Position numbers and translations under genes: made by a program. From Acidobacteriota bacterium (GTDB taxonomy: Bacteria; Acidobacteriota; Vicinamibacteria; Vicinamibacterales; JAKQTR01), in NCBI GenBank assembly GCA_026393755.1, contig JAPKZO010000040.1:231968-295967 (forward strand): a DNA stretch of 64,000 nt. The letters run 5' to 3'. Below are positions 1-64,000 of this stretch, in pieces. Numbering within the stretch: the first letter of the stretch is position 1; every line of letters starts with the position of its first letter. The notes below the pieces were generated by a model. That model had not been told where the DNA came from, made no database searches, and saw only the letters and a list, made by a program, of their open reading frames with translations.

Positions 1-1
1 C

Positions 2-196
2 TGCGTGGCTGGCGAGGGCGAACTGCCGTTCGTGATTGGCGGCGGCTACGACGCGCCGGTCGCCGACCTCACTGGTGCCGGGGCGTCGTGTGCCACGCTC
101 GACTACAGCGAGGATCCACCGATCGTGTTTCTCGGCACGTACGTGGCGTTTGATGATCTCCGGCTCTCCGGCTTGAGGCAGATCGATGGCTGGTAG
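2..196 (+). CDS. DUF4178-like protein, C-terminal end (5' part outside window)
   Basis: Open from the window edge. The tail GEGELPFVIGGGYDAPVADL..TLDYSED..VFLGTYV parallels the C-terminal half of the DUF4178 region of the next gene (GEFYWRVSVGERARVSDY..SKEETGEE..WSLGEYV). TAG at 194-196 overlaps the next ATG (186) by 11 nt. Confidence 0.6.
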   Translation, partial: CVAGEGELPFVIGGGYDAPVADLTGAGASCATLDYSEDPPIVFLGTYVAFDDLRLSGLRQIDGW

Positions 197-1508
197 CTCC
201 CCGCGCACCCCCTCGCCGCTCGCGACGCCGCAGGCGCCGTTGGTCCGGGCGCTCCAGTGCCCGAAATGCGCCGGCCGGCTCGAGGTGCGTGGGCTGGGCC
301 AGACCACCACGATCGCGTGCGGGTCGTGCGGGTCGGTGGTCGACATCTCGAGCGACGATCTCCGGGTGATCTCGACGTTCAACGCCACGCTCACCCGCCA
401 TCCGGTCATTCCACTGGGCACGCGCGGGACGCTGCGGGGAGATCCGTACGAGGTCATCGGCTTCATGTGCCGTGCGATCACGGTGGACGGAACCGACTAC
501 GAGTGGAGCGAGTATCTGCTCTTCAATCCCTACAAGGGCTTCCGCTGGCTCACCGAGTACAACGGCCACTGGAACGACGTGAAGACGACGACGGGGCAAC
601 CCGAAGACGACGGCGACAAGACCGTGAGGTACCTGGGCAGCGCGTTCAGGCGCTTCCAGAGCGCGGACGCCCGCGTCACCTACGTGCTCGGCGAGTTCTA
701 CTGGCGCGTGTCGGTGGGCGAGAGGGCGCGGGTATCCGACTACGTGATGCCTCCGCTCATGCTGAGCAAGGAGGAGACCGGAGAAGAGACGACGTGGTCG
801 CTCGGCGAGTACGTCGAACCTGATGCGGTGGCGAAGGCGTTCGGCGTGACGACCTCGATGCCCAGCCGGATTGGCGTGTACGCCAATCAACCCTCGCCGC
901 TTTCGGCAAAGGCGACGGTGCTCGGCAAGGCATTTGCCTGCCTGGTCGCGGCTGCGGTCATCGTCCAGATGGCCAGCTGCGCGCTGGCGCAGAATCGCAA
1001 GGTCTTCGAACAGTCGTACACATTCACACAGGAGGAGCGTGGAAAGGCGCTCGTGACCGAGCCCTTCGAGTTGACTGGCCATCGGTCCAACGTCATGGTC
1101 GAAACCACGGCCGATCTCAGCAATAAGTGGATCTACCTCAGCATGGCGCTCATCAACCTGGACAGCGGCCAGGCGTACGACTTCGGGCGTGAGGTCAGCT
1201 ACTACAGCGGCGTCGAGGGCGGCGAGTCGTGGTCCGAAGGGGGACGGTCGGATCGGGCGATTCTGCCGAGTGTGCGGGCGGGTCAGTACTATCTTCGGAT
1301 CGAGCCCGAGTCTGACGCGCCTCCGATCAACTACGCCGTCAAGGTCGTTCGTGACGTGCCGAGGCTCTGGTTCCTGCCTGTGGCGCTCGTCGCTCTCAGC
1401 ATTTATCCGCTCCTGTTCTGGATTCGGAGCCGGTCGTTCGAAACGCAGCGGTGGGCGGAGAGCGATGACGCGCCGGTGTCGAGCGGCGGTTCGGACGATT
1501 CGGAATAG
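186..1508 (+). CDS. Zn-ribbon / DUF4178 domain membrane protein
   Basis: 440 aa. CPKC...CGSC zinc ribbon, then a DUF4178-type core (YEVIGFM..DYEWSEYLLFNPYKGFRWLTEY). Two hydrophobic helices (AFACLVAAAVIVQMASCALA; LWFLPVALVALSIYPLLFWI) bracket a soluble segment. Acidic Ser/Asp tail. Confidence 0.85.
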   Translation: MAGSSPRTPSPLATPQAPLVRALQCPKCAGRLEVRGLGQTTTIACGSCGSVVDISSDDLRVISTFNATLTRHPVIPLGTRGTLRGDPYEVIGFMCRAITVDGTDYEWSEYLLFNPYKGFRWLTEYNGHWNDVKTTTGQPEDDGDKTVRYLGSAFRRFQSADARVTYVLGEFYWRVSVGERARVSDYVMPPLMLSKEETGEETTWSLGEYVEPDAVAKAFGVTTSMPSRIGVYANQPSPLSAKATVLGKAFACLVAAAVIVQMASCALAQNRKVFEQSYTFTQEERGKALVTEPFELTGHRSNVMVETTADLSNKWIYLSMALINLDSGQAYDFGREVSYYSGVEGGESWSEGGRSDRAILPSVRAGQYYLRIEPESDAPPINYAVKVVRDVPRLWFLPVALVALSIYPLLFWIRSRSFETQRWAESDDAPVSSGGSDDSE

Positions 1509-1609
1509 CCCGACCTGCCCATGAAGACCGGGAGCAGGTCGCCCTGCGGGCTTCGACTCAGGTCAGATGCTCGGCCTTCGCTCAGGGCTGGCGGATTGGA
1601 GTAGACAAC

Positions 1610-1786
1610 GTGGGACGCATCTGGGCATTTCTGACGTATGGAGTGGTCGTGCTGGGGCTGTTGGGCTGGGCCAACTACACCGGGTGGAGCCTGACCAGCT
1701 ACGACGAGGTCAAGAACGTGCCGAAGTCGATCCGCGACAACCCGGGCGCCTATCGCACGGTGTACCAGCGCTACTATCACAAGTAA
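1610..1786 (+). CDS. small single-pass membrane protein (58 aa), absent from the ORF track
   Basis: GTG start with GGAG 8 nt upstream. Translation VGRIWAFLTYGVVVLGLLGWANYTGWSLTSYDEVKNVPKSIRDNPGAYRTVYQRYYHK. Roughly 50 of 58 codons end in G/C. One N-terminal TM helix. Same strand, between the DUF4178 and DUF350 genes. Confidence 0.6.
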   Translation: MGRIWAFLTYGVVVLGLLGWANYTGWSLTSYDEVKNVPKSIRDNPGAYRTVYQRYYHK

Positions 1787-1817
1787 ACGGCGGTCACGCT
1801 TCCGTGAGGACAACCCC

Positions 1818-2036
1818 ATGACTGGCATCACCCAACTTTCCGCGGTCGTCAACGCCGTGGTCTACGCCTTCCTCGGCATCATCGTGTTCGGGCTGTCGTT
1901 TATCGTCATCGATCGACTGACGCCCTACCATCTGTGGAAGGAGATCATCGAGGACCACAACGTGGCGCTGGCGATCGTGGTCGGCGCGATGTCGCTCGGC
2001 ATCTGCGTCATCATCGCCGCGGCGATCCACGGGTAG
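1818..2036 (+). CDS. DUF350 (YjfL-like) small membrane protein
   Basis: 72 aa with two TM helices. VVNAVVYAFLGIIVFGLSFIVIDRLTPYHLWKEIIEDHNVALAIVVGAMSLGICVIIAAAI is typical of DUF350. GTGAGGA Shine-Dalgarno 7 nt upstream of the ATG. Confidence 0.9.
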   Translation: MTGITQLSAVVNAVVYAFLGIIVFGLSFIVIDRLTPYHLWKEIIEDHNVALAIVVGAMSLGICVIIAAAIHG

Positions 2037-3532
2037 TGACCTACGCCCTGCTGCTGTCGGTGTTCGCCATTGCGTCCTGCGGGCTCGTCTACGAGCTTGT
2101 GTCGGGGGCGCTTGCCAGTTACCTGCTGGGTGACTCGGTCACGCAGTTTTCCACGATCATCGGCATGTACCTGTTCGCGATGGGCGTCGGCTCGTACCTC
2201 TCGCGGTTCATCGGCCGCGGGCTCATCATGCGGTTCATCCAGATTGAGATTGCCGTGGGGCTGGTCGGCGGGTTCTCCGCGGCGTCGATGTTCCTGGCGT
2301 TCTCCTATCTCGGATCGCTCCGCCTCGTGCTGTTCGGGTTCGTTATCGCCGTCGGCATCCTGGTCGGACTCGAGATTCCGCTGCTGCTGCGGATTCTGAA
2401 GTCACGCATCCAGTTCCGGGATCTGGTGTCGCAGGTGCTGACGTTCGACTACCTCGGCGCGCTGGTGGCGTCGCTGTTGTTTCCCCTGCTGCTCGGCCCC
2501 AGGCTGGGGCTGGTGCGGACGTGCCTGCTGTTCGGGCTGCTGAATGCGGCGGTGGCGCTCGCCACCGCGTGGATGTTCCGCCGCGACCTGCCCGGCGTGC
2601 GGGCGTTGACCAGCCAGTCGATCGCCGCAGTCGTCGTGCTGGCTGCCGGCTTCGGATTCGCCGATCAGATCACGAGCTACGCCGAGCAGAATCTCTACGC
2701 CGACGAAATCATCCTGGCCAGGACCACTCCCTATCAGCGCATCATCGTCACACGCTGGCAGGACGACATCCGTCTGTTTCTCGGCGGGCACCTCCAGTTC
2801 AGCTCGAAGGACGAGTACCGATACCACGAAGCGCTCGTCCACCCGGGACTTCAGGCCGTGGCGCGCCCGACGCAGGTGCTCGTGCTGGGCGGGGGTGACG
2901 GGCTCGCGCTCCGGGAGATCATCAAACGGCCCGATGTCGGCGCGATCACGCTGGTCGATCTGGACGCCGAGGTCACCAGGTTGTTCACGTCCAACACGGC
3001 ACTCCGGGCCTTGAACCAGAATGCCTTTGCCGACGCCCGCGTCAAGGTCGTCAACGCGGATGCCTTCATCTGGCTGCAATCGGATCCCGGGTTCTATAAT
3101 TTCGTCGTGGTGGACTTCCCCGATCCCACCAACCACTCCATCGGCAAGCTCTACACGACCGCGTTCTATCGCCTGCTCGAGCGCCACCTGTCCAGCCAGG
3201 GCATCATCAGCGTGCAGGCGACGTCTCCGCTGTTCGCCAGGAAGTCCTACTGGTGCATTGCCAGGACCATCGAATCGGTCGGCCTGTCGGTCCTGCCGTA
3301 TCACGTCTACGTCCCGTCGTTTGGCGAATGGGGCTTCGTGATGGCGTCGCGGCGGCCGTATCACCTGCCAGCGGCGATGCCGCCGGGGCTGCGATTCCTG
3401 ACGCCAGACGTGCTGCGACAGCTGTTCCTGTTTCCACCGGACATGCAGCCAGTGGCGGTCGAATTGAACCGCCTCGACAATCAGATCCTGGTCCAGTATT
3501 ACGACGCCGAGTGGCACCAGGTGACGCAGTAG
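2036..3532 (+). CDS. speE: polyamine aminopropyltransferase (spermidine-synthase-like) with N-terminal polytopic membrane domain
   Basis: GTG 2036 shares its G with the DUF350 TAG stop (TAGTG). The upstream part of track ORF 1934 is Arg/Gly-rich overlap sequence. A membrane domain of about 190 aa precedes the SpeE fold (YQRIIV..LFLGGHLQFSSKDEYRYHEALVHP; VLVLGGGDGLALREI; VVDFPDPTN). Confidence 0.85.
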   Translation: MTYALLLSVFAIASCGLVYELVSGALASYLLGDSVTQFSTIIGMYLFAMGVGSYLSRFIGRGLIMRFIQIEIAVGLVGGFSAASMFLAFSYLGSLRLVLFGFVIAVGILVGLEIPLLLRILKSRIQFRDLVSQVLTFDYLGALVASLLFPLLLGPRLGLVRTCLLFGLLNAAVALATAWMFRRDLPGVRALTSQSIAAVVVLAAGFGFADQITSYAEQNLYADEIILARTTPYQRIIVTRWQDDIRLFLGGHLQFSSKDEYRYHEALVHPGLQAVARPTQVLVLGGGDGLALREIIKRPDVGAITLVDLDAEVTRLFTSNTALRALNQNAFADARVKVVNADAFIWLQSDPGFYNFVVVDFPDPTNHSIGKLYTTAFYRLLERHLSSQGIISVQATSPLFARKSYWCIARTIESVGLSVLPYHVYVPSFGEWGFVMASRRPYHLPAAMPPGLRFLTPDVLRQLFLFPPDMQPVAVELNRLDNQILVQYYDAEWHQVTQ

Positions 3533-3535
3533 ATC

Positions 3536-5170
3536 ATGAAGCGACGACAATTCCTGATCGGTTCGGCCGGCGTGGCGGCCTCCCTGGCCGTGTCGGGATG
3601 CTCGCGATCGTCGGGCCGCCGATTCAGCTTCGACGGGCGCATCGTCGGCGCGACCGAGGGCGTCGGACACCTGCTCAGGCAGGGCGGCCTGCCGGCGCCG
3701 AAGGCTGAGCGGCGTGTGCCGGTGGTCATCGTGGGCGGCGGCGTCTCGGGCCTGTCGGCCGGCTGGAAGCTCCGAAAGTCGGGATTCACCGACTTCGAGA
3801 TTCTGGAACTGGAAGCCGACGCCGGCGGCAACGCGCGATCGGGGCGGAACGCGGTCAGCGCGTTCCCGTGGGGCGCCCACTACGTGCCGTTTCCCACCCG
3901 CGAATCGCGCGCCGTGCGCGAGTTGTTCCAGGAACTCGGCATCATCCAGGGCTACGACGCCGCTGGCAAACCCGTATACGAGGAGACGTTCGTCTGCGGC
4001 GCCCCCGAGGAGCGCCTGTACATCAACGGCAAGTGGCAGGACGGCCTCGTGCCCACGCTGGGGATCAGCCGCCGCGAACTCGATCAACTGGATCGATTCC
4101 AGGATCTGATCGCGGGCTATCGGGACCGGCGCGACGTGGCCGGCCGGCCGGCGTTCGCCATCCCGATGGAGATGAGTGCCCGCGATCCTGATCTGCTGGC
4201 ACTCGATCGGATCTCGATGCGCGACTTCCTCCTTGGCCGGAAGCTCGACGGATCGGCGCTGCACTGGTACGTGGACTACTGCTGCCGCGACGACTACGGC
4301 AGTCACTCGAGTGACGTCTCCGCGTGGGCCGGCGTGCACTACTTCGCGAGCCGCGAGGGCGAGAGCGCGCGCGAGTCGGAGACCACCCTGCTCACCTGGC
4401 CGGAAGGCATCGGCTGGATCGTCACCCGCCTTGCACAGTCGCTGGATCGCCATGTGACGCGCGGCTCGCTCGTGTTCCGCATCACGCCCACCGGAACCGG
4501 GGTGACGGTCGACACGTACAACACCCGGGAACGCGTCACGACGAGGCTCGTCGCCGACGATGTGATCCTGGCGTGCCCGTCGTCATTTGCGAACTATATG
4601 GTCCCGACGCTCCCGGCGGAGGTTCGGCACGACCTGGGCCGGTTCGACTACGCACCCTGGCTGGTCGCCAACCTGACGCTCCGCGCATTTCCGACGGCTC
4701 GCGCTGGTGCGCCGATCGCGTGGGACAACGTCATCTACAAGAGCCCGACGCTCGGGTACGTCGTGGCAACGCACCAGAGCCTGCAGAGCCGTCCGCGAGA
4801 GACGGTGCTGACCTTCTACCATGCGCTGGCCGGCCGCCCGACCGCTGATGCACGGACGCGGCTGCTTTCGCGCGGATGGGAGGGGTGGGCCGATTTCATG
4901 CTCGAGGACCTGTCGCGCCCGCATCCCGAGATCGCGTCGCTCGTGACGAATCTCGACATGATGTTGTGGGGGCACGCGATGATCACGCCGCGGCCCGGGT
5001 TCGTATGGGGTCAGGCACGACAGCGGGTGGCCGCGCTGGAGGGGCCGCTTCACTTCGCGCACTCGGACGTCAGCGGGTTCTCGCTGTTCGAGGAAGCGCA
5101 GTACCGGGGCGTCGGCGCCGCCGAACGCGTCCTGCGGCGCCACCACGTCGCCCACACGTCGTCGATCTGA
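3536..5170 (+). CDS. FAD-dependent oxidoreductase, amine-oxidase-like, Tat signal plus lipobox
   Basis: Starts 3 nt after the speE-like stop. MKRRQFLIGSAGVAASLAVSGCS contains a twin-arginine motif (RRQFL) and a lipobox-like AVSGC. Dinucleotide-binding motif VVIVGGGVSGLSAGWKL..ILELEADAGGN. Confidence 0.8.
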   Translation: MKRRQFLIGSAGVAASLAVSGCSRSSGRRFSFDGRIVGATEGVGHLLRQGGLPAPKAERRVPVVIVGGGVSGLSAGWKLRKSGFTDFEILELEADAGGNARSGRNAVSAFPWGAHYVPFPTRESRAVRELFQELGIIQGYDAAGKPVYEETFVCGAPEERLYINGKWQDGLVPTLGISRRELDQLDRFQDLIAGYRDRRDVAGRPAFAIPMEMSARDPDLLALDRISMRDFLLGRKLDGSALHWYVDYCCRDDYGSHSSDVSAWAGVHYFASREGESARESETTLLTWPEGIGWIVTRLAQSLDRHVTRGSLVFRITPTGTGVTVDTYNTRERVTTRLVADDVILACPSSFANYMVPTLPAEVRHDLGRFDYAPWLVANLTLRAFPTARAGAPIAWDNVIYKSPTLGYVVATHQSLQSRPRETVLTFYHALAGRPTADARTRLLSRGWEGWADFMLEDLSRPHPEIASLVTNLDMMLWGHAMITPRPGFVWGQARQRVAALEGPLHFAHSDVSGFSLFEEAQYRGVGAAERVLRRHHVAHTSSI

Positions 5171-5187
5171 AAGCCGCGCGCCGCGTC

Positions 5188-8070
<2,883 letters not shown>

Positions 8071-8140
8071 AGGATGTACAGCTCGGGGTTCGGAATGCAT
8101 CACTAGCCAGCAGCCTCTCTGTATGGCTCCCGAGCGATCG

Positions 8141-8176
8141 TACAATCAAATATTCTAGCATGCGCACCTGTATAAT
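8141..8176. promoter_or_regulatory. AT-rich divergent promoter region between uvrA and the xdh-family operon (candidate)
   Basis: This is the only AT-rich patch in the 129-bp spacer. TATAAT at 8171-8176 (+) is preceded by TG; TACAAT at 8141-8146; TAGAAT on the minus strand. GGGAGGA SD at 8188-8194 precedes ATG 8200. No good -35 hexamer was seen. Confidence 0.3.
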
Positions 8177-8199
8177 CGAGGCACCCTGGGAGGATCCGC

Positions 8200-10380
8200 A
8201 TGAGCCGGCACGTCGGCCGCAATGTCGCGCGAAAGGACGGCGCGGCCAAGACTGGAGGCACGGCCCGCTACGTTGACGACCTCACGTGGCCCGGGCTCCT
8301 CCATGGCCGCACCATTCGATCCTCCATCCCGTGCGGCGAGATCACAGGCATCAGATTCGATTTCGACCGATCAGGGTTCACCGTCGTTGACGCGGGCGAT
8401 ATCCCCGGGCGCAACGTGGTGTCGCTGATCACCGACGATCAACCATGCCTGGCGAACCGGGTGATCCACCATGCCGCGGAACCGATTCTGCTGGTCGCGC
8501 ACGAAGATCCCGAACGCCTTCTCGGCGCACGCGTCGAGATCAACTACCGCGCTGCGACACCGGTCTTCGACGCCGACAGATCCCAACGGGTCTTCAAGCA
8601 CGTGCGAATCGAGAAGGGGTCGCTCGACGAAGGGTTCGCACGTGCCGATGTGGTCGTTGAGGGCGAGTACCGGACGGGTCACCAGGAGCACCTGTATCTC
8701 GAGCCCAACGGCATGATCGCCGTGCCTGGTGACGGAGGGGTGACCCTGTACGGATCGCTGCAGTGCCCGTACTACGTGCACAAGGCGCTCTGCACGCTGC
8801 TCGCGCTGCCGGCCGACAAGGTGCGCGTGGTGCAAGCCGAAACCGGCGGCGGTTTCGGCGGCAAGGAAGACTATCCGTCGATCATCGCGGGCCATGCCGC
8901 CCTCCTCGCGCTCGCGTCGGGCCGGCCGGTCAAAATGGTCTACGACCGCGTCGAGGACATGATGGCCACCACCAAGCGCCACCCGTCGATCGTTCGACAC
9001 CGGACCGGCGTGATGCGCGACGGACGGCTCGTGGCGATGGACATCTCGGTGGTGATGGACGGCGGAGCGTACTGCACGTTGAGCCCGGTGGTGCTCTCGC
9101 GCGGATGCATCCACGCCACCGGCCCATACCGATGCGAACACGTGCGCGTCGACGGGCGTGTGGTGATGACCAACACGCCGCCCAACGGCGCCTTCCGCGG
9201 ATTCGGCGCGCCCCAGACGCTGTTCGCCGCGGAGGTCCACATGGAGCGCATCGCGGAGGCGCTTGGAATGGACCCGGTCCGGCTCCGCGAGAAGAATGCG
9301 TTCATACCGGGCGATGTGACAGCCACGGGGCAGACGCTCGGCCCGGATACGGCCGCGCTCGACGTGCTGCGCGCAACGGTCGCGCGTGCTGACTTCCACA
9401 AGAAGCGCCGGGCGTTTCGCGGCACCAACCGTGGCATCGGTCTGTCGCTGTTCTTTCATGGCGCGGGCTTCACGGGCAGCGGCGAGGTGTACCTCGCATC
9501 GAAGGCCTCTCTGGAGCTCACGACCAGCGGCGTGCGCGTTCTGGTGGCCAGCACCGAGATCGGCCAGGGCCAGCGCACCGTGCACGCCCAGATCGTGGCC
9601 GACGCGCTCGGCATCCCGATCGACCACGTCGAAGTCGAAGCCGCCGACACGCTGTTCGTGCCGAACAGCGGACCAACCGTCGCCTCCCGCACAACCATGG
9701 TGGTCGGCGGATTGCTGCAGCGATGTGCCGGGGAGATGCGAGAGCGCCTGGGGTCGCTCTCGCCAGCCGAGTACCGGCGCAAGCACGGCCCGCTCGTCAT
9801 CACCAGGCAGTATGAGCCGCCTCCGGGGCTCGTCTGGGATGACGAGACCTATCGCGGCTCCGCATACGGGACGTTCGGCTGGGGCTGCGATATCGTCGAG
9901 GTCGAACTCGATCCAGTGACCTTCGAAGTGCGGCCAACGCGAGTGGCCACGGCGCAGGAGGTCGGCAAGGCTATCTACCCCCTGGGCGTCAGGGGTCAGA
10001 TCGAAGGCGGCACGGTGCAGGGCCTGGGCTATGCGTTGCTCGAGGACGTCGTCATGCGCGACGGCGCGATGGCCAATGCGCAGCTGACCAACTACATTAT
10101 CCCGACGACGCTCGATACGCCGCCGATGGATGTCCTCGTCCTGGAGCGGGGGTATGCTCATGGGCCGTACGGCGCGAAAGGCATCGGTGAAATGCCGTTT
10201 GACGGCGTCGCGCCGGCCGTCGTCAACGCGATTCGCAGCCTCGGCATCGACATCCGCGCGGTGCCGGCCACTCCTGAACGGATTTCTGAGGCAGTGACGG
10301 AACGACGCCGGACACGGCCCGACGGTGGTCGTAGGGGCGCGATTCATCGCGCCCGAAAACGAGACGGAGCGTCACGCTGA
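8200..10380 (+). CDS. xanthine dehydrogenase/aldehyde oxidase family molybdopterin-binding (large) subunit
   Basis: 726 aa. VGRNVARKDGAAKTGGTARYVDD N-terminus, GGGFGGKE, NGAFRGFGAPQ, GIGEMP motifs. The C-terminal ~17 codons run through a hairpin repeat (10331-10354). Confidence 0.93.
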   Translation: MSRHVGRNVARKDGAAKTGGTARYVDDLTWPGLLHGRTIRSSIPCGEITGIRFDFDRSGFTVVDAGDIPGRNVVSLITDDQPCLANRVIHHAAEPILLVAHEDPERLLGARVEINYRAATPVFDADRSQRVFKHVRIEKGSLDEGFARADVVVEGEYRTGHQEHLYLEPNGMIAVPGDGGVTLYGSLQCPYYVHKALCTLLALPADKVRVVQAETGGGFGGKEDYPSIIAGHAALLALASGRPVKMVYDRVEDMMATTKRHPSIVRHRTGVMRDGRLVAMDISVVMDGGAYCTLSPVVLSRGCIHATGPYRCEHVRVDGRVVMTNTPPNGAFRGFGAPQTLFAAEVHMERIAEALGMDPVRLREKNAFIPGDVTATGQTLGPDTAALDVLRATVARADFHKKRRAFRGTNRGIGLSLFFHGAGFTGSGEVYLASKASLELTTSGVRVLVASTEIGQGQRTVHAQIVADALGIPIDHVEVEAADTLFVPNSGPTVASRTTMVVGGLLQRCAGEMRERLGSLSPAEYRRKHGPLVITRQYEPPPGLVWDDETYRGSAYGTFGWGCDIVEVELDPVTFEVRPTRVATAQEVGKAIYPLGVRGQIEGGTVQGLGYALLEDVVMRDGAMANAQLTNYIIPTTLDTPPMDVLVLERGYAHGPYGAKGIGEMPFDGVAPAVVNAIRSLGIDIRAVPATPERISEAVTERRRTRPDGGRRGAIHRARKRDGASR
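10331..10354. repeat. GC-rich hairpin repeat, type A (GTAGGGGCGCGATTCATCGCGCCC)
   Basis: 8-bp stem GGGCGCGA/TCGCGCCC with loop TTCA. 23/24 identical to the copy at 15489-15512. Lies inside the 3' end of the large-subunit ORF. Confidence 0.8.
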
Positions 10381-10397
10381 AACCTATCACTTTCGTA

Positions 10398-10910
10398 TTG
10401 AACGGCAAGCGGACATCGGTCCGCGCGCACCCGATGAAGCGCCTGCTGGACGTGCTGCGGGAGGATTGTCACCTGACCGGCACGAAGGAAGGGTGTGGCG
10501 AGGGCGAGTGCGGGGCCTGCACGGTCATCGTCAACGGCCGCGCGGTCAACGCGTGCCTCGTGCCGATCGCGCAGGTTCGCGACGCGAAGGTGACAACGAT
10601 TGAGGGGCTCAAGGGCCGCCATCCCCTGCAGCGCGCGTTCGCGGAACAGGGCGGCACGCAATGCGGCATCTGCACGCCAGGAATGGTGATGGCGGCGATC
10701 GCGCTGGGGCCTAGTCCGACGCTCAAGGAAGTCCGAGTCGGGCTGGCTGGCAATCTCTGCCGATGTACTGGTTACATCGGGATATATAGAGCGATCAGAT
10801 CTGCGGGAGGACGGCTTCCGGAGCGGCCCCTCGAACCAAGAGCAGAGAGGCGGGAACAGGATAACGCAAGACGTAAGATGCAGGGAGTTGGGAGCAGGAA
10901 GCAGAAATGA
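10398..10910 (+). CDS. (2Fe-2S)-binding small subunit of the xdh-family enzyme
   Basis: CGEGECGACTV and CGICTPG..CRCTGY cluster motifs. TTG start at 10398. An in-frame CTG at 10377 overlapping the upstream TGA (CTGA) would give the family-typical LKPITFVLNGK N-terminus. Confidence 0.9.
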   Translation: MNGKRTSVRAHPMKRLLDVLREDCHLTGTKEGCGEGECGACTVIVNGRAVNACLVPIAQVRDAKVTTIEGLKGRHPLQRAFAEQGGTQCGICTPGMVMAAIALGPSPTLKEVRVGLAGNLCRCTGYIGIYRAIRSAGGRLPERPLEPRAERREQDNARRKMQGVGSRKQK

Positions 10911-10914
10911 GCGC

Positions 10915-10943
10915 GTAGGAGCACGGCATGCCGTGCCCGGATA
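10915..10943. repeat. GC-rich hairpin repeat, type B, degenerate copy (GTAGGAGCACGGCATGCCGTGCCCGGATA)
   Basis: 16-bp perfect palindromic core GCACGGCATGCCGTGC at 10921-10936. Related to the perfect palindrome at 29830-29859. Begins 5 nt after the small-subunit stop. Confidence 0.75.
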
Positions 10944-10978
10944 TCAGAAGGACAAGAGACGGTACGAAGAAGAACGAC

Positions 10979-11800
10979 ATGCGGACCGCGATCACCCCAC
11001 TCCACTTTCGTCACCCGCGGTCGTTGCGCGACGCGCTGCGGCTGCTGCGCGCTGAAGGGCCGCTGGTCCCACTGGCCGGGTGCACGGATGTCTATGTCGG
11101 CCTGAATTTCGGATCGCTGGCCGACACGCGCTTCCTGAACATCTGGCACCTGGATGAGTTGCGCGGCATCGAGCGGCGCAAGGGTGTGCTGCGCATCGGG
11201 GCACTGACGACGTACACCGAGATCATCGCGTCGCCCGTCGTCGGTCGGCATCTCCCGATGATCGTCTCGGCCGCACGCGAAATCGGAGCGGTTCAGATTC
11301 AGAACCGCGGCACCATCGGCGGCAATATCAGCAACGGTTCGCCCGCGGGAGATACGCTGCCTGTGCTGGCCGCCTCGGATGCGCTGGTGGAACTGCAGAG
11401 CCTCGACCGGGTCCGCACGGTGCCGTTCGCCGCGTTCTACACCGGCTACCGCAAGAACGTGATGCAGCCAGACGAACTCATCACGGCCGTCGAAATCCCG
11501 GCGGTCGACGGCGTGCAGTACTTTCGGAAAGTGGGAACGCGGGCGGCGCAATCGATCTCGAAGGTCGTGATGGCCGGCGTCCGCGCGGCCCAGCCACGCA
11601 TCAGTTTCGGCAGCGTCGCACCTACCGTCATCCGCGTCCCGCGGACCGAAGCGGCGCTCGCGTCCGGCGCCTCGATGCGCGACGCCCAGCGCATCCTGCA
11701 GACCGAGATCGCGCCGATTGACGATCTCCGCTCGACGGCGGCCTACCGTCGTCTGGTTGCCGCGAACCTGCTGGCCGACTTCTGGGTTACGACGGCCTGA
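10979..11800 (+). CDS. FAD-binding (medium) subunit of the xdh-family enzyme
   Basis: LAGCTDVYVGLNFG, QIQNRGTIGGNISNGSPAGD and AYRRLVAANLL motifs (CoxM/XdhB-like). Start moved to ATG 10979, because the track start 10928 is the ATG inside the type-B palindrome. Confidence 0.9.
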   Translation: MRTAITPLHFRHPRSLRDALRLLRAEGPLVPLAGCTDVYVGLNFGSLADTRFLNIWHLDELRGIERRKGVLRIGALTTYTEIIASPVVGRHLPMIVSAAREIGAVQIQNRGTIGGNISNGSPAGDTLPVLAASDALVELQSLDRVRTVPFAAFYTGYRKNVMQPDELITAVEIPAVDGVQYFRKVGTRAAQSISKVVMAGVRAAQPRISFGSVAPTVIRVPRTEAALASGASMRDAQRILQTEIAPIDDLRSTAAYRRLVAANLLADFWVTTA

Positions 11801-11824
11801 TCTGTGCCCCCGGGCGATCCGTCA

Positions 11825-11868
11825 CCCCGGCGAAAGCCGGGGTCCCCAACGCGGCAGCCGCGTTGGGG
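11825..11868. terminator. two adjacent GC hairpins between convergent genes (candidate bidirectional terminator)
   Basis: CCCCGGC-GAAA-GCCGGGG (11825-11842) followed by CCCCAACGCGG-CAG-CCGCGTTGGGG (11844-11868, 11-bp stem). No U-tract is present. Confidence 0.45.
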
Positions 11869-11899
11869 TGGCAACCGGGGTCCAGCCGTGGATCGGCCC

Positions 11900-12706
11900 C
11901 TACCTCCCCTGCGCGGCCAGTTTCTCGCGGGCCTTCGCGACGTCGCGGTGAAACACGAACAGCGTGTCGGCGTTCTCCGACTTGTCCGTGAAGTTCCAGG
12001 TCTTGCCGCCGCGCTGCTTCACCTTGAGTTCCTTCTTCAGGTAATCGATTTCGAACACCTCGAGATCGCGCAACGGAAATGCGAAGGCGTCCTTCTTGTT
12101 CTCGGTCTGGTAGCTGATGCCGGCCGGCGTGGCGATCAATGTCCCCGCGCACGACCCGATGCCGTGTTTGTGGATGGCGGCCAACTGGACGTTGAGGCGC
12201 ACCTCGCGGAACTTCAACGCGATCGTGGTCTCGCCGGCCCCATCTATTTCGATGCCCTGCACCAGGCCGTCCTCGCCTGATGCCGACGCATTGAGCTGGT
12301 GGACACCGGCCGTCACCTCAGTCGAGCGGAGCGGCGTGGTTCCGAGGTACTTGCGATCGACGAAGACCGACGCGCCCGGCACATCGCTCTCGACGACCAG
12401 CACCGGACCAATCCGCGCCGACGGCGCGGGCGCCGCAACCACGGGCTTCGCCCTGTTCGGTGCCGGCCTGGGCGCGGCCTTCGACTCTCCGATCGCCGGG
12501 TCTGTTTCGACCGCCTTCGGGATCGACCGGGGGGCCGGTCCACTCCGTAATGACAGCGCGGCCCCGTTCGGCGCGGGCTTCACCGGCATCATCATTGTCA
12601 CGCCGAAGTACGCCGCCACCAGCAGTGCGACGGCTCCCGCCCCGAGCGCCAGCACGCGGCCCATGCCACCCCGTCCGGATTCCTGCTCGTGGTCAAACAC
12701 CGGCAT
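11900..12706 (-). CDS. PEGA domain-containing membrane-anchored protein
   Basis: ATG 12706 with AGGAGGAG SD 7 nt upstream. One TM helix (VLALGAGAVALLVAAYFGV), a Pro/Ala linker, a PEGA-like segment (VVESDVPGASVFVDRKYLGTTPL), then a C-terminal domain. Confidence 0.75.
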   Translation of the reverse strand: MPVFDHEQESGRGGMGRVLALGAGAVALLVAAYFGVTMMMPVKPAPNGAALSLRSGPAPRSIPKAVETDPAIGESKAAPRPAPNRAKPVVAAPAPSARIGPVLVVESDVPGASVFVDRKYLGTTPLRSTEVTAGVHQLNASASGEDGLVQGIEIDGAGETTIALKFREVRLNVQLAAIHKHGIGSCAGTLIATPAGISYQTENKKDAFAFPLRDLEVFEIDYLKKELKVKQRGGKTWNFTDKSENADTLFVFHRDVAKAREKLAAQGR

Positions 12707-12761
12707 GCGCCGACTCCTCCTGCATCCAAGTATAGGATGGCAGGCTGCGCCGTGGCACACG

Positions 12762-13499
12762 CTACTTCAGTTTGAAGGTCACGGTCACCGTCATGATGAC
12801 GGCCACAGGCACCCCATTGAACAATGTCGGGGTGTAGATCCACTGCAAGACGGCGTCGAGCGCGGCGCGATCGAGCATCGGGATCGATCTCAGGATGCGA
12901 GCATCGCTTACCCGGCCATCCGGTCCAATGACCGCCTCAACAATCACCGTGCCGCCGACCTTGGCGACCGTGGCAAAATACGGGTAGATCGGCAGCGCGT
13001 CCTTGATCTTGGTCGGCGGCGTGACGCCGCTCCACAGGCGCATGGGCCCGGTTGGGGCGGCTGGCACCGGAGGTGAGGGCGGCCCATTCAGTCCACTGAC
13101 GATCGGGCCGGCACCGCCTCCCGGCAAACCACCCTCGACACCGGACGCGATGACCGGTCCCGGATCGTGCTCGATGCCGGAATCCGGCTTGATCCCCGCG
13201 GGGGCGTCCACGGGGGCGGCCTCAGCATGAGCGGCTGGCACGGTGGGGGCCGCCGCTGCGGCGTGCGCCGGTTGCGGCGCGAGCGGCGTCGCGGGCGGAA
13301 GCGCTGGCGGAGGTGCCGGGGCGACAAACGCCAGCATCACGGGCATGGCCGGCAGCAGGTCCGAGCCCACCATCGACATCGTGATGACGACCGCGACGAG
13401 CACGGCGTGGACGCCCATCGAAATCGGCATCGTGCGCGACTTCCGGCTGCGGATGGCCACAGGGGCGCTGACGAAATCCTCGAACAGCTCGTGTGACAT
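12762..13499 (-). CDS. energy transducer TonB family protein
   Basis: ATG 13499 with GGGAGG SD. N-terminal TM helix, Pro/Ala-rich spacer, and a TonB C-terminal domain (YPYFATVAKVGGTVIVEAVIGPDGRVSDARILRSIPMLDRAALDAVLQWIYTP). Confidence 0.9.
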   Translation of the reverse strand: MSHELFEDFVSAPVAIRSRKSRTMPISMGVHAVLVAVVITMSMVGSDLLPAMPVMLAFVAPAPPPALPPATPLAPQPAHAAAAAPTVPAAHAEAAPVDAPAGIKPDSGIEHDPGPVIASGVEGGLPGGGAGPIVSGLNGPPSPPVPAAPTGPMRLWSGVTPPTKIKDALPIYPYFATVAKVGGTVIVEAVIGPDGRVSDARILRSIPMLDRAALDAVLQWIYTPTLFNGVPVAVIMTVTVTFKLK

Positions 13500-13628
13500 A
13501 CGACCTCCCGGGGATGCATGAAGCACTCCGTCAGGCAGCCGGCTCTGGCCAGAGGTCGTCGCCTGCTTGCTTAGACTCCGGGCGAGGCATTAAGGGTCCG
13601 GCGGGAGCCGAGGTGCTTCGGGAGGGTC

Positions 13629-13706
13629 CTATCGGCGGATGAAAACGACGGCCAGCGCCAACAATACGACGAGCACGACCATGACGGCCACGATCGGGGC
13701 GTTCAT
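13629..13706 (-). CDS. possible 25-aa hydrophobic mini-protein (speculative)
   Basis: ATG..TAG encodes MNAPIVAVMVVLVVLLALAVVFIRR, one TM-like helix with a basic end. Located 130 nt upstream of tonB on the same strand. No convincing SD. Too short for the ORF track. Confidence 0.2.
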   Translation of the reverse strand: MNAPIVAVMVVLVVLLALAVVFIRR

Positions 13707-13852
13707 GATCGCGTCCGGCCCCGATCGGGCTCCTGGGGATCAGTGCGCATCATCGTCAACCACGTGCTGCGTGGGGTCAGACCCCACGGGGCAGCAAGAT
13801 CCAGTCTGATGGAGAATGTTGCGTTTCGGATCTGACCCCACCACATCTCCCC

Positions 13853-15397
13853 TCATGACGCCCTGTTGGACGACCGCAGCACGCTGTGGCGCACGCCGTA
13901 CGCGAAGTAGATCACCAATCCGATCGCCAGCCACACGAAGAACCGCACCCACGTGACCAGGGGCAGCTGGAACATCAAGTACGTGCACATCACCACCGCC
14001 ATCAGTGGCACAAACGGCACAAACGGCGTCCGGAATGGCCTGTGCCGATCCGGATTCGTGCGCCGCAGGATGATGATGCCGATGGCCACCAGCACAAACG
14101 CGAACAGCGTGCCGATGTTGGTGAGCTCCACGACTTCGTTGATGTTCATGAAGCTGGCAAACGTCGCCACGACCAGCCCGGTGATCATCGTGGTGATGTG
14201 CGGCGTACGGTACTTCGGGTGAATCTTGGCCGCCCACGCAGGAAGCAGACCGTCACGCGCCATCGAGAAGAAGATGCGCGGCTGCCCGAGCTGAAACACG
14301 ACGAGCACGCTGGTGGTCGCGAACACGGCGCCCAGCGAGATGATGCCGGCGGCCCACGTCATCCCGAGTGACGAGAAGGCCGTGGCGAGCGGCTCGGCCG
14401 TGCCGAGCTGATCCCACTTGAGCAATCCGGTCAGCACCAGCGCCACCAGGATGTAGATGACCGTGCAGATCACCAGACTGGCGATCATCGCAATCGGCAT
14501 GTCGCGCTGCGGGTTCCTTGCCTCTTCGGAGGCGGTCGACACGGCGTCGAACCCGATATAGGCGAAGAAGATGATGGCGGCCGCGCTCGAGATGCCCTTG
14601 AACCCGTTCGGCGCAAACGGGGTCCAGTGCTCTGGCTTCACGTAGAAGGCGCCGACGATGATGAAGAACGCGATGATGAGCAGCTTGAGACCGACCATCG
14701 CCGAATTCAGCCACGCGCTCTCACTGATGCCCCTCACGAGCACCCACGTGATGAACGCGACGATCAGAAACGCCGGAAGATCGAGAATGATTGGCACGCC
14801 CGCGATTCGCGGCGCCGCGTTGAACGCGTCGGCCGCCCGCATCACGACGGGACCAAGCGCCCCGACGTCGCCGTGTGCGGCCACGGTCGCCGCCAACTGC
14901 GTGGCCGCCTGGCCGGCTGATCGGAAATCCGTGCCCAGCCATCGCGGCCAGTCCATGCCCAGACCGCGAAGCAGTTCCTGGAAGTAGCCGGACCACGATA
15001 CCGCGACCGCCACGTTCCCGACGGCGTACTCGAGGATCAGATCCCAGCCAATCACCCAGGCGATCAGTTCACCGAGCGTGGCATACGCGTAGGTGTAGGC
15101 GGACCCCGACACGGGCACCATCGCCGCGAACTCGCAGTAGCAAAGCGCCGCGAAGCCGCACGCGACGGCCGTCAGCACGAAGGAAAGAACGACGGCCGGG
15201 CCCGCGCCCAGATGCTGCGCTCCTCCTGCGGCGGCTGATCCGACCGACGAGAAGATGCCGGCCCCGATGATGGCGCCGATCCCCAGTGCGGTCAGTTGGA
15301 CCGGCCCAAGCGTTCGCTTGAGTTGGCGCGTGGGATCTTCGGTATCTCGAGTCAGACGATCCAGGGACTTGACGGCGGTGAGTTGTTTGAAGGACAT
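13853..15397 (-). CDS. amino acid permease (APC superfamily, cationic amino-acid transporter-like)
   Basis: 514 aa, polytopic. LKRTLGPVQLTALGIGAIIGAGIFSSVG signature and FAYIGFDAVSTASEEARNPQRDMP motif. Confidence 0.93.
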   Translation of the reverse strand: MSFKQLTAVKSLDRLTRDTEDPTRQLKRTLGPVQLTALGIGAIIGAGIFSSVGSAAAGGAQHLGAGPAVVLSFVLTAVACGFAALCYCEFAAMVPVSGSAYTYAYATLGELIAWVIGWDLILEYAVGNVAVAVSWSGYFQELLRGLGMDWPRWLGTDFRSAGQAATQLAATVAAHGDVGALGPVVMRAADAFNAAPRIAGVPIILDLPAFLIVAFITWVLVRGISESAWLNSAMVGLKLLIIAFFIIVGAFYVKPEHWTPFAPNGFKGISSAAAIIFFAYIGFDAVSTASEEARNPQRDMPIAMIASLVICTVIYILVALVLTGLLKWDQLGTAEPLATAFSSLGMTWAAGIISLGAVFATTSVLVVFQLGQPRIFFSMARDGLLPAWAAKIHPKYRTPHITTMITGLVVATFASFMNINEVVELTNIGTLFAFVLVAIGIIILRRTNPDRHRPFRTPFVPFVPLMAVVMCTYLMFQLPLVTWVRFFVWLAIGLVIYFAYGVRHSVLRSSNRAS

Positions 15398-15407
15398 AGG
15401 GGAAGAG

Positions 15408-15443
15408 GTAGTCAGTAGTCAGTAGTCGGTAGTCATGTAGTCT
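15408..15443. repeat. tandem heptanucleotide array 1: (GTAGTCR) x5
   Basis: GTAGTCA GTAGTCA GTAGTCG GTAGTCA t GTAGTCT. Starts 10 nt upstream of the permease ATG. Confidence 0.9.
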
Positions 15444-15447
15444 AGAC

Positions 15448-15475
15448 GGGATTCGGGATTCGGGATTCAGGATTC
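15448..15475. repeat. tandem heptanucleotide array 2: (GGGATTC) x4
   Basis: GGGATTC GGGATTC GGGATTC AGGATTC, 4 nt after array 1. Confidence 0.9.
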
Positions 15476-15488
15476 GCCAGAGAAACCC

Positions 15489-15512
15489 GTAGGGGTGCGA
15501 TTCATCGCGCCC
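15489..15512. repeat. GC-rich hairpin repeat, type A, second copy (GTAGGGGTGCGATTCATCGCGCCC)
   Basis: 23/24 identical to 10331-10354. Lies 14 nt downstream of the stop of the 15526-16548 gene (minus strand). Confidence 0.8.
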
Positions 15513-15516
15513 GATT

Positions 15517-15537
15517 CCCCGGGCCTCATGCCCGGGG
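15517..15537. terminator. hairpin CCCCGGGC-CTCAT-GCCCGGGG spanning the stop codon of the upstream minus-strand gene
   Basis: 8-bp GC stem. The loop contains the TGA (15526-15528) of the IPT/propeller gene. Together with the type-A hairpin it could terminate that gene. Confidence 0.4.
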
Positions 15538-16548
15538 GATCCAGGGCCGCACCGGCGCGTTCAGCCTGTAGACCGTGTCACCGGACGCCACCACCAACCC
15601 GCCGCGCGGGTCAAAGGCCACGCCGACCAGCGACGATGCCGCCATCCTGAGTTCACGTGGACGGCCCTCGCGAACCAGGTACAGGCCCGCGCCGCCAGCC
15701 ACGGCTTCCGTCACCCACAGTTGGCCTTCCGCATCACAGGCCAGACCCTGGGGACGCCCGAACTCGGTGGACACGACCTTCACCTCGCCCAACCGGCTGA
15801 TCCGGTAGACGCGGTCACACGGGTCAAGCGTTGGCGCCGCAACAAACAAGTCGTCCTCTGGCCCGATGGCGAGATGGTACGCCACGATACTGGGCGGAAG
15901 CGTCACAAACGGCACCACTCTACCAGTCTGTCCAATCCGGAAGATCGTGCCGCCGCGGTCGCCGACAAACAGCGTCCCGTCCGATCCGAAGGCGATCCCG
16001 CATGCGACGCCAAGTTCGCTGGCGACCACCTCGAGCGTGTCGTCGGGCATGACGCGGTAGACCGTGCCATCGAAGCGGCTGGAGATGTGCAGCGTTCCAC
16101 GGGCGTCAAAGGCCATGGACGTGGCGTTGACGATGCCGCTGAGGTACGGCTCCTGGACACCGCCGGTGCCGACGCGGACGACCGACACCGGGACTTCCTG
16201 ACCGCGCCGCCCGCTGCACGTCGCGTACAGCGTGCCAGAGGAAGCGATCGCGGGATTGTCGACCTGATGAATCTCTTTCGCGACGACTGTCCCAATCTCG
16301 AGTTCCGCGTGGCCGGCCGCTCCGTCGACGGTCACAACGGCGCGGCCTCCTGGTGCGCGATCCGGGACGATCACGCCGAGCCGACTGGACCCCGCGACCA
16401 CGACGTGCGCATCGAGTCCGGCCACATGGACGGCCGGCAGGCGCTCACCGGACACAGGAAAGACCTTCCCGCGAACGGTTATCCGCGCACCGGGCACAGC
16501 CCAGACAGGCTCGACCGACGTCACGCAGCAGTCGGGAATCTCAGACAC
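15526..16548 (-). CDS. IPT/TIG domain plus six-bladed beta-propeller (NHL / SMP-30-gluconolactonase-like) protein
   Basis: 340 aa, GTG start. N-terminal Ig-like segment (ARITVRGKVFP..VVTVDG), then repeated blade-like units (GIAFGSDGTLFVGD, PQGLACDAEGQLWVTE, VGVAFDPRGGLVVAS). Confidence 0.7.
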   Translation of the reverse strand: MSEIPDCCVTSVEPVWAVPGARITVRGKVFPVSGERLPAVHVAGLDAHVVVAGSSRLGVIVPDRAPGGRAVVTVDGAAGHAELEIGTVVAKEIHQVDNPAIASSGTLYATCSGRRGQEVPVSVVRVGTGGVQEPYLSGIVNATSMAFDARGTLHISSRFDGTVYRVMPDDTLEVVASELGVACGIAFGSDGTLFVGDRGGTIFRIGQTGRVVPFVTLPPSIVAYHLAIGPEDDLFVAAPTLDPCDRVYRISRLGEVKVVSTEFGRPQGLACDAEGQLWVTEAVAGGAGLYLVREGRPRELRMAASSLVGVAFDPRGGLVVASGDTVYRLNAPVRPWIPRA

Positions 16549-16624
16549 GGGGGGCAGGATCGCTCACGGGCGAGGCCGTCCGGGCGTGCAGGCGACGACA
16601 AATGTCCATGTTCACCGCACCCAC

Positions 16625-17158
16625 CTAGTCGTCCTCGAGTTCAACGTTCCAATACAGGTAGTCGCGCCAGCTTTCTGGCGCCTGGCGGATCCCGATGGTA
16701 ATTCGCAGTGCGGGTACCGACTCAGGCCGTTTGGGCGACCGGACCAGGTGCATCCGGGCCTCGGCCGGGGTGCGCCCGCCCTTCCGCCGGTTGCACGACA
16801 CGCAGCAGGTGACGATGTTCTCCCAGGCCTTTCGGCCGCCGTGGGACACCGGCACCACGTGGTCGAACGTCAGTTCGCTGGTGGACATCCGGTGGCCGCA
16901 GTACTGGCACGTGTGCTCATCGCGGGCGTAGATATTCGCCCGCGAAAACGGCACGTAATCGAAACGGTGCTTGATCCTGACGTAGCGCAGCAGCCGGATG
17001 ACCGATGGAAGACGGAACGTGATCGAGACGCTGTGAATCTCGCGGTCATAGACCGAGATCACCTCAACCTTGCCCTGACACCACAGCGTCATGGCTTTGC
17101 GCCAATGAACCACCTTCAATGGCTCGTACGAAGCGTTGAGGAGGAGCGTCTGCTCCAT
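16625..17158 (-). CDS. HNH endonuclease
   Basis: Start set at ATG 17158 (MEQTLLLNASYEPL). HNH core CQYCG..LTFDHVVPVSHGG..WENIVTCCVSCNRRKG. The upstream 91 codons of the track ORF are Arg/Pro-rich. Confidence 0.9.
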   Translation of the reverse strand: MEQTLLLNASYEPLKVVHWRKAMTLWCQGKVEVISVYDREIHSVSITFRLPSVIRLLRYVRIKHRFDYVPFSRANIYARDEHTCQYCGHRMSTSELTFDHVVPVSHGGRKAWENIVTCCVSCNRRKGGRTPAEARMHLVRSPKRPESVPALRITIGIRQAPESWRDYLYWNVELEDD

Positions 17159-17261
17159 GAGGGCATTGTGCAGAACGGCGACGGTGAGTGTCAAGGCGTC
17201 CAACGGCGTCCGACAGGCGCCATAGGCGGCCGCAACGCGCCGTCCCGCGCCTCCCCGCAGC

Positions 17262-17290
17262 TTGAAGACTCCAGCCGAATGTCGTACACT
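17262..17290 (+). promoter_or_regulatory. sigma70-type promoter candidate TTGAAG-N17-TACACT
   Basis: -35 at 17262-17267, -10 at 17285-17290, exact 17-nt spacer. 32 nt upstream of ATG 17323, with GGAG at 17313-17316. Confidence 0.45.
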
Positions 17291-17322
17291 AAGGCACTTG
17301 CACACAGACCCCGGAGCCGGAT

Positions 17323-18255
17323 ATGAGCGCGCACGCGTGGGCGGTCGTATTGGCGGGTGGCGACGGACAGCGTGTGGCTTCTCTGACGACCGGCTATGAC
17401 GGCCGGTTGATTCCCAAACAGTACTGGTCATTTGCCGGCGGCGAATCGATGATTCGCTGGGCGTTCGCCCGGGCCCTTGGCGTGGTGCCTCGCCAGCGCG
17501 TCCTGTTCGTGGTCGCCGAGCAGCACCGGCGCTACTGGGAACGGGATCTGGCCGACGTGCCGCCCGACAATCTCATCGTTCAACCGAGGAATTGCGGCAC
17601 TGCGGCTGGCGTGCTGCTGGCCGCGGTCGACGTGTTGTTCCATCGCGATCCGAAGGCCAGACTGCTGTTGCTGCCATCGGACCACTACGTCGCCAACGAG
17701 CCCGTCCTGCGTGATGCGCTGCTCGAGACACTGAGGACTCGGGGGAGCAGTCATCGCCGCATTCTGCTGCTGGGCATGATCCCGGAGCAGTGTGATCCGG
17801 ACTACGGCTGGATTCTGCCGGCCGGGGACGGCGCCATCGCCGGCGTGGCGCACTTCGTCGAGAAGCCGAATCTGGACGGCGCGCTCGCGTTGATGCGGCG
17901 TGGCGCCCTGGTCAACAGCTTCATGATCGTCGCTCGGGCGAGCGCGTTGCTCCGAGCCTGCCAGCAGTCGGTACCCGATCTGGTCCGGTCGTTTGTCGCG
18001 AGGGAGGAAGCCGGAACTGCGGCCGTGAGCCTGAGTGATTTCTACGCCGACCTGCCAAGCGCAGACCTGTCGCGAGACGTCCTGACGAAATCGGCCTCGA
18101 GCCTGGCGGTGGTTCGCGTCCCCCCGTGCGGATGGAGCGATCTGGGCACGCCCGCTCGCGTCTCCGCGTACCAGAGCCGGCACCTCCGGACGGCACGACG
18201 TCCGGCTGACACCTCGTGCCGGACGCTGGACGCCAATCTCGGTGCGACCGCCTGA
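17323..18255 (+). CDS. sugar-phosphate nucleotidyltransferase (mannose-1-phosphate guanylyltransferase-like)
   Basis: The N-terminal AVVLAGGDGQRV pyrophosphorylase loop, LLLPSDHYV and EKPN motifs resemble ManC/NTP_transferase family proteins. Confidence 0.75.
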   Translation: MSAHAWAVVLAGGDGQRVASLTTGYDGRLIPKQYWSFAGGESMIRWAFARALGVVPRQRVLFVVAEQHRRYWERDLADVPPDNLIVQPRNCGTAAGVLLAAVDVLFHRDPKARLLLLPSDHYVANEPVLRDALLETLRTRGSSHRRILLLGMIPEQCDPDYGWILPAGDGAIAGVAHFVEKPNLDGALALMRRGALVNSFMIVARASALLRACQQSVPDLVRSFVAREEAGTAAVSLSDFYADLPSADLSRDVLTKSASSLAVVRVPPCGWSDLGTPARVSAYQSRHLRTARRPADTSCRTLDANLGATA

Positions 18256-18307
18256 TCGGTGTGAACGACTGAACTTTATCCCCCATTCGACCGATAGAGC
18301 ATCCAAG

Positions 18308-18871
18308 ATGCCTCTCCCCCGCGCCTGCGCACCACTGCTCCTGTTCGGGTTGTGCGCGTTCCTGTTGACCGGGTGCGCCGCCAGCCGGGGACCCACGCTC
18401 CACGTGCTTCCGCCCCGCCCCTCGCTGGTTGAGCCGCCATCGGATTCGGCTGTGCTTCTGCCTCGTTCGTCGTCGGTCGCGCCGTTACTGGACTCGGGCG
18501 TGGTGCGCACCGCGCTCGGATATCTCGGCACGCCGTACGTGCTCGGAGGCACGACGCCGACCGGGTTCGACTGCAGCGGGTTTGTCAGGTACGTCTACCA
18601 TCTGAACGGCGTGGAATTGCCGCGCAATGTAGCCACCCAGGCGAGCATGGGCCAACCCGTCGAGCGGGAGGACATCCGGCCGGGTGATCTCGTGTTCTTC
18701 AGCACCACCGGGCCCGGTCTGACGCATGTTGGCATTGCGACGAGCCGCGATGCATTCGTGCACGCGCCGAATTCGAGGGGCGTGGTCCGCGTCGAGCCAT
18801 TGACGTCGCCGTACTGGTCCCAGCATTACGCCGGCGCCAGGCGGCTCGGTTCGTCCAGACCCGCGCCCTGA
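18308..18871 (+). CDS. NlpC/P60 (C40) peptidoglycan endopeptidase lipoprotein
   Basis: Lipoprotein signal MPLPRACAPLLLFGLCAFLLTGC. Catalytic core GTPYVLGGTTPTGFDCSGFV..GDLVFF..LTHVGIA. Confidence 0.9.
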   Translation: MPLPRACAPLLLFGLCAFLLTGCAASRGPTLHVLPPRPSLVEPPSDSAVLLPRSSSVAPLLDSGVVRTALGYLGTPYVLGGTTPTGFDCSGFVRYVYHLNGVELPRNVATQASMGQPVEREDIRPGDLVFFSTTGPGLTHVGIATSRDAFVHAPNSRGVVRVEPLTSPYWSQHYAGARRLGSSRPAP

Positions 18872-18901
18872 CAAGCCACGCGGGTTCAGCCGAACCCGCT
18901 C

Positions 18902-19771
18902 CTACCGCGGCCGGCGATGAGCGGCGAGGTGTGAAGGCTGGCGGGGATGGATGCCCTTGATCGTCCCGACCTGCGCGCCGGTGTCGACCCGTCGAGTGGA
19001 TCGCTCCAGGAACTGGCGCGTCTCAAGATCGGCGTCGGTGTAGAAGCGCTGGTGCTGTCGGCCATCGAGCGGCACGACATGGGTGGCGCGCGGCAGGCGT
19101 GGCTGCTCAATCACCGGTTCCCGAAAGCGCTGGGGAAACGACGGAAACGCGCGGAACGTCTCGGCGGCGACGGCTCCATGGAGCCTCGTGAGTTCGTCAA
19201 AGCGATGCGTCAGGAATTCAGAGATGGCCGGGTCGGGCCGGCTGTCCAGGTACTCACGCACCATCTGCGACACGTCCCGAAAAAACTGCGCCGTGTGCGT
19301 CTGCGCCGAGGGCCGGCCGTCCGATCGGGTCGACGCCCGAATCCCTCCGCCGTGCGGATCGACGTGATACAGCTCGTGAATGATCGTGTCGAGCTTCGCG
19401 TTCCAGTCGGAGCCGTGGGGATAGGCATCCTGCTTGGCTGAGCCTGCCAGCGTCTGGTCGCAGAATCGCGGCAGCGAAAGCGAAATCAGATGCGTGACGC
19501 GCCGGCCGCCCACTCTCACGTGCGGCGACCGCGTAATGAACCACTCCGAGCGCCGCGTCAGACGTCCGGTGCGCCGGTCGCGCCAGAAGTAGTACGCCGC
19601 CTCGCTGTCGGGCAGCATGAGGCTGTGACAGGTGGCATAGGCGCCGTGGGTGTCTGTGCGCCCCAACCGGGCGAAGACCAGCACGTCGCGGATGTCGATG
19701 GCCGCGAGCGCCGGCACGCGGGAAACGATGTCCTCCATGAGTCGGTGGACATGGGCTGTGTAATTGATCAT
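18902..19771 (-). CDS. hypothetical protein with HExxH motif (putative zinc metallopeptidase)
   Basis: 289 aa with no signal peptide. A single HExxH (LDTIIHELYHVDPHGGG) lies in an otherwise unrecognised sequence. G/C third-position bias supports coding. Confidence 0.6.
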   Translation of the reverse strand: MINYTAHVHRLMEDIVSRVPALAAIDIRDVLVFARLGRTDTHGAYATCHSLMLPDSEAAYYFWRDRRTGRLTRRSEWFITRSPHVRVGGRRVTHLISLSLPRFCDQTLAGSAKQDAYPHGSDWNAKLDTIIHELYHVDPHGGGIRASTRSDGRPSAQTHTAQFFRDVSQMVREYLDSRPDPAISEFLTHRFDELTRLHGAVAAETFRAFPSFPQRFREPVIEQPRLPRATHVVPLDGRQHQRFYTDADLETRQFLERSTRRVDTGAQVGTIKGIHPRQPSHLAAHRRPR

Positions 19772-19829
19772 GCGAACTGGACAATCCCGGGAGACGCCCG
19801 ATCACTCCGCGTCACGCTTTAAGATGACC

Positions 19830-19887
19830 GGTTTCAAGACCCGTGCTAGCGGTCGAGAAACAGGCCGCTCACGCAGGTCTTGAAACC
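19830..19887. repeat. 58-nt long-stem hairpin (23 paired positions) in the intergenic region
   Basis: GGTTTCAAGACC/GGTCTTGAAACC (12 bp), CGTG/CACG (4 bp) and AGCGGTC/GGCCGCT (7 bp, one G-U). Two 2-nt bulges and the loop GAGAAACA. No second copy in the window. Confidence 0.7.
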
Positions 19888-19946
19888 GTCTCTAGTTCAT
19901 GTCGGCTGTCCAGCTGCCGCGCATTAGGCTGGCAGGCCAGTGGGAT

Positions 19947-20753
19947 TCAGGTTCTCGGCGGCGGAGGGGGGCCCGGCTGGTCGGCCGGCGGGGGCGCCAC
20001 GGCCCCCATGCGGGACAGGATGAGTTGCTGGCGCTGCCGCAGAAACGGGGTCGGCCGCGCGGGATCGTACTGGCGGGGATTGAAGATCATCGATGCCAGC
20101 ATCGCCGCCTGTTCGGGTCCGAGCGCGGAGGCCGGAATCCCGAAATAGTGGCGAGCCGCCGCCTCAACGCCGTAGATCCCGTCACCCCACTCGATGACAT
20201 TCAGATAGATCTCGAAGATCCGCCGTTTTGACAGCTCAGCTTCCAGCCGGCGCGCGATCAGGAACTCGCTGAACTTGCGCACGGGGTTCTTCGACGGCGA
20301 CAGATAGAGGTTCTTGGCCAGTTGCTGGGTGATCGTGCTGCCCCCGCGCAGAAACTGACCCTTCTTCCAGTTCAATTCAAACGACTTCTCCAGTTCGTCG
20401 AAATCAATGCCCTCGTGCCCGAAGAAGGCGGCGTCTTCGGTCACCAGCACCGCGCGTTTCACAGCCGACGAGATCTGTTCGTACGGCACCCAGGTCTGCA
20501 CGCGCCGCGGCTTCTTTCCCGCACGCTCGGCCTCGCGCATGCGCAACTCGATAAAGGCGGTGGTCGGCGGGTTGACCCGGCGGAGTGATCGGATGTCCGG
20601 CAGTGTGAGGTAGACATAGGCCGCGCAGCCGAATCCGACTGCCGCGAGCACGACAATCCCGGTGAACAGCTTCCGGATCACCTGCGCCTCACGCCCGCGC
20701 CGCGAAAAAGGGGCCTGGCCCCATTTCCTGTCACCGACCCTTCTGAGCGCCAA
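19947..20753 (-). CDS. mtgA: monofunctional biosynthetic peptidoglycan transglycosylase (GT51)
   Basis: GT51 motifs VLVTEDAAFFGHEGID, RGGSTITQQLAKN, RRIFEIYLNVIEWG. The start is uncertain: TTG 20753 overlaps the upstream gene by 23 nt, and GTG 20681 has GAGG 5 nt upstream. Confidence 0.9.
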   Translation of the reverse strand: MALRRVGDRKWGQAPFSRRGREAQVIRKLFTGIVVLAAVGFGCAAYVYLTLPDIRSLRRVNPPTTAFIELRMREAERAGKKPRRVQTWVPYEQISSAVKRAVLVTEDAAFFGHEGIDFDELEKSFELNWKKGQFLRGGSTITQQLAKNLYLSPSKNPVRKFSEFLIARRLEAELSKRRIFEIYLNVIEWGDGIYGVEAAARHYFGIPASALGPEQAAMLASMIFNPRQYDPARPTPFLRQRQQLILSRMGAVAPPPADQPGPPPPPRT

Positions 20754-21837
20754 GCACGGACTCCAGCGCCCCCAGGAACAACAGAATGATTGCGGGGGTC
20801 GAACTGGCGCCCATCAGGCCAACCCGCCAAATCCTGCCAGCAAGCGGCCCGAGGCCCGCACCCACTTCGATGTCAAATTGCTGCAGCATCTTCGTGCGCA
20901 CCGCCGCCTCGTCCACGCCGTCTGGTACCCGAACCGCGTTCAGCGTCCACAGCCGTTCGGGCTCGGGCGGCAGCAGCGAAAGACCCAGCGTGTTGAGGCC
21001 GGCCGCCAGGACATTGTGGTTCTCGCGGTGCCGGCGCCACCGCGCCTCGAGCCCTTCCTCTTCGACCATCAGCAGCGCTTCGCGCAGCGCGTAGACGAGC
21101 GACGCACAGATCGTGTGATGGTACTTGCGGCGCAGCCAGTAGTCCTCGAGCAGTGTGAGATCGAAATAGAAGCTGCGCGCCTTGACCCTTCGCTCCAGCG
21201 CAGCGGGCGAGAACACGATCGGCGCGATGCCGGATGGCGCACCGATGCATTTTTGCGCACAGCTGTAGCAGGCACCAATGCCCCACTTCTCCACGTCGAG
21301 CGGGTGGCCACCAAGCGAGGTGACGGCATCGACGATGACCAGCGCGCCGGACTCGCGGGCAATGGCCGCGACCTGTTCGACCGGATTGAGCACGCCGGTC
21401 GACGTTTCGGCGTGCACGATGGTGACGATGTCGGCGCCCCGCTCCTTGAGAGCGCGCCGCACGGCCTCGGGGTCAACGGCGCGGCCCCACTCGTGCTCGA
21501 GCCGCGTCACCTGGCCGCCATATCGCTGGCACATGCCGGCGATGCGATCGGCAAAGTAGCCTCCCACCACCGACAGGACGCGCGTCGTGTCACCGACCAG
21601 GTTCGCGACGGCCATCTCCATCGCCGACGTCCCGGTGCCGGAGACCGCGAAAGCAAACGACCCGGCGGGCGCGCGGAAGACCTGCGCAAGCTGCCCGCGC
21701 ATGGCGTCCATCATGCCCATCAATTCAGGATCGAGATGGCTCAGGACCGGAGCGGCCATCGCGCGCATCACCCGCGGCGACACCATGCTCGGGCCGGGGC
21801 CAAGGAGAATTCTTTCAGACTCGGGAAGGAAGATCAT
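20731..21837 (-). CDS. class-V aminotransferase (alanine-glyoxylate / serine-pyruvate aminotransferase-like)
   Basis: 368 aa. ILLGPGPSMVSPRVMRAM N-terminus, SGTGTSAMEMA, and a CYSCAQKCIGAPSG segment containing the expected PLP lysine. The ATG overlaps the upstream TGA (ATGA). Confidence 0.88.
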   Translation of the reverse strand: MIFLPESERILLGPGPSMVSPRVMRAMAAPVLSHLDPELMGMMDAMRGQLAQVFRAPAGSFAFAVSGTGTSAMEMAVANLVGDTTRVLSVVGGYFADRIAGMCQRYGGQVTRLEHEWGRAVDPEAVRRALKERGADIVTIVHAETSTGVLNPVEQVAAIARESGALVIVDAVTSLGGHPLDVEKWGIGACYSCAQKCIGAPSGIAPIVFSPAALERRVKARSFYFDLTLLEDYWLRRKYHHTICASLVYALREALLMVEEEGLEARWRRHRENHNVLAAGLNTLGLSLLPPEPERLWTLNAVRVPDGVDEAAVRTKMLQQFDIEVGAGLGPLAGRIWRVGLMGASSTPAIILLFLGALESVLGAQKGR

Positions 21838-22727
21838 ATTGCCACCAGCTCGTCGTACAGTTTGCGCAGCACCGCGATAGCCTCGGGCTTGACTGGCCGC
21901 AGCGGCATGCGCGGCGCGCCCCCGACGTACCCAGCCATCCCCATCGTCGCCTTCAGCCCCGCGATCCCGTAGGTGCCGGTGACCGCAACGGCGAGCGGCG
22001 TCAACCGCCGCTGCAGCGCCCGCGCCTCGTCGTGGCGGCCGGCGCGGACCAGATCGTACAGCTTCACGCAGACATCCGGAACCACGTTGGCCACGGCGAT
22101 GATCGCGCCGGCGGCGCCCATCATCATCGCCGGATAGAGCGTGCCAGCCGATCCGACCAGCAGCGGAAAGTCCGGCGGCACGCGGGCCACGATCGCGGCG
22201 GCCTGGCCCACGTCCCCGTTTGAGTCCTTCTGGCCGACGATGTTGGGATGCTCCGAGAGGGCCGCCACGGCATCCGGCGCCAGGTTGATGCCGGTGACGT
22301 TGGTGAAGTTGTAGAGCAGCACCGGCACCGGTGACTCGTCGGCGACGGCGCGGTAATGCGCGACGAGCGCCTCCTGCGTCATCTGGCTCTTGAAGTAGAA
22401 CGGCGTCAGCACGAGCACCGCGTCGGCTCCGGCCTTCGCCGCCCGTTTGGTGGCCGCCAGCGTCGCCCGCGTGGACTGGCGCCCCGTACCCGCGAGCAGT
22501 ACCCGATCGCGCGGCGTGTGCTCGCGCACGGTCGCCACGACGCGCTCGGCCTCATCCTCGTCGAGAAACGCCGCTTCGCCATTCGACCCGAGCACAAGCA
22601 ACCCGCCGAGACCCGTCTTCATCCAGCGCTTCGTGTTGTGCGCCAGACCGGCGATGTCGATCTCGTCATTCGCAAAAGGGGTGATGGCGGGCGGATAGAT
22701 GCCGTTCAGATTCATGGTTGCAGCCAA
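21834..22727 (-). CDS. dihydrodipicolinate synthase family lyase (DapA/HOGA-like)
   Basis: GIYPPAITPF, GLLVLGSNGEAAFL and LLYNFTNVTG motifs of the DHDPS/NAL family. TTG 22727 or ATG 22715 as start. No SD; a pyrimidine-rich leader instead. Confidence 0.85.
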   Translation of the reverse strand: MAATMNLNGIYPPAITPFANDEIDIAGLAHNTKRWMKTGLGGLLVLGSNGEAAFLDEDEAERVVATVREHTPRDRVLLAGTGRQSTRATLAATKRAAKAGADAVLVLTPFYFKSQMTQEALVAHYRAVADESPVPVLLYNFTNVTGINLAPDAVAALSEHPNIVGQKDSNGDVGQAAAIVARVPPDFPLLVGSAGTLYPAMMMGAAGAIIAVANVVPDVCVKLYDLVRAGRHDEARALQRRLTPLAVAVTGTYGIAGLKATMGMAGYVGGAPRMPLRPVKPEAIAVLRKLYDELVAI

Positions 22728-22836
22728 GAGAAGAAGTCGTCAGCAGTCGATAGTCGGTGGCATTCGTCGTTCGATAAGAAGCAAGAATACCGCATCGTCT
22801 ACTCGTCGAACACACCACGGCAAGACGCCGACCGGA

Positions 22837-23835
22837 TTAGGCGCCGTCAGAACGCGCGCCCAATCCTGGCACCGCACTGAATTCCGGCGTCTGGACGATG
22901 AGATTGACAGCCAGGACCACGGCGAAGATGGCAACCGCCGGAGCAAGCGTCCACGGCGCGTCCGCAATGGCGGCGATCGTGGCGGCTTCCTGGAGCATCG
23001 ATCCCCAGCTGGCGTCAGGATCCGGAAACCCGAGACCCACGTACGAGAGTGTGGCTTCGGCGAGAATGAAGCCGGGCAACAGCAATGTCGCCTGTGTCGC
23101 GAGGTACCCTCGTGCGGCGGGCAGGAGGTGCCGCACGAGCAGCCGCCATCGGCCCATACCCAGCGAGCGCGCGGCCTGTGCATAGTCGCGATCGCGTTCG
23201 GCGGCCACGATCGCGCGGACACCGCGCGCGACGAGCGGCCAGCCGACAACCGCCATAATGCCAGCCACCAGCGCAAAGACGGCAGGCGTCTCCAGCACCA
23301 GCGGCATCGCCGCCCTCAGCGCCAACACCACATACATCGCGGGCAGTACGACGACGAAATCCGACAGACGCATCAGCCCGTCGTCTACCAGCCCGCCCGA
23401 CACTCCGGCCGCGCCGCCGACCAGCGTGCCGATCAGCAGGGCGCCGAGCGTGGCGACCAGCGCGACGCCCAGCGACAGCCGCGCGCCGTAAGCGAGTCGC
23501 GCGAACACGTCGCGCCCGGACCCGTCAGCGCCGAGCGGCAGCCACGGTGCTCCGTCCTCGGAAGACGCGTCGACGATCACACCCCCGGAGAACCATCGCA
23601 GAGGGACGGGATGCGCGCGGTCTTCCTCATATCGGCGTTCGAGCCGGTCGGCCAGTTGCACCGGATAGACGAACGGCGCGTGCCAGCGCCCGTCGGCATC
23701 GAGGATGTGAGGCCTCATCGGCGGCGCGTAGAGACGGTCGACGAAACGCTGGCCGGGCGTGTGAGGTGTCAGAAGCGGAGCGGCCAGCGCGAGGAGCGCC
23801 ACGCCGATGAGCAGGCCCCAGCCGACGCGCCTCAT
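22837..23835 (-). CDS. ABC transporter permease, DppC/OppC-like
   Basis: Start ATG 23835 (MRRVGWGLLIGVALLALAAP) overlaps the upstream TGA (ATGA). Has the binding-protein-dependent permease core. The rest of track ORF 22837-24606 is an Arg/Ala/Gly artefact. Confidence 0.88.
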   Translation of the reverse strand: MRRVGWGLLIGVALLALAAPLLTPHTPGQRFVDRLYAPPMRPHILDADGRWHAPFVYPVQLADRLERRYEEDRAHPVPLRWFSGGVIVDASSEDGAPWLPLGADGSGRDVFARLAYGARLSLGVALVATLGALLIGTLVGGAAGVSGGLVDDGLMRLSDFVVVLPAMYVVLALRAAMPLVLETPAVFALVAGIMAVVGWPLVARGVRAIVAAERDRDYAQAARSLGMGRWRLLVRHLLPAARGYLATQATLLLPGFILAEATLSYVGLGFPDPDASWGSMLQEAATIAAIADAPWTLAPAVAIFAVVLAVNLIVQTPEFSAVPGLGARSDGA

Positions 23836-24806
23836 GATCGGGCCTCGGTCGACCCACGCAGCCGCGGGTCGACGATGGCGAGGGCGAGATCGGACAGCAG
23901 GCCACCCAGCGCGAGAAACGCCCCGCCGGCGGCCGCGCATCCGGCTACCAGGTACAGGTCGCGCGATCGGAGCGCATCGAACATCAGGCGGCCGAGCCCC
24001 GGCCACGACGTGACGATTTCGACCACGAACGATCCGCTGAGAAGGCTGCCGAAGATGAGGCCGTAGATCGCCGTCACCGGCCGCAGGGCCGGTTTGAGGG
24101 CACTCCGCCACAGGACGCGCGAGGCGGGCACGCCGCGAGCAAGCGCGGCCAGTACAAACGGTTCCCGAAGCGTGTCCGCGACGGCGCGCGCCTGCAGGCG
24201 CTCGATCGTGGCGGCAAGCGGCAGAGTGAGTGCGGCGGCCGGCACCACGAGGTGGCGCGCCAGGTCCACGACGGCGGCGAACCATCCGCCCGCGCCTGGC
24301 TCCAGGGCAGTCATGCCGCCGGTCGGCAGCCAGCCGGTGCGCGCTGCCACGAAGACCAGCAACAGCGAACTGACCAGCGACGGCAGCGAGAGCGCCAGCA
24401 CCGAACCCGATCTGACCAGCGCCGACACCATCCCGCTCCGGCTCCCCGCGAGGACGCCGAGCGGCAGCCCGATCAGGGTGGCAGCCAGCAGCGCGACCAC
24501 CGCCAGCAGCGCGGTGTTGCGGGCGCGTTCGGCCACCAGCCCCGCCACTGGACGCCCGTACATCAGCGACGTCCCGAAATCCAGTTGCACGGCCCGGCCC
24601 AGCCATTCGAGGTATTGCACGGCCAACGGCCGATCCAGCCCGAGCCGCAGCCGATCGGCAGCCAGCGTCTTCCCGGAGACGCCGGTGCCCACCTGTTCCG
24701 TCGTAATATCACCGGGAGCCATCCTGGTCAGGACCAGCGCCGAGGAGGCCACCACCAGGACGAGGAGCAGCGAGAACGCAATGCGCCTTGCGAGATACCG
24801 TGCCAC
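23832..24806 (-). CDS. ABC transporter permease, DppB/OppB-like
   Basis: GTG 24806 (VARYLARRIAFSLLLVLVV) is the typical N-terminus. DYLRTARAKG-like region (EPFVLAALARGVPASRVLWRSALKPAL). The track ORF is over-extended upstream. Confidence 0.85.
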   Translation of the reverse strand: MARYLARRIAFSLLLVLVVASSALVLTRMAPGDITTEQVGTGVSGKTLAADRLRLGLDRPLAVQYLEWLGRAVQLDFGTSLMYGRPVAGLVAERARNTALLAVVALLAATLIGLPLGVLAGSRSGMVSALVRSGSVLALSLPSLVSSLLLVFVAARTGWLPTGGMTALEPGAGGWFAAVVDLARHLVVPAAALTLPLAATIERLQARAVADTLREPFVLAALARGVPASRVLWRSALKPALRPVTAIYGLIFGSLLSGSFVVEIVTSWPGLGRLMFDALRSRDLYLVAGCAAAGGAFLALGGLLSDLALAIVDPRLRGSTEARS

Positions 24807-24908
24807 GGCCGTATTCTTGCACGGCTGGCGTCGAGGAGACGCGCCTGTTTTTCTTTCGAAATCGGACGTCGAACCCGGCCCGCTCCGAGGTAACGTTAGA
24901 CAGACTTC

Positions 24909-26738
24909 ATGGCATCCGACCAGAATCTGCTCTCCGACCGACCCTCCGCGGCTCGCGCACTGCTGCACGACCATCTGGTGCAATTGGCCGCGTGGGTAGT
25001 CGCTGTCGAGGTCGCGATCTACGGCGTCCCGCTGCTCGCTCCGGCGGCGCTGGCCGGCTTGGGCGTTTCCGGCGTTCAGATCCCGTTTGTCGCCATTGCG
25101 GCCGCGGCTGCCTTCTACGCTCTCACGCGCATCGACGACCCCAACGAGCGACGATTCTGGCTGACGCTCGGCGCGGGAAGCCTGTGCTGGCTGGTGACCG
25201 TCACGCTCGTCACGGCGTCCCAAGGCGTCGGGGGCAGCCCGATCCGTGATGCGATGGTGGCAGCCGGCTACGTGTGCTTCTATGTCCCGTTCCTGCTGGC
25301 CGCCGAGCGGCTGCCGCACCGGCCGCAAGGCTCCGAATCCCGGCTGACCGCTCGCTGGCTCAACTGGTCCGGCCTGGTGCTGTGGAGCATCGGCTGGTTC
25401 GTGTATTTCATCGTCGTGCCCATCGCGATTGATTCGACGTGGCCGGCTGGGCGGCTGAGGGCTGCCCCGCTGTTCGTCGTACTCGACGTGATCATCGCGG
25501 CCCGATTCGCGAGCCTGGCCGTCGAATGCCGATCGCCGCGCTGGACCTGGATCTACGGCGGGATCGCAGCGGCCTTCGGTGCCTTGCTGGTAACCAACCT
25601 GATCGACGTGTTGATCGTGAAGGGTTTGGTGACGCTGCCAAACGGCTCAGGGATCGGCGTAATGTGGAGCGTGCCTCCACTGTGTCTGCTGGTAGCGTTC
25701 AGGCTGCGGCAGGTGCAATGGGGACCGATCCGCCCTGCGGCGGCAGAACACGCGGCCGCACGCGACCGAGAGCCGGCGGCGGTGGCCTTCCGGCTGATCG
25801 CGCTCGCTGCCTGCTTTCCGCTCGTGCACGCCGCGTTGCACGAGACGGGCGCACTGACGGCGACGGCTGAGGCCACCCAGAATGTCGTGGCGCTGGCGGC
25901 GATGGCGCTGCTCGGCGGGACCAGCATCGTCGCGTACCGGTCTCTCGAACGGGAACGCGCTGCCGCCGAGCGAGCGCGGGCGGCATTCGAGGAACGCCTG
26001 CGCGAAGCCAGGAAGATGGAGGCCCTCGGCCGATTGTCGAGCGTGGTGACGCACGAGTTTCTCAACCTGCTCAACGCGATCGGCGGGTACATCGACCTCA
26101 CGCTCGACGATCTCGGCACTGACGATGTGCATGCCGACAACCTCCGTCGCGCTCATGACGTCGTCCGGCGCACGACCCTCTTCACGACGCGATTGCTGAT
26201 CCTGAGCCGGGGCCAGCCGTTTCATCCGGCGTCGATCGTTCTCGACAGGAAGGTGACGGAACTGCTGCCGGAGATTCGCGCGATCGTCAAGCCGCGGGCC
26301 GCGGTCGATGCTCCGCTCGGGTGCGGTGACGGCCGTGTCGCCATGTCGGCCGACTACCTGCGCGAGGTGCTGATGCCGCTCGCCACCAACGCTGGTGAGG
26401 CGATCGAGGGCAGCGGCAGACTGACGATTGAGACCGGGTGGGTGGATCTCGATCCGCTGGAGGCGATTGCGAAGGCCGTAAGGCCAGGACGTTACGGTCG
26501 AGTCGTCGTCCGCGACACGGGTGTCGGAATGCCGCGAGACGTCCTGGCTCACCTGTACGAACCGTTCTTCACCACCAAACCGAAACCGCGCAACCGCGGG
26601 CTGGGGTTGGCGACCGCCTACGTCGTCGTCACCCAGCATGGCGGGGCGATGGCGGTGACCAGCGAACTGGGCGTGGGCACCTGTGTGGAGGTCTTGATTC
26701 CCGCCGCACCAACGGCGGATCCCGCACACGTGCGCTAG
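24909..26738 (+). CDS. sensor histidine kinase with large polytopic N-terminal domain (no adjacent response regulator)
   Basis: About 300 aa of predicted TM helices, a coiled linker, an H-box (LSSVVTHEFLNLLNAIGGY), and an HATPase_c domain (GVGMP..LYEPFFTTK..GLGLA). Confidence 0.88.
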   Translation: MASDQNLLSDRPSAARALLHDHLVQLAAWVVAVEVAIYGVPLLAPAALAGLGVSGVQIPFVAIAAAAAFYALTRIDDPNERRFWLTLGAGSLCWLVTVTLVTASQGVGGSPIRDAMVAAGYVCFYVPFLLAAERLPHRPQGSESRLTARWLNWSGLVLWSIGWFVYFIVVPIAIDSTWPAGRLRAAPLFVVLDVIIAARFASLAVECRSPRWTWIYGGIAAAFGALLVTNLIDVLIVKGLVTLPNGSGIGVMWSVPPLCLLVAFRLRQVQWGPIRPAAAEHAAARDREPAAVAFRLIALAACFPLVHAALHETGALTATAEATQNVVALAAMALLGGTSIVAYRSLERERAAAERARAAFEERLREARKMEALGRLSSVVTHEFLNLLNAIGGYIDLTLDDLGTDDVHADNLRRAHDVVRRTTLFTTRLLILSRGQPFHPASIVLDRKVTELLPEIRAIVKPRAAVDAPLGCGDGRVAMSADYLREVLMPLATNAGEAIEGSGRLTIETGWVDLDPLEAIAKAVRPGRYGRVVVRDTGVGMPRDVLAHLYEPFFTTKPKPRNRGLGLATAYVVVTQHGGAMAVTSELGVGTCVEVLIPAAPTADPAHVR

Positions 26739-26914
26739 ACATTTGCGATATGGGAGCGCGGAGGCGGACCGCCCGGCCTACGCGCGTCTTTGTGGTGTTT
26801 CCAGGCTGTGGACAACTGAGCCGACCGCATCGTCTCTGCAGTAGAATCCGCGTCATCGCACACACCGCTACCCGATTCGGCGTCCGGGTTGGCGCCAGAC
26901 AGGAGGACAGGTCT

Positions 26915-29806
26915 ATGGTGACAGTCAAGCGGCCGTGGTTCGTCGTGATCGCGATCGTGATGCTCGCAGCACTGGGTTTGCCGCTTGCGGGCCAGACTAC
27001 GCTTCCAGCGAAGCCTCAGGCCGCCGTTCAGGCACCGCCGGCGGCCGCCGCAACATCCGCCAGGACCGCGGCGCTCACGCAAGCGGTTCCGATCGATCCG
27101 TCAGTCACGGCGGGCCGGTTGCCGAACGGATTGCGCTACATCCTCCGTGCGAACAAGGTGCCGGCCAACCGGGCCGAACTTCGGCTTGTCGTCAACGCCG
27201 GGTCGGTTCTCGAAGACGACGACCAGCAGGGGTTGGCGCACTTCGTCGAACACATGGCGTTCAACGGCACGTCTCATTTTCCGAAGCAGCAACTCATTGA
27301 CTTCCTGCAGTCCACCGGCATGAAGTTCGGGCCGAGCATCAACGCCGGCACGAGTTTCGACGAAACCGTGTACATGCTGCAGATTCCGACGGACAAGGCG
27401 GGGCTGCTCGATCAGGCATTTCTCATCCTCGAGGACTGGGCGCACAACGTCTCGTTTGATCCGGTTGAGATCGACAAGGAGCGCGGCGTCATCATCGAGG
27501 AGTGGCGCGGCCGGCGCGGTGCCGGCGCGCGAATCCAGGACAAGCAGTTTCCGATCCTGTTCAAGAGCTCACGCTATGCCGAGCGGCTGCCGATCGGCAA
27601 GACGGAGATCCTGCAGAACTTCAAGCCCGATCGCCTGAAGAAGTTCTATGCCGATTGGTACCGCCCCGACCTGATGACGGTTATCGCCGTGGGCGATTTC
27701 GACAAGGCGGCTGTCGAAGCCACGATCCGGCAGCGCTTCGCGGCGATCCCGGCCGTGAAGACTCCCCGCGCACGAACCGCGTACGCCGTACTCGACACTC
27801 CCGGCACGCTCTATACGATCGAAACCGACAAAGAGATGACGGGAACCACCGTCGGTGTCATCAACAAGTTGCCGGCGCGGGACCACACGACGATCGGCGC
27901 GTACCGCCAGGACATTGTCGAGAACCTCGCCGAGCGCATGCTCAACGTCCGCTTTTCGGAACTGGCCCAGAAGCCGGATCCGCCGTTCGTGGGCGCAGGG
28001 GCGGGCATCGGCCCCTTCCTGCGCGGCAAGGAGGCGGCGACGCTCAATGCGATGGTGAAGGAAACCGGGATCGAACGTGGCCTGGACGCGCTGCTGACGG
28101 AGGCACAGCGGGTCGCGCGCCACGGGTTCACGCCCACCGAGTTTGATCGGCAGAAGCGTGACAGGCTGCGCGGTCTCGAGCAGCAGGCCGGCGAGAAGGA
28201 CAAGCTGCAGTCCGCGATGCTCGCCAACGAGTACACACGCCACGCGCTGGTGCAGGAGCCGATCCCGGGCATCGTGTACGAGTACGAGCTCTATCAGCGA
28301 TTCCTGCCTGAGATTACGCTCGCCGAGATCAACGCGCTCGCCACAAGATGGCTCGCCGAGTCGAACCGCATCGTCATCGTGTCTGGCCCTCAGAAGGAGG
28401 GCCTGGTCGTTCCCGACGAAGCCACGCTGGCCGCGGTGATCAAGGCCGTCGGCGTCAAGGAAGTCGCCGCCTATGTCGACACCTCCGACAACAAGCCGCT
28501 GCTTGATCCGATCCCAAGCCCGGGACGCGTCGTCAAGACCAACACCCGCGATGGCATCGGGATCACCGAGTGGGAGCTGTCGAACGGCGTCAAGGTGGCG
28601 CTCAAGCCGACCGACTTCAAGCAGGACGAAATCGTGTTCCGCGCGTTCAGCCCTGGCGGCACGTCGCTCGCCAGCGACAAGGACTACGTGGCCGCGATGA
28701 CGGCCAGCCAGGTGGTCGGATCGGGCGGGATCGGCCAGTTCAGCGCGATCGAGCTGCGCAAGGTGCTGTCGGGCAAGGTGGCGTCGGCCAATGCGTCGTT
28801 CAGCGACGTCGCGAGCATGGTGTTTGGCAGCGGGTCGAAGAAGGACCTCGAGACGATGTTCCAGCTGATCCACATGGTCTTTACGCAGCCGCGATCCGAT
28901 CCGGCCATGTTCGGGGTGATTACCTCCCAGATGAAGACCATGCTGGCCAATCGGAAGAACACGCCTGCCTACGCCTTCAGCGAGGCACTCAGCCAGATCA
29001 TGAGCCAGGGGCATTTCCGCGGACGCCCGATGAGTCCCGAACTGGTCGATGAGATGAGCCTCGAGAAGTCGATGGCGTTCTACAAGGAGCGGATGGCCGA
29101 CGCCGGCGGATTCACGTTTGTGTTCACGGGCAGCTTCGATCTCGACGCGATGAAGCCGCTCGTGGAGCGTTATCTGGCCAGCCTCCCCTCGGCCGGCCGG
29201 CACGAGACGTGGAAGGACGTCGGGATGCGCCTGCCGAAAGGCGTCAACGAGAAGACCGTCGAGAAGGGGATCGAGCCTCAGAGCCGTGTCGCCCTGATTT
29301 TCAATGGCCCGTTCCAGTACACGCAGGCCAATCGCGTGGCCATCCGCGCCGTGGCCTCGGTGCTCGACAACCGGCTGCGGGAAACGCTGCGCGAAGATCT
29401 CAGCGGCACGTATGGCGTGACGGTCAGCGCCAACTACAACCGGGTACCCGTGCCCGAATACTCGCTGTTAATCAACTTCACGTGCAGCCCGGCCCGCGTG
29501 GACGAACTGGTCAAGGCGATGCTCAAGGAGATCGACGGGCTCAAGACCGGGGGGCCGAGCGAGAAGCACACCGCCGATGTGAAAACCACGTTGCTGCGCG
29601 ACTACGAAACCAGCATGAAGCAGAACGCATACGTGATGACCCAGCTCTATGGCCGGTACGAGAGCGGCGAGGATCCGGCCGGAGTCTTCACGTTGACCGA
29701 CTTCTACAACAAGCTGGACGGGGCCACAATTCAGCAGGCAGCCAGGACGTACCTTGACACGAACAACTACGTCAAGGTCGTGCTGATGCCGGAGAAGAAG
29801 CAGTAA
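26915..29806 (+). CDS. M16 family (pitrilysin/insulinase-like) zinc peptidase, double-length, secreted
   Basis: ATG 26915 with AGGAGGA SD. Signal peptide MVTVKRPWFVVIAIVMLAALGLPLAGQ. Inverted zinc motif GLAHFVEHMAFNGT (HxxEH). Two M16 halves. The track ORF start 26438 overlaps the kinase gene. Confidence 0.92.
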   Translation: MVTVKRPWFVVIAIVMLAALGLPLAGQTTLPAKPQAAVQAPPAAAATSARTAALTQAVPIDPSVTAGRLPNGLRYILRANKVPANRAELRLVVNAGSVLEDDDQQGLAHFVEHMAFNGTSHFPKQQLIDFLQSTGMKFGPSINAGTSFDETVYMLQIPTDKAGLLDQAFLILEDWAHNVSFDPVEIDKERGVIIEEWRGRRGAGARIQDKQFPILFKSSRYAERLPIGKTEILQNFKPDRLKKFYADWYRPDLMTVIAVGDFDKAAVEATIRQRFAAIPAVKTPRARTAYAVLDTPGTLYTIETDKEMTGTTVGVINKLPARDHTTIGAYRQDIVENLAERMLNVRFSELAQKPDPPFVGAGAGIGPFLRGKEAATLNAMVKETGIERGLDALLTEAQRVARHGFTPTEFDRQKRDRLRGLEQQAGEKDKLQSAMLANEYTRHALVQEPIPGIVYEYELYQRFLPEITLAEINALATRWLAESNRIVIVSGPQKEGLVVPDEATLAAVIKAVGVKEVAAYVDTSDNKPLLDPIPSPGRVVKTNTRDGIGITEWELSNGVKVALKPTDFKQDEIVFRAFSPGGTSLASDKDYVAAMTASQVVGSGGIGQFSAIELRKVLSGKVASANASFSDVASMVFGSGSKKDLETMFQLIHMVFTQPRSDPAMFGVITSQMKTMLANRKNTPAYAFSEALSQIMSQGHFRGRPMSPELVDEMSLEKSMAFYKERMADAGGFTFVFTGSFDLDAMKPLVERYLASLPSAGRHETWKDVGMRLPKGVNEKTVEKGIEPQSRVALIFNGPFQYTQANRVAIRAVASVLDNRLRETLREDLSGTYGVTVSANYNRVPVPEYSLLINFTCSPARVDELVKAMLKEIDGLKTGGPSEKHTADVKTTLLRDYETSMKQNAYVMTQLYGRYESGEDPAGVFTLTDFYNKLDGATIQQAARTYLDTNNYVKVVLMPEKKQ

Positions 29807-29829
29807 CCGGACCCTAACCGCGACGCTAC

Positions 29830-29859
29830 CGTAGGGGCACGGCATGCCGTGCCCCTACG
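29830..29859. terminator. perfect 30-bp palindrome (type-B hairpin repeat) between convergent genes
   Basis: CGTAGGGGCACGGCATGCCGTGCCCCTACG equals its own reverse complement. Lies 24 nt after the M16 stop and 21 nt after the tricorn-like stop. Confidence 0.7.
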
Positions 29860-29879
29860 CAGCTCTTCGAGACTCCTCG

Positions 29880-32800
29880 CTACTTTTTCCCCGCCGCCAG
29901 TTCCGCCTTCAACACCTCGACCGCCTTCTCGATCTGGAGGTCGCGGCCTGCGGCGAAATCGGTCGGCGTGTTGTCGACGTACACGTCGGGCTGCACGCCA
30001 AAGTTCTCCATGTTCTCGCCGCGCGCGGTCCACACGCCGCTGCCCGGCGTGCGGATCGTCGAGCCGTCGAGCAGTGTGTACGATCCGGTCCCGATCACCG
30101 CGCCCATCGATGGCACGCCGATGACCTTGCCGAGCCCGAGGTCCTTGAAGCCCTGCGGGAACATCTCGGCATCCGAGGCCGAGCGCTCGTTCTCCATCAC
30201 GACCATCGGCCCGTAGAAGTTCTGCGGGCGCCACACCTGCATGTCCGAATCGCGGCCGACGGCATACTGATATTTGCGGCCTGCCAGGATGCCGAGCAGC
30301 TCCTGGTCGATGCCGCCGCCGCCGTTGAAGCGCTGGTCGATCACCAGCGCCTTCCTGGTACGGTTCGCCGCGAGATCGAGTTCGAACTGCCTGAGCGACG
30401 GCGCATCCATCGCCCGGATGTGCAGATACCCAATCTCGCCGTTGCTGAGCCTGCTGACCATCTCGCGGCGGTCGTCCACCCATTTCGCATACTGCAGGTT
30501 TCCGAACGCGCCGCCGCTGATCGGGTCCACCGTCAATTCCCACGCGCCGTCCTTCGCCGGCTTGCTGTTGAGCAGGAAGTGGAACTTGCGCCCCGCCGAC
30601 AGCGTGAAGTACGTCCAGTAACTGTCAGACGTCTTCAGTTCGTGGTCGTCGACCATGATCACGAAGTCGCCCTTCGTAATCTTCAGGTAATCGTGATCGG
30701 CCGGGCCCGCCTTGTAGATGTGCCCGACGCGGTAGAACCCGGAGGCGTCGGCTACGAGATCGAATCCCGGATACCGTGTCTGTGCGGGCGAGGGTGTCGC
30801 GGCGGCCGGGCCTCCGCTCACGCCGGTGTGCGAAGCGTTCAGCTCGCCGATCATCATCATCATCACCGAGTGCAGTTCTTCCTCGTCGACGAGGTACTCG
30901 AGCAGCGGCTCATAGAGGACCTTGGCCGCGTTCCAGTCGGCGCCGTGCATCCTGGCGTCGTAGAAGCGGTTCTTCATGATGCGCCAGCCCTCGTTGAACA
31001 CCTGCTTGCGCAGCGCCTTGTGGTCAATCTCGAGATTGGCGCTGAAGCTCACGCGCCGCGCCGTGGCCCCGCCGCTCGCCGCAGGCTCGGGTGCCGAGCT
31101 CGCGCCGCCGCGCCCGCCGCGGCCGCCGCCCGTCGCCGCGGCCGCCGCCCCTGCTCCACCGCCGCTCGGAACCGCCGCGGCATAGAGTCCGCGCCCGGAG
31201 CGGAAGTAGATCGTGCGGCCGTCGCGCGTGAAGGCCATGCCGCCACCGCCGCCGGAACCGCCGCCGCCACCCCGTCCGCCTCGCCCGCCCGCCGCCGGCT
31301 CTGCCGCGGGCTGCGGCACGCGCGTGGCCTGATCGGTCTCGACGTTGAGAATGTAAATGCCGGAGGATGACGCGCCTCCGCCGGCCGCACCACCCGCCGC
31401 GGGCGCCGCCGATGACGTAAACGCCACTGAATGGCCGTCAGGTGTCGGCGTCAGCCCTCCGAATGTGTCGCCCGTCGCGTTGAGCCGCCGTGCGCGACGC
31501 GCAAAGCCGTCCCAGTCGATCTTTACCTCGACCGGCGCCTGCCCCGCTGCGCCGGCTCCACCCTGCCCTGAGCCTGTCGAAGGGCGCCCTCCCCCCGCAG
31601 GTCTTGCCGCGGCTTCCGCCGCCAGGCCCTGCGCCTCGTTGTCGATATCGCGGTTGAGCGGATCCTTCTCCTGGTCGCGCAGCGCGGTGGCCCACATCTG
31701 CATCGTGTTGGGGAAGCGCCCACCCGTCGACGCGACGCCCGTGCTGACACCCGCCGACGAGGTGAACACGAGATACTTGCCGTCGGCCGTCCAGACGGCG
31801 TTGCCCTCCGAGAACAACAGGCTGTCGTCCGACACGTGCCGCTCTTCGCCGCCCGCGATGGGCGCGATGTACACGTGCGACCTCATCGTCCGATCCTGCT
31901 TCGAGAAGGCCACCCACTTGCTGTCGGGCGACACCGCCACCGACCCAATCCGGCCGACGTCGCTCGAGGTGATGACGGCCGTCTTGCCGTCGGCCACGGC
32001 GTAGCTGTACAGCTTCTTGTCGGCCGCCGTGTAGAGCAGCAACTTCGAATCGGGCGTCCACATGAGCGCGCCCTTTTCGTTGTCGAGCGTGGTGATCTGC
32101 TTGAGGCCCTTCCCTTCCGCATCACAGATCCAGATCTCGTCGCGGCCTGAACGGTCGGAGACGAACGCGAGGTACTTTCCGTCGAACGACCACTTCGGCG
32201 ACTGGCTGCGCGAGGCCATCGAGTCCGGCGCCACCCGCGTGATGTCGCCGCGGTCGGACGCGATGGTGAGGATCTGGCCGCGCGTCGAAATCACGGCGCG
32301 CCGGCCCGACGGTGACAGATCAAATCCGTCGAGTTCGTTCTCGACCGTCTCGACATCCGCCTGGTTCTCTTTCTCGTCGGCGACAATGTCGATCTTGATT
32401 TCGGTGCTGCGGCCGGAGGCCACATCCAGCTTCCAGATGCCGAAGTTCTCCTCGTAGACAATCACTTTCCCGTCGCTCGACATCGACGGCCAGAACAGGC
32501 TGCCGGACGTGTGCCTGGTGACCTGCACGGGCGCGCCGCCTGCGATGCCGACCTTGTAAATATTGTTCACGCTCTTGAGGACGTCGGGGCTGCCTGGCTT
32601 GACGGCCTTGTCGTTGGGCAGCGGATCAGCCACGAAGTAGATTTCGTCTTTCGGACCCCACATCGGCCAGTACCGGTTATAGCGTTCGCCGCCGAGCAAC
32701 GGTTTGTAGGTCTTCTGCGCCAGGTCGCCAATCCAGAGATCGGCCGCGTAACTGCCGCGATAGTGCTGGCGCGACCAGACGCCCGGATGGCGGTTGAAGA

Positions 32801-33308
32801 CGAACTGCTTGCCGTCGGGCGAGTAGTTGCCCCAGTAGCCCCAGTCGACTGGCAACGCCCGGTCGGCGCCGCCCGCAGCCGGCACCTCGTAGAGGGTCGC
32901 CACGCTTGGAAACGCGCCGTCGCCGCGGGCGGTCCGGAACACGATCCGCTGCGAATCGCGCGTCCATCCCACGACTTCTTCGTTGCCGGTGTGATACGTC
33001 AGCCGCTTGGGCGTGCCCCCGGCCGCCGGCACCACAAACACGTCGTAGTTGCCGTAGCGGTTCGACGCAAAGGCAATCCACTTTCCGTCGGGCGAGAAGC
33101 GAGGGTACACGTCGCGTCCCGTGTTATCGGTCACCCGTACGACATTCGATCCATCCTCGTTTGCGACCCAGATATCGCCGAGGTAGCTGAAGGCAATCTT
33201 GCCCGCGTGATAGTCGGGATGACGGGCCAGACGGACGGGCGCCGCCGCGGCCACGCCAACCACGATGAACGAAACCAGTACGCCGAGGATCGTGACTCTT
33301 CGCATCAT
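29880..33308 (-). CDS. tricorn protease homologue (S41 family; TolB-like propellers, PDZ, C-terminal peptidase domain)
   Basis: PDYHAGKIAFSYLGDIWV..FSPDGKWIAFASNRYGNYDVFVV N-terminus is typical of tricorn. C-terminal S41 core (LVIDQRFNGGG..ENERSASDAEMF). Start ATG 33308 has GAGG 7 nt upstream. Contains Gly/Ala/Arg low-complexity inserts. Confidence 0.9.
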   Translation of the reverse strand: MMRRVTILGVLVSFIVVGVAAAAPVRLARHPDYHAGKIAFSYLGDIWVANEDGSNVVRVTDNTGRDVYPRFSPDGKWIAFASNRYGNYDVFVVPAAGGTPKRLTYHTGNEEVVGWTRDSQRIVFRTARGDGAFPSVATLYEVPAAGGADRALPVDWGYWGNYSPDGKQFVFNRHPGVWSRQHYRGSYAADLWIGDLAQKTYKPLLGGERYNRYWPMWGPKDEIYFVADPLPNDKAVKPGSPDVLKSVNNIYKVGIAGGAPVQVTRHTSGSLFWPSMSSDGKVIVYEENFGIWKLDVASGRSTEIKIDIVADEKENQADVETVENELDGFDLSPSGRRAVISTRGQILTIASDRGDITRVAPDSMASRSQSPKWSFDGKYLAFVSDRSGRDEIWICDAEGKGLKQITTLDNEKGALMWTPDSKLLLYTAADKKLYSYAVADGKTAVITSSDVGRIGSVAVSPDSKWVAFSKQDRTMRSHVYIAPIAGGEERHVSDDSLLFSEGNAVWTADGKYLVFTSSAGVSTGVASTGGRFPNTMQMWATALRDQEKDPLNRDIDNEAQGLAAEAAARPAGGGRPSTGSGQGGAGAAGQAPVEVKIDWDGFARRARRLNATGDTFGGLTPTPDGHSVAFTSSAAPAAGGAAGGGASSSGIYILNVETDQATRVPQPAAEPAAGGRGGRGGGGGSGGGGGMAFTRDGRTIYFRSGRGLYAAAVPSGGGAGAAAAATGGGRGGRGGASSAPEPAASGGATARRVSFSANLEIDHKALRKQVFNEGWRIMKNRFYDARMHGADWNAAKVLYEPLLEYLVDEEELHSVMMMMIGELNASHTGVSGGPAAATPSPAQTRYPGFDLVADASGFYRVGHIYKAGPADHDYLKITKGDFVIMVDDHELKTSDSYWTYFTLSAGRKFHFLLNSKPAKDGAWELTVDPISGGAFGNLQYAKWVDDRREMVSRLSNGEIGYLHIRAMDAPSLRQFELDLAANRTRKALVIDQRFNGGGGIDQELLGILAGRKYQYAVGRDSDMQVWRPQNFYGPMVVMENERSASDAEMFPQGFKDLGLGKVIGVPSMGAVIGTGSYTLLDGSTIRTPGSGVWTARGENMENFGVQPDVYVDNTPTDFAAGRDLQIEKAVEVLKAELAAGKK

Positions 33309-33553
33309 CTTCACACCTCAAATGTCGCCGTCCGCAATCACCCGCGATCGCTCTCAACTTCGGCGTGCCAATGCCACCTTCGCCGGGCTTCCGCGCTCCC
33401 GCGGAACGAATCGGAAACCGGGCAGGATGCTACGCCCCTGGCTGGAAGGCGTCAAGCAAGCAAGGCTGGGGCCAGCCGTTTCGGAACCGAGGTGTTGCCG
33501 AGGCCGCGACGGGCGGTCGGTACAGACGACTGGCGCGTGCCGCGGCGGCCCCC

Positions 33554-33582
33554 TTGAACGCCCCAGTGCGCGGGCGTATACT
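33554..33582 (+). promoter_or_regulatory. sigma70-type promoter candidate TTGAAC-N17-TATACT
   Basis: -35 at 33554-33559, -10 at 33577-33582, exact 17-nt spacer. 21 nt upstream of ATG 33604. Confidence 0.5.
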
Positions 33583-33603
33583 CGGGCCAAGAAGGTGGCG
33601 TCC

Positions 33604-34428
33604 ATGATGGGAGGACTGCTGTCGGCGTGCAGCCTCGCGGTCGTACTCGCGCTGCCGGGATCCGCAGGCGCGGGCGAGGTTCATCTCACCATTCAGAACG
33701 GCCGGGTGGCTTTGTCCGCGCGCGACGTCACGCTCCGCCAGGTACTTCTTGAATGGGAACGCGTGGGTGACACGCGCGTCGTGATTCGCGAGGGCGTTCC
33801 TGACACGCCGCTAACCCTTGAACTCGTCGACGTACCCGAGGAGCAGGCGTTGCGGACGCTGCTGCGGTCAACCCCGGGGTACGTGGCGGCGAAACGTCTC
33901 GAGCGAACCAGCGGCGGCTCGATGTACAGGCTCATCATCCTCATCGCGGCCACCGCGAGTCGTGTCGCGCCGTCGCAGACGGCACAGGGCGCAGAGCAAC
34001 TGTCGGCGCCCGTGCCTCTCACCGGACAAGGGCAGCAACGGATCGATCGGCAAATCATGCCGGACGGGCGAGTGATCGCTCTCCAGGAGAATCCGGGTCG
34101 CCCGAGCGAGATGCTCGCCGTGACCGATGACGAGCCGCCTCTCCAATCGCTTCCAGGCAATTTCCCCGTCATGGTGTTCGCGCCGGGCCAAATGCCGCAG
34201 TCTTCGCTTCAGGGCCAAGGCTCGGCCGATCTGCTGACGCCTGACTTGCAGCGGGGCCAGGGTCCGGGGAGCCAGATACCACCGACAACGCGAACGGCAC
34301 CGACTGCCGTGAAGTCTGCCCCAAGGCCGGGCATGGTCATCCCGGAGCCGCCAACTCCCTACGTCCCGGGAGGGGGCGCGCCACCGCCGCTCCCGCCGCA
34401 GCCACCGATCAAGCCCCCGGGGGTCTGA
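33604..34428 (+). CDS. hypothetical secreted protein, STN-like N-terminal domain and Pro/Gln-rich tail
   Basis: Signal peptide MMGGLLSACSLAVVLALPGSAGA. VTLRQVLLEWERVGDTRVVI..EEQALRTLLRSTPGYV resembles secretin/TonB N-terminal (STN) folds. The C-terminal half is low complexity (PPPLPPQPPIKPPG). Confidence 0.6.
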   Translation: MMGGLLSACSLAVVLALPGSAGAGEVHLTIQNGRVALSARDVTLRQVLLEWERVGDTRVVIREGVPDTPLTLELVDVPEEQALRTLLRSTPGYVAAKRLERTSGGSMYRLIILIAATASRVAPSQTAQGAEQLSAPVPLTGQGQQRIDRQIMPDGRVIALQENPGRPSEMLAVTDDEPPLQSLPGNFPVMVFAPGQMPQSSLQGQGSADLLTPDLQRGQGPGSQIPPTTRTAPTAVKSAPRPGMVIPEPPTPYVPGGGAPPPLPPQPPIKPPGV

Positions 34429-34499
34429 GATTACGACGGACTCGCCAGTCGGGGACCCGATCTTCGACCAGTAGTGCTGCCATTGCCGCCGCAGTTGCG

Positions 34500-37280
34500 T
34501 CAGAACTCGAACGCCTGGCGGACGAGGAGATTGACTCCCGGGGCATCGACGCCGGACCCCATCGTCCGGTAGTTTCTGTCGAGCAGGTTCTCCACGAGCA
34601 GCGTCAGGTTCGCGCGGCGCGAGAACCGTACTCCGCCGCGGATGTTCAGCGTGACGTAGCCGGGGTTCCGCGTCACGAACGGTACCCGCGCGGTCAGATC
34701 CGGCCCCAGCACGCGCGTCAGCACCTGCGCCAGCGTCTCGCCGGTGGCGAGCAGAATCCCGCCCTGCACGAGATCGCGCGCCACCGCCCCGTTGTTGAAG
34801 AAGTTCGTCACTTCCTGCTGTGTGCGAATACCCCCGATGCGCGCCTGTTCGAGGTCATTGCCGGAAAGGCGCCGCTGCGCATCGGCAAAGTACGAGTAGC
34901 CCTCGACCCAGTAGCGGCGCCCGGGCGGCTCCCACCTGAGCCCGATCATTCCGTGGGTGGGCGGGAGACCGTTCTCGAGACCCGGTGGCAGGCCCGTGGC
35001 CGGGTCGACGCCCGTGATCGACGAAACGTTGCCCGTCAGCGCGAACGCCGAGCCGAGGCGCACCATCAGCGACGCCTCTGCCCCGCGCAATCGGACGCGT
35101 CCGGCGTTGGTTCGCACGAACACGGGCGAATTCGACAGCGACGTGTAGACGGCGCCTGCCGGATCCTGTCGGATGATCGACTGGCCGGCAATCACCTGAC
35201 CGACGGAACCGGCCGGCAGGATGATCATCTGACGCTCGATCAGGCTCGCAATCTCGGAATCGAAGTCCGCGAGCGAACCATTGACATGCAGCCGGTTCAA
35301 CCTCACGCCGGCCTCGTAGTTGAGAAGCCGCTCCGGCTCGAGGGCGCGAACGGGCCTGGCCTGACTGAGCGTGGTCGGCTGGCCTCCCGGCAACGGCGCC
35401 ACGGACGCGCCAAGCCGCACGCCTTCGTCTGGAGACACCTCGAACCCCATGCCCGACACGCCGATGGATCCGAGGTCATTCACATTCGGCGCCCGGAACC
35501 CGCGGCTGACCGTGGCCGTCAACACGATGTCATGGGACAGTGAGAAGGCCAGCCCGGTATTGAATGTGAGGTCGCCGAAACTGGTCCGGTAGTCCGGCAC
35601 AAGCGGCCCACCCGAACCGATCGCGTTGTTCTTGCCGGACTGGCGGTAGCTGAACCGGCTATAGCGGGCCGCCAGCGTCGCGCTGAGCCGATCGGAGAAC
35701 AACGGGAAACAATCCTGGCCGTAGAGGCCGACGGTGCGGTACCTCGCGCCGTTCGGGAAGCGCGCGCGAACCGCGGTCCCATCCGTAAACCCGCCGGTGG
35801 CCTGACTGTAGCCGAAATCCGTCCTGAGCGACGTCACGTATTCGTCGTAGATCTCCCCGCCGACGGCGAGCGAATGGGCCGCGCCGAGCCGGCGGGTTGC
35901 CTGAGCCTGATACCCGAACGCGTTCGTGCGATTGTGCTCGACGGAAACCGGCGAGCGCAGCCCCAGCTTGGCGTTGTTGACGCTCTGATAGGTGCGATCG
36001 TCGCGCTGCCCATTGAAGGAGCCCGCTGCCGACAGCGTGTCGAACCACGGCAGCCTGATGCGATTGTAGCGGACGGTGACCAGATCGAGCGTCTGCGGAT
36101 CGAATCGGTTGACAAGATTGCCGAGGCCGCCGTTCAGTTGGTCGTAGCGGCGGGCGCCGAGTTGCTCACCCCGGATGTACTGCAGCGTCACGGCGTCGTT
36201 GGCGCCGGGACGGATCGAGAGCTTCGAGCGGATCCCGTACCGGGTGAAGGCCGTGTCCTGGAGTCGGTCGCCCAGCACGGCCGACGGCAGCCCCAGCAGG
36301 CGAGTTGCGACCGAGTGCGAGTCGATGCCGCCGCCAGTCCGCAGGTCCTGCGCGCGCCGCGCCGTCGCGTCCATCAGGACGCCCCACTTCAACGACCCGC
36401 CGGCCAGCCGGAAGCTGCCGGCGACCGACCTGTCCGCGCTTTCGAGCGTCAGCGCGAAACCTCCGTCCACGCCGACACCGCCGCGGCCGCCGCCCAAGGG
36501 GCTCGTCAGGACGTTGATGGTGCCACCGAGGGAATCGGATCCGTACTGGGCCCCGTTCGGGCCGCGCACGATCTCGACGCGATCGACGAAGGCGGGATCG
36601 AGCAGGGCGGTGTACTGATTCGCGCCGGGCCGGAACGTGGCGTTGTTGAAGCGGACGCCGTCGACCAGCACTACGACCTGCTGACCCGTGAGGCCCCGGA
36701 TAAACGGCGACCCCTGGCTCGTGCTGGTCTGCTGGACGTAGACACCGGGCTCCCCAATCAGGGCGCGCGTGAATACTGCCATCTCACGGCGGCTCATCTC
36801 TTCGGTGCCCGTGACGGTCACCATCTGGGGTGACGTCTGGACATCCTGCGCGATCCCGCGCAACGCGGTCACCGTGACCGATTCGCTGACCGGCCCGATG
36901 CCCAGCGTGATGTCCAGGGTCACGCCCGCAGCGTCTCGAATCACCACCGAACGGCGGTGTTCGCCGAAGCCGGCCTTCTGCACGGCCAGGACGTAGGTGG
37001 CGGGGTCCAGTCGCTCGAGCCGGAACAACCCGCCGTCGTCGGTGAGGGTCGAGCAGATCTCGGTGTCGTTTGCGGTGAGCAGGATCACGCGAGCCCTTGG
37101 CACCGGCGCGCCGCTGGGGTCGAGAACGACGCCGCTCACACCGCCCGACACCGGGACGCGACCAGTCGAAGGCAGGGCAACTCCCAGCCACACGAGGAGC
37201 GCCAGGAGACCGATCGCAAACCTCGTTCGGAATCCGTTCGGACGGTCCTTCGCAGCATCCTGAAGTGGATCGTTCGTCAT
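34500..37280 (-). CDS. TonB-dependent receptor with N-terminal CarboxypepD_reg-like domain
   Basis: Ig-like VSGVVLDPSGAPVPRARVILL..DGGLFRLERLDPATYVL. Plug FIRGLTGQQVVVLVDGVRFNN. Long barrel ending in ..LVRQAFEF. ATG 37280 preferred over TTG 37286. Confidence 0.9.
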   Translation of the reverse strand: MTNDPLQDAAKDRPNGFRTRFAIGLLALLVWLGVALPSTGRVPVSGGVSGVVLDPSGAPVPRARVILLTANDTEICSTLTDDGGLFRLERLDPATYVLAVQKAGFGEHRRSVVIRDAAGVTLDITLGIGPVSESVTVTALRGIAQDVQTSPQMVTVTGTEEMSRREMAVFTRALIGEPGVYVQQTSTSQGSPFIRGLTGQQVVVLVDGVRFNNATFRPGANQYTALLDPAFVDRVEIVRGPNGAQYGSDSLGGTINVLTSPLGGGRGGVGVDGGFALTLESADRSVAGSFRLAGGSLKWGVLMDATARRAQDLRTGGGIDSHSVATRLLGLPSAVLGDRLQDTAFTRYGIRSKLSIRPGANDAVTLQYIRGEQLGARRYDQLNGGLGNLVNRFDPQTLDLVTVRYNRIRLPWFDTLSAAGSFNGQRDDRTYQSVNNAKLGLRSPVSVEHNRTNAFGYQAQATRRLGAAHSLAVGGEIYDEYVTSLRTDFGYSQATGGFTDGTAVRARFPNGARYRTVGLYGQDCFPLFSDRLSATLAARYSRFSYRQSGKNNAIGSGGPLVPDYRTSFGDLTFNTGLAFSLSHDIVLTATVSRGFRAPNVNDLGSIGVSGMGFEVSPDEGVRLGASVAPLPGGQPTTLSQARPVRALEPERLLNYEAGVRLNRLHVNGSLADFDSEIASLIERQMIILPAGSVGQVIAGQSIIRQDPAGAVYTSLSNSPVFVRTNAGRVRLRGAEASLMVRLGSAFALTGNVSSITGVDPATGLPPGLENGLPPTHGMIGLRWEPPGRRYWVEGYSYFADAQRRLSGNDLEQARIGGIRTQQEVTNFFNNGAVARDLVQGGILLATGETLAQVLTRVLGPDLTARVPFVTRNPGYVTLNIRGGVRFSRRANLTLLVENLLDRNYRTMGSGVDAPGVNLLVRQAFEF

Positions 37281-37407
37281 CGGCAATCTTCCATCGTGGC
37301 CTCACCAAGAGGGGCTTCGGTGCGGAACTCCCACGAACCTGTCGATTGTCGCCTGCAAGATCTTGACGTCGACCGGGCGATCCATCAGCGAGGAAACCCG
37401 TCGAGAA

Positions 37408-39153
37408 CTACTTGTCCATTCGGATCACGGCCGGTCTGGCCGTCCACGTGCCTCCCTTGTCTGAAACCGCCCTGGTCGGGGCGAATGTCTCGCCGAACAC
37501 GTTGTTGCTGCTCACCCACTTGATCTCGACGTCCGGCGTCCCGGGGCGGGCGACGTACGCCTCCGCCATTGCACGGAGGAACTGGGCCGCTGTCAGGCGC
37601 ACGCCTCCGACCATCACGTAGGACGGGACGGTGTTGCGAGGAACCGCCGTCCATTCCCCCGCCGTCAGAGCCGCCCGCACAGTGGCGCACTGCCTGACGA
37701 GCGCGCCCATCGGGATGCGGGCGCCGGTCGCCTGCCGGGCCGGGTCGGCAATCTCGATGGGCCCAAACAGGCGCAACGACTGCGAGTGGGCAGGCCACTC
37801 CGCCGGCGCCGGCGCGTCGCCGAGGGCGGTGACCAGAAGGCCGAAGACATCGGCCAGCGAGAAGTACCGCGTGGCGCCCCGAACAAACGGCGGGAGCTGG
37901 CCCTGCGCGGACTCGATCTGCGCGATCAGAGACGCCGCGACCGCGGTCAGTTCGGCGCGAGTGACAGGATCGGAGAGGCCATACTCGGCCCGGCCACTCA
38001 ACTCGCGGATGGAGACGAAGCGGCTGCCGGCGTTCGCGGGAAAGAACGTCGTCACCAGCCAGTCCAGCACGGCGTCTTCCTGTGCGTACATCGTCTCCCG
38101 TTCCTCCCGGGACCGCATCACCCCTGCCGGCAGGTCGGGAACCTTCACGTTGTCGTAGGCGTACTCCAGCGGCGTCAGGTAGTTGCGGGCGCCGAAGCCG
38201 GGCTTCGCGTAGACGCCCGGATGCCCGAGTCTGATCTGGATGACGTGGGGCCTCGATCGGTCCAATCCGCCGACCAGCTTGTCCAGGGCCTCCGGCCCAT
38301 CGTACGCGTTGAAGACCCGCTCGCCGAGTGCCCCGTAATCGGAGACGCGCAACGCGGTGTCGAGAAAAAACACCTCGGGGGCACAGCGCTCGTCGGCCGC
38401 AAGCATGTTGCTCACGATGGGCACGCCGCCGCGGTAGCCATCGAGATGGCGCGCCGGATACGCGGTTGTTTCGAGGAACCCGGCGAGAGCCGGCCGCGAA
38501 CCCAATGCCTCCAGCGCGTGTACCATCTCCCCCGCGTGCCAGGGCTCGAATGTGGCGCCGCGCGCGAAATCTACCCGACCGAACACCTCCAGGACCCGTT
38601 TGAACCCGCCCGTCCGGGATGGATCCGGTTCGCCGCTGTACGGGTGCTTCCACTCGGTCAGGAACCACTGCGTCGCCTCAAGCCGAGCCAGGTATCGCTT
38701 CTCGGGGGTATCGGCTCCCCGGAGGTTGGGCCGCGGTCTGGCCGCGAGGGCGGGTTCCTCCGTGCCGTCGTAGCCGACCTCGACCAGACCTCGCCGGGCG
38801 CCGTCGTTGATCGCGTCGACCAGGTGCGTCCCGTCGTTCTGGTCGGCAAGACGGTCGGCTGCCACGCCGGTGAACTGCACGAGGCAGGTGGGATGAAACG
38901 CGCCAGCACGCGCCTGGAGTCTATCAATCTGCCCAAGCGCCCGGGGCAGCCGCTCCATGCTGACCGGCACGTTCAGCACGTCGTCCACCGTGGTCTGCAG
39001 CATGACGTAGATGGGCGCTTTCGCCGCCACGACAGGCTGCGTGGGCGAAGGCGACGGCTCCTGCCGGGCCTGCTGCGCACGAAGCGTGATCGCCACGATG
39101 AGCACCAAGACCGCAGCAAGGAACCCGAAACCCGAGGCGAGGCGAGAGTGCAT
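37408..39153 (-). CDS. hypothetical exported protein (no family recognised)
   Basis: About 581 aa with signal anchor LASGFGFLAAVLVLIVAITLRAQQ. ATG 39153 has GAGG 5 nt upstream. Strong G/C third-position bias. 121 nt upstream of the TBDR on the same strand. Confidence 0.7.
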   Translation of the reverse strand: MHSRLASGFGFLAAVLVLIVAITLRAQQARQEPSPSPTQPVVAAKAPIYVMLQTTVDDVLNVPVSMERLPRALGQIDRLQARAGAFHPTCLVQFTGVAADRLADQNDGTHLVDAINDGARRGLVEVGYDGTEEPALAARPRPNLRGADTPEKRYLARLEATQWFLTEWKHPYSGEPDPSRTGGFKRVLEVFGRVDFARGATFEPWHAGEMVHALEALGSRPALAGFLETTAYPARHLDGYRGGVPIVSNMLAADERCAPEVFFLDTALRVSDYGALGERVFNAYDGPEALDKLVGGLDRSRPHVIQIRLGHPGVYAKPGFGARNYLTPLEYAYDNVKVPDLPAGVMRSREERETMYAQEDAVLDWLVTTFFPANAGSRFVSIRELSGRAEYGLSDPVTRAELTAVAASLIAQIESAQGQLPPFVRGATRYFSLADVFGLLVTALGDAPAPAEWPAHSQSLRLFGPIEIADPARQATGARIPMGALVRQCATVRAALTAGEWTAVPRNTVPSYVMVGGVRLTAAQFLRAMAEAYVARPGTPDVEIKWVSSNNVFGETFAPTRAVSDKGGTWTARPAVIRMDK

Positions 39154-39212
39154 GCGCACCTCTGAAACGATGCGAGTCTGAAACCGTCAGGACGCCCCAC
39201 GCTCCTGGCCCG

Positions 39213-39260
39213 AAAAAGCACTGGCCGAACCCTGAAACGTGTTCCTGGTCCGGCCAGTGC
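39213..39260 (-). terminator. intrinsic terminator after the PKD/toroid gene
   Basis: On the minus strand GCACTGGCCG..(23 nt)..CGGCCAGTGC is followed directly by TTTTT. Lies 36 nt downstream of the stop at 39296. Confidence 0.55.
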
Positions 39261-39295
39261 CGCGTCACAAACCGCCGCCGACCGATCGCGAAGCT

Positions 39296-41851
39296 CTAGC
39301 GGCCGGCGATCCTTGCCGTCACCTGGTTCGACTGACAGGTCTCTTCCAGGCTGGCGGTCAGCGGTCGCACCACCCAGTAGTACGTAGCGCCTACTGTGAG
39401 GCCTTGATCGATGTACAGCCGCTGCGTGCCCAGGACCTGGGCAATCCTCACGTATGGACCTCCATTAATGGTGCCGCGGTAGATCGCATACCCTGCCGCT
39501 GCCACGTCCGTCCAGTTGAGCTGGACCTGCCTGCCTGCGGCCCGAGCCGTGAGGACGGTGCAGCCCGCGCACTTGGGATCGTTTGCCGCCAGCACGTTGA
39601 CCTGGCCGGAGTCGGTCCCGAACAGGTCGGCGTGCCCGGGGAACGACACGCTGGTCCTGTCGGTCACCTTCAAGCGGATCAGGTAGCTGCCGACAGCCTT
39701 CGCCGCGAAGTAGGAGGTCACATCGGGAATCTTGGTGTTCGGGATTTCGCTGTAGACCCCGTCGTTGTTGAGATCCCACGCCCACGACACGATCGTGTCG
39801 CCAAGACAGCCAGGACAGGTCGGGTCCTTCGCGCCCTCGTCCGGGTTGACGGACTTGGAGCCGTCAAGGAACCAAGGGGTCTTGGCCGGGCAGAAGTTGT
39901 ACGGACCGCCGGCGTCGGCCGTCGGTGCGAGAGGCGGAATCGAGACCTCTACCGTCAGGATTGTGGTGGCCGTGGTGCCCAGGCCGAAGTTGTCCGTCAC
40001 CCGCAGCTTTATCTGCACGTTGGTCTGAGAACTCGGCGCGGTCCACAGTACGACGGGTCCGGTCAGATCGTAGGTGCCATCATTCCCGATGTCCCATTCC
40101 CACTTCACGATGCTCTTGGTGGGATCCTGGTGGAACGAGGCCGTCCCATCGAGAGTCACCTGGCCGCCGGTCACCGCGGGGTTCGGGATCGCCTTGGCCA
40201 CAGCCACCGGGGCGCCCGACTCGGTCACGGTCCGGTTGAGCATCTGGATCGCCCAGGATGTGTGGAAGTACTGTTGCTCTCCAGACCCGACGGCATAGCC
40301 CCACCAATAGCCGTCGGCCGCCTGACGGTTGACGAGCACTCGAGCGACACCGTCGCCCGCAGCGCCCTTGCTCATTTCGGCGGCGTACCAATCCAGATCA
40401 CCGCCGAGGAGCGTAATCGGTTCCTTCAGGGCAGTGGCCCCGTTGACGTGAAGCAGCATGGCCTTTACGAAGGCATACAGGCCATAGTAGTAATCCCTGA
40501 GGCCGCCGCCTGCACCGGTAAAGTTGTCGTGGATGTACTTCTCGGTCTTGTCCCACATGTGCAGCGGGTCACTGCTGCCGCGGCCCATCCGATCAAGGGC
40601 GAGTTGAACCAGTCCCGACGTCGTCGTGGCCCAGACCGACCAGGGGTTGTAGCCGGGCGAGTAGAGGAAGTAGCCGTAGATGCCGCCCGTGCCTGTCGTG
40701 TAGAAGGTCGTGGGCAGCCAGTACGGATTCGCCTGCCTGACTTCCTCCGGGATCTGGATTCCAGGGTCCGTCACGTAGCCGTACATCCCGTTGTACTGTC
40801 CCTTCCCGAAGCCTTCGGCGCCGAGAAGGACGATGGCTCCCCACTGAGCGGTGGAGTTGTCCGCCGAGCCCTGTTCCGAGTTGTAGTGCCACGCCCCGAA
40901 TCCACCCGTGTTGTTGCTGTTCTGGGCCTGGACGAACCAGTCGACCAGGTCCTGGAGAATGGCGCGGTACGTCCGACCCGTGACGTTCGCGTTGCCGGTG
41001 TCGGCAACGGCCGTGGGTGTTCCGCTCGCGGCCAGCGCGGAGGCGAACATGCCCGCCTCGTACATGTTGTTGACGACGGTGAGGGACAGAGCGTTCTTCG
41101 ACGGATCCAAGGCCGGGCAGCTCGTGCAGTCTGCGTTGATCGTACCCAAGCCGTGGTAGTACGTCTTGGACGCCGGGACGCCCCAGGCCGGGTCGATCAA
41201 CTCGAAGTACCGCCGCATCGCCCGTTGAACCGTCTCGGTGTACGGGTTCGACGCGCTGCCATCGACGCGGTGGCCGTTGACGAAGAACGCAGCCACGTTG
41301 GCGCCCTGCAGGCTCTCATATCCTGCGCAGGCGTACCCGCCGCACCCGCTCACCCAACTGCCGTAGTCCTTGCCGCCCCCCGAGTATCGGTAGAGCGTCT
41401 TATGGAGGTACCACAGCGCCTGATCGATGGCGATGTTGGCCTCAACGTCCAGGCTCCTGGCTCTCATCTGGATCAGGTAGGTAGCGGAACCGGATTCTGC
41501 GGTGTCCGCATTGGTGACCGTCAGGGTCGCCGCGAAGATGTCCCCCGGCGAGCCGGCATACACGTGCGTGGCCTCGAGGGCGTACATGTTGCCGCTGCTG
41601 ACCGTGCCGGTCGCATCAGGGGCGCCGTCACCGAAAGACCAACGGTAGGTGATGGTGGCACCGAAGGTGTCGGACGTGCCTTTCAGCGTGATCGCCTTGC
41701 CAGCATAGGTGTCGTGGGCGATCAGCGGGTTGGTGGCAACCCAGGGCACCGCCTTGACGACGGGTGGCGCAGCCATTGCGACAGTCGGCACGAGAAACGC
41801 CGCAACAATGGCGAGCGCTGAGACTAGCCTCCAGGGGATTCTCTTGAACAT
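39296..41851 (-). CDS. secreted PKD-domain protein with central alpha/alpha-toroid (prenyltransferase/terpene-cyclase-like) region and C-terminal FN3-like domain
   Basis: Start ATG 41851 (MFKRIPWRLVSALAIVAAFLVPTVAMA). PKD-like units (ITYRWSFGDG; IVKWEWDIGNDGTYD; SWAWDLNNDGVY). The central ~400 aa are rich in W/Y/G repeats (QALWYLHK, AQWGAIVLLGAEG, TSWAIQML). Tail LNWTDVAAAGYAIYRG. The toroid assignment is tentative. Confidence 0.75.
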   Translation of the reverse strand: MFKRIPWRLVSALAIVAAFLVPTVAMAAPPVVKAVPWVATNPLIAHDTYAGKAITLKGTSDTFGATITYRWSFGDGAPDATGTVSSGNMYALEATHVYAGSPGDIFAATLTVTNADTAESGSATYLIQMRARSLDVEANIAIDQALWYLHKTLYRYSGGGKDYGSWVSGCGGYACAGYESLQGANVAAFFVNGHRVDGSASNPYTETVQRAMRRYFELIDPAWGVPASKTYYHGLGTINADCTSCPALDPSKNALSLTVVNNMYEAGMFASALAASGTPTAVADTGNANVTGRTYRAILQDLVDWFVQAQNSNNTGGFGAWHYNSEQGSADNSTAQWGAIVLLGAEGFGKGQYNGMYGYVTDPGIQIPEEVRQANPYWLPTTFYTTGTGGIYGYFLYSPGYNPWSVWATTTSGLVQLALDRMGRGSSDPLHMWDKTEKYIHDNFTGAGGGLRDYYYGLYAFVKAMLLHVNGATALKEPITLLGGDLDWYAAEMSKGAAGDGVARVLVNRQAADGYWWGYAVGSGEQQYFHTSWAIQMLNRTVTESGAPVAVAKAIPNPAVTGGQVTLDGTASFHQDPTKSIVKWEWDIGNDGTYDLTGPVVLWTAPSSQTNVQIKLRVTDNFGLGTTATTILTVEVSIPPLAPTADAGGPYNFCPAKTPWFLDGSKSVNPDEGAKDPTCPGCLGDTIVSWAWDLNNDGVYSEIPNTKIPDVTSYFAAKAVGSYLIRLKVTDRTSVSFPGHADLFGTDSGQVNVLAANDPKCAGCTVLTARAAGRQVQLNWTDVAAAGYAIYRGTINGGPYVRIAQVLGTQRLYIDQGLTVGATYYWVVRPLTASLEETCQSNQVTARIAGR

Positions 41852-41897
41852 GCCCAACTCCTTCACGTCGCTCCGGGGGCCTTCTGACACACGAAGG

Positions 41898-41922
41898 CCG
41901 GCCGGGCGGCATGCCCGGCCGG
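41898..41922. other. GC hairpin CCGGCCGGGC-GGCAT-GCCCGGCCGG between the PEP-CTERM and PKD genes
   Basis: 10-bp perfect stem. Shares the central GGCATGCC with the type-B repeats. Lies 47 nt upstream of the PKD gene start. Confidence 0.5.
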
Positions 41923-42092
41923 TACCGAACCGGAAGACAGCATCAATGCACGGACTGCTGGCTCCAGAGCAGAGGCATCACACTTCACGCCAACAAACTA
42001 CAGACAGAGTCATGGCCGGTTCAGACGGCCGATACGCGCAACGGTGCGCGGCTCACGACCCGTCATCACACGCCCCGACAGAAAGTACGTCG

Positions 42093-42815
42093 CTAGGCTC
42101 GACGGCGCAGCCGCCGCGCGACCGCCGCCACGCCGAGACCGACCAGCGTAAGTGTGCCAGGCTCGGGAACCGGGTTCACACCGTCATCTTGCGTGGTTCC
42201 GGAGAAGTAGAGCGACTGCGCCGACAGCGGATCAACTTGCCGGAGGATGTAACCTGACACCGGCGCCACCGACGACACGGTGAAGATCACCTTCCTGGCC
42301 GGGTCCCCATCGTTGAGTGTGAAGGCGTAGCCGTATGCCACCGAGACGTCATGCCCCGGGGTATTCCAGGCCCAGTTGTCAAACGGATTGGAGGCATCAA
42401 ATGCAAGGAACTGGTCATAGATTGGCGGATCGACGGCCGACGGCCCATACGGATCGTCGCTCTTCCCGCTCCACCCGGCGGGCAGGGAGCCCCAATATGC
42501 CTCTTCGTCGAGGAACCCGTTGTTGTTCGGTTCGTCCGTGATCTGGTAGTCGAAGAACCCGGCCACGTAGTGGGTTCCCGGGGCGCTGAATGTAAACGTG
42601 ACGCTGCCTAGCCCCGTTGACATGTTGAAGGCCGAGAAGTCGGCTCCAGCGGGAAACGGAGGCCAGGTCGCCGGCGACGGATCGGTGTAGTACACGGCAC
42701 CGTCAATCGACGACTTGAAGCCCAACTCGGCCCAGGAGATGGTAGCGGCCTGGGTCACCGGAGCGGCGAAACCGAGAGCCGCCAGCAACACAACCAGGAT
42801 GACGAGTTTTCTCAT
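42093..42815 (-). CDS. PEP-CTERM sorting domain-containing secreted protein
   Basis: Signal peptide MRKLVILVVLLAALGFAAPVTQA. C-terminal VPEPGTLTLVGLGVAAVARRLRRRA is a PEP motif followed by a TM helix and a basic tail. Confidence 0.9.
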   Translation of the reverse strand: MRKLVILVVLLAALGFAAPVTQAATISWAELGFKSSIDGAVYYTDPSPATWPPFPAGADFSAFNMSTGLGSVTFTFSAPGTHYVAGFFDYQITDEPNNNGFLDEEAYWGSLPAGWSGKSDDPYGPSAVDPPIYDQFLAFDASNPFDNWAWNTPGHDVSVAYGYAFTLNDGDPARKVIFTVSSVAPVSGYILRQVDPLSAQSLYFSGTTQDDGVNPVPEPGTLTLVGLGVAAVARRLRRRA

Positions 42816-43204
42816 ACGAAACCCCCGTTATCGAGAAGAACTTGAGCAGATGGATGGACCGGCCAGCCCGTGCGAGGCGGCTGAAGCGGGTCGCCCGCAG
42901 TATGCCTCGGCGGGCGCTGTGACGCGGCTGTCTTCGCCCTCGTACTCATCGCTCCTTCAGTCGAGGCCATGAACTACTCGGGGACACGGGTACACAAATT
43001 CGCAAGTGACTGTGCAAAAAACGGTCCGCACAACCGAGAATCTCGTCTCTTGCTAAGTAGCTACTAGTGAATGAGTTATGAACTGCATGTCGCTCGAACG
43101 AGGAGTCAGTCTGCCACCGAGGAGACTATTGTCTCCATCGTCGCGCAAGGGACGGACATGTTCGACACTGACTGCGCGATTGGAAGAAGGAGCCGGAGGG
43201 ACCT

Positions 43205-46200
43205 CTAGAAGTCCACCCGCACCACCAACTGAGCCTGCCTCGGCGCCTTCGCCGAGAAAATGCGGCCGAAGGTGGCCGCCTCGTCGACATAATGCTCGGG
43301 CTGGTCGTAGTTCACCCGATTGAACAGGTTGAACACCTGCGCCTCGATCCACACTCGGCGATTCGCACCCAGTCGAATGCGGCGCGCGAGCGCCAGATCT
43401 ACCGACGAATAGCCGGGGCCCCGGAGGATGTTGCGCCCGGCGTCGCCGAAGGTGTAAGGCGCGGGCACCGCGAATGCGGCGGTATTGAACCACGCCGCTG
43501 CGCTCGGGCTGGAGATCGACGGACTGCCCACCAGGTCGGGGTGATCCGCGCCGCTTTGCTGCCCGGTGTTGCCCGTGTTGCTGTTGTCGAAACGCAGCAG
43601 CGGCGTCAAGGGCTGCCCCGACTGCACGGTCACGATGCCGCGCAGCTCCGTGTCGCGCGTCAGCGCATTCCCGGCCGGAAGCTGGTAGATGAACGATGCC
43701 CCGAAGCGGTGGCGGATGTCGAAATTCGACGGTCCCCACTGTGCCGCCACGTTCTGGCTGTCCTGTGGGAAATTCGGGTCCCCGCTCGTGCCCAGGAACG
43801 ACGAGCCGTCGTCCATCGACTTCGAAAGCGTGTAGATCGCCGACACCGAAACGCCGCGCACCAGCGGATGGTTCAGGGTGAGCTGCAGCGAGTTGAATGT
43901 CGAATGGCCGGCGCTCTCGACGAAGAAGATGCTGCCGTACTCCGGATAGGGCCGCCGGTCCTGCACGTCACCCGGGCCGGGCCGCGGCTGATTGAGGTCG
44001 CGCGGGCGGATCAGACTGGTCCCCTTGGATCCCGCGTAACTGACGGTCAGGGTCCCAACCGGCCCAACCTGCTGCTGCAGGCTCAGGTTCCAGTGCTGCA
44101 TCGACGAGGTGACCAGATCAGGGCTCAGCGTACTCAGCGATGCAGGCGGTGCAAACCCGCCGTTGGACGGGAACGGGTCGGCGAGCGTCAGCAGCGAGAA
44201 CTGCGTTGGAAAGAACACTCTGAGCGTGAATTGCGGCGGGTTGAAATACTGGGCCGAGTTCACCTCGAACATGCTCGCGTCGTAGTAGAGTCCGTAGCCG
44301 GCTCGCACCGCCAGCCCCGGGCGAGGGCGCCACGCCAGCCCGACCCGCGGCGCGATATTGTTGCGATCCGGCTGCATGCCGGCGGCCGGCATCCCCTGCG
44401 TGCCGACAGGCACCACCGTGCCGGTGGCGGCATCGAAGCTCGACATGTGGTTCGTCGGGTCGACAGCCGGCGTGTTGTACTCGTACCGCACGCCGAGGTT
44501 GATCGTGATATTCGGGCCGACCTTCCAGTCGTCCTGCGCGTAGATGTTGTAGGCGGTGGTGCGGAGCCGTAGCGTGTTGTCGGATTTCGACTGGAGGCCG
44601 AACGACGGATACCCAAGCAGCAGGTCGCTGATGCCGCTGCCCGAGATGAATCCGGAGAACGACAGGGACCCGCGAGCGAGAATGTCGAGATTGCCGTCGA
44701 GACGCTGGTGCCGGATCTCCCCGCCGAACCGCCAGAGGTGCTGCCCGCGGTCCAGTGTGACGGCCTGCGCGAACTGATACGTGGTGGTCTTCCGTTGGAT
44801 GGGGAGATTCGTGGAATCGCCGATCTTGGAGAACCCGGCAACCGTCATGCTGGGGTACCCGAAGTCACGCCCGGAAACCTGTAGCCAGTCGACGCCCCAC
44901 AACTTCCCGACGTCGGTCCCGCGGTTCTCGGGGAGGATGTCGCGGGCATAGCTGTTGAAACCGCCCAGGGTGGTGCTGATCGCGCGGCCGCCCAGCACGC
45001 GCTGGTACTGCATCATGGCGTTGTGCGCGGGGTCCCGGTAGGAGTTGCCGAAGCCGGGAACGGTTTCCGTGTCCTCGCCGTACGGGTCAATCGCGTCGAC
45101 CAGGCCGTGGTTGTAGCGCACGGTCAACTGAGCCGAGTCAGAGAGGCGATGATCAATCCGCACGGCGGCCTGATTCTGGCTCTCGCGAAGGGGTGCGTCG
45201 TACAGGTAGTTCCCGGCCAGCCCGGGCCGGTTGGCGTGCGGAAACAGATCGAGCACCTTGAGCGCAATCGGATCGATGCGGTTGACCGGCAGGATGTTGC
45301 CGTCGAACGGTTGCTGCGTGAACGGATCGATCACCGCCGACGGGAGTTCCGACAGGTTGCCGCTTCGCTGCAGGTCGGTCGGGACCGTCGACAGGCGCGT
45401 CACAGAGCGCCGCTCGCGCAGTAAGTCAAGGCTCGCAAAGGCGAACGTGCGATTGCGGAGCAGCGGGCCGCCGAGGCTCGCGCCAAACTGGTTTCGGTTG
45501 AACGGAGGTTTCACGCCCGGCTCGTCAAACGCGTCGCGGGCGTTCAAGACTTGATTGCGGAAGTACTCGTAGATCGCGAGTTCGAAGCGGTTGCTGCCGC
45601 TCTTCGTAATCACGTTCACCTGGCCGGCGGCACTGCGCCCGTATTCGGCGCTGTAGCTGTTGGTGGCGATCTTGAATTCCTGGATACTGTCAACTGGAGG
45701 CTGCACGACGTAGCGGTTGACGTACGGGTCGTTGTTGTCGACGCCGTCCAGCAGGAAGTTGTTGTACTCCTCCCGGCCGCCGTTGGCGTGCATCGCAAAC
45801 GACCCGCGCGACGACAGCTCCGAGCCCTGAGCCGCCGGATTGACACCCGGCGTGAGCATCGCCAGCTGCAGGAAATCCCTCCGATTCAACGGCAGTGACT
45901 CGATGCGCCGCTGGTCGATGATCGTGCCGAGATCGGCAGACTCGATCTGGACTGACGCGAGCGGCGCCGTCACCTCGACGGCCTGCACGACGCCCGCCAC
46001 GGGCAGATAGAAGTCGAGTCGCTGTTGACTGTCGACTGCCACCGTGACCTGCTCGCGCTGCACCCGCTCGAATCCCGGGGCGACCGCGGAGATGTCGTAG
46101 AGGGCCGGAGCCAGATCCGCGAAACGGTAGCGCCCGGTCCCATCGCTCACTGTCGTGCGATTCACCGCGCGGAGACCGTCGGACGCGACCATCGTCGCGC

Positions 46201-46342
46201 CGGCTATCGGCCTGCCGCTCGGGTCGATCACAGACCCGACGATCGTCCCCGTCGTCACCTGCGCCTGAACGGCGGCGATGCCCGCGAGGTGAAGAAGAAA
46301 CGCCAGCAGCGCGACGCGCCTCGTCCACGGGTTAGCACGCAT
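43205..46342 (-). CDS. Oar-like TonB-dependent transporter (CarboxypepD_reg domain plus large beta-barrel)
   Basis: ATG 46342 with GGGGGAG SD and signal MRANPWTRRVALLAFLLHLAGIAAVQAQ. GSVIDPSGRPIAGATMV..GRYRFADLAPALYDI. Oar-type region LPLNRRDFLQLAMLTPGV..ANGGREEYNNFLLDGVDNND. Ends ..QLVVRVDF. Confidence 0.9.
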   Translation of the reverse strand: MRANPWTRRVALLAFLLHLAGIAAVQAQVTTGTIVGSVIDPSGRPIAGATMVASDGLRAVNRTTVSDGTGRYRFADLAPALYDISAVAPGFERVQREQVTVAVDSQQRLDFYLPVAGVVQAVEVTAPLASVQIESADLGTIIDQRRIESLPLNRRDFLQLAMLTPGVNPAAQGSELSSRGSFAMHANGGREEYNNFLLDGVDNNDPYVNRYVVQPPVDSIQEFKIATNSYSAEYGRSAAGQVNVITKSGSNRFELAIYEYFRNQVLNARDAFDEPGVKPPFNRNQFGASLGGPLLRNRTFAFASLDLLRERRSVTRLSTVPTDLQRSGNLSELPSAVIDPFTQQPFDGNILPVNRIDPIALKVLDLFPHANRPGLAGNYLYDAPLRESQNQAAVRIDHRLSDSAQLTVRYNHGLVDAIDPYGEDTETVPGFGNSYRDPAHNAMMQYQRVLGGRAISTTLGGFNSYARDILPENRGTDVGKLWGVDWLQVSGRDFGYPSMTVAGFSKIGDSTNLPIQRKTTTYQFAQAVTLDRGQHLWRFGGEIRHQRLDGNLDILARGSLSFSGFISGSGISDLLLGYPSFGLQSKSDNTLRLRTTAYNIYAQDDWKVGPNITINLGVRYEYNTPAVDPTNHMSSFDAATGTVVPVGTQGMPAAGMQPDRNNIAPRVGLAWRPRPGLAVRAGYGLYYDASMFEVNSAQYFNPPQFTLRVFFPTQFSLLTLADPFPSNGGFAPPASLSTLSPDLVTSSMQHWNLSLQQQVGPVGTLTVSYAGSKGTSLIRPRDLNQPRPGPGDVQDRRPYPEYGSIFFVESAGHSTFNSLQLTLNHPLVRGVSVSAIYTLSKSMDDGSSFLGTSGDPNFPQDSQNVAAQWGPSNFDIRHRFGASFIYQLPAGNALTRDTELRGIVTVQSGQPLTPLLRFDNSNTGNTGQQSGADHPDLVGSPSISSPSAAAWFNTAAFAVPAPYTFGDAGRNILRGPGYSSVDLALARRIRLGANRRVWIEAQVFNLFNRVNYDQPEHYVDEAATFGRIFSAKAPRQAQLVVRVDF

Positions 46343-46696
46343 AACTCCCCCAGCAAGAAAAAGCGGACATCGCCGCCCTGCGATGCCGTTCCATCCTGAC
46401 GTCCTCAGGACACGCGGCAGCAGGCAGCTATCCCAAACGACCGAAATCCGGCGCACAGCATAGCACTACAGGCATGCTTAGATACACCGAGCCCGCCTGG
46501 CGATCCAGTTCCGGACGGCGCGTCTGTTCTCGCCGGCGGGCGCTCGGTCTGCCTGTCCAGAATCCTTCAGCTGTGCCCGAAGGGGGGTATTCTAGCTGCA
46601 GGCCAGTTTGTCACCCGGCGCGTCGCAAGGCCATCGAGTGGCGGCGGGCGTCCAAGAAAGATGGGGCGTATCGACAGGAACCGAAGGGACATGCAC

Positions 46697-47905
46697 ATGA
46701 GCCGGTGGATCACTGCGGCAGTGCTGATGGCGACGGCGTTCGCCGGGGCAGCGGGCCGGGAGCCGGTTGCGGCGGCCGAGACTCCGAGTTTCGCCGGCCG
46801 GTGGACACTCAACCGTGATCTGAGCGAGTTTCCGCGCGAAGTCGGCTTCGGCATCGTGATCCGGCCAGGGGCCGTTGCGGGCGAGCGGGAAGTCAGTGAG
46901 GCGGCCGCGTACGTGCCGCGGAAGGAGAGCGAAGCGGAAGCGCAAAACGTGAGGCAGTTGGTGGACGAAGTGCGATCGCCGTCCCCGCACCTGACGATCG
47001 TCCAATCGGAGACGGCCATCAGCATCACCGACGATCAGGGCCGATCGCGACGGTTTCATCCAGACGGAAAGGACGAGTTCCAGCCCCTTGCCGCCGCGCC
47101 TGTCGCAACGATGACGAGGTGGGAAGGCGCGCTGCTGGTGGTGCGGTACAAGGTGGAAAAGGACCGGGAGGTCCGGTACACGTACTCGCACAAGCTCGAT
47201 CCGGCGCAGTTGATCGTGCAGGTGCAATTCGTCGATCGCGGCGAACGAGACATCATTACGCGCGTCTACGAACCCGCGCGGGCCGATGAGCCCCCGACCC
47301 CGGCGGGCGCGGTCCCGGCGGGTGCCACCCCGGCTGGCGCGCCCCAGAAGCCGCCTTCGGATTTGAGGGGCGCGTCCAAGGCCTACGATCCGGGTCGGAC
47401 GGCACTCCCTCCCGCCGCGACCGATCCGGGCAAGCAGGACGTGCCGGCCGTGGCAGGTGCCGCCCAGGCGCCCATTGGCGGGGTAAAGCCTGATGCCGAA
47501 CTCAAGGGCATCACGAGGCTCGGTGTGGTGGTTGAAGGTCTGGATTCGTCGGCTGCGACGTGCGGGCTGAAACAGGATGCGGTTGAGGCGATGGTCTCGA
47601 AGAGCCTCACCGACTCCGGCCTGAAGGTCGCGCGCAATGCCGACGAGGACACGTACGTCTACGTCAATATCATGACGACAAGCATGACCACGGGCTTCTG
47701 CGTGTCCAGATACGACGCCATCCTCTATTCGTACACGATGGCGAAACTCTCATACTCGGAATCGCCCCTGCTCCTGCAGGTGTCGCTCCTGCGCAACGGC
47801 GGTGTCACCGGCGGCGCCGCAAGCACGCACGGCGGGGCTGTGGTCAAGGTGCTGAAACAGTACGTCGATCAGTTTGCCGCGCGCATCAGCAACGCCAACA
47901 AGTGA
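46697..47905 (+). CDS. hypothetical secreted protein
   Basis: Signal MSRWITAAVLMATAFAGAAG. ATG 46697 is preferred by spacing to GAAGGGA; 46691 and 46661 are also possible. A Pro/Ala linker separates two globular halves. No family recognised. Confidence 0.65.
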   Translation: MSRWITAAVLMATAFAGAAGREPVAAAETPSFAGRWTLNRDLSEFPREVGFGIVIRPGAVAGEREVSEAAAYVPRKESEAEAQNVRQLVDEVRSPSPHLTIVQSETAISITDDQGRSRRFHPDGKDEFQPLAAAPVATMTRWEGALLVVRYKVEKDREVRYTYSHKLDPAQLIVQVQFVDRGERDIITRVYEPARADEPPTPAGAVPAGATPAGAPQKPPSDLRGASKAYDPGRTALPPAATDPGKQDVPAVAGAAQAPIGGVKPDAELKGITRLGVVVEGLDSSAATCGLKQDAVEAMVSKSLTDSGLKVARNADEDTYVYVNIMTTSMTTGFCVSRYDAILYSYTMAKLSYSESPLLLQVSLLRNGGVTGGAASTHGGAVVKVLKQYVDQFAARISNANK

Positions 47906-47906
47906 T

Positions 47907-47949
47907 CGCCGGATCTACCTCTTCGCCGGATCTACCTCTTCGTCGGATC
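47907..47949. repeat. 17-bp tandem duplication x2.5 (CGCCGGATCTACCTCTT) spanning the stop of the S9 peptidase gene
   Basis: Units at 47907-47923, 47924-47940 and 47941-47949 (one mismatch). The functional stop (47932-47934) lies in unit 2. Confidence 0.9.
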
Positions 47950-50265
47950 GAGAAACTTCTTGAGGAACGTCTCCATCCGACCAAGCGTGTACATCCACCG
48001 GCTGTGCAACATCGACTCGTGCGTGTCGTCCGGAAACACGATCAGTTCCATGTACACGTTGCGCTGGCGAAGCAACTGCACGAGCCCGGTCGTCTGGCTG
48101 AACGCCACGTTGCGGTCGTCGTCGCCGTGCACGAGCAGCACCGGTGACGTCCAGCCGTCGATGGCTCCGACGACCGACGACTTGAACCCCAACGTCTCGG
48201 GATCGAGCGCGCTGCCGCGCAGGTGCACGCCCGCGAGATCGACGCCGGCCTTGAACACGTCGGAGTTGCGCGCGAGCGCCTGCCCGGTGAGCAGGCCGCC
48301 GTACGACAGCCCCCAGATGCCCACGCGTTGCGGGTCGACGTCGGGCCGGGTCTGCAGGTACTTCGCCCCGGCGAGCACGTCCTGGTATTCTGAATTGCCC
48401 GCGGCCCCGGTATTCGCCGCCGCGCGGAACGACCGGCCGTAGCCGATGCCCAGCCGGTAGTTCACCGACATCACGATGTAGCCCTGACTGGCGAGCCACT
48501 GATTGATGGCGTACGCCCAGTGATAGAACTGCATGTAGTGATAGCCCGGCATCATCTGCCGCTGAGGCCCGCCGTGCACGAAGATGAGGGCGGCCCGTCG
48601 CTCGCCGGGCTTGAGATCCTTCGGCAGAAACAGCTGATTGTGGATCTCGAGGCCGTCTGGCGCCTTCGTCAGAATGATCTGCGGCTCGACGTGCAGGTCG
48701 GCCGGGAAGTTCTTCAGGGACGTGGGGAACACGATCTTCTGGGCGGCCGCGGCTGCTGACGAAGCGCCGCTCAGCTTCCAGACGCCAACCGACTGCGGCA
48801 TCTTCCAGCCGGCGCTGAGCGTCGCGAGCCACATGCCGGAGGCGAGCGGCAGCGGAGACGTCTCGATACCAGCCCCGGTCGTCACTTGCACCGGCGTGCC
48901 GCCGCCGATGGGCACGGCCCAGATGTGCCGCCGCTCGATGTCCTTGGCGTTCGTGCAGTAGTAGAGCGTCTTGCTGTCGGCCGACAGCTGCACCGACGTC
49001 CCGTCTTCGATGAGGCCGTCGGTCGTCGTCAGCAGCGCAGGTTTGCTGTCGGACGTGGTGAGGCTCAGCGCGTAGTACCGATCCCACTCGTCAACCGGGC
49101 CGGCCGGTGTCTCCGCGGAAGCCTGCCCTCGCCCGGCGCCCCTGCCGCCGAGATTGAAGCGGAACACCAGGGAATCGCCCGCAAGACGCATGTTCGCGGC
49201 CGTCGTGAACGTCATGTCGCCGGGCTGGTTGTGCCAGACTTCCCTTGCCTCGCCGGTCGCGATGTCCGCCTTCCAGAACGAGTACGTGTAGCCGCCTTTG
49301 AATGTCGCGCGGGTCAGGCCGGGGATCTTCAGCGCGGCCGCGTTGGGCGATGTCGGAGCCTGCGTTCCGCCACCGGTCGTGGCGCCCCGGCCGCGGCCGC
49401 CAGCCGTGGCCATGCCACCCCGCCCGCCGGCAGCGCTCGCGCTCTGCTCCGCCTGGGCGAATGAGTAGCCCGGCCGCCGCACAAACACAATGTTTCTGCC
49501 TTCGGCGGCCCACATCGGATTCGAATCGAAATCGACGCTCGGCGCCATGTAGGTGATCTTCCTCGTCGCCATGTCGTAGACGAGGATGAAGCTATGGTCG
49601 GTGCGCGTGCTGACGAACGCGATCTTCCGGCCATCGGGCGACCATGTCGGAGCACTCTGAACGCCCCACGCCGTGATGAACGCTTCCTCGCCGCGGTCGC
49701 GCGCGCTTGCCGGAGGCACCGGCGTGACCTTCGCGCGGTAGATCTGGCCCTCCTTCACGAACAGGACCGAGCTGCCGTCAGGAGCCAGCGCGTAACCTCC
49801 CGCTGGAAGCTTTGTGACGCGAAAGGCCTGCCCGCCGGCCGTGCGCGCGGCCCACACGGCCCGTTCGGGCCCATCGGGATCGGCCGATGCGTTGGCCACC
49901 CAGCCGTCGCGGTTCGGCGCCGTTCCCCGAATCACCGCCACAACCGCTCCGGCGTCCGAGATCTGGATGGCGGACATGTCGACGCCATCGTCTTTCAAGA
50001 AGCTCGTCAGGCGAACGGGCGCGAATGACGGGGCCGCAGCGGTGTACGCGTTGCGCTTGCCCTCTTCGAACGTCACCCACGCCACGCGGTCGGCGTTCTT
50101 CGCGGCGACCAGTTCGAGCGGCGACGCAGGACTGAGGAACTGCTGGTAAGCCGGAATCGCCCTGGCAGTTGCGGGGGCCGTCGACTGGGCGACCGCCACC
50201 GGGTCGCCGAGCGAAACGACGAGACCGCACGATGCCGCGATGAGCGCAAGACGGGTGAGGCGCAT
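47932..50265 (-). CDS. S9 family serine peptidase (prolyl oligopeptidase/DPP-like) with N-terminal beta-propeller, secreted
   Basis: Signal MRLTRLALIAASCGLVVSLG. Propeller repeats (WSPDGRKIAFVS). Catalytic GIWGLSYGGLL..VHGDDDRNV..DDTHE. GAGGAGGG SD. Confidence 0.92.
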   Translation of the reverse strand: MRLTRLALIAASCGLVVSLGDPVAVAQSTAPATARAIPAYQQFLSPASPLELVAAKNADRVAWVTFEEGKRNAYTAAAPSFAPVRLTSFLKDDGVDMSAIQISDAGAVVAVIRGTAPNRDGWVANASADPDGPERAVWAARTAGGQAFRVTKLPAGGYALAPDGSSVLFVKEGQIYRAKVTPVPPASARDRGEEAFITAWGVQSAPTWSPDGRKIAFVSTRTDHSFILVYDMATRKITYMAPSVDFDSNPMWAAEGRNIVFVRRPGYSFAQAEQSASAAGGRGGMATAGGRGRGATTGGGTQAPTSPNAAALKIPGLTRATFKGGYTYSFWKADIATGEAREVWHNQPGDMTFTTAANMRLAGDSLVFRFNLGGRGAGRGQASAETPAGPVDEWDRYYALSLTTSDSKPALLTTTDGLIEDGTSVQLSADSKTLYYCTNAKDIERRHIWAVPIGGGTPVQVTTGAGIETSPLPLASGMWLATLSAGWKMPQSVGVWKLSGASSAAAAAQKIVFPTSLKNFPADLHVEPQIILTKAPDGLEIHNQLFLPKDLKPGERRAALIFVHGGPQRQMMPGYHYMQFYHWAYAINQWLASQGYIVMSVNYRLGIGYGRSFRAAANTGAAGNSEYQDVLAGAKYLQTRPDVDPQRVGIWGLSYGGLLTGQALARNSDVFKAGVDLAGVHLRGSALDPETLGFKSSVVGAIDGWTSPVLLVHGDDDRNVAFSQTTGLVQLLRQRNVYMELIVFPDDTHESMLHSRWMYTLGRMETFLKKFLDPTKR

Positions 50266-50345
50266 GTTCCCTCCTCGGACGGATGTGAATCGGCCGGGCT
50301 AGTATACGCGAATCCGAAGCCTGCCGAGGGCAACTCGAAGATCCG

Positions 50346-50561
50346 TTATTCCCTCTGCGTGAGGACACGCTGCAGTTCCAGATTGGACCGCGAGCGGTAG
50401 CGCCGGCTCCAAGCGAGGATGGTGCCGTCCTTCATCTTCACGCGATCGTCGCCATGGAACCACGGCTGGAATTCCGCCACTGCGTCGAGACGGACGATCT
50501 CAGATCGGTTGATGCGCAGGAACCTCTCGGGGTCGAGCTTCTCTTCGATCTCCGCCAGCGT
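50346..50561 (-). pseudogene. LytTR DNA-binding domain remnant (C-terminal part only)
   Basis: This frame has no ATG/GTG/TTG start and is not in the track. TLAEIEEKLDPERFLRINRSEIVRLDAVAEFQPWFHGDDRVKMKDGTILAWSRRYRSRSNLELQRVLTQRE-stop matches the second half of a LytTR domain (FxRIHRSxIVNxxxI..). No receiver domain upstream. Confidence 0.7.
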
Positions 50562-50848
50562 CCAACCACCACATCGATGTCTCGTTCGCCGGCGGTCGCG
50601 AGCCGGACCACACCCGCAAGAGGATCGTCGGCATCGCCACGACAGACCTCAATCTGGACACGTGAGTCCGCCCCAAGCCTCGCCCACGTGGCTGGTTCGA
50701 GCGCGGCGGCATCGGTGGTGAAGAGATCCAAGTCGAAGGTGGAACGCGCGACGCCATGCACCGCGAGGGCCCCGGCACCGGCGAGCGCGTAGCGGGCGCC
50801 GACGCCGTCGAGAGCCGCCGTCACCTGTTCCAGCAGGCTCCCGCTCAC
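50438..50848 (-). pseudogene. minimal nucleotidyltransferase-fold protein, N-terminal fragment running out of frame into the LytTR remnant
   Basis: GTG 50848: VSGSLLEQVTAALDGVGARYALAGAGALAVHGVARSTFDLDLF.. (G..hG..R.T.DxD NTase signature). Recognisable sequence stops at ..DIDVVVG (about 50562). The rest is Arg/Ser-rich translation of the LytTR region in another frame. Confidence 0.55.
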
Positions 50849-50870
50849 TCCCCCGCCTCCTGCTTCACAC

Positions 50871-51434
50871 GACTGGGGCGACGGCCGGTCGCTGCTCGAC
50901 AAGTGGCAACGACTGGCCGCCAGGGAGGGCATCATCCTGGCCGGACCGGAATCCAAGGACCGACAGTTCTGGGCTCCAGACACCGACGGGCCAGCTTTCC
51001 TGCACGACATCATCGAAGCGGTCAAGCTGAAGGCCACCGTCGATCCAAAACGCGTCTACCTGTTTGGCCATTCGGCGGGAGCCGTCCACTCTCTCAGCAT
51101 GGCGGTGCTGGAATCCCAGTATCTGGCGGCGGTCGCGGTTCACGCTGGCGTCCTGCAAGGGGAAATGGTGCCCTTCCTCCAACTCGCGGAACGGAAGACC
51201 CCGATTGCCATCTGGGTCGGCACCGCCGATGCGTTCTTCCCCGTCGCGCCGGTGCGCGCGACACGCGACACGTTTGCCGCTGGGGGGTTTCCTGTCGAAT
51301 TGACTGAGATCAAGAACCACACACACGCGTACTACGACCGCGCGGACGAGATCAACAAAGCCGTCTGGGCCTTTCTCCAGAAGCACGCGCTCGCCGTTGA
51401 CCCGGTCTACAAGACGTGCGCCATCTCGCGTTAG
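50871..51434 (+). pseudogene. alpha/beta-hydrolase (esterase/PHB-depolymerase-like), 5'-truncated
   Basis: The frame is open from 50793, but there is no start codon before 51099. DWGDGRSLLDKWQRLAAREGIILAGPES..RVYLFGHSAGA (GxSxG)..IWVGTADAFFP..HTHAYY. The signal peptide and first strands are missing. The 5' end abuts the NTase fragment. Confidence 0.65.
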
Positions 51435-51447
51435 GTGCTGGGGTCAG

Positions 51448-53610
51448 CTACTGCTTTCCAATCCCGCGGTGCTGGAGCATCGGCTCGATGCTCGGATCCT
51501 TCCCGCGGAAGTCGCGGTACAGCTTGGCGTAGTCTTCTGTGTTGCCCCGCGACAGGATCATGTCGCGGAACCGGCCCCCGTTGGCCCGCGTCAGGCCGCC
51601 GTGCTCGGTGAACCACGCGAACGCGTCGTTGTCGAGCATCTCGGCCCACAGGTAGGCGTAGTACCCAGCCCAATAGCCGTTCGCCCAGATGTGGAGAAAG
51701 TAGCTCGATCGATAACGAGGCGGAACCTGGGGCAGGTCGAGACCGCTCGCCTTCAGCGCCGACGCTTCAAGCGCGTCGACCGCCTGTTCCGGCGATCCGA
51801 CGGGCAACGAATGCCACCGCATGTCCAGTTCGGCGGCGCCGAGGATCTCGGTCAGGCTGTAGCCCTGGTTGAACGTGGCGGCCTTCTTGATCTTGTCCGC
51901 GAGGTCCTGTGGCAACGGCGCGCCGGTCTTGTAGTGCACGGCGTAGTGCGCAAGCACTTTGGGATCGAGCGCCCAGTGCTCGTTGAATTGCGACGGCAGC
52001 TCGACGAAGTCACGCGCAACGCTCGTTCCCGACAGGCTCGGATATTTCTGGCTCGCGAACATCCCGTGCAGCGCGTGTCCGAACTCATGGAACATGGTTG
52101 ACACATCGTCGGGGCTGATGAGCGCCGGCTGGCCGGGCGCTGGCTTCACGAAGTTCCCCACGTTGTAGATCACCGGCTTGGTGCCCAACAACTTCGACTG
52201 CGTCACGAAGTTGTCCATCCAGGCCCCGCCGTTCTTGTTGTCGCGGGCGAAGTAGTCGCAATAGAAGAGCGCGATCGGCGCGCCATCACGGTCGATGACG
52301 TCGAACACGCGCACGTCCGGGTGATAGACGGGGAGGTCGTGGCGCTCCTTGAACGTCAAACCGTATAGTTGGTCGGCCGCGTAGAACACGCCGTCGCGAA
52401 GCACCCGGTCGAGTTCGAAGTACGGCGCGAGGGCGGCGCTGTCGAGATCGTATTTCGCCTTGCGCACCTGCTCGGCGTAGAAATCCCAATCCCACGGTGC
52501 GAGCGTGAATCCCCCGCGCTGTTGATCGATGACGGCCTGAATGGCGGCGGCTTCGCCACGCGCATTGGCCGTGGCCGGCGGGATCAGCCGTGCGAGAAAC
52601 TGATCAACCGCAGATGGCGTCTTCGCCATCTGGTCCTCGAGTACCCAGGCGGCGAAATTCGGGTAGCCCAGCAGTCCAGCTTTTCGCGCGCGCAGATCGG
52701 CCAGCGTGGCGATGATCTTGCGCGTGTCGTTGGCGTCGCCTCGCTCTGTGCGCATCCACGACGCCCGGAAGAGCTTCTCGCGGGTCGCTCGGCTGGTGAG
52801 CGACGCCAGCATCGGCTGCTGCGTCGTATTGACGACCGGGATCAGCCACTTGCCATCGAGGCCCGCCGATTTCGCGGCGAGGGCTGCCGCATCGATCTCG
52901 TCCTTCGACAGGCCGGCCAGCTCCGCGGCGTCGCCCACCACCAGCGCCGCGTTCTTTGCCGCCGCGAGCAGCAGGACGATGTACTTGGCGCTCAGCGCGG
53001 CGTCCTGCTCGTTCAGGGCCTTGAGCTTCGTCTTGTCGGCTTCAGACAACCTGGCGCCCGCGCGAACGAAGCGCTGATGATAGTACTCGACGAGATGACG
53101 CGACTCGGGATCGAGCTTGAGCGCCTCGCGCTGGACATAGATCGCTTCGACCCGCGCAAACAACTTTCCGTTGAGGAAGATGGCGTCGTCTTGCGCGGCG
53201 AGCTTCGGCGCCACGTCCTGCTGGGTCTTCTGCAGCGCGGGGTTCGTGTTGGCGGACGTGAGGCCGTTGAAGACGAGATTAACGCGCCTCAGCAGCTGGC
53301 CGCTCTTTTCGAGCGCGACGAGCGTGTTGTCGAACGTCGCGGCGGCTGGATTGTCGGCGATCGCCGCGATCTCCTGCAGTTGGATCTTGATGCCGGTTTC
53401 GAACGCCGGCTGGAAGTCGCCGTCCTGGATTCTGTCGAACGGCGGCACGCCAAACGGCAGCGTGCTCGGCGCCAACAGCGGGTTCGTGCGGACGGCGACC
53501 TGTGGCGAAGTCTGTGGCGTCATGGGACCCGTTGACCAGGATGAAGTTGAGACAATGCCGCCGACAACCACGCCGGCAAGAGTAAGAGCGAGAACCAGGT
53601 GGCGAATCAT
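51448..53610 (-). CDS. dcp: M3 family peptidyl-dipeptidase
   Basis: 720 aa with signal MIRHLVLALTLAGVVVGG. NPLLAPSTLPFGVPPFDRI N-terminus is typical of Dcp. Zinc motif MFHEFGHALHG. GAAGGAG SD. Confidence 0.92.
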   Translation of the reverse strand: MIRHLVLALTLAGVVVGGIVSTSSWSTGPMTPQTSPQVAVRTNPLLAPSTLPFGVPPFDRIQDGDFQPAFETGIKIQLQEIAAIADNPAAATFDNTLVALEKSGQLLRRVNLVFNGLTSANTNPALQKTQQDVAPKLAAQDDAIFLNGKLFARVEAIYVQREALKLDPESRHLVEYYHQRFVRAGARLSEADKTKLKALNEQDAALSAKYIVLLLAAAKNAALVVGDAAELAGLSKDEIDAAALAAKSAGLDGKWLIPVVNTTQQPMLASLTSRATREKLFRASWMRTERGDANDTRKIIATLADLRARKAGLLGYPNFAAWVLEDQMAKTPSAVDQFLARLIPPATANARGEAAAIQAVIDQQRGGFTLAPWDWDFYAEQVRKAKYDLDSAALAPYFELDRVLRDGVFYAADQLYGLTFKERHDLPVYHPDVRVFDVIDRDGAPIALFYCDYFARDNKNGGAWMDNFVTQSKLLGTKPVIYNVGNFVKPAPGQPALISPDDVSTMFHEFGHALHGMFASQKYPSLSGTSVARDFVELPSQFNEHWALDPKVLAHYAVHYKTGAPLPQDLADKIKKAATFNQGYSLTEILGAAELDMRWHSLPVGSPEQAVDALEASALKASGLDLPQVPPRYRSSYFLHIWANGYWAGYYAYLWAEMLDNDAFAWFTEHGGLTRANGGRFRDMILSRGNTEDYAKLYRDFRGKDPSIEPMLQHRGIGKQ

Positions 53611-53643
53611 ACGGAATGCTCCTTCGTAACGCGGATACAGCGT

Positions 53644-56600
53644 TTATTGTACTCCCCGTCCTCCGCGGCCGGTCGACGCCGGTACCGCAATCGGCGCGGG
53701 TGGCGGGACGTAGGCCCAGTTCAACAGGGCATTGAACACCATGTTGAACTCGCCGTGATTCTGCCAGCGGTAGATTGGGTTGTTGGCAAAGAGGATGACG
53801 CGCCCCTTGCCGTTGTACGCATTCGGGATGTCGGCGGCAATCACCTTCTGCCGCAAGACATCGGCGCCGGTCATCGCGCCGCTGAGCACGGACGAATCCC
53901 CGCCCACGTAGCGTGCCAGGATGTTGCCTGAGTCGGCCAGCCCCACCCGAAGCGTGTTTCCGCCCACGTACTTCATCGGCAGTATCTTGTCGGCGTATCC
54001 GTAGAACACCGGATGCTCGGGCCGACCGATCTCTGCCTGCACGATAGGCCGCTGGGCGACGACGCCGGCGATCGGTTCGGCGTCAATCGTGTGGGCCCAC
54101 CCGAAGTCGATCGGGAACCGGATTGCCGCTCCGGCCGCAATTAACGTTCCTCCGCCATCGAGGAACTTCGCGAACGCGTCCACGCCTTCCTGCCCGAAAC
54201 CGCCGGACATATCCGGCGTCTCGCCGTACATCCCGAGGAACTTGTACTTGTCGCTCTTCTGGTACGGCTGCGGGCGCGCCGCCGCGGGCTGCAGCACGGT
54301 GGATCGATTGATGTTCTGCGCGGCCATCACGATAACGTCGTACTTGGCTCGCAGATCGCCCTTCTTCACCTGTTCCTTGTAGATCAAGTCGTATGGGATG
54401 CCGAAATTGTCGAACGTCAGCCGATACCAGCCAAGATCCTGCGTGCTCGTCCACTGCGAGTAGATCGCCACACGCGGTGCCGGCGCATCGTGCAGGGCCA
54501 CCTGCGGCATCGCATCGAGCGCCGCCGCTGTCAGCCCGAGCTCTTCGACAACCGCCCGCACGTTGGCCGCCGCCGCGCCGGAGATGACAAACGACCCGGC
54601 CGGGAAGTCCACCCCAGCGGCCGTGAAGCTCTTCTCGGCAATCCTCATCGGCACGGTCTTGAGCCGGTAGCGGAACGCGATCATGTTGTTCGACCCGAGA
54701 TGGGCGACAGCAAGCCCGGCCGACCCGGTCCCGGCCACCCTTCCTTTGGCGCTTACCGCCTTCACCGACGTCGTGGTCACCTTGAGGATGGCTGCGTCGT
54801 TGATCTCCTTCACGTCTACCAGCATCAGCAGGCCCATCGTCCATCCGCTGTCGTCGTACGTGGTCAGTCGCGTGTCGGGATACTGCTGTTTCTCGAGCAG
54901 GTTCTTCGCCAGGCGGCCGTATGGCTGGTCGCGTTTGATGACGTACGAACCGGCCGGATACGTCGCGTCACCGATCTTGATCTCACTGGTTGCCTGACCG
55001 ACCTCGATGCCCTGGACGCGCAGGATCCGCACCAGTTCGGCGGCCTTGGTCATCTCTCGCTGGACGGGGATGACGAACCCGTACGGGGGCTTCGTCCTGC
55101 CGTCTTCGATGGCATTCCTCGACTTGACGTAGAAGTTCTCGATGATCGTTGTCGGAAACATGGCGGTGAGCTGCAGCGATGACAGGACGCCGGTCTCCGA
55201 GTAGTTGACGTTATCGCGCCGCGTGAAGCTGTTGGCGGCGTTGGGAGGAACAGGCAGACCGCGATACCACTCGCGATCCTGCGCGCCGCCGCGACCGGTG
55301 GGGAGCGCCGGCCCACGGCCGCCAGCCGCCTGCCCTGAGCTCGCCTGCTCCGAGCCTGGCCGAGGAGTCGAAGGGCCGCGTCCAGCGTCGGGCGTCTGCG
55401 CCCCACCGCGACCGCCCTCAGCCGCCGCCGTGCCGCCGCGCCCGGCCTGCGCCGTCACCTCGCCCGTGGCAGCGTCCCCGCTACCACCGCGTCCGGCGGG
55501 CGCCGAACCGGGATCGCGGCCCGACTGCGTCTCGTACATTTTCATCAGGCCGTTGTGGTTGTAGGCCACCGACGCGTAGTAGCCCGGCGACCAGCCGTCC
55601 ATGAACGCGTGCGTGTAGACGCCAGGCATGCCCCACTTCGTCATCTGCGCGAGTTCCCAGTTGGAGAACCACGGCAGCTCGGCAAACAGCAGCGGATCCA
55701 GATTCGGGTTCTGAGGAGGCCCGCCACTATACGTGTACATCAGCGGCATTGATTCGTGCAGGTCGTGCATGATGGGCGGATGCGCCGTGTAGTACCACTC
55801 CGTCAAGGCCCGCATCTGGATGAGCGAGAGATTAATGTCGCGGTTGTTGTCGTGGTAGACATACTTGCCCCAATACGGCAGGGCTCCGATGCTGGCAGCG
55901 CCGCTGCGCCCTCCCGCCTGTCCGGCGCGTCCGGGATCGGCGGCAGCGGCACCCGCCGCCGGAGCCTGTGCTGAAGCCGGCTTCGTCGCGGCCGCGACGG
56001 GGGCGGCAGGCTTCGCGGCGGCGGCAGGAGTCGCAGCGGACGGGCCCGCTGGAGTTGTTATCTGATCGGCTACCTCAAGCCCGCGGTAGAACCAGTCAAC
56101 CTGCCGATCGCGGCCATCAGCGTCCGCCACCGGCGTCACCGATAGATACACGTTGTTGCGAATCTGCGTGATGAAGGGCGAGGTCTCGACCGCCACGCGG
56201 TAGACCAGCTCCATCAGCATCTCGGACGGGCCAGACTCTGAACTGTGCAGACCGCCCGTCACGTGGTAGTGCGGCTTCGTCGTCGCAATCAACTGCGTGA
56301 TCTGCGCATCCGTCAGCCCGCGCGGATCCGCCAGCTTGGCCAGATTGTCCCGGTTCTGCGCCAACGCCTTGATGTTGGCGTCGGACGACACCCACACGAC
56401 CACCATCTCCCGCCCCTCGTCAGACTTGCCAATGGTCTCGACCTTGACGCGCGGCGTCGCGGCGGCGAGCGCCCGGTAGTACTTCAGGATGTCGGCGTAG
56501 TACGTAAGCTTCTTCGGCGCGCCGATGTGATAGCCAAGCACGTCCTTCGGTGCCGGAATCCCTTTCACGATCGGCAAGTGATCGACCAGCGGGCTCCCGT

Positions 56601-56778
56601 ACTTCGCATCGCCGGTCCACTCCTTGTAGAACTTCGCGAACGTCTGATCCTGCGGCTGCTTCGGATCCCTGAGATCCGGCGTCATCTGCCGGCCTTGCAT
56701 GCTTCCGGCAGTGAGCACGAGCAGGCAGGCGCCAACGAGCACGACGGGGAGACGACGATGGAGAGATTCAGCGCTCAT
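53644..56778 (-). CDS. M14 family zinc carboxypeptidase-like protein, very large, secreted
   Basis: Signal RRLPVVLVGACLLVLTAGS. M14 zinc-binding region HYHVTGGLHSSESGPSEM and later HDLHES. Two long Ala/Gly/Arg low-complexity inserts. About 500 aa of C-terminal domains with no family recognised. Confidence 0.8.
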   Translation of the reverse strand: MSAESLHRRLPVVLVGACLLVLTAGSMQGRQMTPDLRDPKQPQDQTFAKFYKEWTGDAKYGSPLVDHLPIVKGIPAPKDVLGYHIGAPKKLTYYADILKYYRALAAATPRVKVETIGKSDEGREMVVVWVSSDANIKALAQNRDNLAKLADPRGLTDAQITQLIATTKPHYHVTGGLHSSESGPSEMLMELVYRVAVETSPFITQIRNNVYLSVTPVADADGRDRQVDWFYRGLEVADQITTPAGPSAATPAAAAKPAAPVAAATKPASAQAPAAGAAAADPGRAGQAGGRSGAASIGALPYWGKYVYHDNNRDINLSLIQMRALTEWYYTAHPPIMHDLHESMPLMYTYSGGPPQNPNLDPLLFAELPWFSNWELAQMTKWGMPGVYTHAFMDGWSPGYYASVAYNHNGLMKMYETQSGRDPGSAPAGRGGSGDAATGEVTAQAGRGGTAAAEGGRGGAQTPDAGRGPSTPRPGSEQASSGQAAGGRGPALPTGRGGAQDREWYRGLPVPPNAANSFTRRDNVNYSETGVLSSLQLTAMFPTTIIENFYVKSRNAIEDGRTKPPYGFVIPVQREMTKAAELVRILRVQGIEVGQATSEIKIGDATYPAGSYVIKRDQPYGRLAKNLLEKQQYPDTRLTTYDDSGWTMGLLMLVDVKEINDAAILKVTTTSVKAVSAKGRVAGTGSAGLAVAHLGSNNMIAFRYRLKTVPMRIAEKSFTAAGVDFPAGSFVISGAAAANVRAVVEELGLTAAALDAMPQVALHDAPAPRVAIYSQWTSTQDLGWYRLTFDNFGIPYDLIYKEQVKKGDLRAKYDVIVMAAQNINRSTVLQPAAARPQPYQKSDKYKFLGMYGETPDMSGGFGQEGVDAFAKFLDGGGTLIAAGAAIRFPIDFGWAHTIDAEPIAGVVAQRPIVQAEIGRPEHPVFYGYADKILPMKYVGGNTLRVGLADSGNILARYVGGDSSVLSGAMTGADVLRQKVIAADIPNAYNGKGRVILFANNPIYRWQNHGEFNMVFNALLNWAYVPPPAPIAVPASTGRGGRGVQ

Positions 56779-56845
56779 CAGATGGGGCTCCTCGGAGCAA
56801 GCAAACCAGACGGGTGCGTGGGAATGGAGAGAAACATAGCATGGG

Positions 56846-56867
56846 AAAAGGGGTCGGACCCATTTTT
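56846..56867. terminator. weak bidirectional terminator-like hairpin AAAAG-GGGTCGGACCC-ATTTTT
   Basis: A short stem (4-5 bp) flanked by an A-run and a T-run. Lies 48 nt downstream of the vapC stop on the minus strand. Confidence 0.3.
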
Positions 56868-56914
56868 CGGACGGACAACCTGCTGGAACTCAGTTCTGCC
56901 CTCTTCCCGCGTCC

Positions 56915-57301
56915 TCACCAGATCGTTCGCGCCGGGTAGTCGATGATGATCGGGTCCGGCGTGAGGATCGTCAGGCCGTGGACGATAGCCTGGCTCACCA
57001 GCATGCGATCGAAGGGATCACGGTGCAGATCGGGCAGGTGCGAGACGTGGAGCGCCGAAGCCTCGTCGATGGGCAGCGCTGCGATGCCGTGCGCCTCGCG
57101 CATCTCGCGCACGAACCGCTCGGGCGGCGCCGGTAGCGGCAACCGCCCGAGCGCATGCTTGACGGCAATCTCCCACGCGGACGCCGCGCTGAGGTAGACC
57201 TCGTTGTCGGCCGCGCGAAACAGCTCGCGAGCCCGCTTCGAGAGCGAGGACGCGTCGCCCGCAATCCACAGGAAGGCGCACGTGTCGAGCAGGAGCTTCA
57301 T
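56915..57301 (-). CDS. vapC: type II toxin-antitoxin system VapC family toxin (PIN domain)
   Basis: 128 aa. MKLLLDTCAFLW (first acidic residue), SAASAWEIAVK, DPFDRMLVSQA (PIN acidic residues). The start overlaps the antitoxin stop (ATGA). Confidence 0.93.
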   Translation of the reverse strand: MKLLLDTCAFLWIAGDASSLSKRARELFRAADNEVYLSAASAWEIAVKHALGRLPLPAPPERFVREMREAHGIAALPIDEASALHVSHLPDLHRDPFDRMLVSQAIVHGLTILTPDPIIIDYPARTIW

Positions 57302-57675
57302 GACGTGCGCGCCTTGGTCGTCTTGGTCGCGTTGCGCGTCTTGCCCGCCTTGCTCGCCTTTCGTGCGCTGCGCCCGCCGTACGTCGCGGACGGCGACGCA
57401 TCAGCCACATGGAGCAGCCCCGCCCTCGGCTCGATCCCGTCGAACGCGTCGAGCATCTCGTCGGGCAGCGGCTGGAAGAACGAATCCGGCACGACCATCC
57501 GCCCCCGCGCCAGGCCGATCGGCCGAGGTTCGGTCCGCGCCGACTCCACCGCCCGCAACTCCGCGATGGGCCGGTTCCGCTTACAGATCAGCACCCGCTC
57601 GCCCCGCGCGGCGAGATCCAGGAACTCAGACAACTTCGCCTTGGCCTCGTAGATGTTGACTATCATCATGGTCAT
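57298..57675 (-). CDS. Phd/YefM-type antitoxin with extended basic C-terminal tail
   Basis: MTMMIVNIYEAKAKLSEFLDLAARGERVLICKRNRPIAELR is a typical Phd/YefM N-terminus. Starts possible at 57675, 57669 or 57666. Tail RSARKASKAGKTRNATKTTKARTS. The upstream 70 codons of the track ORF are rejected. Confidence 0.88.
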   Translation of the reverse strand: MTMMIVNIYEAKAKLSEFLDLAARGERVLICKRNRPIAELRAVESARTEPRPIGLARGRMVVPDSFFQPLPDEMLDAFDGIEPRAGLLHVADASPSATYGGRSARKASKAGKTRNATKTTKARTS

Positions 57676-57704
57676 ATAGTTGACTATTTTAGACGTCCTG
57701 TCAA
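57676..57704 (-). promoter_or_regulatory. promoter/operator candidate of the vapBC operon: TTGACA-N17-AACTAT abutting the ATG
   Basis: On the minus strand, perfect -35 TTGACA (57704-57699), 17-nt spacer, weak -10 AACTAT (57681-57676), immediately followed by ATG 57675. Inverted repeat ATAGT-TG-ACTAT (57676-57687) overlaps the -10. Confidence 0.35.
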
Positions 57705-57848
57705 GGGGACTCGTCCGACGCTGGCGACTGACGATCGGAGGTGCGCCGCGCGGGTTCCAGGTTCGTCGTCCCGCGCCGACGAGGGACGCATAGGCCGGCC
57801 GGGCACGCGAACAGCCTCCGTCGTCTCTGACTGTGCCACAATCCTCTC

Positions 57849-58805
57849 GTGACCGGCTCGCCCGCATCCTCGCCCGCATCATCACACGCCGTTGTGTGCC
57901 GCGGTCTCCAGAAGCGCTACGGCAAGGTGGTGGCCGTCGACGGCCTCGATCTCGACGTGCGGACCGGTGAGTGCTTCGGGCTGCTCGGGCCCAACGGCGC
58001 CGGCAAGACGACGACTATCGAGATCCTCGAGGGCCTGCTCAAGCCGGATGCCGGCGAGGTCGAGATACTGGGGCTTCGCTGGGGCGTCGACGACCAGGCA
58101 CTGCGCCAGCGCCTCGGCATCCAGTTGCAGGACACGCACTTCAGCGACAAGCTCACCGTCGAGGAGGTGGTGCGCCTGTTCCGCTCGTTCTACCGGCGCG
58201 GGCCGTCAGTCGATGACGTGCTGGCGATGGTGGAACTGGAGTCGAAACGCGGCAGTTGGGTGAGCAAGCTGTCCGGCGGCCAGAAGCAGCGTCTGGCCGT
58301 CGCATGCGCCCTGGTCAACGAACCCGACCTGCTCTTTCTCGACGAGCCCACCACCGGGCTCGACCCGCAGTCGCGGCGCCAGCTCTGGTCGCTGCTCGGC
58401 GAGTTTCGCCGGCGCGGTGGCACCATCGTCTTGACGACGCACTATATGGATGAGGCCGAGACGCTCTGCGATCGGGTGGGTATTGTCGATCAGGGACGGT
58501 TGATCGCGCTGGGCACCCCTCGCGAGCTGATCGCAACGCTTGGCGCCGAGCATGTCATCGAATTCGAGCTGGAAGACGGCGCCTTGCTCGCCGACGCCAC
58601 GCTGCAGCTGCTGCCTGGCGTGCGAGACGTCCGCCGCCTCGGCGGATCGACCAGCCTGCGCGTGAGGGAACTGCACACGTCAGTGCCGGCGCTGCTGGCC
58701 GAACTGGAGCGCGAGCGCCGGACCCTCTCGCGATTCGCCACCCATCACGCCTCGCTCGAAGACGTGTTTGTCGCTCACACCGGACGGCACCTGCGCGATG
58801 AGTAG
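57849..58805 (+). CDS. ABC transporter ATP-binding protein (ABC-2/DrrA-like exporter)
   Basis: GTG start. Walker A GLLGPNGAGKTTT, signature LSGGQKQRL, Walker [13 protein letters not shown]. Confidence 0.93.
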   Translation: MTGSPASSPASSHAVVCRGLQKRYGKVVAVDGLDLDVRTGECFGLLGPNGAGKTTTIEILEGLLKPDAGEVEILGLRWGVDDQALRQRLGIQLQDTHFSDKLTVEEVVRLFRSFYRRGPSVDDVLAMVELESKRGSWVSKLSGGQKQRLAVACALVNEPDLLFLDEPTTGLDPQSRRQLWSLLGEFRRRGGTIVLTTHYMDEAETLCDRVGIVDQGRLIALGTPRELIATLGAEHVIEFELEDGALLADATLQLLPGVRDVRRLGGSTSLRVRELHTSVPALLAELERERRTLSRFATHHASLEDVFVAHTGRHLRDE

Positions 58806-59844
58806 CCGCCGCCCCACGCACCACCCGCTCATCGAGCTGATCCTGATGCGCGTGCGGGAGTTTGTCCGCGAACCCGAAGCCGTGTTCTGGGTGGTCATCT
58901 TCCCTATCGTGCTGGCGTTCGCGCTCGGGATTGCGTTCCGCGCGAAGAGCGACGAACCGGTGTACGCGGGAGTGATGGCTGGCCGAGGCGGCGCCGAAAT
59001 GGTGGCGGCGCTCAGCACGTCGCCCGGCATTCACGCGCGGGTCGTGACGCCCGAACAGGCCGATCGGGCGCTGCGCGACGGCAACGTCCAGGTCGTCGTC
59101 CTGCCCGGTACTCCGCCGACCTATCGCTTCGATCCCAGCAGGCCCGAGAGCCGTCTGGCGCGATTGGCGGTCGATGCCGCGCTGCAGCGGCTCGCCGGCC
59201 GCCCCGATCGTTTCACCGCCGCCGAGCAGCCGCTGCAGGTCGTGGGCGCGCGCTACATCGACTGGCTCATCCCGGGCCTGCTCGGGATGAACATCATGGG
59301 CACCGGCCTGTGGGGCATCGGGTTCGCGATTGTCTGGGCGCGAAGCAAGAATCTGCTCAAACGCCTCGCCGCCACACCGATGTCGCGATCGCACTATCTG
59401 CTGGCGCACATCCTGGCGCGCATGGTGTTTCTCGGCGTCGAGGTCGGCGCTCTGCTCGTCTTCGCGTGGCTGATGTTCTCGGTATCGACGCGCGGGTCGC
59501 TGCTCCTGCTCGCGGCGGTGGCCGTGCTGGGCGCACTCGCATTCGGTGGAATCGGCCTGCTCGTCGCCAGCCGGGCACGGACCATCGAGGCGGTGTCGGG
59601 CTGGATGAATGCGGTGATGCTGCCGATGTGGGTGCTCTCGGGAGTCTTCTTCTCCTCGGCGAATTTCCCGGCGGCGACGCAGCCGCTGATTCATGCGCTG
59701 CCGCTGACCGCGCTCAACGACGCATTCCGGGCGGTCATGCTCGATGGCGCGTCGGTTCCTGCGATCGCGGGCGAACTGCTGACGCTCGGCGCCTGGACGA
59801 TGGTGTCATTTGCCATCGCGTTGCGGGCGTTCCGGTGGAAGTAG
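58798..59844 (+). CDS. ABC-2 type transporter permease
   Basis: ATG 58798 overlaps the ATPase stop by 8 nt (ATGAGTAG). Six predicted TM helices. The REPEAVFWVVIFPIV start is typical of ABC-2 permeases. Confidence 0.88.
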   Translation: MSSRRPTHHPLIELILMRVREFVREPEAVFWVVIFPIVLAFALGIAFRAKSDEPVYAGVMAGRGGAEMVAALSTSPGIHARVVTPEQADRALRDGNVQVVVLPGTPPTYRFDPSRPESRLARLAVDAALQRLAGRPDRFTAAEQPLQVVGARYIDWLIPGLLGMNIMGTGLWGIGFAIVWARSKNLLKRLAATPMSRSHYLLAHILARMVFLGVEVGALLVFAWLMFSVSTRGSLLLLAAVAVLGALAFGGIGLLVASRARTIEAVSGWMNAVMLPMWVLSGVFFSSANFPAATQPLIHALPLTALNDAFRAVMLDGASVPAIAGELLTLGAWTMVSFAIALRAFRWK

Positions 59845-59854
59845 CGAATTGCTC

Positions 59855-59882
59855 CCGGCGTGGTTTTCTCTCACCACACCGG
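59855..59882. terminator. hairpin between convergent genes (CCGGCGTGGT-TTTCTCTC-ACCACACCGG)
   Basis: 10-bp stem with one mismatch. Lies 10 nt after the ABC-2 permease stop and 5 nt after the S9 peptidase stop. Confidence 0.45.
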
Positions 59883-59887
59883 TTCCC

Positions 59888-62011
59888 TCACTTGAGATAC
59901 GTCTGCCACCACTTCAACTCGTTGAGCATGCGGTGGACGTTGTTCCAGTGGCCGCTGATCCCGTGCGGCTGCCCCGCGTACTGGATCATCCTGGCCGGCA
60001 CGCCCTGCCGTCTCAGCGCAAAATACATCTGCTCGCCTTCTTCGTACGGCACGCGCTGGTCGACCTCGCCGTGGATGAACAACGTCGGCGTCTTCACGGC
60101 GCCGGCGTACGTCAGCGGCGACTGCTTGATCATCCGGTCCCGGGCGGCCGGATCCCACGGCGTGCCGAAGAACTCGGTCTCCTTGGTGCGGTAGATGTCC
60201 GCCGTACCATAGTCGCTGACCCAGTTGGTGATGCCCGCTCCGGTGATCGCGGCCGCAAAGCGATCGGGATATTGCGTGATCAGCCAGTTCGTCATGAAGC
60301 CGCCGTACGAATGACCGGTATGGCCGACTCGCTTCCGGTCGACTGGATAATGCGCCAGCACGTAGTCAATCCCCGAGACGACGTCCTGCCCGTCCTTGTC
60401 GCCCCAGGCACCCCACGTCGCCCACTTGAAGGCTTCTCCGTACCCCGTCGAACTGCGGAAGTTCGTGTCGAACACGAAGTAGCCGTTCGCCGCGAAGTAC
60501 TGATGCTTGAAGTCGAAGTTGTACCCGGTGGCCGCATGGGGCCCGCCATGGCTCACCACAATCAACGGATAGGGCCCCTTCTTCGGATCGTAGCCATACG
60601 GGAACATCAGCCAGCCTTCGATTTCCGTCCCGTCAGCGCTCGGCCAGCGCAACCGTTCGGCGCGGCTGAGCGCGATTTCTGCGACGATCGCCTTGTGAAC
60701 ATCCGTCAGGCGACGTTCGCCGGTGCCATCGATGTTCGCGACGTAGACTTCTAGCGGCGCCTCGTGTACGCCAACCGTGTAGGCGATCCTGGTCATCGCC
60801 TTGTCGAACGTCAGGCCCCCGATCCGGCGCGGGCCTTTCGTCACCTGCTCGACGCGGCCCGCTGGCACGGACACGCGGAACAGGTGATTCTCTCCGCCGA
60901 TCGCGGCCGTGAAGTAGATGAACCGGCTGTCAGGTGACCAGCGCGTGGCCCCCGGCTCGAGGTCCCAGTTCGCCGTCAGATTGATCGGATCTCCGCCTGA
61001 CGACGGTCGCACGTACAGGTCGCTCGGCCCGCCGTGATTCAGCTTCTGCTTGATGATCAGATCGGTCCCGGGGTCGCGCACGTACGACAGGTAGGTGCCG
61101 TCGGGCGAGTACTTCGGGTCGCTGTACACGAACCCGTCGTCTGTGAGCCGCGTGACCGCGCCGTCCACGGTCACGGTCCAGAGATCGGGACTCTCGTACT
61201 TCAGCTCGTCCCGCCAGTCCGAATCGGCCAGGAACACGAGCCGTGTGCCGTCTGGATGCCAGGCAAGACCGGACGGTCTGACGTCGAGCGTCGTGAGTGT
61301 CTTCTCGTCGCCTCCGGCCGCCGGCGCAACCACGATGTGCGCCGCGGGCCGCGCGCGCAGATTCGGAGCGGGGAACGGCTGGCCATCTCGCTGGAAGTCC
61401 TTCCAGTCGAAAGTGACGCCCTTGAACCGCTCCTCGTGACGACGCTCGAATTCGGTCGACACGGCCGCTTCGCGTTTCGCCAGCGGCGCATCGAGCAGCG
61501 AAGCGAGCCACCTGCCATCAGGACTCGGGACGCTCGCGGCCTGCTGGCCGTCGCCTGCACCTGCCGCGCCACCCCGCCCGCCGCGCCCGCTGCTGCCCCG
61601 GGCAGGTCGCGACGGCGCCACTTTGATGGGCGGCACGTCCGGAGTCTGCGGATCCACGGTCCATTCCTGCCGGTCTGCCGCATAGGCCAGACGATCGTCA
61701 TCGGTCCATCGCACGCTGGCTATGTCGCGGCCGTAGTGCAGGAGGCGCCGTGGCGGAGCCGAGCCATCGGTCGGCACCACCCACGTCTCGCTGCGCGTGC
61801 TGTTGTCGTCCTCGATGCGCGTGGACACCGAGTAGCTCACCCACTTGCCGGCGGGGGCCAGCGACGGGCTGCCGACGGTCTGGATGCGGTAGTAGTCCTC
61901 AATGGTGAGCGCACGCCCCGCAGTCGGTTTCTGTTGCGCATGCGACATGAGGACGGGAGCGACGCCAACGCAGACCACGATCGCCAGACCAGCCCGAAGC
62001 CACCGCCGCAT
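59888..62011 (-). CDS. S9 family serine peptidase (acylaminoacyl-peptidase/POP-like) with beta-propeller, secreted
   Basis: ATG 62011 is preferred: AGGAGG (62022-62017) lies 5 nt upstream and overlaps the mscL stop. Signal MRRWLRAGLAIVVCVGVAPVLM. Catalytic GHTGHSYGGFM..IHGEVDQRV..GQPHG. Confidence 0.92.
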   Translation of the reverse strand: MRRWLRAGLAIVVCVGVAPVLMSHAQQKPTAGRALTIEDYYRIQTVGSPSLAPAGKWVSYSVSTRIEDDNSTRSETWVVPTDGSAPPRRLLHYGRDIASVRWTDDDRLAYAADRQEWTVDPQTPDVPPIKVAPSRPARGSSGRGGRGGAAGAGDGQQAASVPSPDGRWLASLLDAPLAKREAAVSTEFERRHEERFKGVTFDWKDFQRDGQPFPAPNLRARPAAHIVVAPAAGGDEKTLTTLDVRPSGLAWHPDGTRLVFLADSDWRDELKYESPDLWTVTVDGAVTRLTDDGFVYSDPKYSPDGTYLSYVRDPGTDLIIKQKLNHGGPSDLYVRPSSGGDPINLTANWDLEPGATRWSPDSRFIYFTAAIGGENHLFRVSVPAGRVEQVTKGPRRIGGLTFDKAMTRIAYTVGVHEAPLEVYVANIDGTGERRLTDVHKAIVAEIALSRAERLRWPSADGTEIEGWLMFPYGYDPKKGPYPLIVVSHGGPHAATGYNFDFKHQYFAANGYFVFDTNFRSSTGYGEAFKWATWGAWGDKDGQDVVSGIDYVLAHYPVDRKRVGHTGHSYGGFMTNWLITQYPDRFAAAITGAGITNWVSDYGTADIYRTKETEFFGTPWDPAARDRMIKQSPLTYAGAVKTPTLFIHGEVDQRVPYEEGEQMYFALRRQGVPARMIQYAGQPHGISGHWNNVHRMLNELKWWQTYLK

Positions 62012-62020
62012 ACGCACCTC

Positions 62021-62317
62021 CTACTTCTTTGTGACCTTCTCTTCTTTCAGAATCTTCTTCGAGAAGTAGAACACCAGCCACGCGACAATCAGGAAGTCGA
62101 TGCCCGCGCCGATCACGGGGCCGATCAGAAAGCGGATCGGTCCCAGGTCGAACGTGGCCGTGCGCCAGGCGCCGCCCGGCACGAAGAACGTGATGATCGG
62201 CATCAGGATGCCGTCCACGACCGTGGTCACCATGGCATTGGCCTTGCCGCCGATGATGACCGCGATCGCCAGACCGATTACGCCGTACTGCTTGAGGAAC
62301 GCGACGAATTCTTTCAT
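62021..62317 (-). CDS. mscL: large-conductance mechanosensitive channel, short form (98 aa)
   Basis: ATG 62317 with AGGAGA SD. MKEFVAFLKQYGVIGLAIAVIIGGKANAMVTTVVDGILMPII..IDFLIVAWLVFYFSKK matches MscL TM1/TM2. The C-terminal helical bundle is absent. Confidence 0.88.
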   Translation of the reverse strand: MKEFVAFLKQYGVIGLAIAVIIGGKANAMVTTVVDGILMPIITFFVPGGAWRTATFDLGPIRFLIGPVIGAGIDFLIVAWLVFYFSKKILKEEKVTKK

Positions 62318-62334
62318 CGGTGTCTCCTGTCGCC

Positions 62335-64000
62335 CTACTTCGCCACGGCTTTCTCCGCTCCCTTCTTCTTGAACATCGGCAGCACGTCGCGTTTGCCTTT
62401 GTCGAGGAAGCTGACGCCCTTGTCCATCCACTCCGGCCGCGGCTTGCCCAGCAGGTAGTGGTCGAAGAACTCGTCCATGTGCACCGTGAAGTGCTTCATG
62501 TTGTCGCGGTTGGTCAGGCCGTGCGGTTCGCCGTTGTAGGTGAACATGTAGGCCTCCTTGCCCAGCCTCCGCATGGCGGTATTGAACTCAATCCCCTGGT
62601 ACCACGGCACCGCATCGTCGGCGTCGTTGTGGATCGTGAGGTACGGCGTCTTGATCTTCTTGACCCAGAAGATCGGCGAGTTCTCGATGTAGAGAAGCGG
62701 CGCATCCCACGGCGCGGCCCCGATGCGGCTCTGCGTCTTCTCGTACTGGAACTCGCGCACCATGCCCGTGCCCCACCGGATGCCGCCGTAGGCGCTGATC
62801 ATGTTCGACACGGACGCTCCGGCCTCGACCGCCGCAAACATGTCGGTCCGGGTGATCAGATGCGTGATCTGATAGCCGCCCCATGAGTGGCCCTCGATGC
62901 CGATGCGCTTCGGATCGATGTAGCCCATCGCCACGACGGTGTTCACCGCGGGAATGACGCACTTCTCCGCGCTCTCACCGGGGAAGCCAGTGTCGTAGAC
63001 GATGTCCGGCTGGAGAATCACGTAGCCGTTGCTGACATACCGCGCGACGTTGATGGTGTGGCGCACGCCTGGTGCCGCGTAGCTGTGCAGGTTCTGCGTC
63101 AGCCCCTCGTAGATGTAGACCATCAGCGGGTACTTCTTCGCCGGATCGAAGTTGTCCGGCTTGGTGAGGATCGCCCGCAGACGCTTGCCGTCCGCGTTGA
63201 TGTAATCGACGAGCTCCGATCGGCCCCAGACAAACTCCGACTGCTGCGGGTTGGCGTTCGAGATCTTCTTCATATCGCGGAAGTTGATGTCGCTGCTCGT
63301 CCACAGATCCGGGAACTCCTCGAAGCGCGAGAGCGTGAACACGATGGTCTCGCCCTTCGAGGCCTTGGCGAGGGCGCCAATCGCCTTGTCCAACATCGTG
63401 ATCTTCTCAGGCGCTGCAAAGAACAGAACCAGTGAGGCGGTCGGCTCGGCCTTGGTGATCCTGGAGGCCGCGCCGGAAGCCTTGACCGGCGTCCCGGCCT
63501 TCTCGGGCGGCGGCGGGTCGACCGGGGCCATGCGGTAGAAACCCATCGCCTTGGTTCGGTCATTGGTCGCTGAGAGCAGCATGGGTTTGGCCGCAGGCAC
63601 AACACGTTCCTCAGGATCGAGCGAGCGGTACCGGAAGACAAGATCCTGCTTGCGGCCCTCGCCGTTGGTGATCATCCGCGCGCCGCTCCCATCCGGCTTG
63701 ATCTCCCAGATGTCGAACTCGTCGTAGAGCAGCACCGACTGATCGTTGGCGGTCCAGCCTCCCACGCCGTACGGTCCCGGAAGATCAGGCGTCGTAGGGT
63801 CCTGCTGGAAGCGCACCTTCAGCTTCTCGGTGAGGTTGATTCGCGCGCCATCGGCAATCCGATACGTCCACCAGTGGCCGGCACGCTCGTCGAAGTAGAT
63901 GACATACTTGCCGCCGGGAGACATCGCGGTGCCGGATCCGCCCCAGTGCTCGAGCACCTGCTTGGGTGCGCCGGTCTTCAGGTCAACCAGATACACATCG
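62335..64000 (-). CDS. S9 family serine peptidase, 5' end outside window
   Basis: Open to the window edge. Propeller part, then catalytic GIEGHSWGGYQ..IHNDADDAVP..GEPHG. Stop at 62335, 17 nt before the mscL start. Confidence 0.9.
   Translation of the reverse strand, partial: DVYLVDLKTGAPKQVLEHWGGSGTAMSPGGKYVIYFDERAGHWWTYRIADGARINLTEKLKVRFQQDPTTPDLPGPYGVGGWTANDQSVLLYDEFDIWEIKPDGSGARMITNGEGRKQDLVFRYRSLDPEERVVPAAKPMLLSATNDRTKAMGFYRMAPVDPPPPEKAGTPVKASGAASRITKAEPTASLVLFFAAPEKITMLDKAIGALAKASKGETIVFTLSRFEEFPDLWTSSDINFRDMKKISNANPQQSEFVWGRSELVDYINADGKRLRAILTKPDNFDPAKKYPLMVYIYEGLTQNLHSYAAPGVRHTINVARYVSNGYVILQPDIVYDTGFPGESAEKCVIPAVNTVVAMGYIDPKRIGIEGHSWGGYQITHLITRTDMFAAVEAGASVSNMISAYGGIRWGTGMVREFQYEKTQSRIGAAPWDAPLLYIENSPIFWVKKIKTPYLTIHNDADDAVPWYQGIEFNTAMRRLGKEAYMFTYNGEPHGLTNRDNMKHFTVHMDEFFDHYLLGKPRPEWMDKGVSFLDKGKRDVLPMFKKKGAEKAVAK

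Follow-up and report, generated by a model that had tools for sequence, protein, structure and literature searches.

A conserved, uncharacterised envelope cluster of soil Acidobacteriota built around a widespread PEP-CTERM/PKD-toroid gene pair

What might five neighbouring envelope genes of an acidobacterium, two of them for TonB-dependent transporters (TBDTs) and three for exported proteins, be doing side by side? The genes lie on the minus strand between positions 34500 and 46342 of the window, the whole stretch of 64,000 nucleotides analysed here. All five open reading frames (ORFs) are where a first-pass annotation had placed them, Pfam confirms its calls of an Oar-like TBDT, a PEP-CTERM tail and a second TBDT with a CarboxypepD_reg domain, and gene content kept across Acidobacteriota lineages supports its view of an uncharacterised but conserved envelope gene set. 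Conservation beyond close relatives, the test it had proposed for gene order, held for gene content and not for order, which is shuffled between Acidobacteriota loci; that the genes remain close despite this argues for selection on proximity. The five-gene cluster of soil Acidobacteriota is real, conserved and uncharacterised, and its role is most likely nutrient capture and import.

No exosortase, glycosyltransferase or secretion gene lies in the cluster, as had been noted, and none turned up among 35 further window ORFs scanned with Pfam or NCBIfam, four ORFs called close to the ends of the window lying outside this set. The window also encodes a TonB_C protein (12762–13526), and no riboswitch (including the cofactor type) or known regulator hinting at a substrate was found. 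Gaps of 389, 241, 136 and 121 bp separate the five genes and, with a hairpin located in one of them, mean that they are not necessarily one operon.

Two adjacent genes form the core of the cluster. PEP240, a 240-aa secreted protein (42093..42815, minus strand), comprises an N-terminal signal peptide, a body of ~190 aa and a C-terminal PEP-CTERM sorting signal, VPEPGTLTLVGLGVAAVARRLRRRA, with PF07589 scoring 28.9 bits against a Pfam cut-off of 20.7. The body matches no named PEP-CTERM family, nor anything in PDB or NCBIfam; the NCBIfam matches to the protein are all below cut-off and cover the tail only. The partner, PKD851, has 851 aa and is likewise secreted (39296..41851, minus strand); it consists of a signal peptide, an Ig/PKD domain, a 12-helix (alpha/alpha)6 toroid, two PKD domains and an FN3 domain, PKD being matched in Pfam and FN3 recognised through PDB 3mpc. 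Both proteins carry Sec signal peptides, and no membrane anchor is seen in the PKD851 sequence.

That the core of PKD851 is an alpha-toroid, as the first-pass annotation had proposed, is borne out by the AlphaFold2 model (pLDDT 84, pTM 0.78), which has 12 helices within about residues 134–539 and beta domains on both flanks, and by profile homology. The core itself has no Pfam or PDB HMM match; it aligns to a family of secreted toroids related to squalene-hopene cyclase (SHC) at 96.7–98.4% in hhalign (controls at most 0.3%), and that family matches SHC 1gsz at E 3e-9. Model and profiles together identify an alpha/alpha toroid of the terpenoid-cyclase kind. Its superfamily is terpenoid-cyclase-like and not that of the six-hairpin glycosidases, and the same module also occurs inside giant multi-PKD adhesin-like proteins and an Rhs-repeat protein. 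At least 220 full-length homologues, at 44–70% identity, were found, and 247 species genomes contain relatives. Many Asp, His, Arg, Trp and Tyr residues of the toroid are invariant; a DxDD motif is absent from the window protein, whose core lacks both a CGEQ thioester motif and an invariant Cys, and no residues could be assigned to a catalytic site.

The claimed intrinsic terminator between the PKD851 and unk581 genes (39213..39260, minus strand) was likewise confirmed: reading from 39260 to 39213, a 14-bp GC-rich stem is followed by TTTTT. Most of the related loci have an equivalent hairpin 3' of the orthologous gene, with strong ones at the same position in loci L001, L007, L030, L033, L049, L053, L055, L061, L065, L070, L006, L008, L013, L022 and L041, and the changes among the window, L001 and L007 preserve pairing. 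To judge from these sequences, the hairpin closes the PEP240–PKD851 unit or attenuates read-through. At the other end lies a spacer of 389 bp (42816..43204, minus strand), previously given as 390 bp, which does contain the reported 10-bp palindrome AGTAGCTACT at 43056–43065. Perfect 10-bp palindromes number 116 in the whole window, of which 10 are AT-rich, and the two closest relatives have not kept this one; as a regulatory site it has no statistical or comparative support. A block conserved in the clade, AGTCTCCTCGGTGGCAGACT (43127–43108, minus strand), is kept in L001 and L007 despite their differing upstream genes. Closer to PEP240, a terminator-like site comprising a weak hairpin and T-run (43036–43022, minus strand) overlaps a sigma-54-like GG-N10-GC element, CGGACCGTTTTTTGCA (43028–43013, minus strand), that scores 8/11; scores of at least 9/11 occur in 6/44 regions upstream of PEP240 homologues versus 27/880 background pieces.

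The same arrangement, a ~240-aa PEP-CTERM protein encoded directly upstream of a ~830-aa PKD-toroid-PKD-PKD-FN3 protein, recurs in many phyla at about 45% identity. In half of the eligible loci (36/72) the PKD-toroid gene is preceded on its own strand, at 0–200 bp, by the gene of a PEP240 homologue; these loci belong to Acidobacteriota, Desulfuromonadaceae, Geobacter, Burkholderiales, Methylococcaceae, Chromatiaceae, Brocadiaceae, Pirellulaceae and some Verrucomicrobiota. A further 11 loci of Verrucomicrobiota, whose PKD proteins have an extra C-terminal domain, carry in the position of PEP240 a different ~240-aa PEP-CTERM protein with no detectable homology to it once the sorting signals are trimmed, and what is conserved is therefore the anchor. 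Judged by its gene neighbourhoods, the pair is a module in its own right that many phyla possess with no TBDT next to it, and the original idea that all five genes constitute one system does not stand.

The remaining genes are distributed differently. Orthologues of the Oar-like TBDT (at least 900 bits) adjoin the module in 14/25 Acidobacteriota loci, unk581 is present in 19/25 and TBDT-B orthologues in 6/25, whereas each is found in 0/56 loci of other phyla. TBDT-B orthologues are seen in L001, L019, L033, L055 and L062 and, fragmented, in L060, with a partial copy cut at the locus edge in L030. Loci of the Bryobacterales type have the PKD gene, the Oar-like gene and unk581 in close succession or overlapping. 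Other neighbours include a cytoplasmic Methyltransf_2 O-methyltransferase, which recurs close to the pair at 10 loci (Acidobacteriota, Desulfuromonadaceae, Nitrospirae and Chromatiaceae) and whose gene in Bryobacterales overlaps one for a di-heme CCP/MbnH-like protein, and, in non-acidobacterial loci, a recurrent second secreted SHC-like toroid together with a YdjY-domain protein; methyltransferase, di-heme and YdjY genes are all absent from the window.

The Oar-like TBDT (43205..46342, minus strand; 1045 aa counted from the ATG at 46342) has a signal peptide, CarboxypepD_reg and Plug domains and a large OMP_b-brl_4 barrel, matching PF25183 at E 9.7e-220 as well as PF13620 and PF07715. TBDT-B (34500..37286, minus strand; PF00593, PF07715, PF13620) combines CarboxypepD_reg and Plug domains with a classical barrel (PF00593, E 2.7e-35). 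Its nearest NCBIfam subfamily is that of heme/hemoglobin receptors (TIGR01785, 181.8 bits against a cut-off of 316.9), its sequence has no NPNL box, and the SusC/RagA model TIGR04056 gives only 32 bits.

Between them in the cluster, unk581 (37408..39153, minus strand) encodes a 581-aa exported protein which, as first described, matches no recognisable family: no sequence match was obtained in Pfam, NCBIfam or PDB. Its AlphaFold2 model (pLDDT 84, pTM 0.84) has a distorted beta/alpha barrel and helical domains, and Foldseek returns GH57 1k1x as best match (E 5e-6, TM 0.26–0.29), alongside GH57 5wu7, GH38 mannosidases and CE4 deacetylases. At the fold level the model thus bears a resemblance to GH57/GH38/CE4-like barrels. 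A distant relative contains Big_5, Big_9 and cadherin-like domains, which are frequent in secreted polymer-degrading enzymes. In L027, L033 and L053 the unk581 start overlaps the stop of the Oar-like gene by 1–4 bp, an arrangement indicating translational coupling, and in L087 one protein, P0148, encoded on a single metagenomic contig, has unk581 fused in frame N-terminal to a CarboxypepD_reg-Plug-barrel of the second-TBDT type. As there is no second signal peptide at the junction, the enzyme domain should lie on the periplasmic, N-terminal side of the TBDT. Coupling and fusion together place unk581, by prediction, in the periplasm.

Our tentative reading is of an Acidobacteriota-specific TonB-dependent capture-and-import locus around the widespread two-gene surface module. 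PEP240 and PKD851, adjacent and followed by the conserved hairpin, form a unit starting in the 389-bp spacer. An exosortase whose gene lies elsewhere in the genome would process PEP240, which would be tethered to the cell surface or exopolymer layer and could hold PKD851 there, since the latter has no anchor of its own; it is from synteny only that we infer an interaction between the two. The toroid might then bind, and perhaps cleave, an external substrate, with the PKD and FN3 domains serving as spacers. Family function and co-occurrence suggest that the product would cross the outer membrane in a TonB-powered step via the Oar-like TBDT and/or TBDT-B, and unk581 would act on this cargo in the periplasm, at the transporter mouth. 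For the substrate, our first guess is a glycan or glycoconjugate. Against the capture-and-import reading stand the affinity of the toroid to terpenoid cyclases rather than six-hairpin glycosidases and the missing DxDD motif. Moreover, because the pair has no adjacent TBDT in most phyla, the coupling to import would be a lineage-specific addition and may be indirect.

Transport could also run outwards. Oar of Myxococcus xanthus is needed for PopC secretion (PMC6434023). By analogy, the window transporter, of the same PF25183 barrel family, might move PEP240, PKD851 and/or unk581 across the outer membrane. The route by which PEP-CTERM proteins cross that membrane is, to our knowledge, not established, the cluster has no T2SS or other secretion genes, and the Oar-like orthologue co-occurs with secreted proteins in those 14 Acidobacteriota loci. 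We nevertheless regard export as the least probable of the readings: the pair lacks an adjacent Oar-like orthologue in 56 loci of other phyla, so that a dedicated exporter of this kind would be unnecessary for it there, the cluster has two TBDTs of different types in a family whose general function is import, and P0148 and the translational coupling cast unk581 as a channel partner rather than cargo. These last observations lead us to lean towards import with periplasmic processing as the better fit.

A somewhat unlikely reading, though one with more in its favour, is that two independent units happen to be neighbours, PEP240–PKD851 being, as other PEP-CTERM proteins are, a matrix, adhesion or flocculation module and unk581 and the TBDTs serving nutrient uptake. 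The terminator hairpin divides the two, the pair stands alone in most phyla, the toroid is found in adhesin-like and Rhs-repeat proteins, and Oar-like TBDTs are in any case very numerous in Acidobacteriota. In addition, PepA, itself a PEP-CTERM protein, drives flocs to form and binds exopolysaccharide, and its gene too is followed by a stem-loop terminator (PMC9850573). Independence sits poorly, however, with the restriction of unk581, in the surveyed loci, to positions beside the pair, with Oar-like neighbours that are true orthologues (>1100 bits) and not random paralogues, with adjacency that persists through several rearrangements of order and strand, and with the tight packing in Bryobacterales-type loci. 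Distinctly unlikely, in our view, is capture of a hydrophobic small molecule, whether isoprenoid, aromatic or cofactor-like, in the terpenoid-cyclase-fold cavity at the cell surface and its transfer to the TBDTs, as a hemophore or surface lipoprotein would do. The SHC kinship of the toroid, the Methyltransf_2, di-heme, second-toroid and YdjY neighbours elsewhere and the heme-receptor affinity of TBDT-B would all accord with this, but the window lacks those neighbours and any cofactor riboswitch, TBDT-B reaches about half the heme-receptor cut-off and lacks the NPNL box, and the unk581 model resembles carbohydrate-active enzymes.

How does the cluster compare with known systems? PEP240 shares with PepA (PMC9850573) the N-terminal signal peptide, the C-terminal VPEP-TM-Arg-rich sorting signal and a transcription unit closed by a stem-loop, and some of its homologues have sigma-54-like promoters, in keeping with a PEP-CTERM/exosortase cargo protein; it departs from PepA in its strict pairing with a large partner that lacks an anchor. 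The Oar-like TBDT resembles M. xanthus Oar at the family level, in barrel and CarboxypepD_reg N-terminal domain, and in being encoded near secreted proteins, but here those neighbours carry Sec signal peptides and a putative periplasmic enzyme is coupled or fused to the channel.

PKD851 has the twelve-helix toroid of terpenoid cyclases, protein prenyltransferases and thioester-domain proteins, including repeat motifs of the Q-x-x-GGW...D-x-S-x-x-W type and profile–profile homology to the secreted family matching SHC, whilst its Ig-flanked layout recalls complement/alpha-2-macroglobulin, complement C5 aligning over about 1000 columns. It differs from SHC and the complement thioester domain in lacking DxDD, CGEQ and an invariant core Cys, and in being predicted to be extracellular and paired with a PEP-CTERM protein. 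For unk581, the seven-stranded beta/alpha-barrel enzymes of GH57, GH38 and CE4 are the best structural neighbours, at TM-scores of only 0.2–0.3 and with no sequence-level match, and unk581 has additional helical domains.

The closest import systems are the polysaccharide utilisation loci (SusC/SusD) of Bacteroidota, in which a TBDT with an N-terminal CarboxypepD_reg domain is likewise encoded beside surface multi-Ig-domain proteins and a carbohydrate-active enzyme (putative in our case), and which follow the logic proposed here, from capture through import to periplasmic processing. The window cluster departs from them in having no SusD-like protein or lipoproteins: a PEP-CTERM/exosortase anchor presumably serves as the surface tether, the TBDT is of the Oar type (PF25183) rather than SusC/RagA, and a toroid with the terpenoid-cyclase fold is the candidate for the binding module.

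On the minus strand, five long ORFs whose third codon positions are high in G+C occupy the interval 34500-46342, in a window of ~65% G+C that derives from an Acidobacteria MAG and has proteins identical to NTV05_18260 and NTV05_18255. ORF calls, Pfam and NCBIfam bear out all five genes that the first-pass annotation had placed on this strand. The Oar-like TonB-dependent transporter (TBDT; 43205-46342) belongs to the PF25183 type: Pfam finds a CarboxypepD_reg domain in its N-terminus (PF13620, E 1.5e-18), a Plug (PF07715, E 4e-5) and a large OMP_b-brl_4 barrel (PF25183, E 9.7e-220, residues 283-1076), and a signal peptide (MRANPW...AVQAQ) can be read at its start. The second receptor, TBDT-B (34500-37286), also carries CarboxypepD_reg. 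It was considered as a heme or hemoglobin receptor and rejected, since its scores are about half the cut-off (TIGR01785, 181.8 versus 316.9 bits; TIGR01786, 164.8 versus 323.8 bits) and its sequence has GFRAPN without an NPNL box. No SusC/RagA signature is seen on TBDT-B in NCBIfam (TIGR04056, 32 bits against a cut-off of 368), no cluster protein matches a SusD family in Pfam, and a lipobox Cys is absent from all five N-termini.

The 240-residue PEP-CTERM protein, PEP240 (42093-42815), has an N-terminal signal peptide and, at its C-terminus, the PEP motif, hydrophobic helix and basic tail of an exosortase cargo (VPEPGTLTLVGLGVAAVARRLRRRA; PF07589, 28.9 bits against a cut-off of 20.7, residues 215-238). 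Judged by these signals it is a bona fide PEP-CTERM cargo lying outside every named PEP-CTERM family: none (PepA, XDP1, FxDxF and others) scores above its NCBIfam cut-off, the best match being NF038129 at 24.9 bits against 65, and all matches are confined to the C-terminal signal. Identity with the flocculation protein PepA is ruled out by scores of 19-21 bits against a cut-off of 80; in addition, pepA lies upstream of prsT and not of a PKD gene.

Profiles of the five window proteins were searched against a comparison set of 81 non-redundant loci with ORFs called, and all neighbours were clustered. What emerges as the core is the pair formed by PEP240 and PKD851, the 851-residue PKD-toroid protein encoded at 39296-41851. 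At least 220 full-length PKD851 homologues were found at 44-70% identity, and among the genomes scanned relatives occur in 247 at species level, ranging over Acidobacteriota, Verrucomicrobiota, Planctomycetota, several proteobacterial orders, Desulfuromonadaceae, Geobacter, Syntrophorhabdaceae and Nitrospirae. A PEP240 homologue stands directly upstream of the PKD-toroid gene, on the same strand and with a gap of 0-200 bp, in 36 of the 72 eligible loci, in several phyla, and the pair is conserved at ~45% identity across at least eight phyla. Such conservation is unusual for extracellular proteins and speaks for a role as enzyme or receptor. Searches found no relatives in Pfam, in NCBIfam or among solved structures for the module's three component families, and our literature search returned no paper that describes the pair or the cluster, or that ties PEP-CTERM proteins to PKD/toroid partners or to TBDTs in Acidobacteria.

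The 11 Verrucomicrobiota loci are instructive here. In each (L009, L012, L014, L021, L023, L024, L031, L034, L035, L040 and L058, at ~9100-9900) another PEP-CTERM protein of ~240 residues takes the place of PEP240 upstream of the PKD-toroid gene. Homology between the two is not supported, the hhalign probability falling from 96% to 0.8% once signal peptide and sorting signal were trimmed. Because the replacement is non-homologous, the conserved feature is a small PEP-CTERM-anchored protein upstream of an anchorless PKD-toroid protein. The PKD-toroid proteins of these loci have an extra C-terminal domain of ~110 residues, which may be a co-varying docking interface. The toroid module is also found inside multi-PKD giants of 2000-4500 residues. 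In Halochromatium glycolicum DSM 11080 (L026, 3595-12640) it forms the N-terminus of a 2740-residue protein that continues as He_PIG Ig domains, PASTA domains and RHS repeats, an architecture resembling that of polymorphic toxins; its direct upstream neighbour is again a gene for a PEP240 homologue.

Pfam finds PKD domains in PKD851, and a match to PDB 3mpc marks a C-terminal FN3. An alignment-based AlphaFold2 (AF2) model (pLDDT 84, pTM 0.78) orders the protein as signal peptide, Ig-like domain, twelve helices, two Ig/PKD domains and an FN3-like domain. The first-pass annotation had called the core a toroid, and rightly so, because the model has the twelve helices of an alpha/alpha toroid at residues 134-539 (pLDDT mostly 75-95). 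The core gave no Pfam match at E values up to 10, a Pfam search with 32 diverse cores found nothing, and PDB gave no match whether the core was searched singly or in profile form. Foldseek with the whole model returned mostly FN3 and Ig chains, together with complement C5 aligned over ~1000 columns. The link to a known fold comes from a family of 389-residue secreted proteins that recurs next to the PKD-toroid gene in non-acidobacterial loci and matches squalene-hopene cyclase (SHC; 1gsz, E 3e-9) and, weakly, SQHop_cyclase_C and TIGR01787. Core and family align in hhalign over ~310 columns at 96.7-98.4% (E down to 7e-15), as against ≤0.3% for reversed and unrelated controls. By this indirect, profile-level homology the core is a divergent (alpha/alpha)6 toroid of terpenoid-cyclase/prenyltransferase type. 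Two specific identities were rejected. A class II terpene cyclase of squalene-hopene cyclase type would need the catalytic DxDD motif, which is absent from the core of the window protein; likeness to an alpha-2-macroglobulin/complement thioester domain is limited to the one Foldseek match to C5, and the core has neither CGEQ nor any invariant Cys. The toroid is thus within the terpenoid-cyclase fold superfamily and outside every catalytic family tested.

The other three genes have a much narrower distribution. The gene for the 581-residue exported protein, unk581 (37408-39153), accompanies the pair in 19 of 25 Acidobacteriota loci and in 0 of 56 from other phyla; for an Oar-like orthologue (at least 900 bits) the figures are 14 of 25, plus one frameshifted assembly, and 0/56, and for TBDT-B 6/25 and 0/56. 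Among the 81 loci, the presence of these genes beside the pair is Acidobacteriota-specific. Conservation had been proposed as a test of the cluster, and the answer is divided: gene content is kept across the Acidobacteriota loci and gene order varies. The window reads Oar-PEP-PKD-unk581-TBDT-B; one of its two closest relatives, L001, reads PEP-PKD-unk581-Oar-TBDT-B; L003, L025, L027, L033 and L053 read PEP-PKD-Oar-unk581; and in L019, L061 and L062 the Oar-like gene is divergent and upstream. That content is kept despite rearrangement is good evidence for functional linkage. In L060 (Acidobacteriota MFD02979.bin.2.72, 10576-21302) all of the PKD, unk581, Oar-like and TBDT-B genes are present as dozens of short ORFs, a fragmentation that resembles long-read assembly indel errors more than pseudogenisation.

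The absence of any recognisable family for unk581 held up in Pfam, NCBIfam and PDB sequence searches, and an exhaustive profile search gathered 396 representatives of its own family. Its AF2 model (pLDDT 84, pTM 0.84) lies nearest in Foldseek to a GH57 4-alpha-glucanotransferase (E 5e-6, TM 0.26-0.29), followed by a GH57 branching enzyme, GH38 mannosidases and CE4 deacetylases at TM-scores of 0.2-0.3. Membership of GH57 was rejected, as neither protein nor profile gives a sequence match and the likeness is confined to the fold; at the level of fold, the model hints at a carbohydrate-active beta/alpha barrel. The protein is linked to the transporters in two ways: the end of the Oar-like gene and the start of unk581 share 1-4 bp in L027, L033 and L053, and in L087, a locus with the same gene set, one of the 396 family representatives (P0148, 8001-12365, 1454 residues) fuses an unk581-family domain in frame to an entire CarboxypepD_reg-Plug-barrel TBDT, and the junction carries no further signal peptide. 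This fusion, known from a single metagenomic contig, amounts to a TonB-dependent transporter with a 560-residue enzyme-like periplasmic N-terminal extension. N-terminal extensions of TBDTs are periplasmic, and together with the fusion this makes it most likely that unk581 partners the channel in the periplasm.

Thirty-six nucleotides past the PKD851 stop codon begins a hairpin (39260-39213) with a 14-bp GC-rich stem followed by TTTTT. The intrinsic terminator claimed here is confirmed, both by this stem-loop and U-run and by the retention of its position in relatives: most loci have a strong hairpin after the PKD-toroid gene, also where unk581 is next, and the changes among the window, L001 and L007 (the other closest relative) keep the pairing. 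A conserved hairpin marks PEP240-PKD851 as its own unit, one that is probably expressed above the downstream genes. The PEP-CTERM gene pepA has likewise been described as a hairpin-ended unit (PMC9850573).

The palindrome AGTAGCTACT picked out in the first-pass annotation is present at 43056-43065 but has no special status among the window's 116 perfect palindromes of 10 bp; for this reason, and because it is not conserved in L001 and L007, we reject it as an operator. A better candidate regulatory site, on sequence conservation, is a 20-nt block in the 389-bp spacer, AGTCTCCTCGGTGGCAGACT (43127-43108, minus strand), of the form AGTCNCC-N6-GCAGACT, its two ends forming an AGTC/GACT inverted repeat. 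Its conservation extends to L001 (6965-6984) and L007 (8898-8917) only; in all three it lies upstream of the PEP-CTERM gene for PEP240, at a distance of ~300-345 nt, and is kept despite their differing upstream genes. A sigma-54 promoter for PEP240 was also considered: sigma-54-like elements (at least 9/11) lie upstream of PEP240 homologues in 6/44 regions versus 27/880 background pieces, a modest enrichment, and the weak 8/11 site in the spacer (43028-43013) is not convincing. No riboswitch or known RNA element that might give a clue to the substrate is present in the window.

The cluster is set within an unusually dense group of large secreted peptidases (26438-33314 and 47932-56778), comprising M16 (26438-29806, plus strand), tricorn-like PD40/S41 (29880-33314, minus), S9 (47932-50265, minus), M3 (51448-53610, minus) and M14 (53644-56778, minus) enzymes. 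Neighbour clustering found no peptidase family that recurs across the related loci; in L087 an S9/tricorn-like peptidase also comes after the cluster. Opposite-strand ORFs with high third-position GC flank the cluster (33265-34428, plus, 387 residues with a Pro-rich C-terminus; 46661-47905, plus, 414 residues); these putative genes have no Pfam or NCBIfam match. As the first-pass annotation had it, no exosortase, glycosyltransferase or secretion gene is seen by Pfam or NCBIfam in the 40 ORFs scanned of the 64-kb window, itself part of a 377-kb contig (the scan left out 23832-25328, 58768-59844, 59888-62017 and 62335-63999). The sole TonB candidate in the window, a TonB_C-domain protein (12762-13526, minus), lies ~21 kb from the cluster and directly upstream of a PEGA-domain protein (11900-12760, minus), and neither ExbB nor ExbD is seen in the window. 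Elsewhere in the window are a molybdopterin dehydrogenase trio of xanthine-dehydrogenase/CO-dehydrogenase type (8200-11800; MoCoBD large subunit 8200-10380, 2Fe-2S subunit 10398-10910, FAD-binding subunit 10928-11800) and a putative type II toxin-antitoxin system (56915-57885), in which the gene for a PIN-domain toxin (56915-57301, minus) overlaps that for a Phd/YefM-type antitoxin (57298-57885, minus) by 4 bp.

Several families absent from the window recur beside the module elsewhere, namely YdjY-domain proteins (13 loci), a cytoplasmic Methyltransf_2 O-methyltransferase (10 loci in four phyla including Acidobacteriota), ASPIC/UnbV FG-GAP proteins (10 loci), the 389-residue SHC-like toroid (9 loci) and a di-heme CCP/MbnH-like protein (6 loci). 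Examples are found in L006 (13223-16322), L069 (13149-15080), L041, L042, L054, L075, L078 and L025 (7842-10381). The Methyltransf_2 gene overlaps the di-heme gene in Bryobacterales, and the YdjY-domain protein adjoins the secreted SHC-like toroid near the pair outside the window's clade. The recurrence of YdjY, SHC-like, Methyltransf_2 and di-heme genes suggests a small-molecule step linked to the module.

The best-supported reading of the cluster, which we hold tentatively, is one of surface capture, TonB-dependent import and periplasmic processing. PEP240 and PKD851 are Sec-exported, as their signal peptides show; an exosortase encoded elsewhere would, going by the PEP-CTERM family, anchor PEP240 at the surface, where PEP240 would hold the anchorless PKD851, as the strict synteny and the non-homologous replacement of the anchor suggest. 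The toroid might then bind or cleave an external substrate, the product of which would be imported by the Oar-like TBDT and TBDT-B, in keeping with family function and co-occurrence, and processed in the periplasm by unk581, a role to which gene coupling and the fusion point and whose chemistry is hinted at by fold alone. That the pair and the remaining genes are instead two independent neighbouring units seems to us unlikely: it would fit the hairpin and the loci in which the pair stands alone, and sits badly with the 19/25 versus 0/56 distribution of unk581.

Capture by the toroid of a hydrophobic small molecule, an idea to which the terpenoid-cyclase fold gave rise, together with the methyltransferase and di-heme genes that recur, we consider distinctly improbable. 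Least probable is the proposal of the first-pass annotation that the Oar-like barrel is an export route, for which the sole backing is the Myxococcus xanthus precedent, where Oar is reported to be required for secretion of the protein PopC (PMC6434023); this analogy is weakened by the pair standing alone elsewhere and by the attachment of unk581 at the periplasmic side of the channel.

Acidobacteriota rank with the most abundant bacteria of soil, and their genomes code for very many Oar-like TonB transporters; to our knowledge, hardly any of these has a known substrate or partner. The cluster gives one Oar-like orthologous group testable, recurrent partners: the surface pair, a further transporter and a putative periplasmic enzyme. 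Its conservation is a solid result. If capture and import are indeed what the cluster does, for which the chances are reasonable but short of even, its novelty would lie in being a TBDT-linked surface capture locus that uses an exosortase anchor. More doubtful is the broader proposition that a PEP-CTERM protein, and not a lipoprotein, holds a terpenoid-cyclase-fold capture protein by Oar-type transporters, the pair being an unrecognised pan-phylum surface module with the toroid as enzyme or receptor; in a still bolder variant, the Oar-like barrel would supply the outer-membrane step so far missing from the display of PEP-CTERM cargo. Were the anchoring model true, PEP-CTERM proteins would be docking platforms for anchorless partners, adding a non-lipoprotein solution for surface capture upstream of TBDTs, and exosortase-anchored capture beside Oar-type transporters would constitute a new architecture for TonB-dependent nutrient capture. 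Amongst known systems, the cluster fails membership of the SusC/SusD polysaccharide utilisation loci (PULs), having no SusD, no lipoproteins and a barrel of Oar type rather than SusC type; in its working, it would be most like a PUL-type capture-and-import locus.
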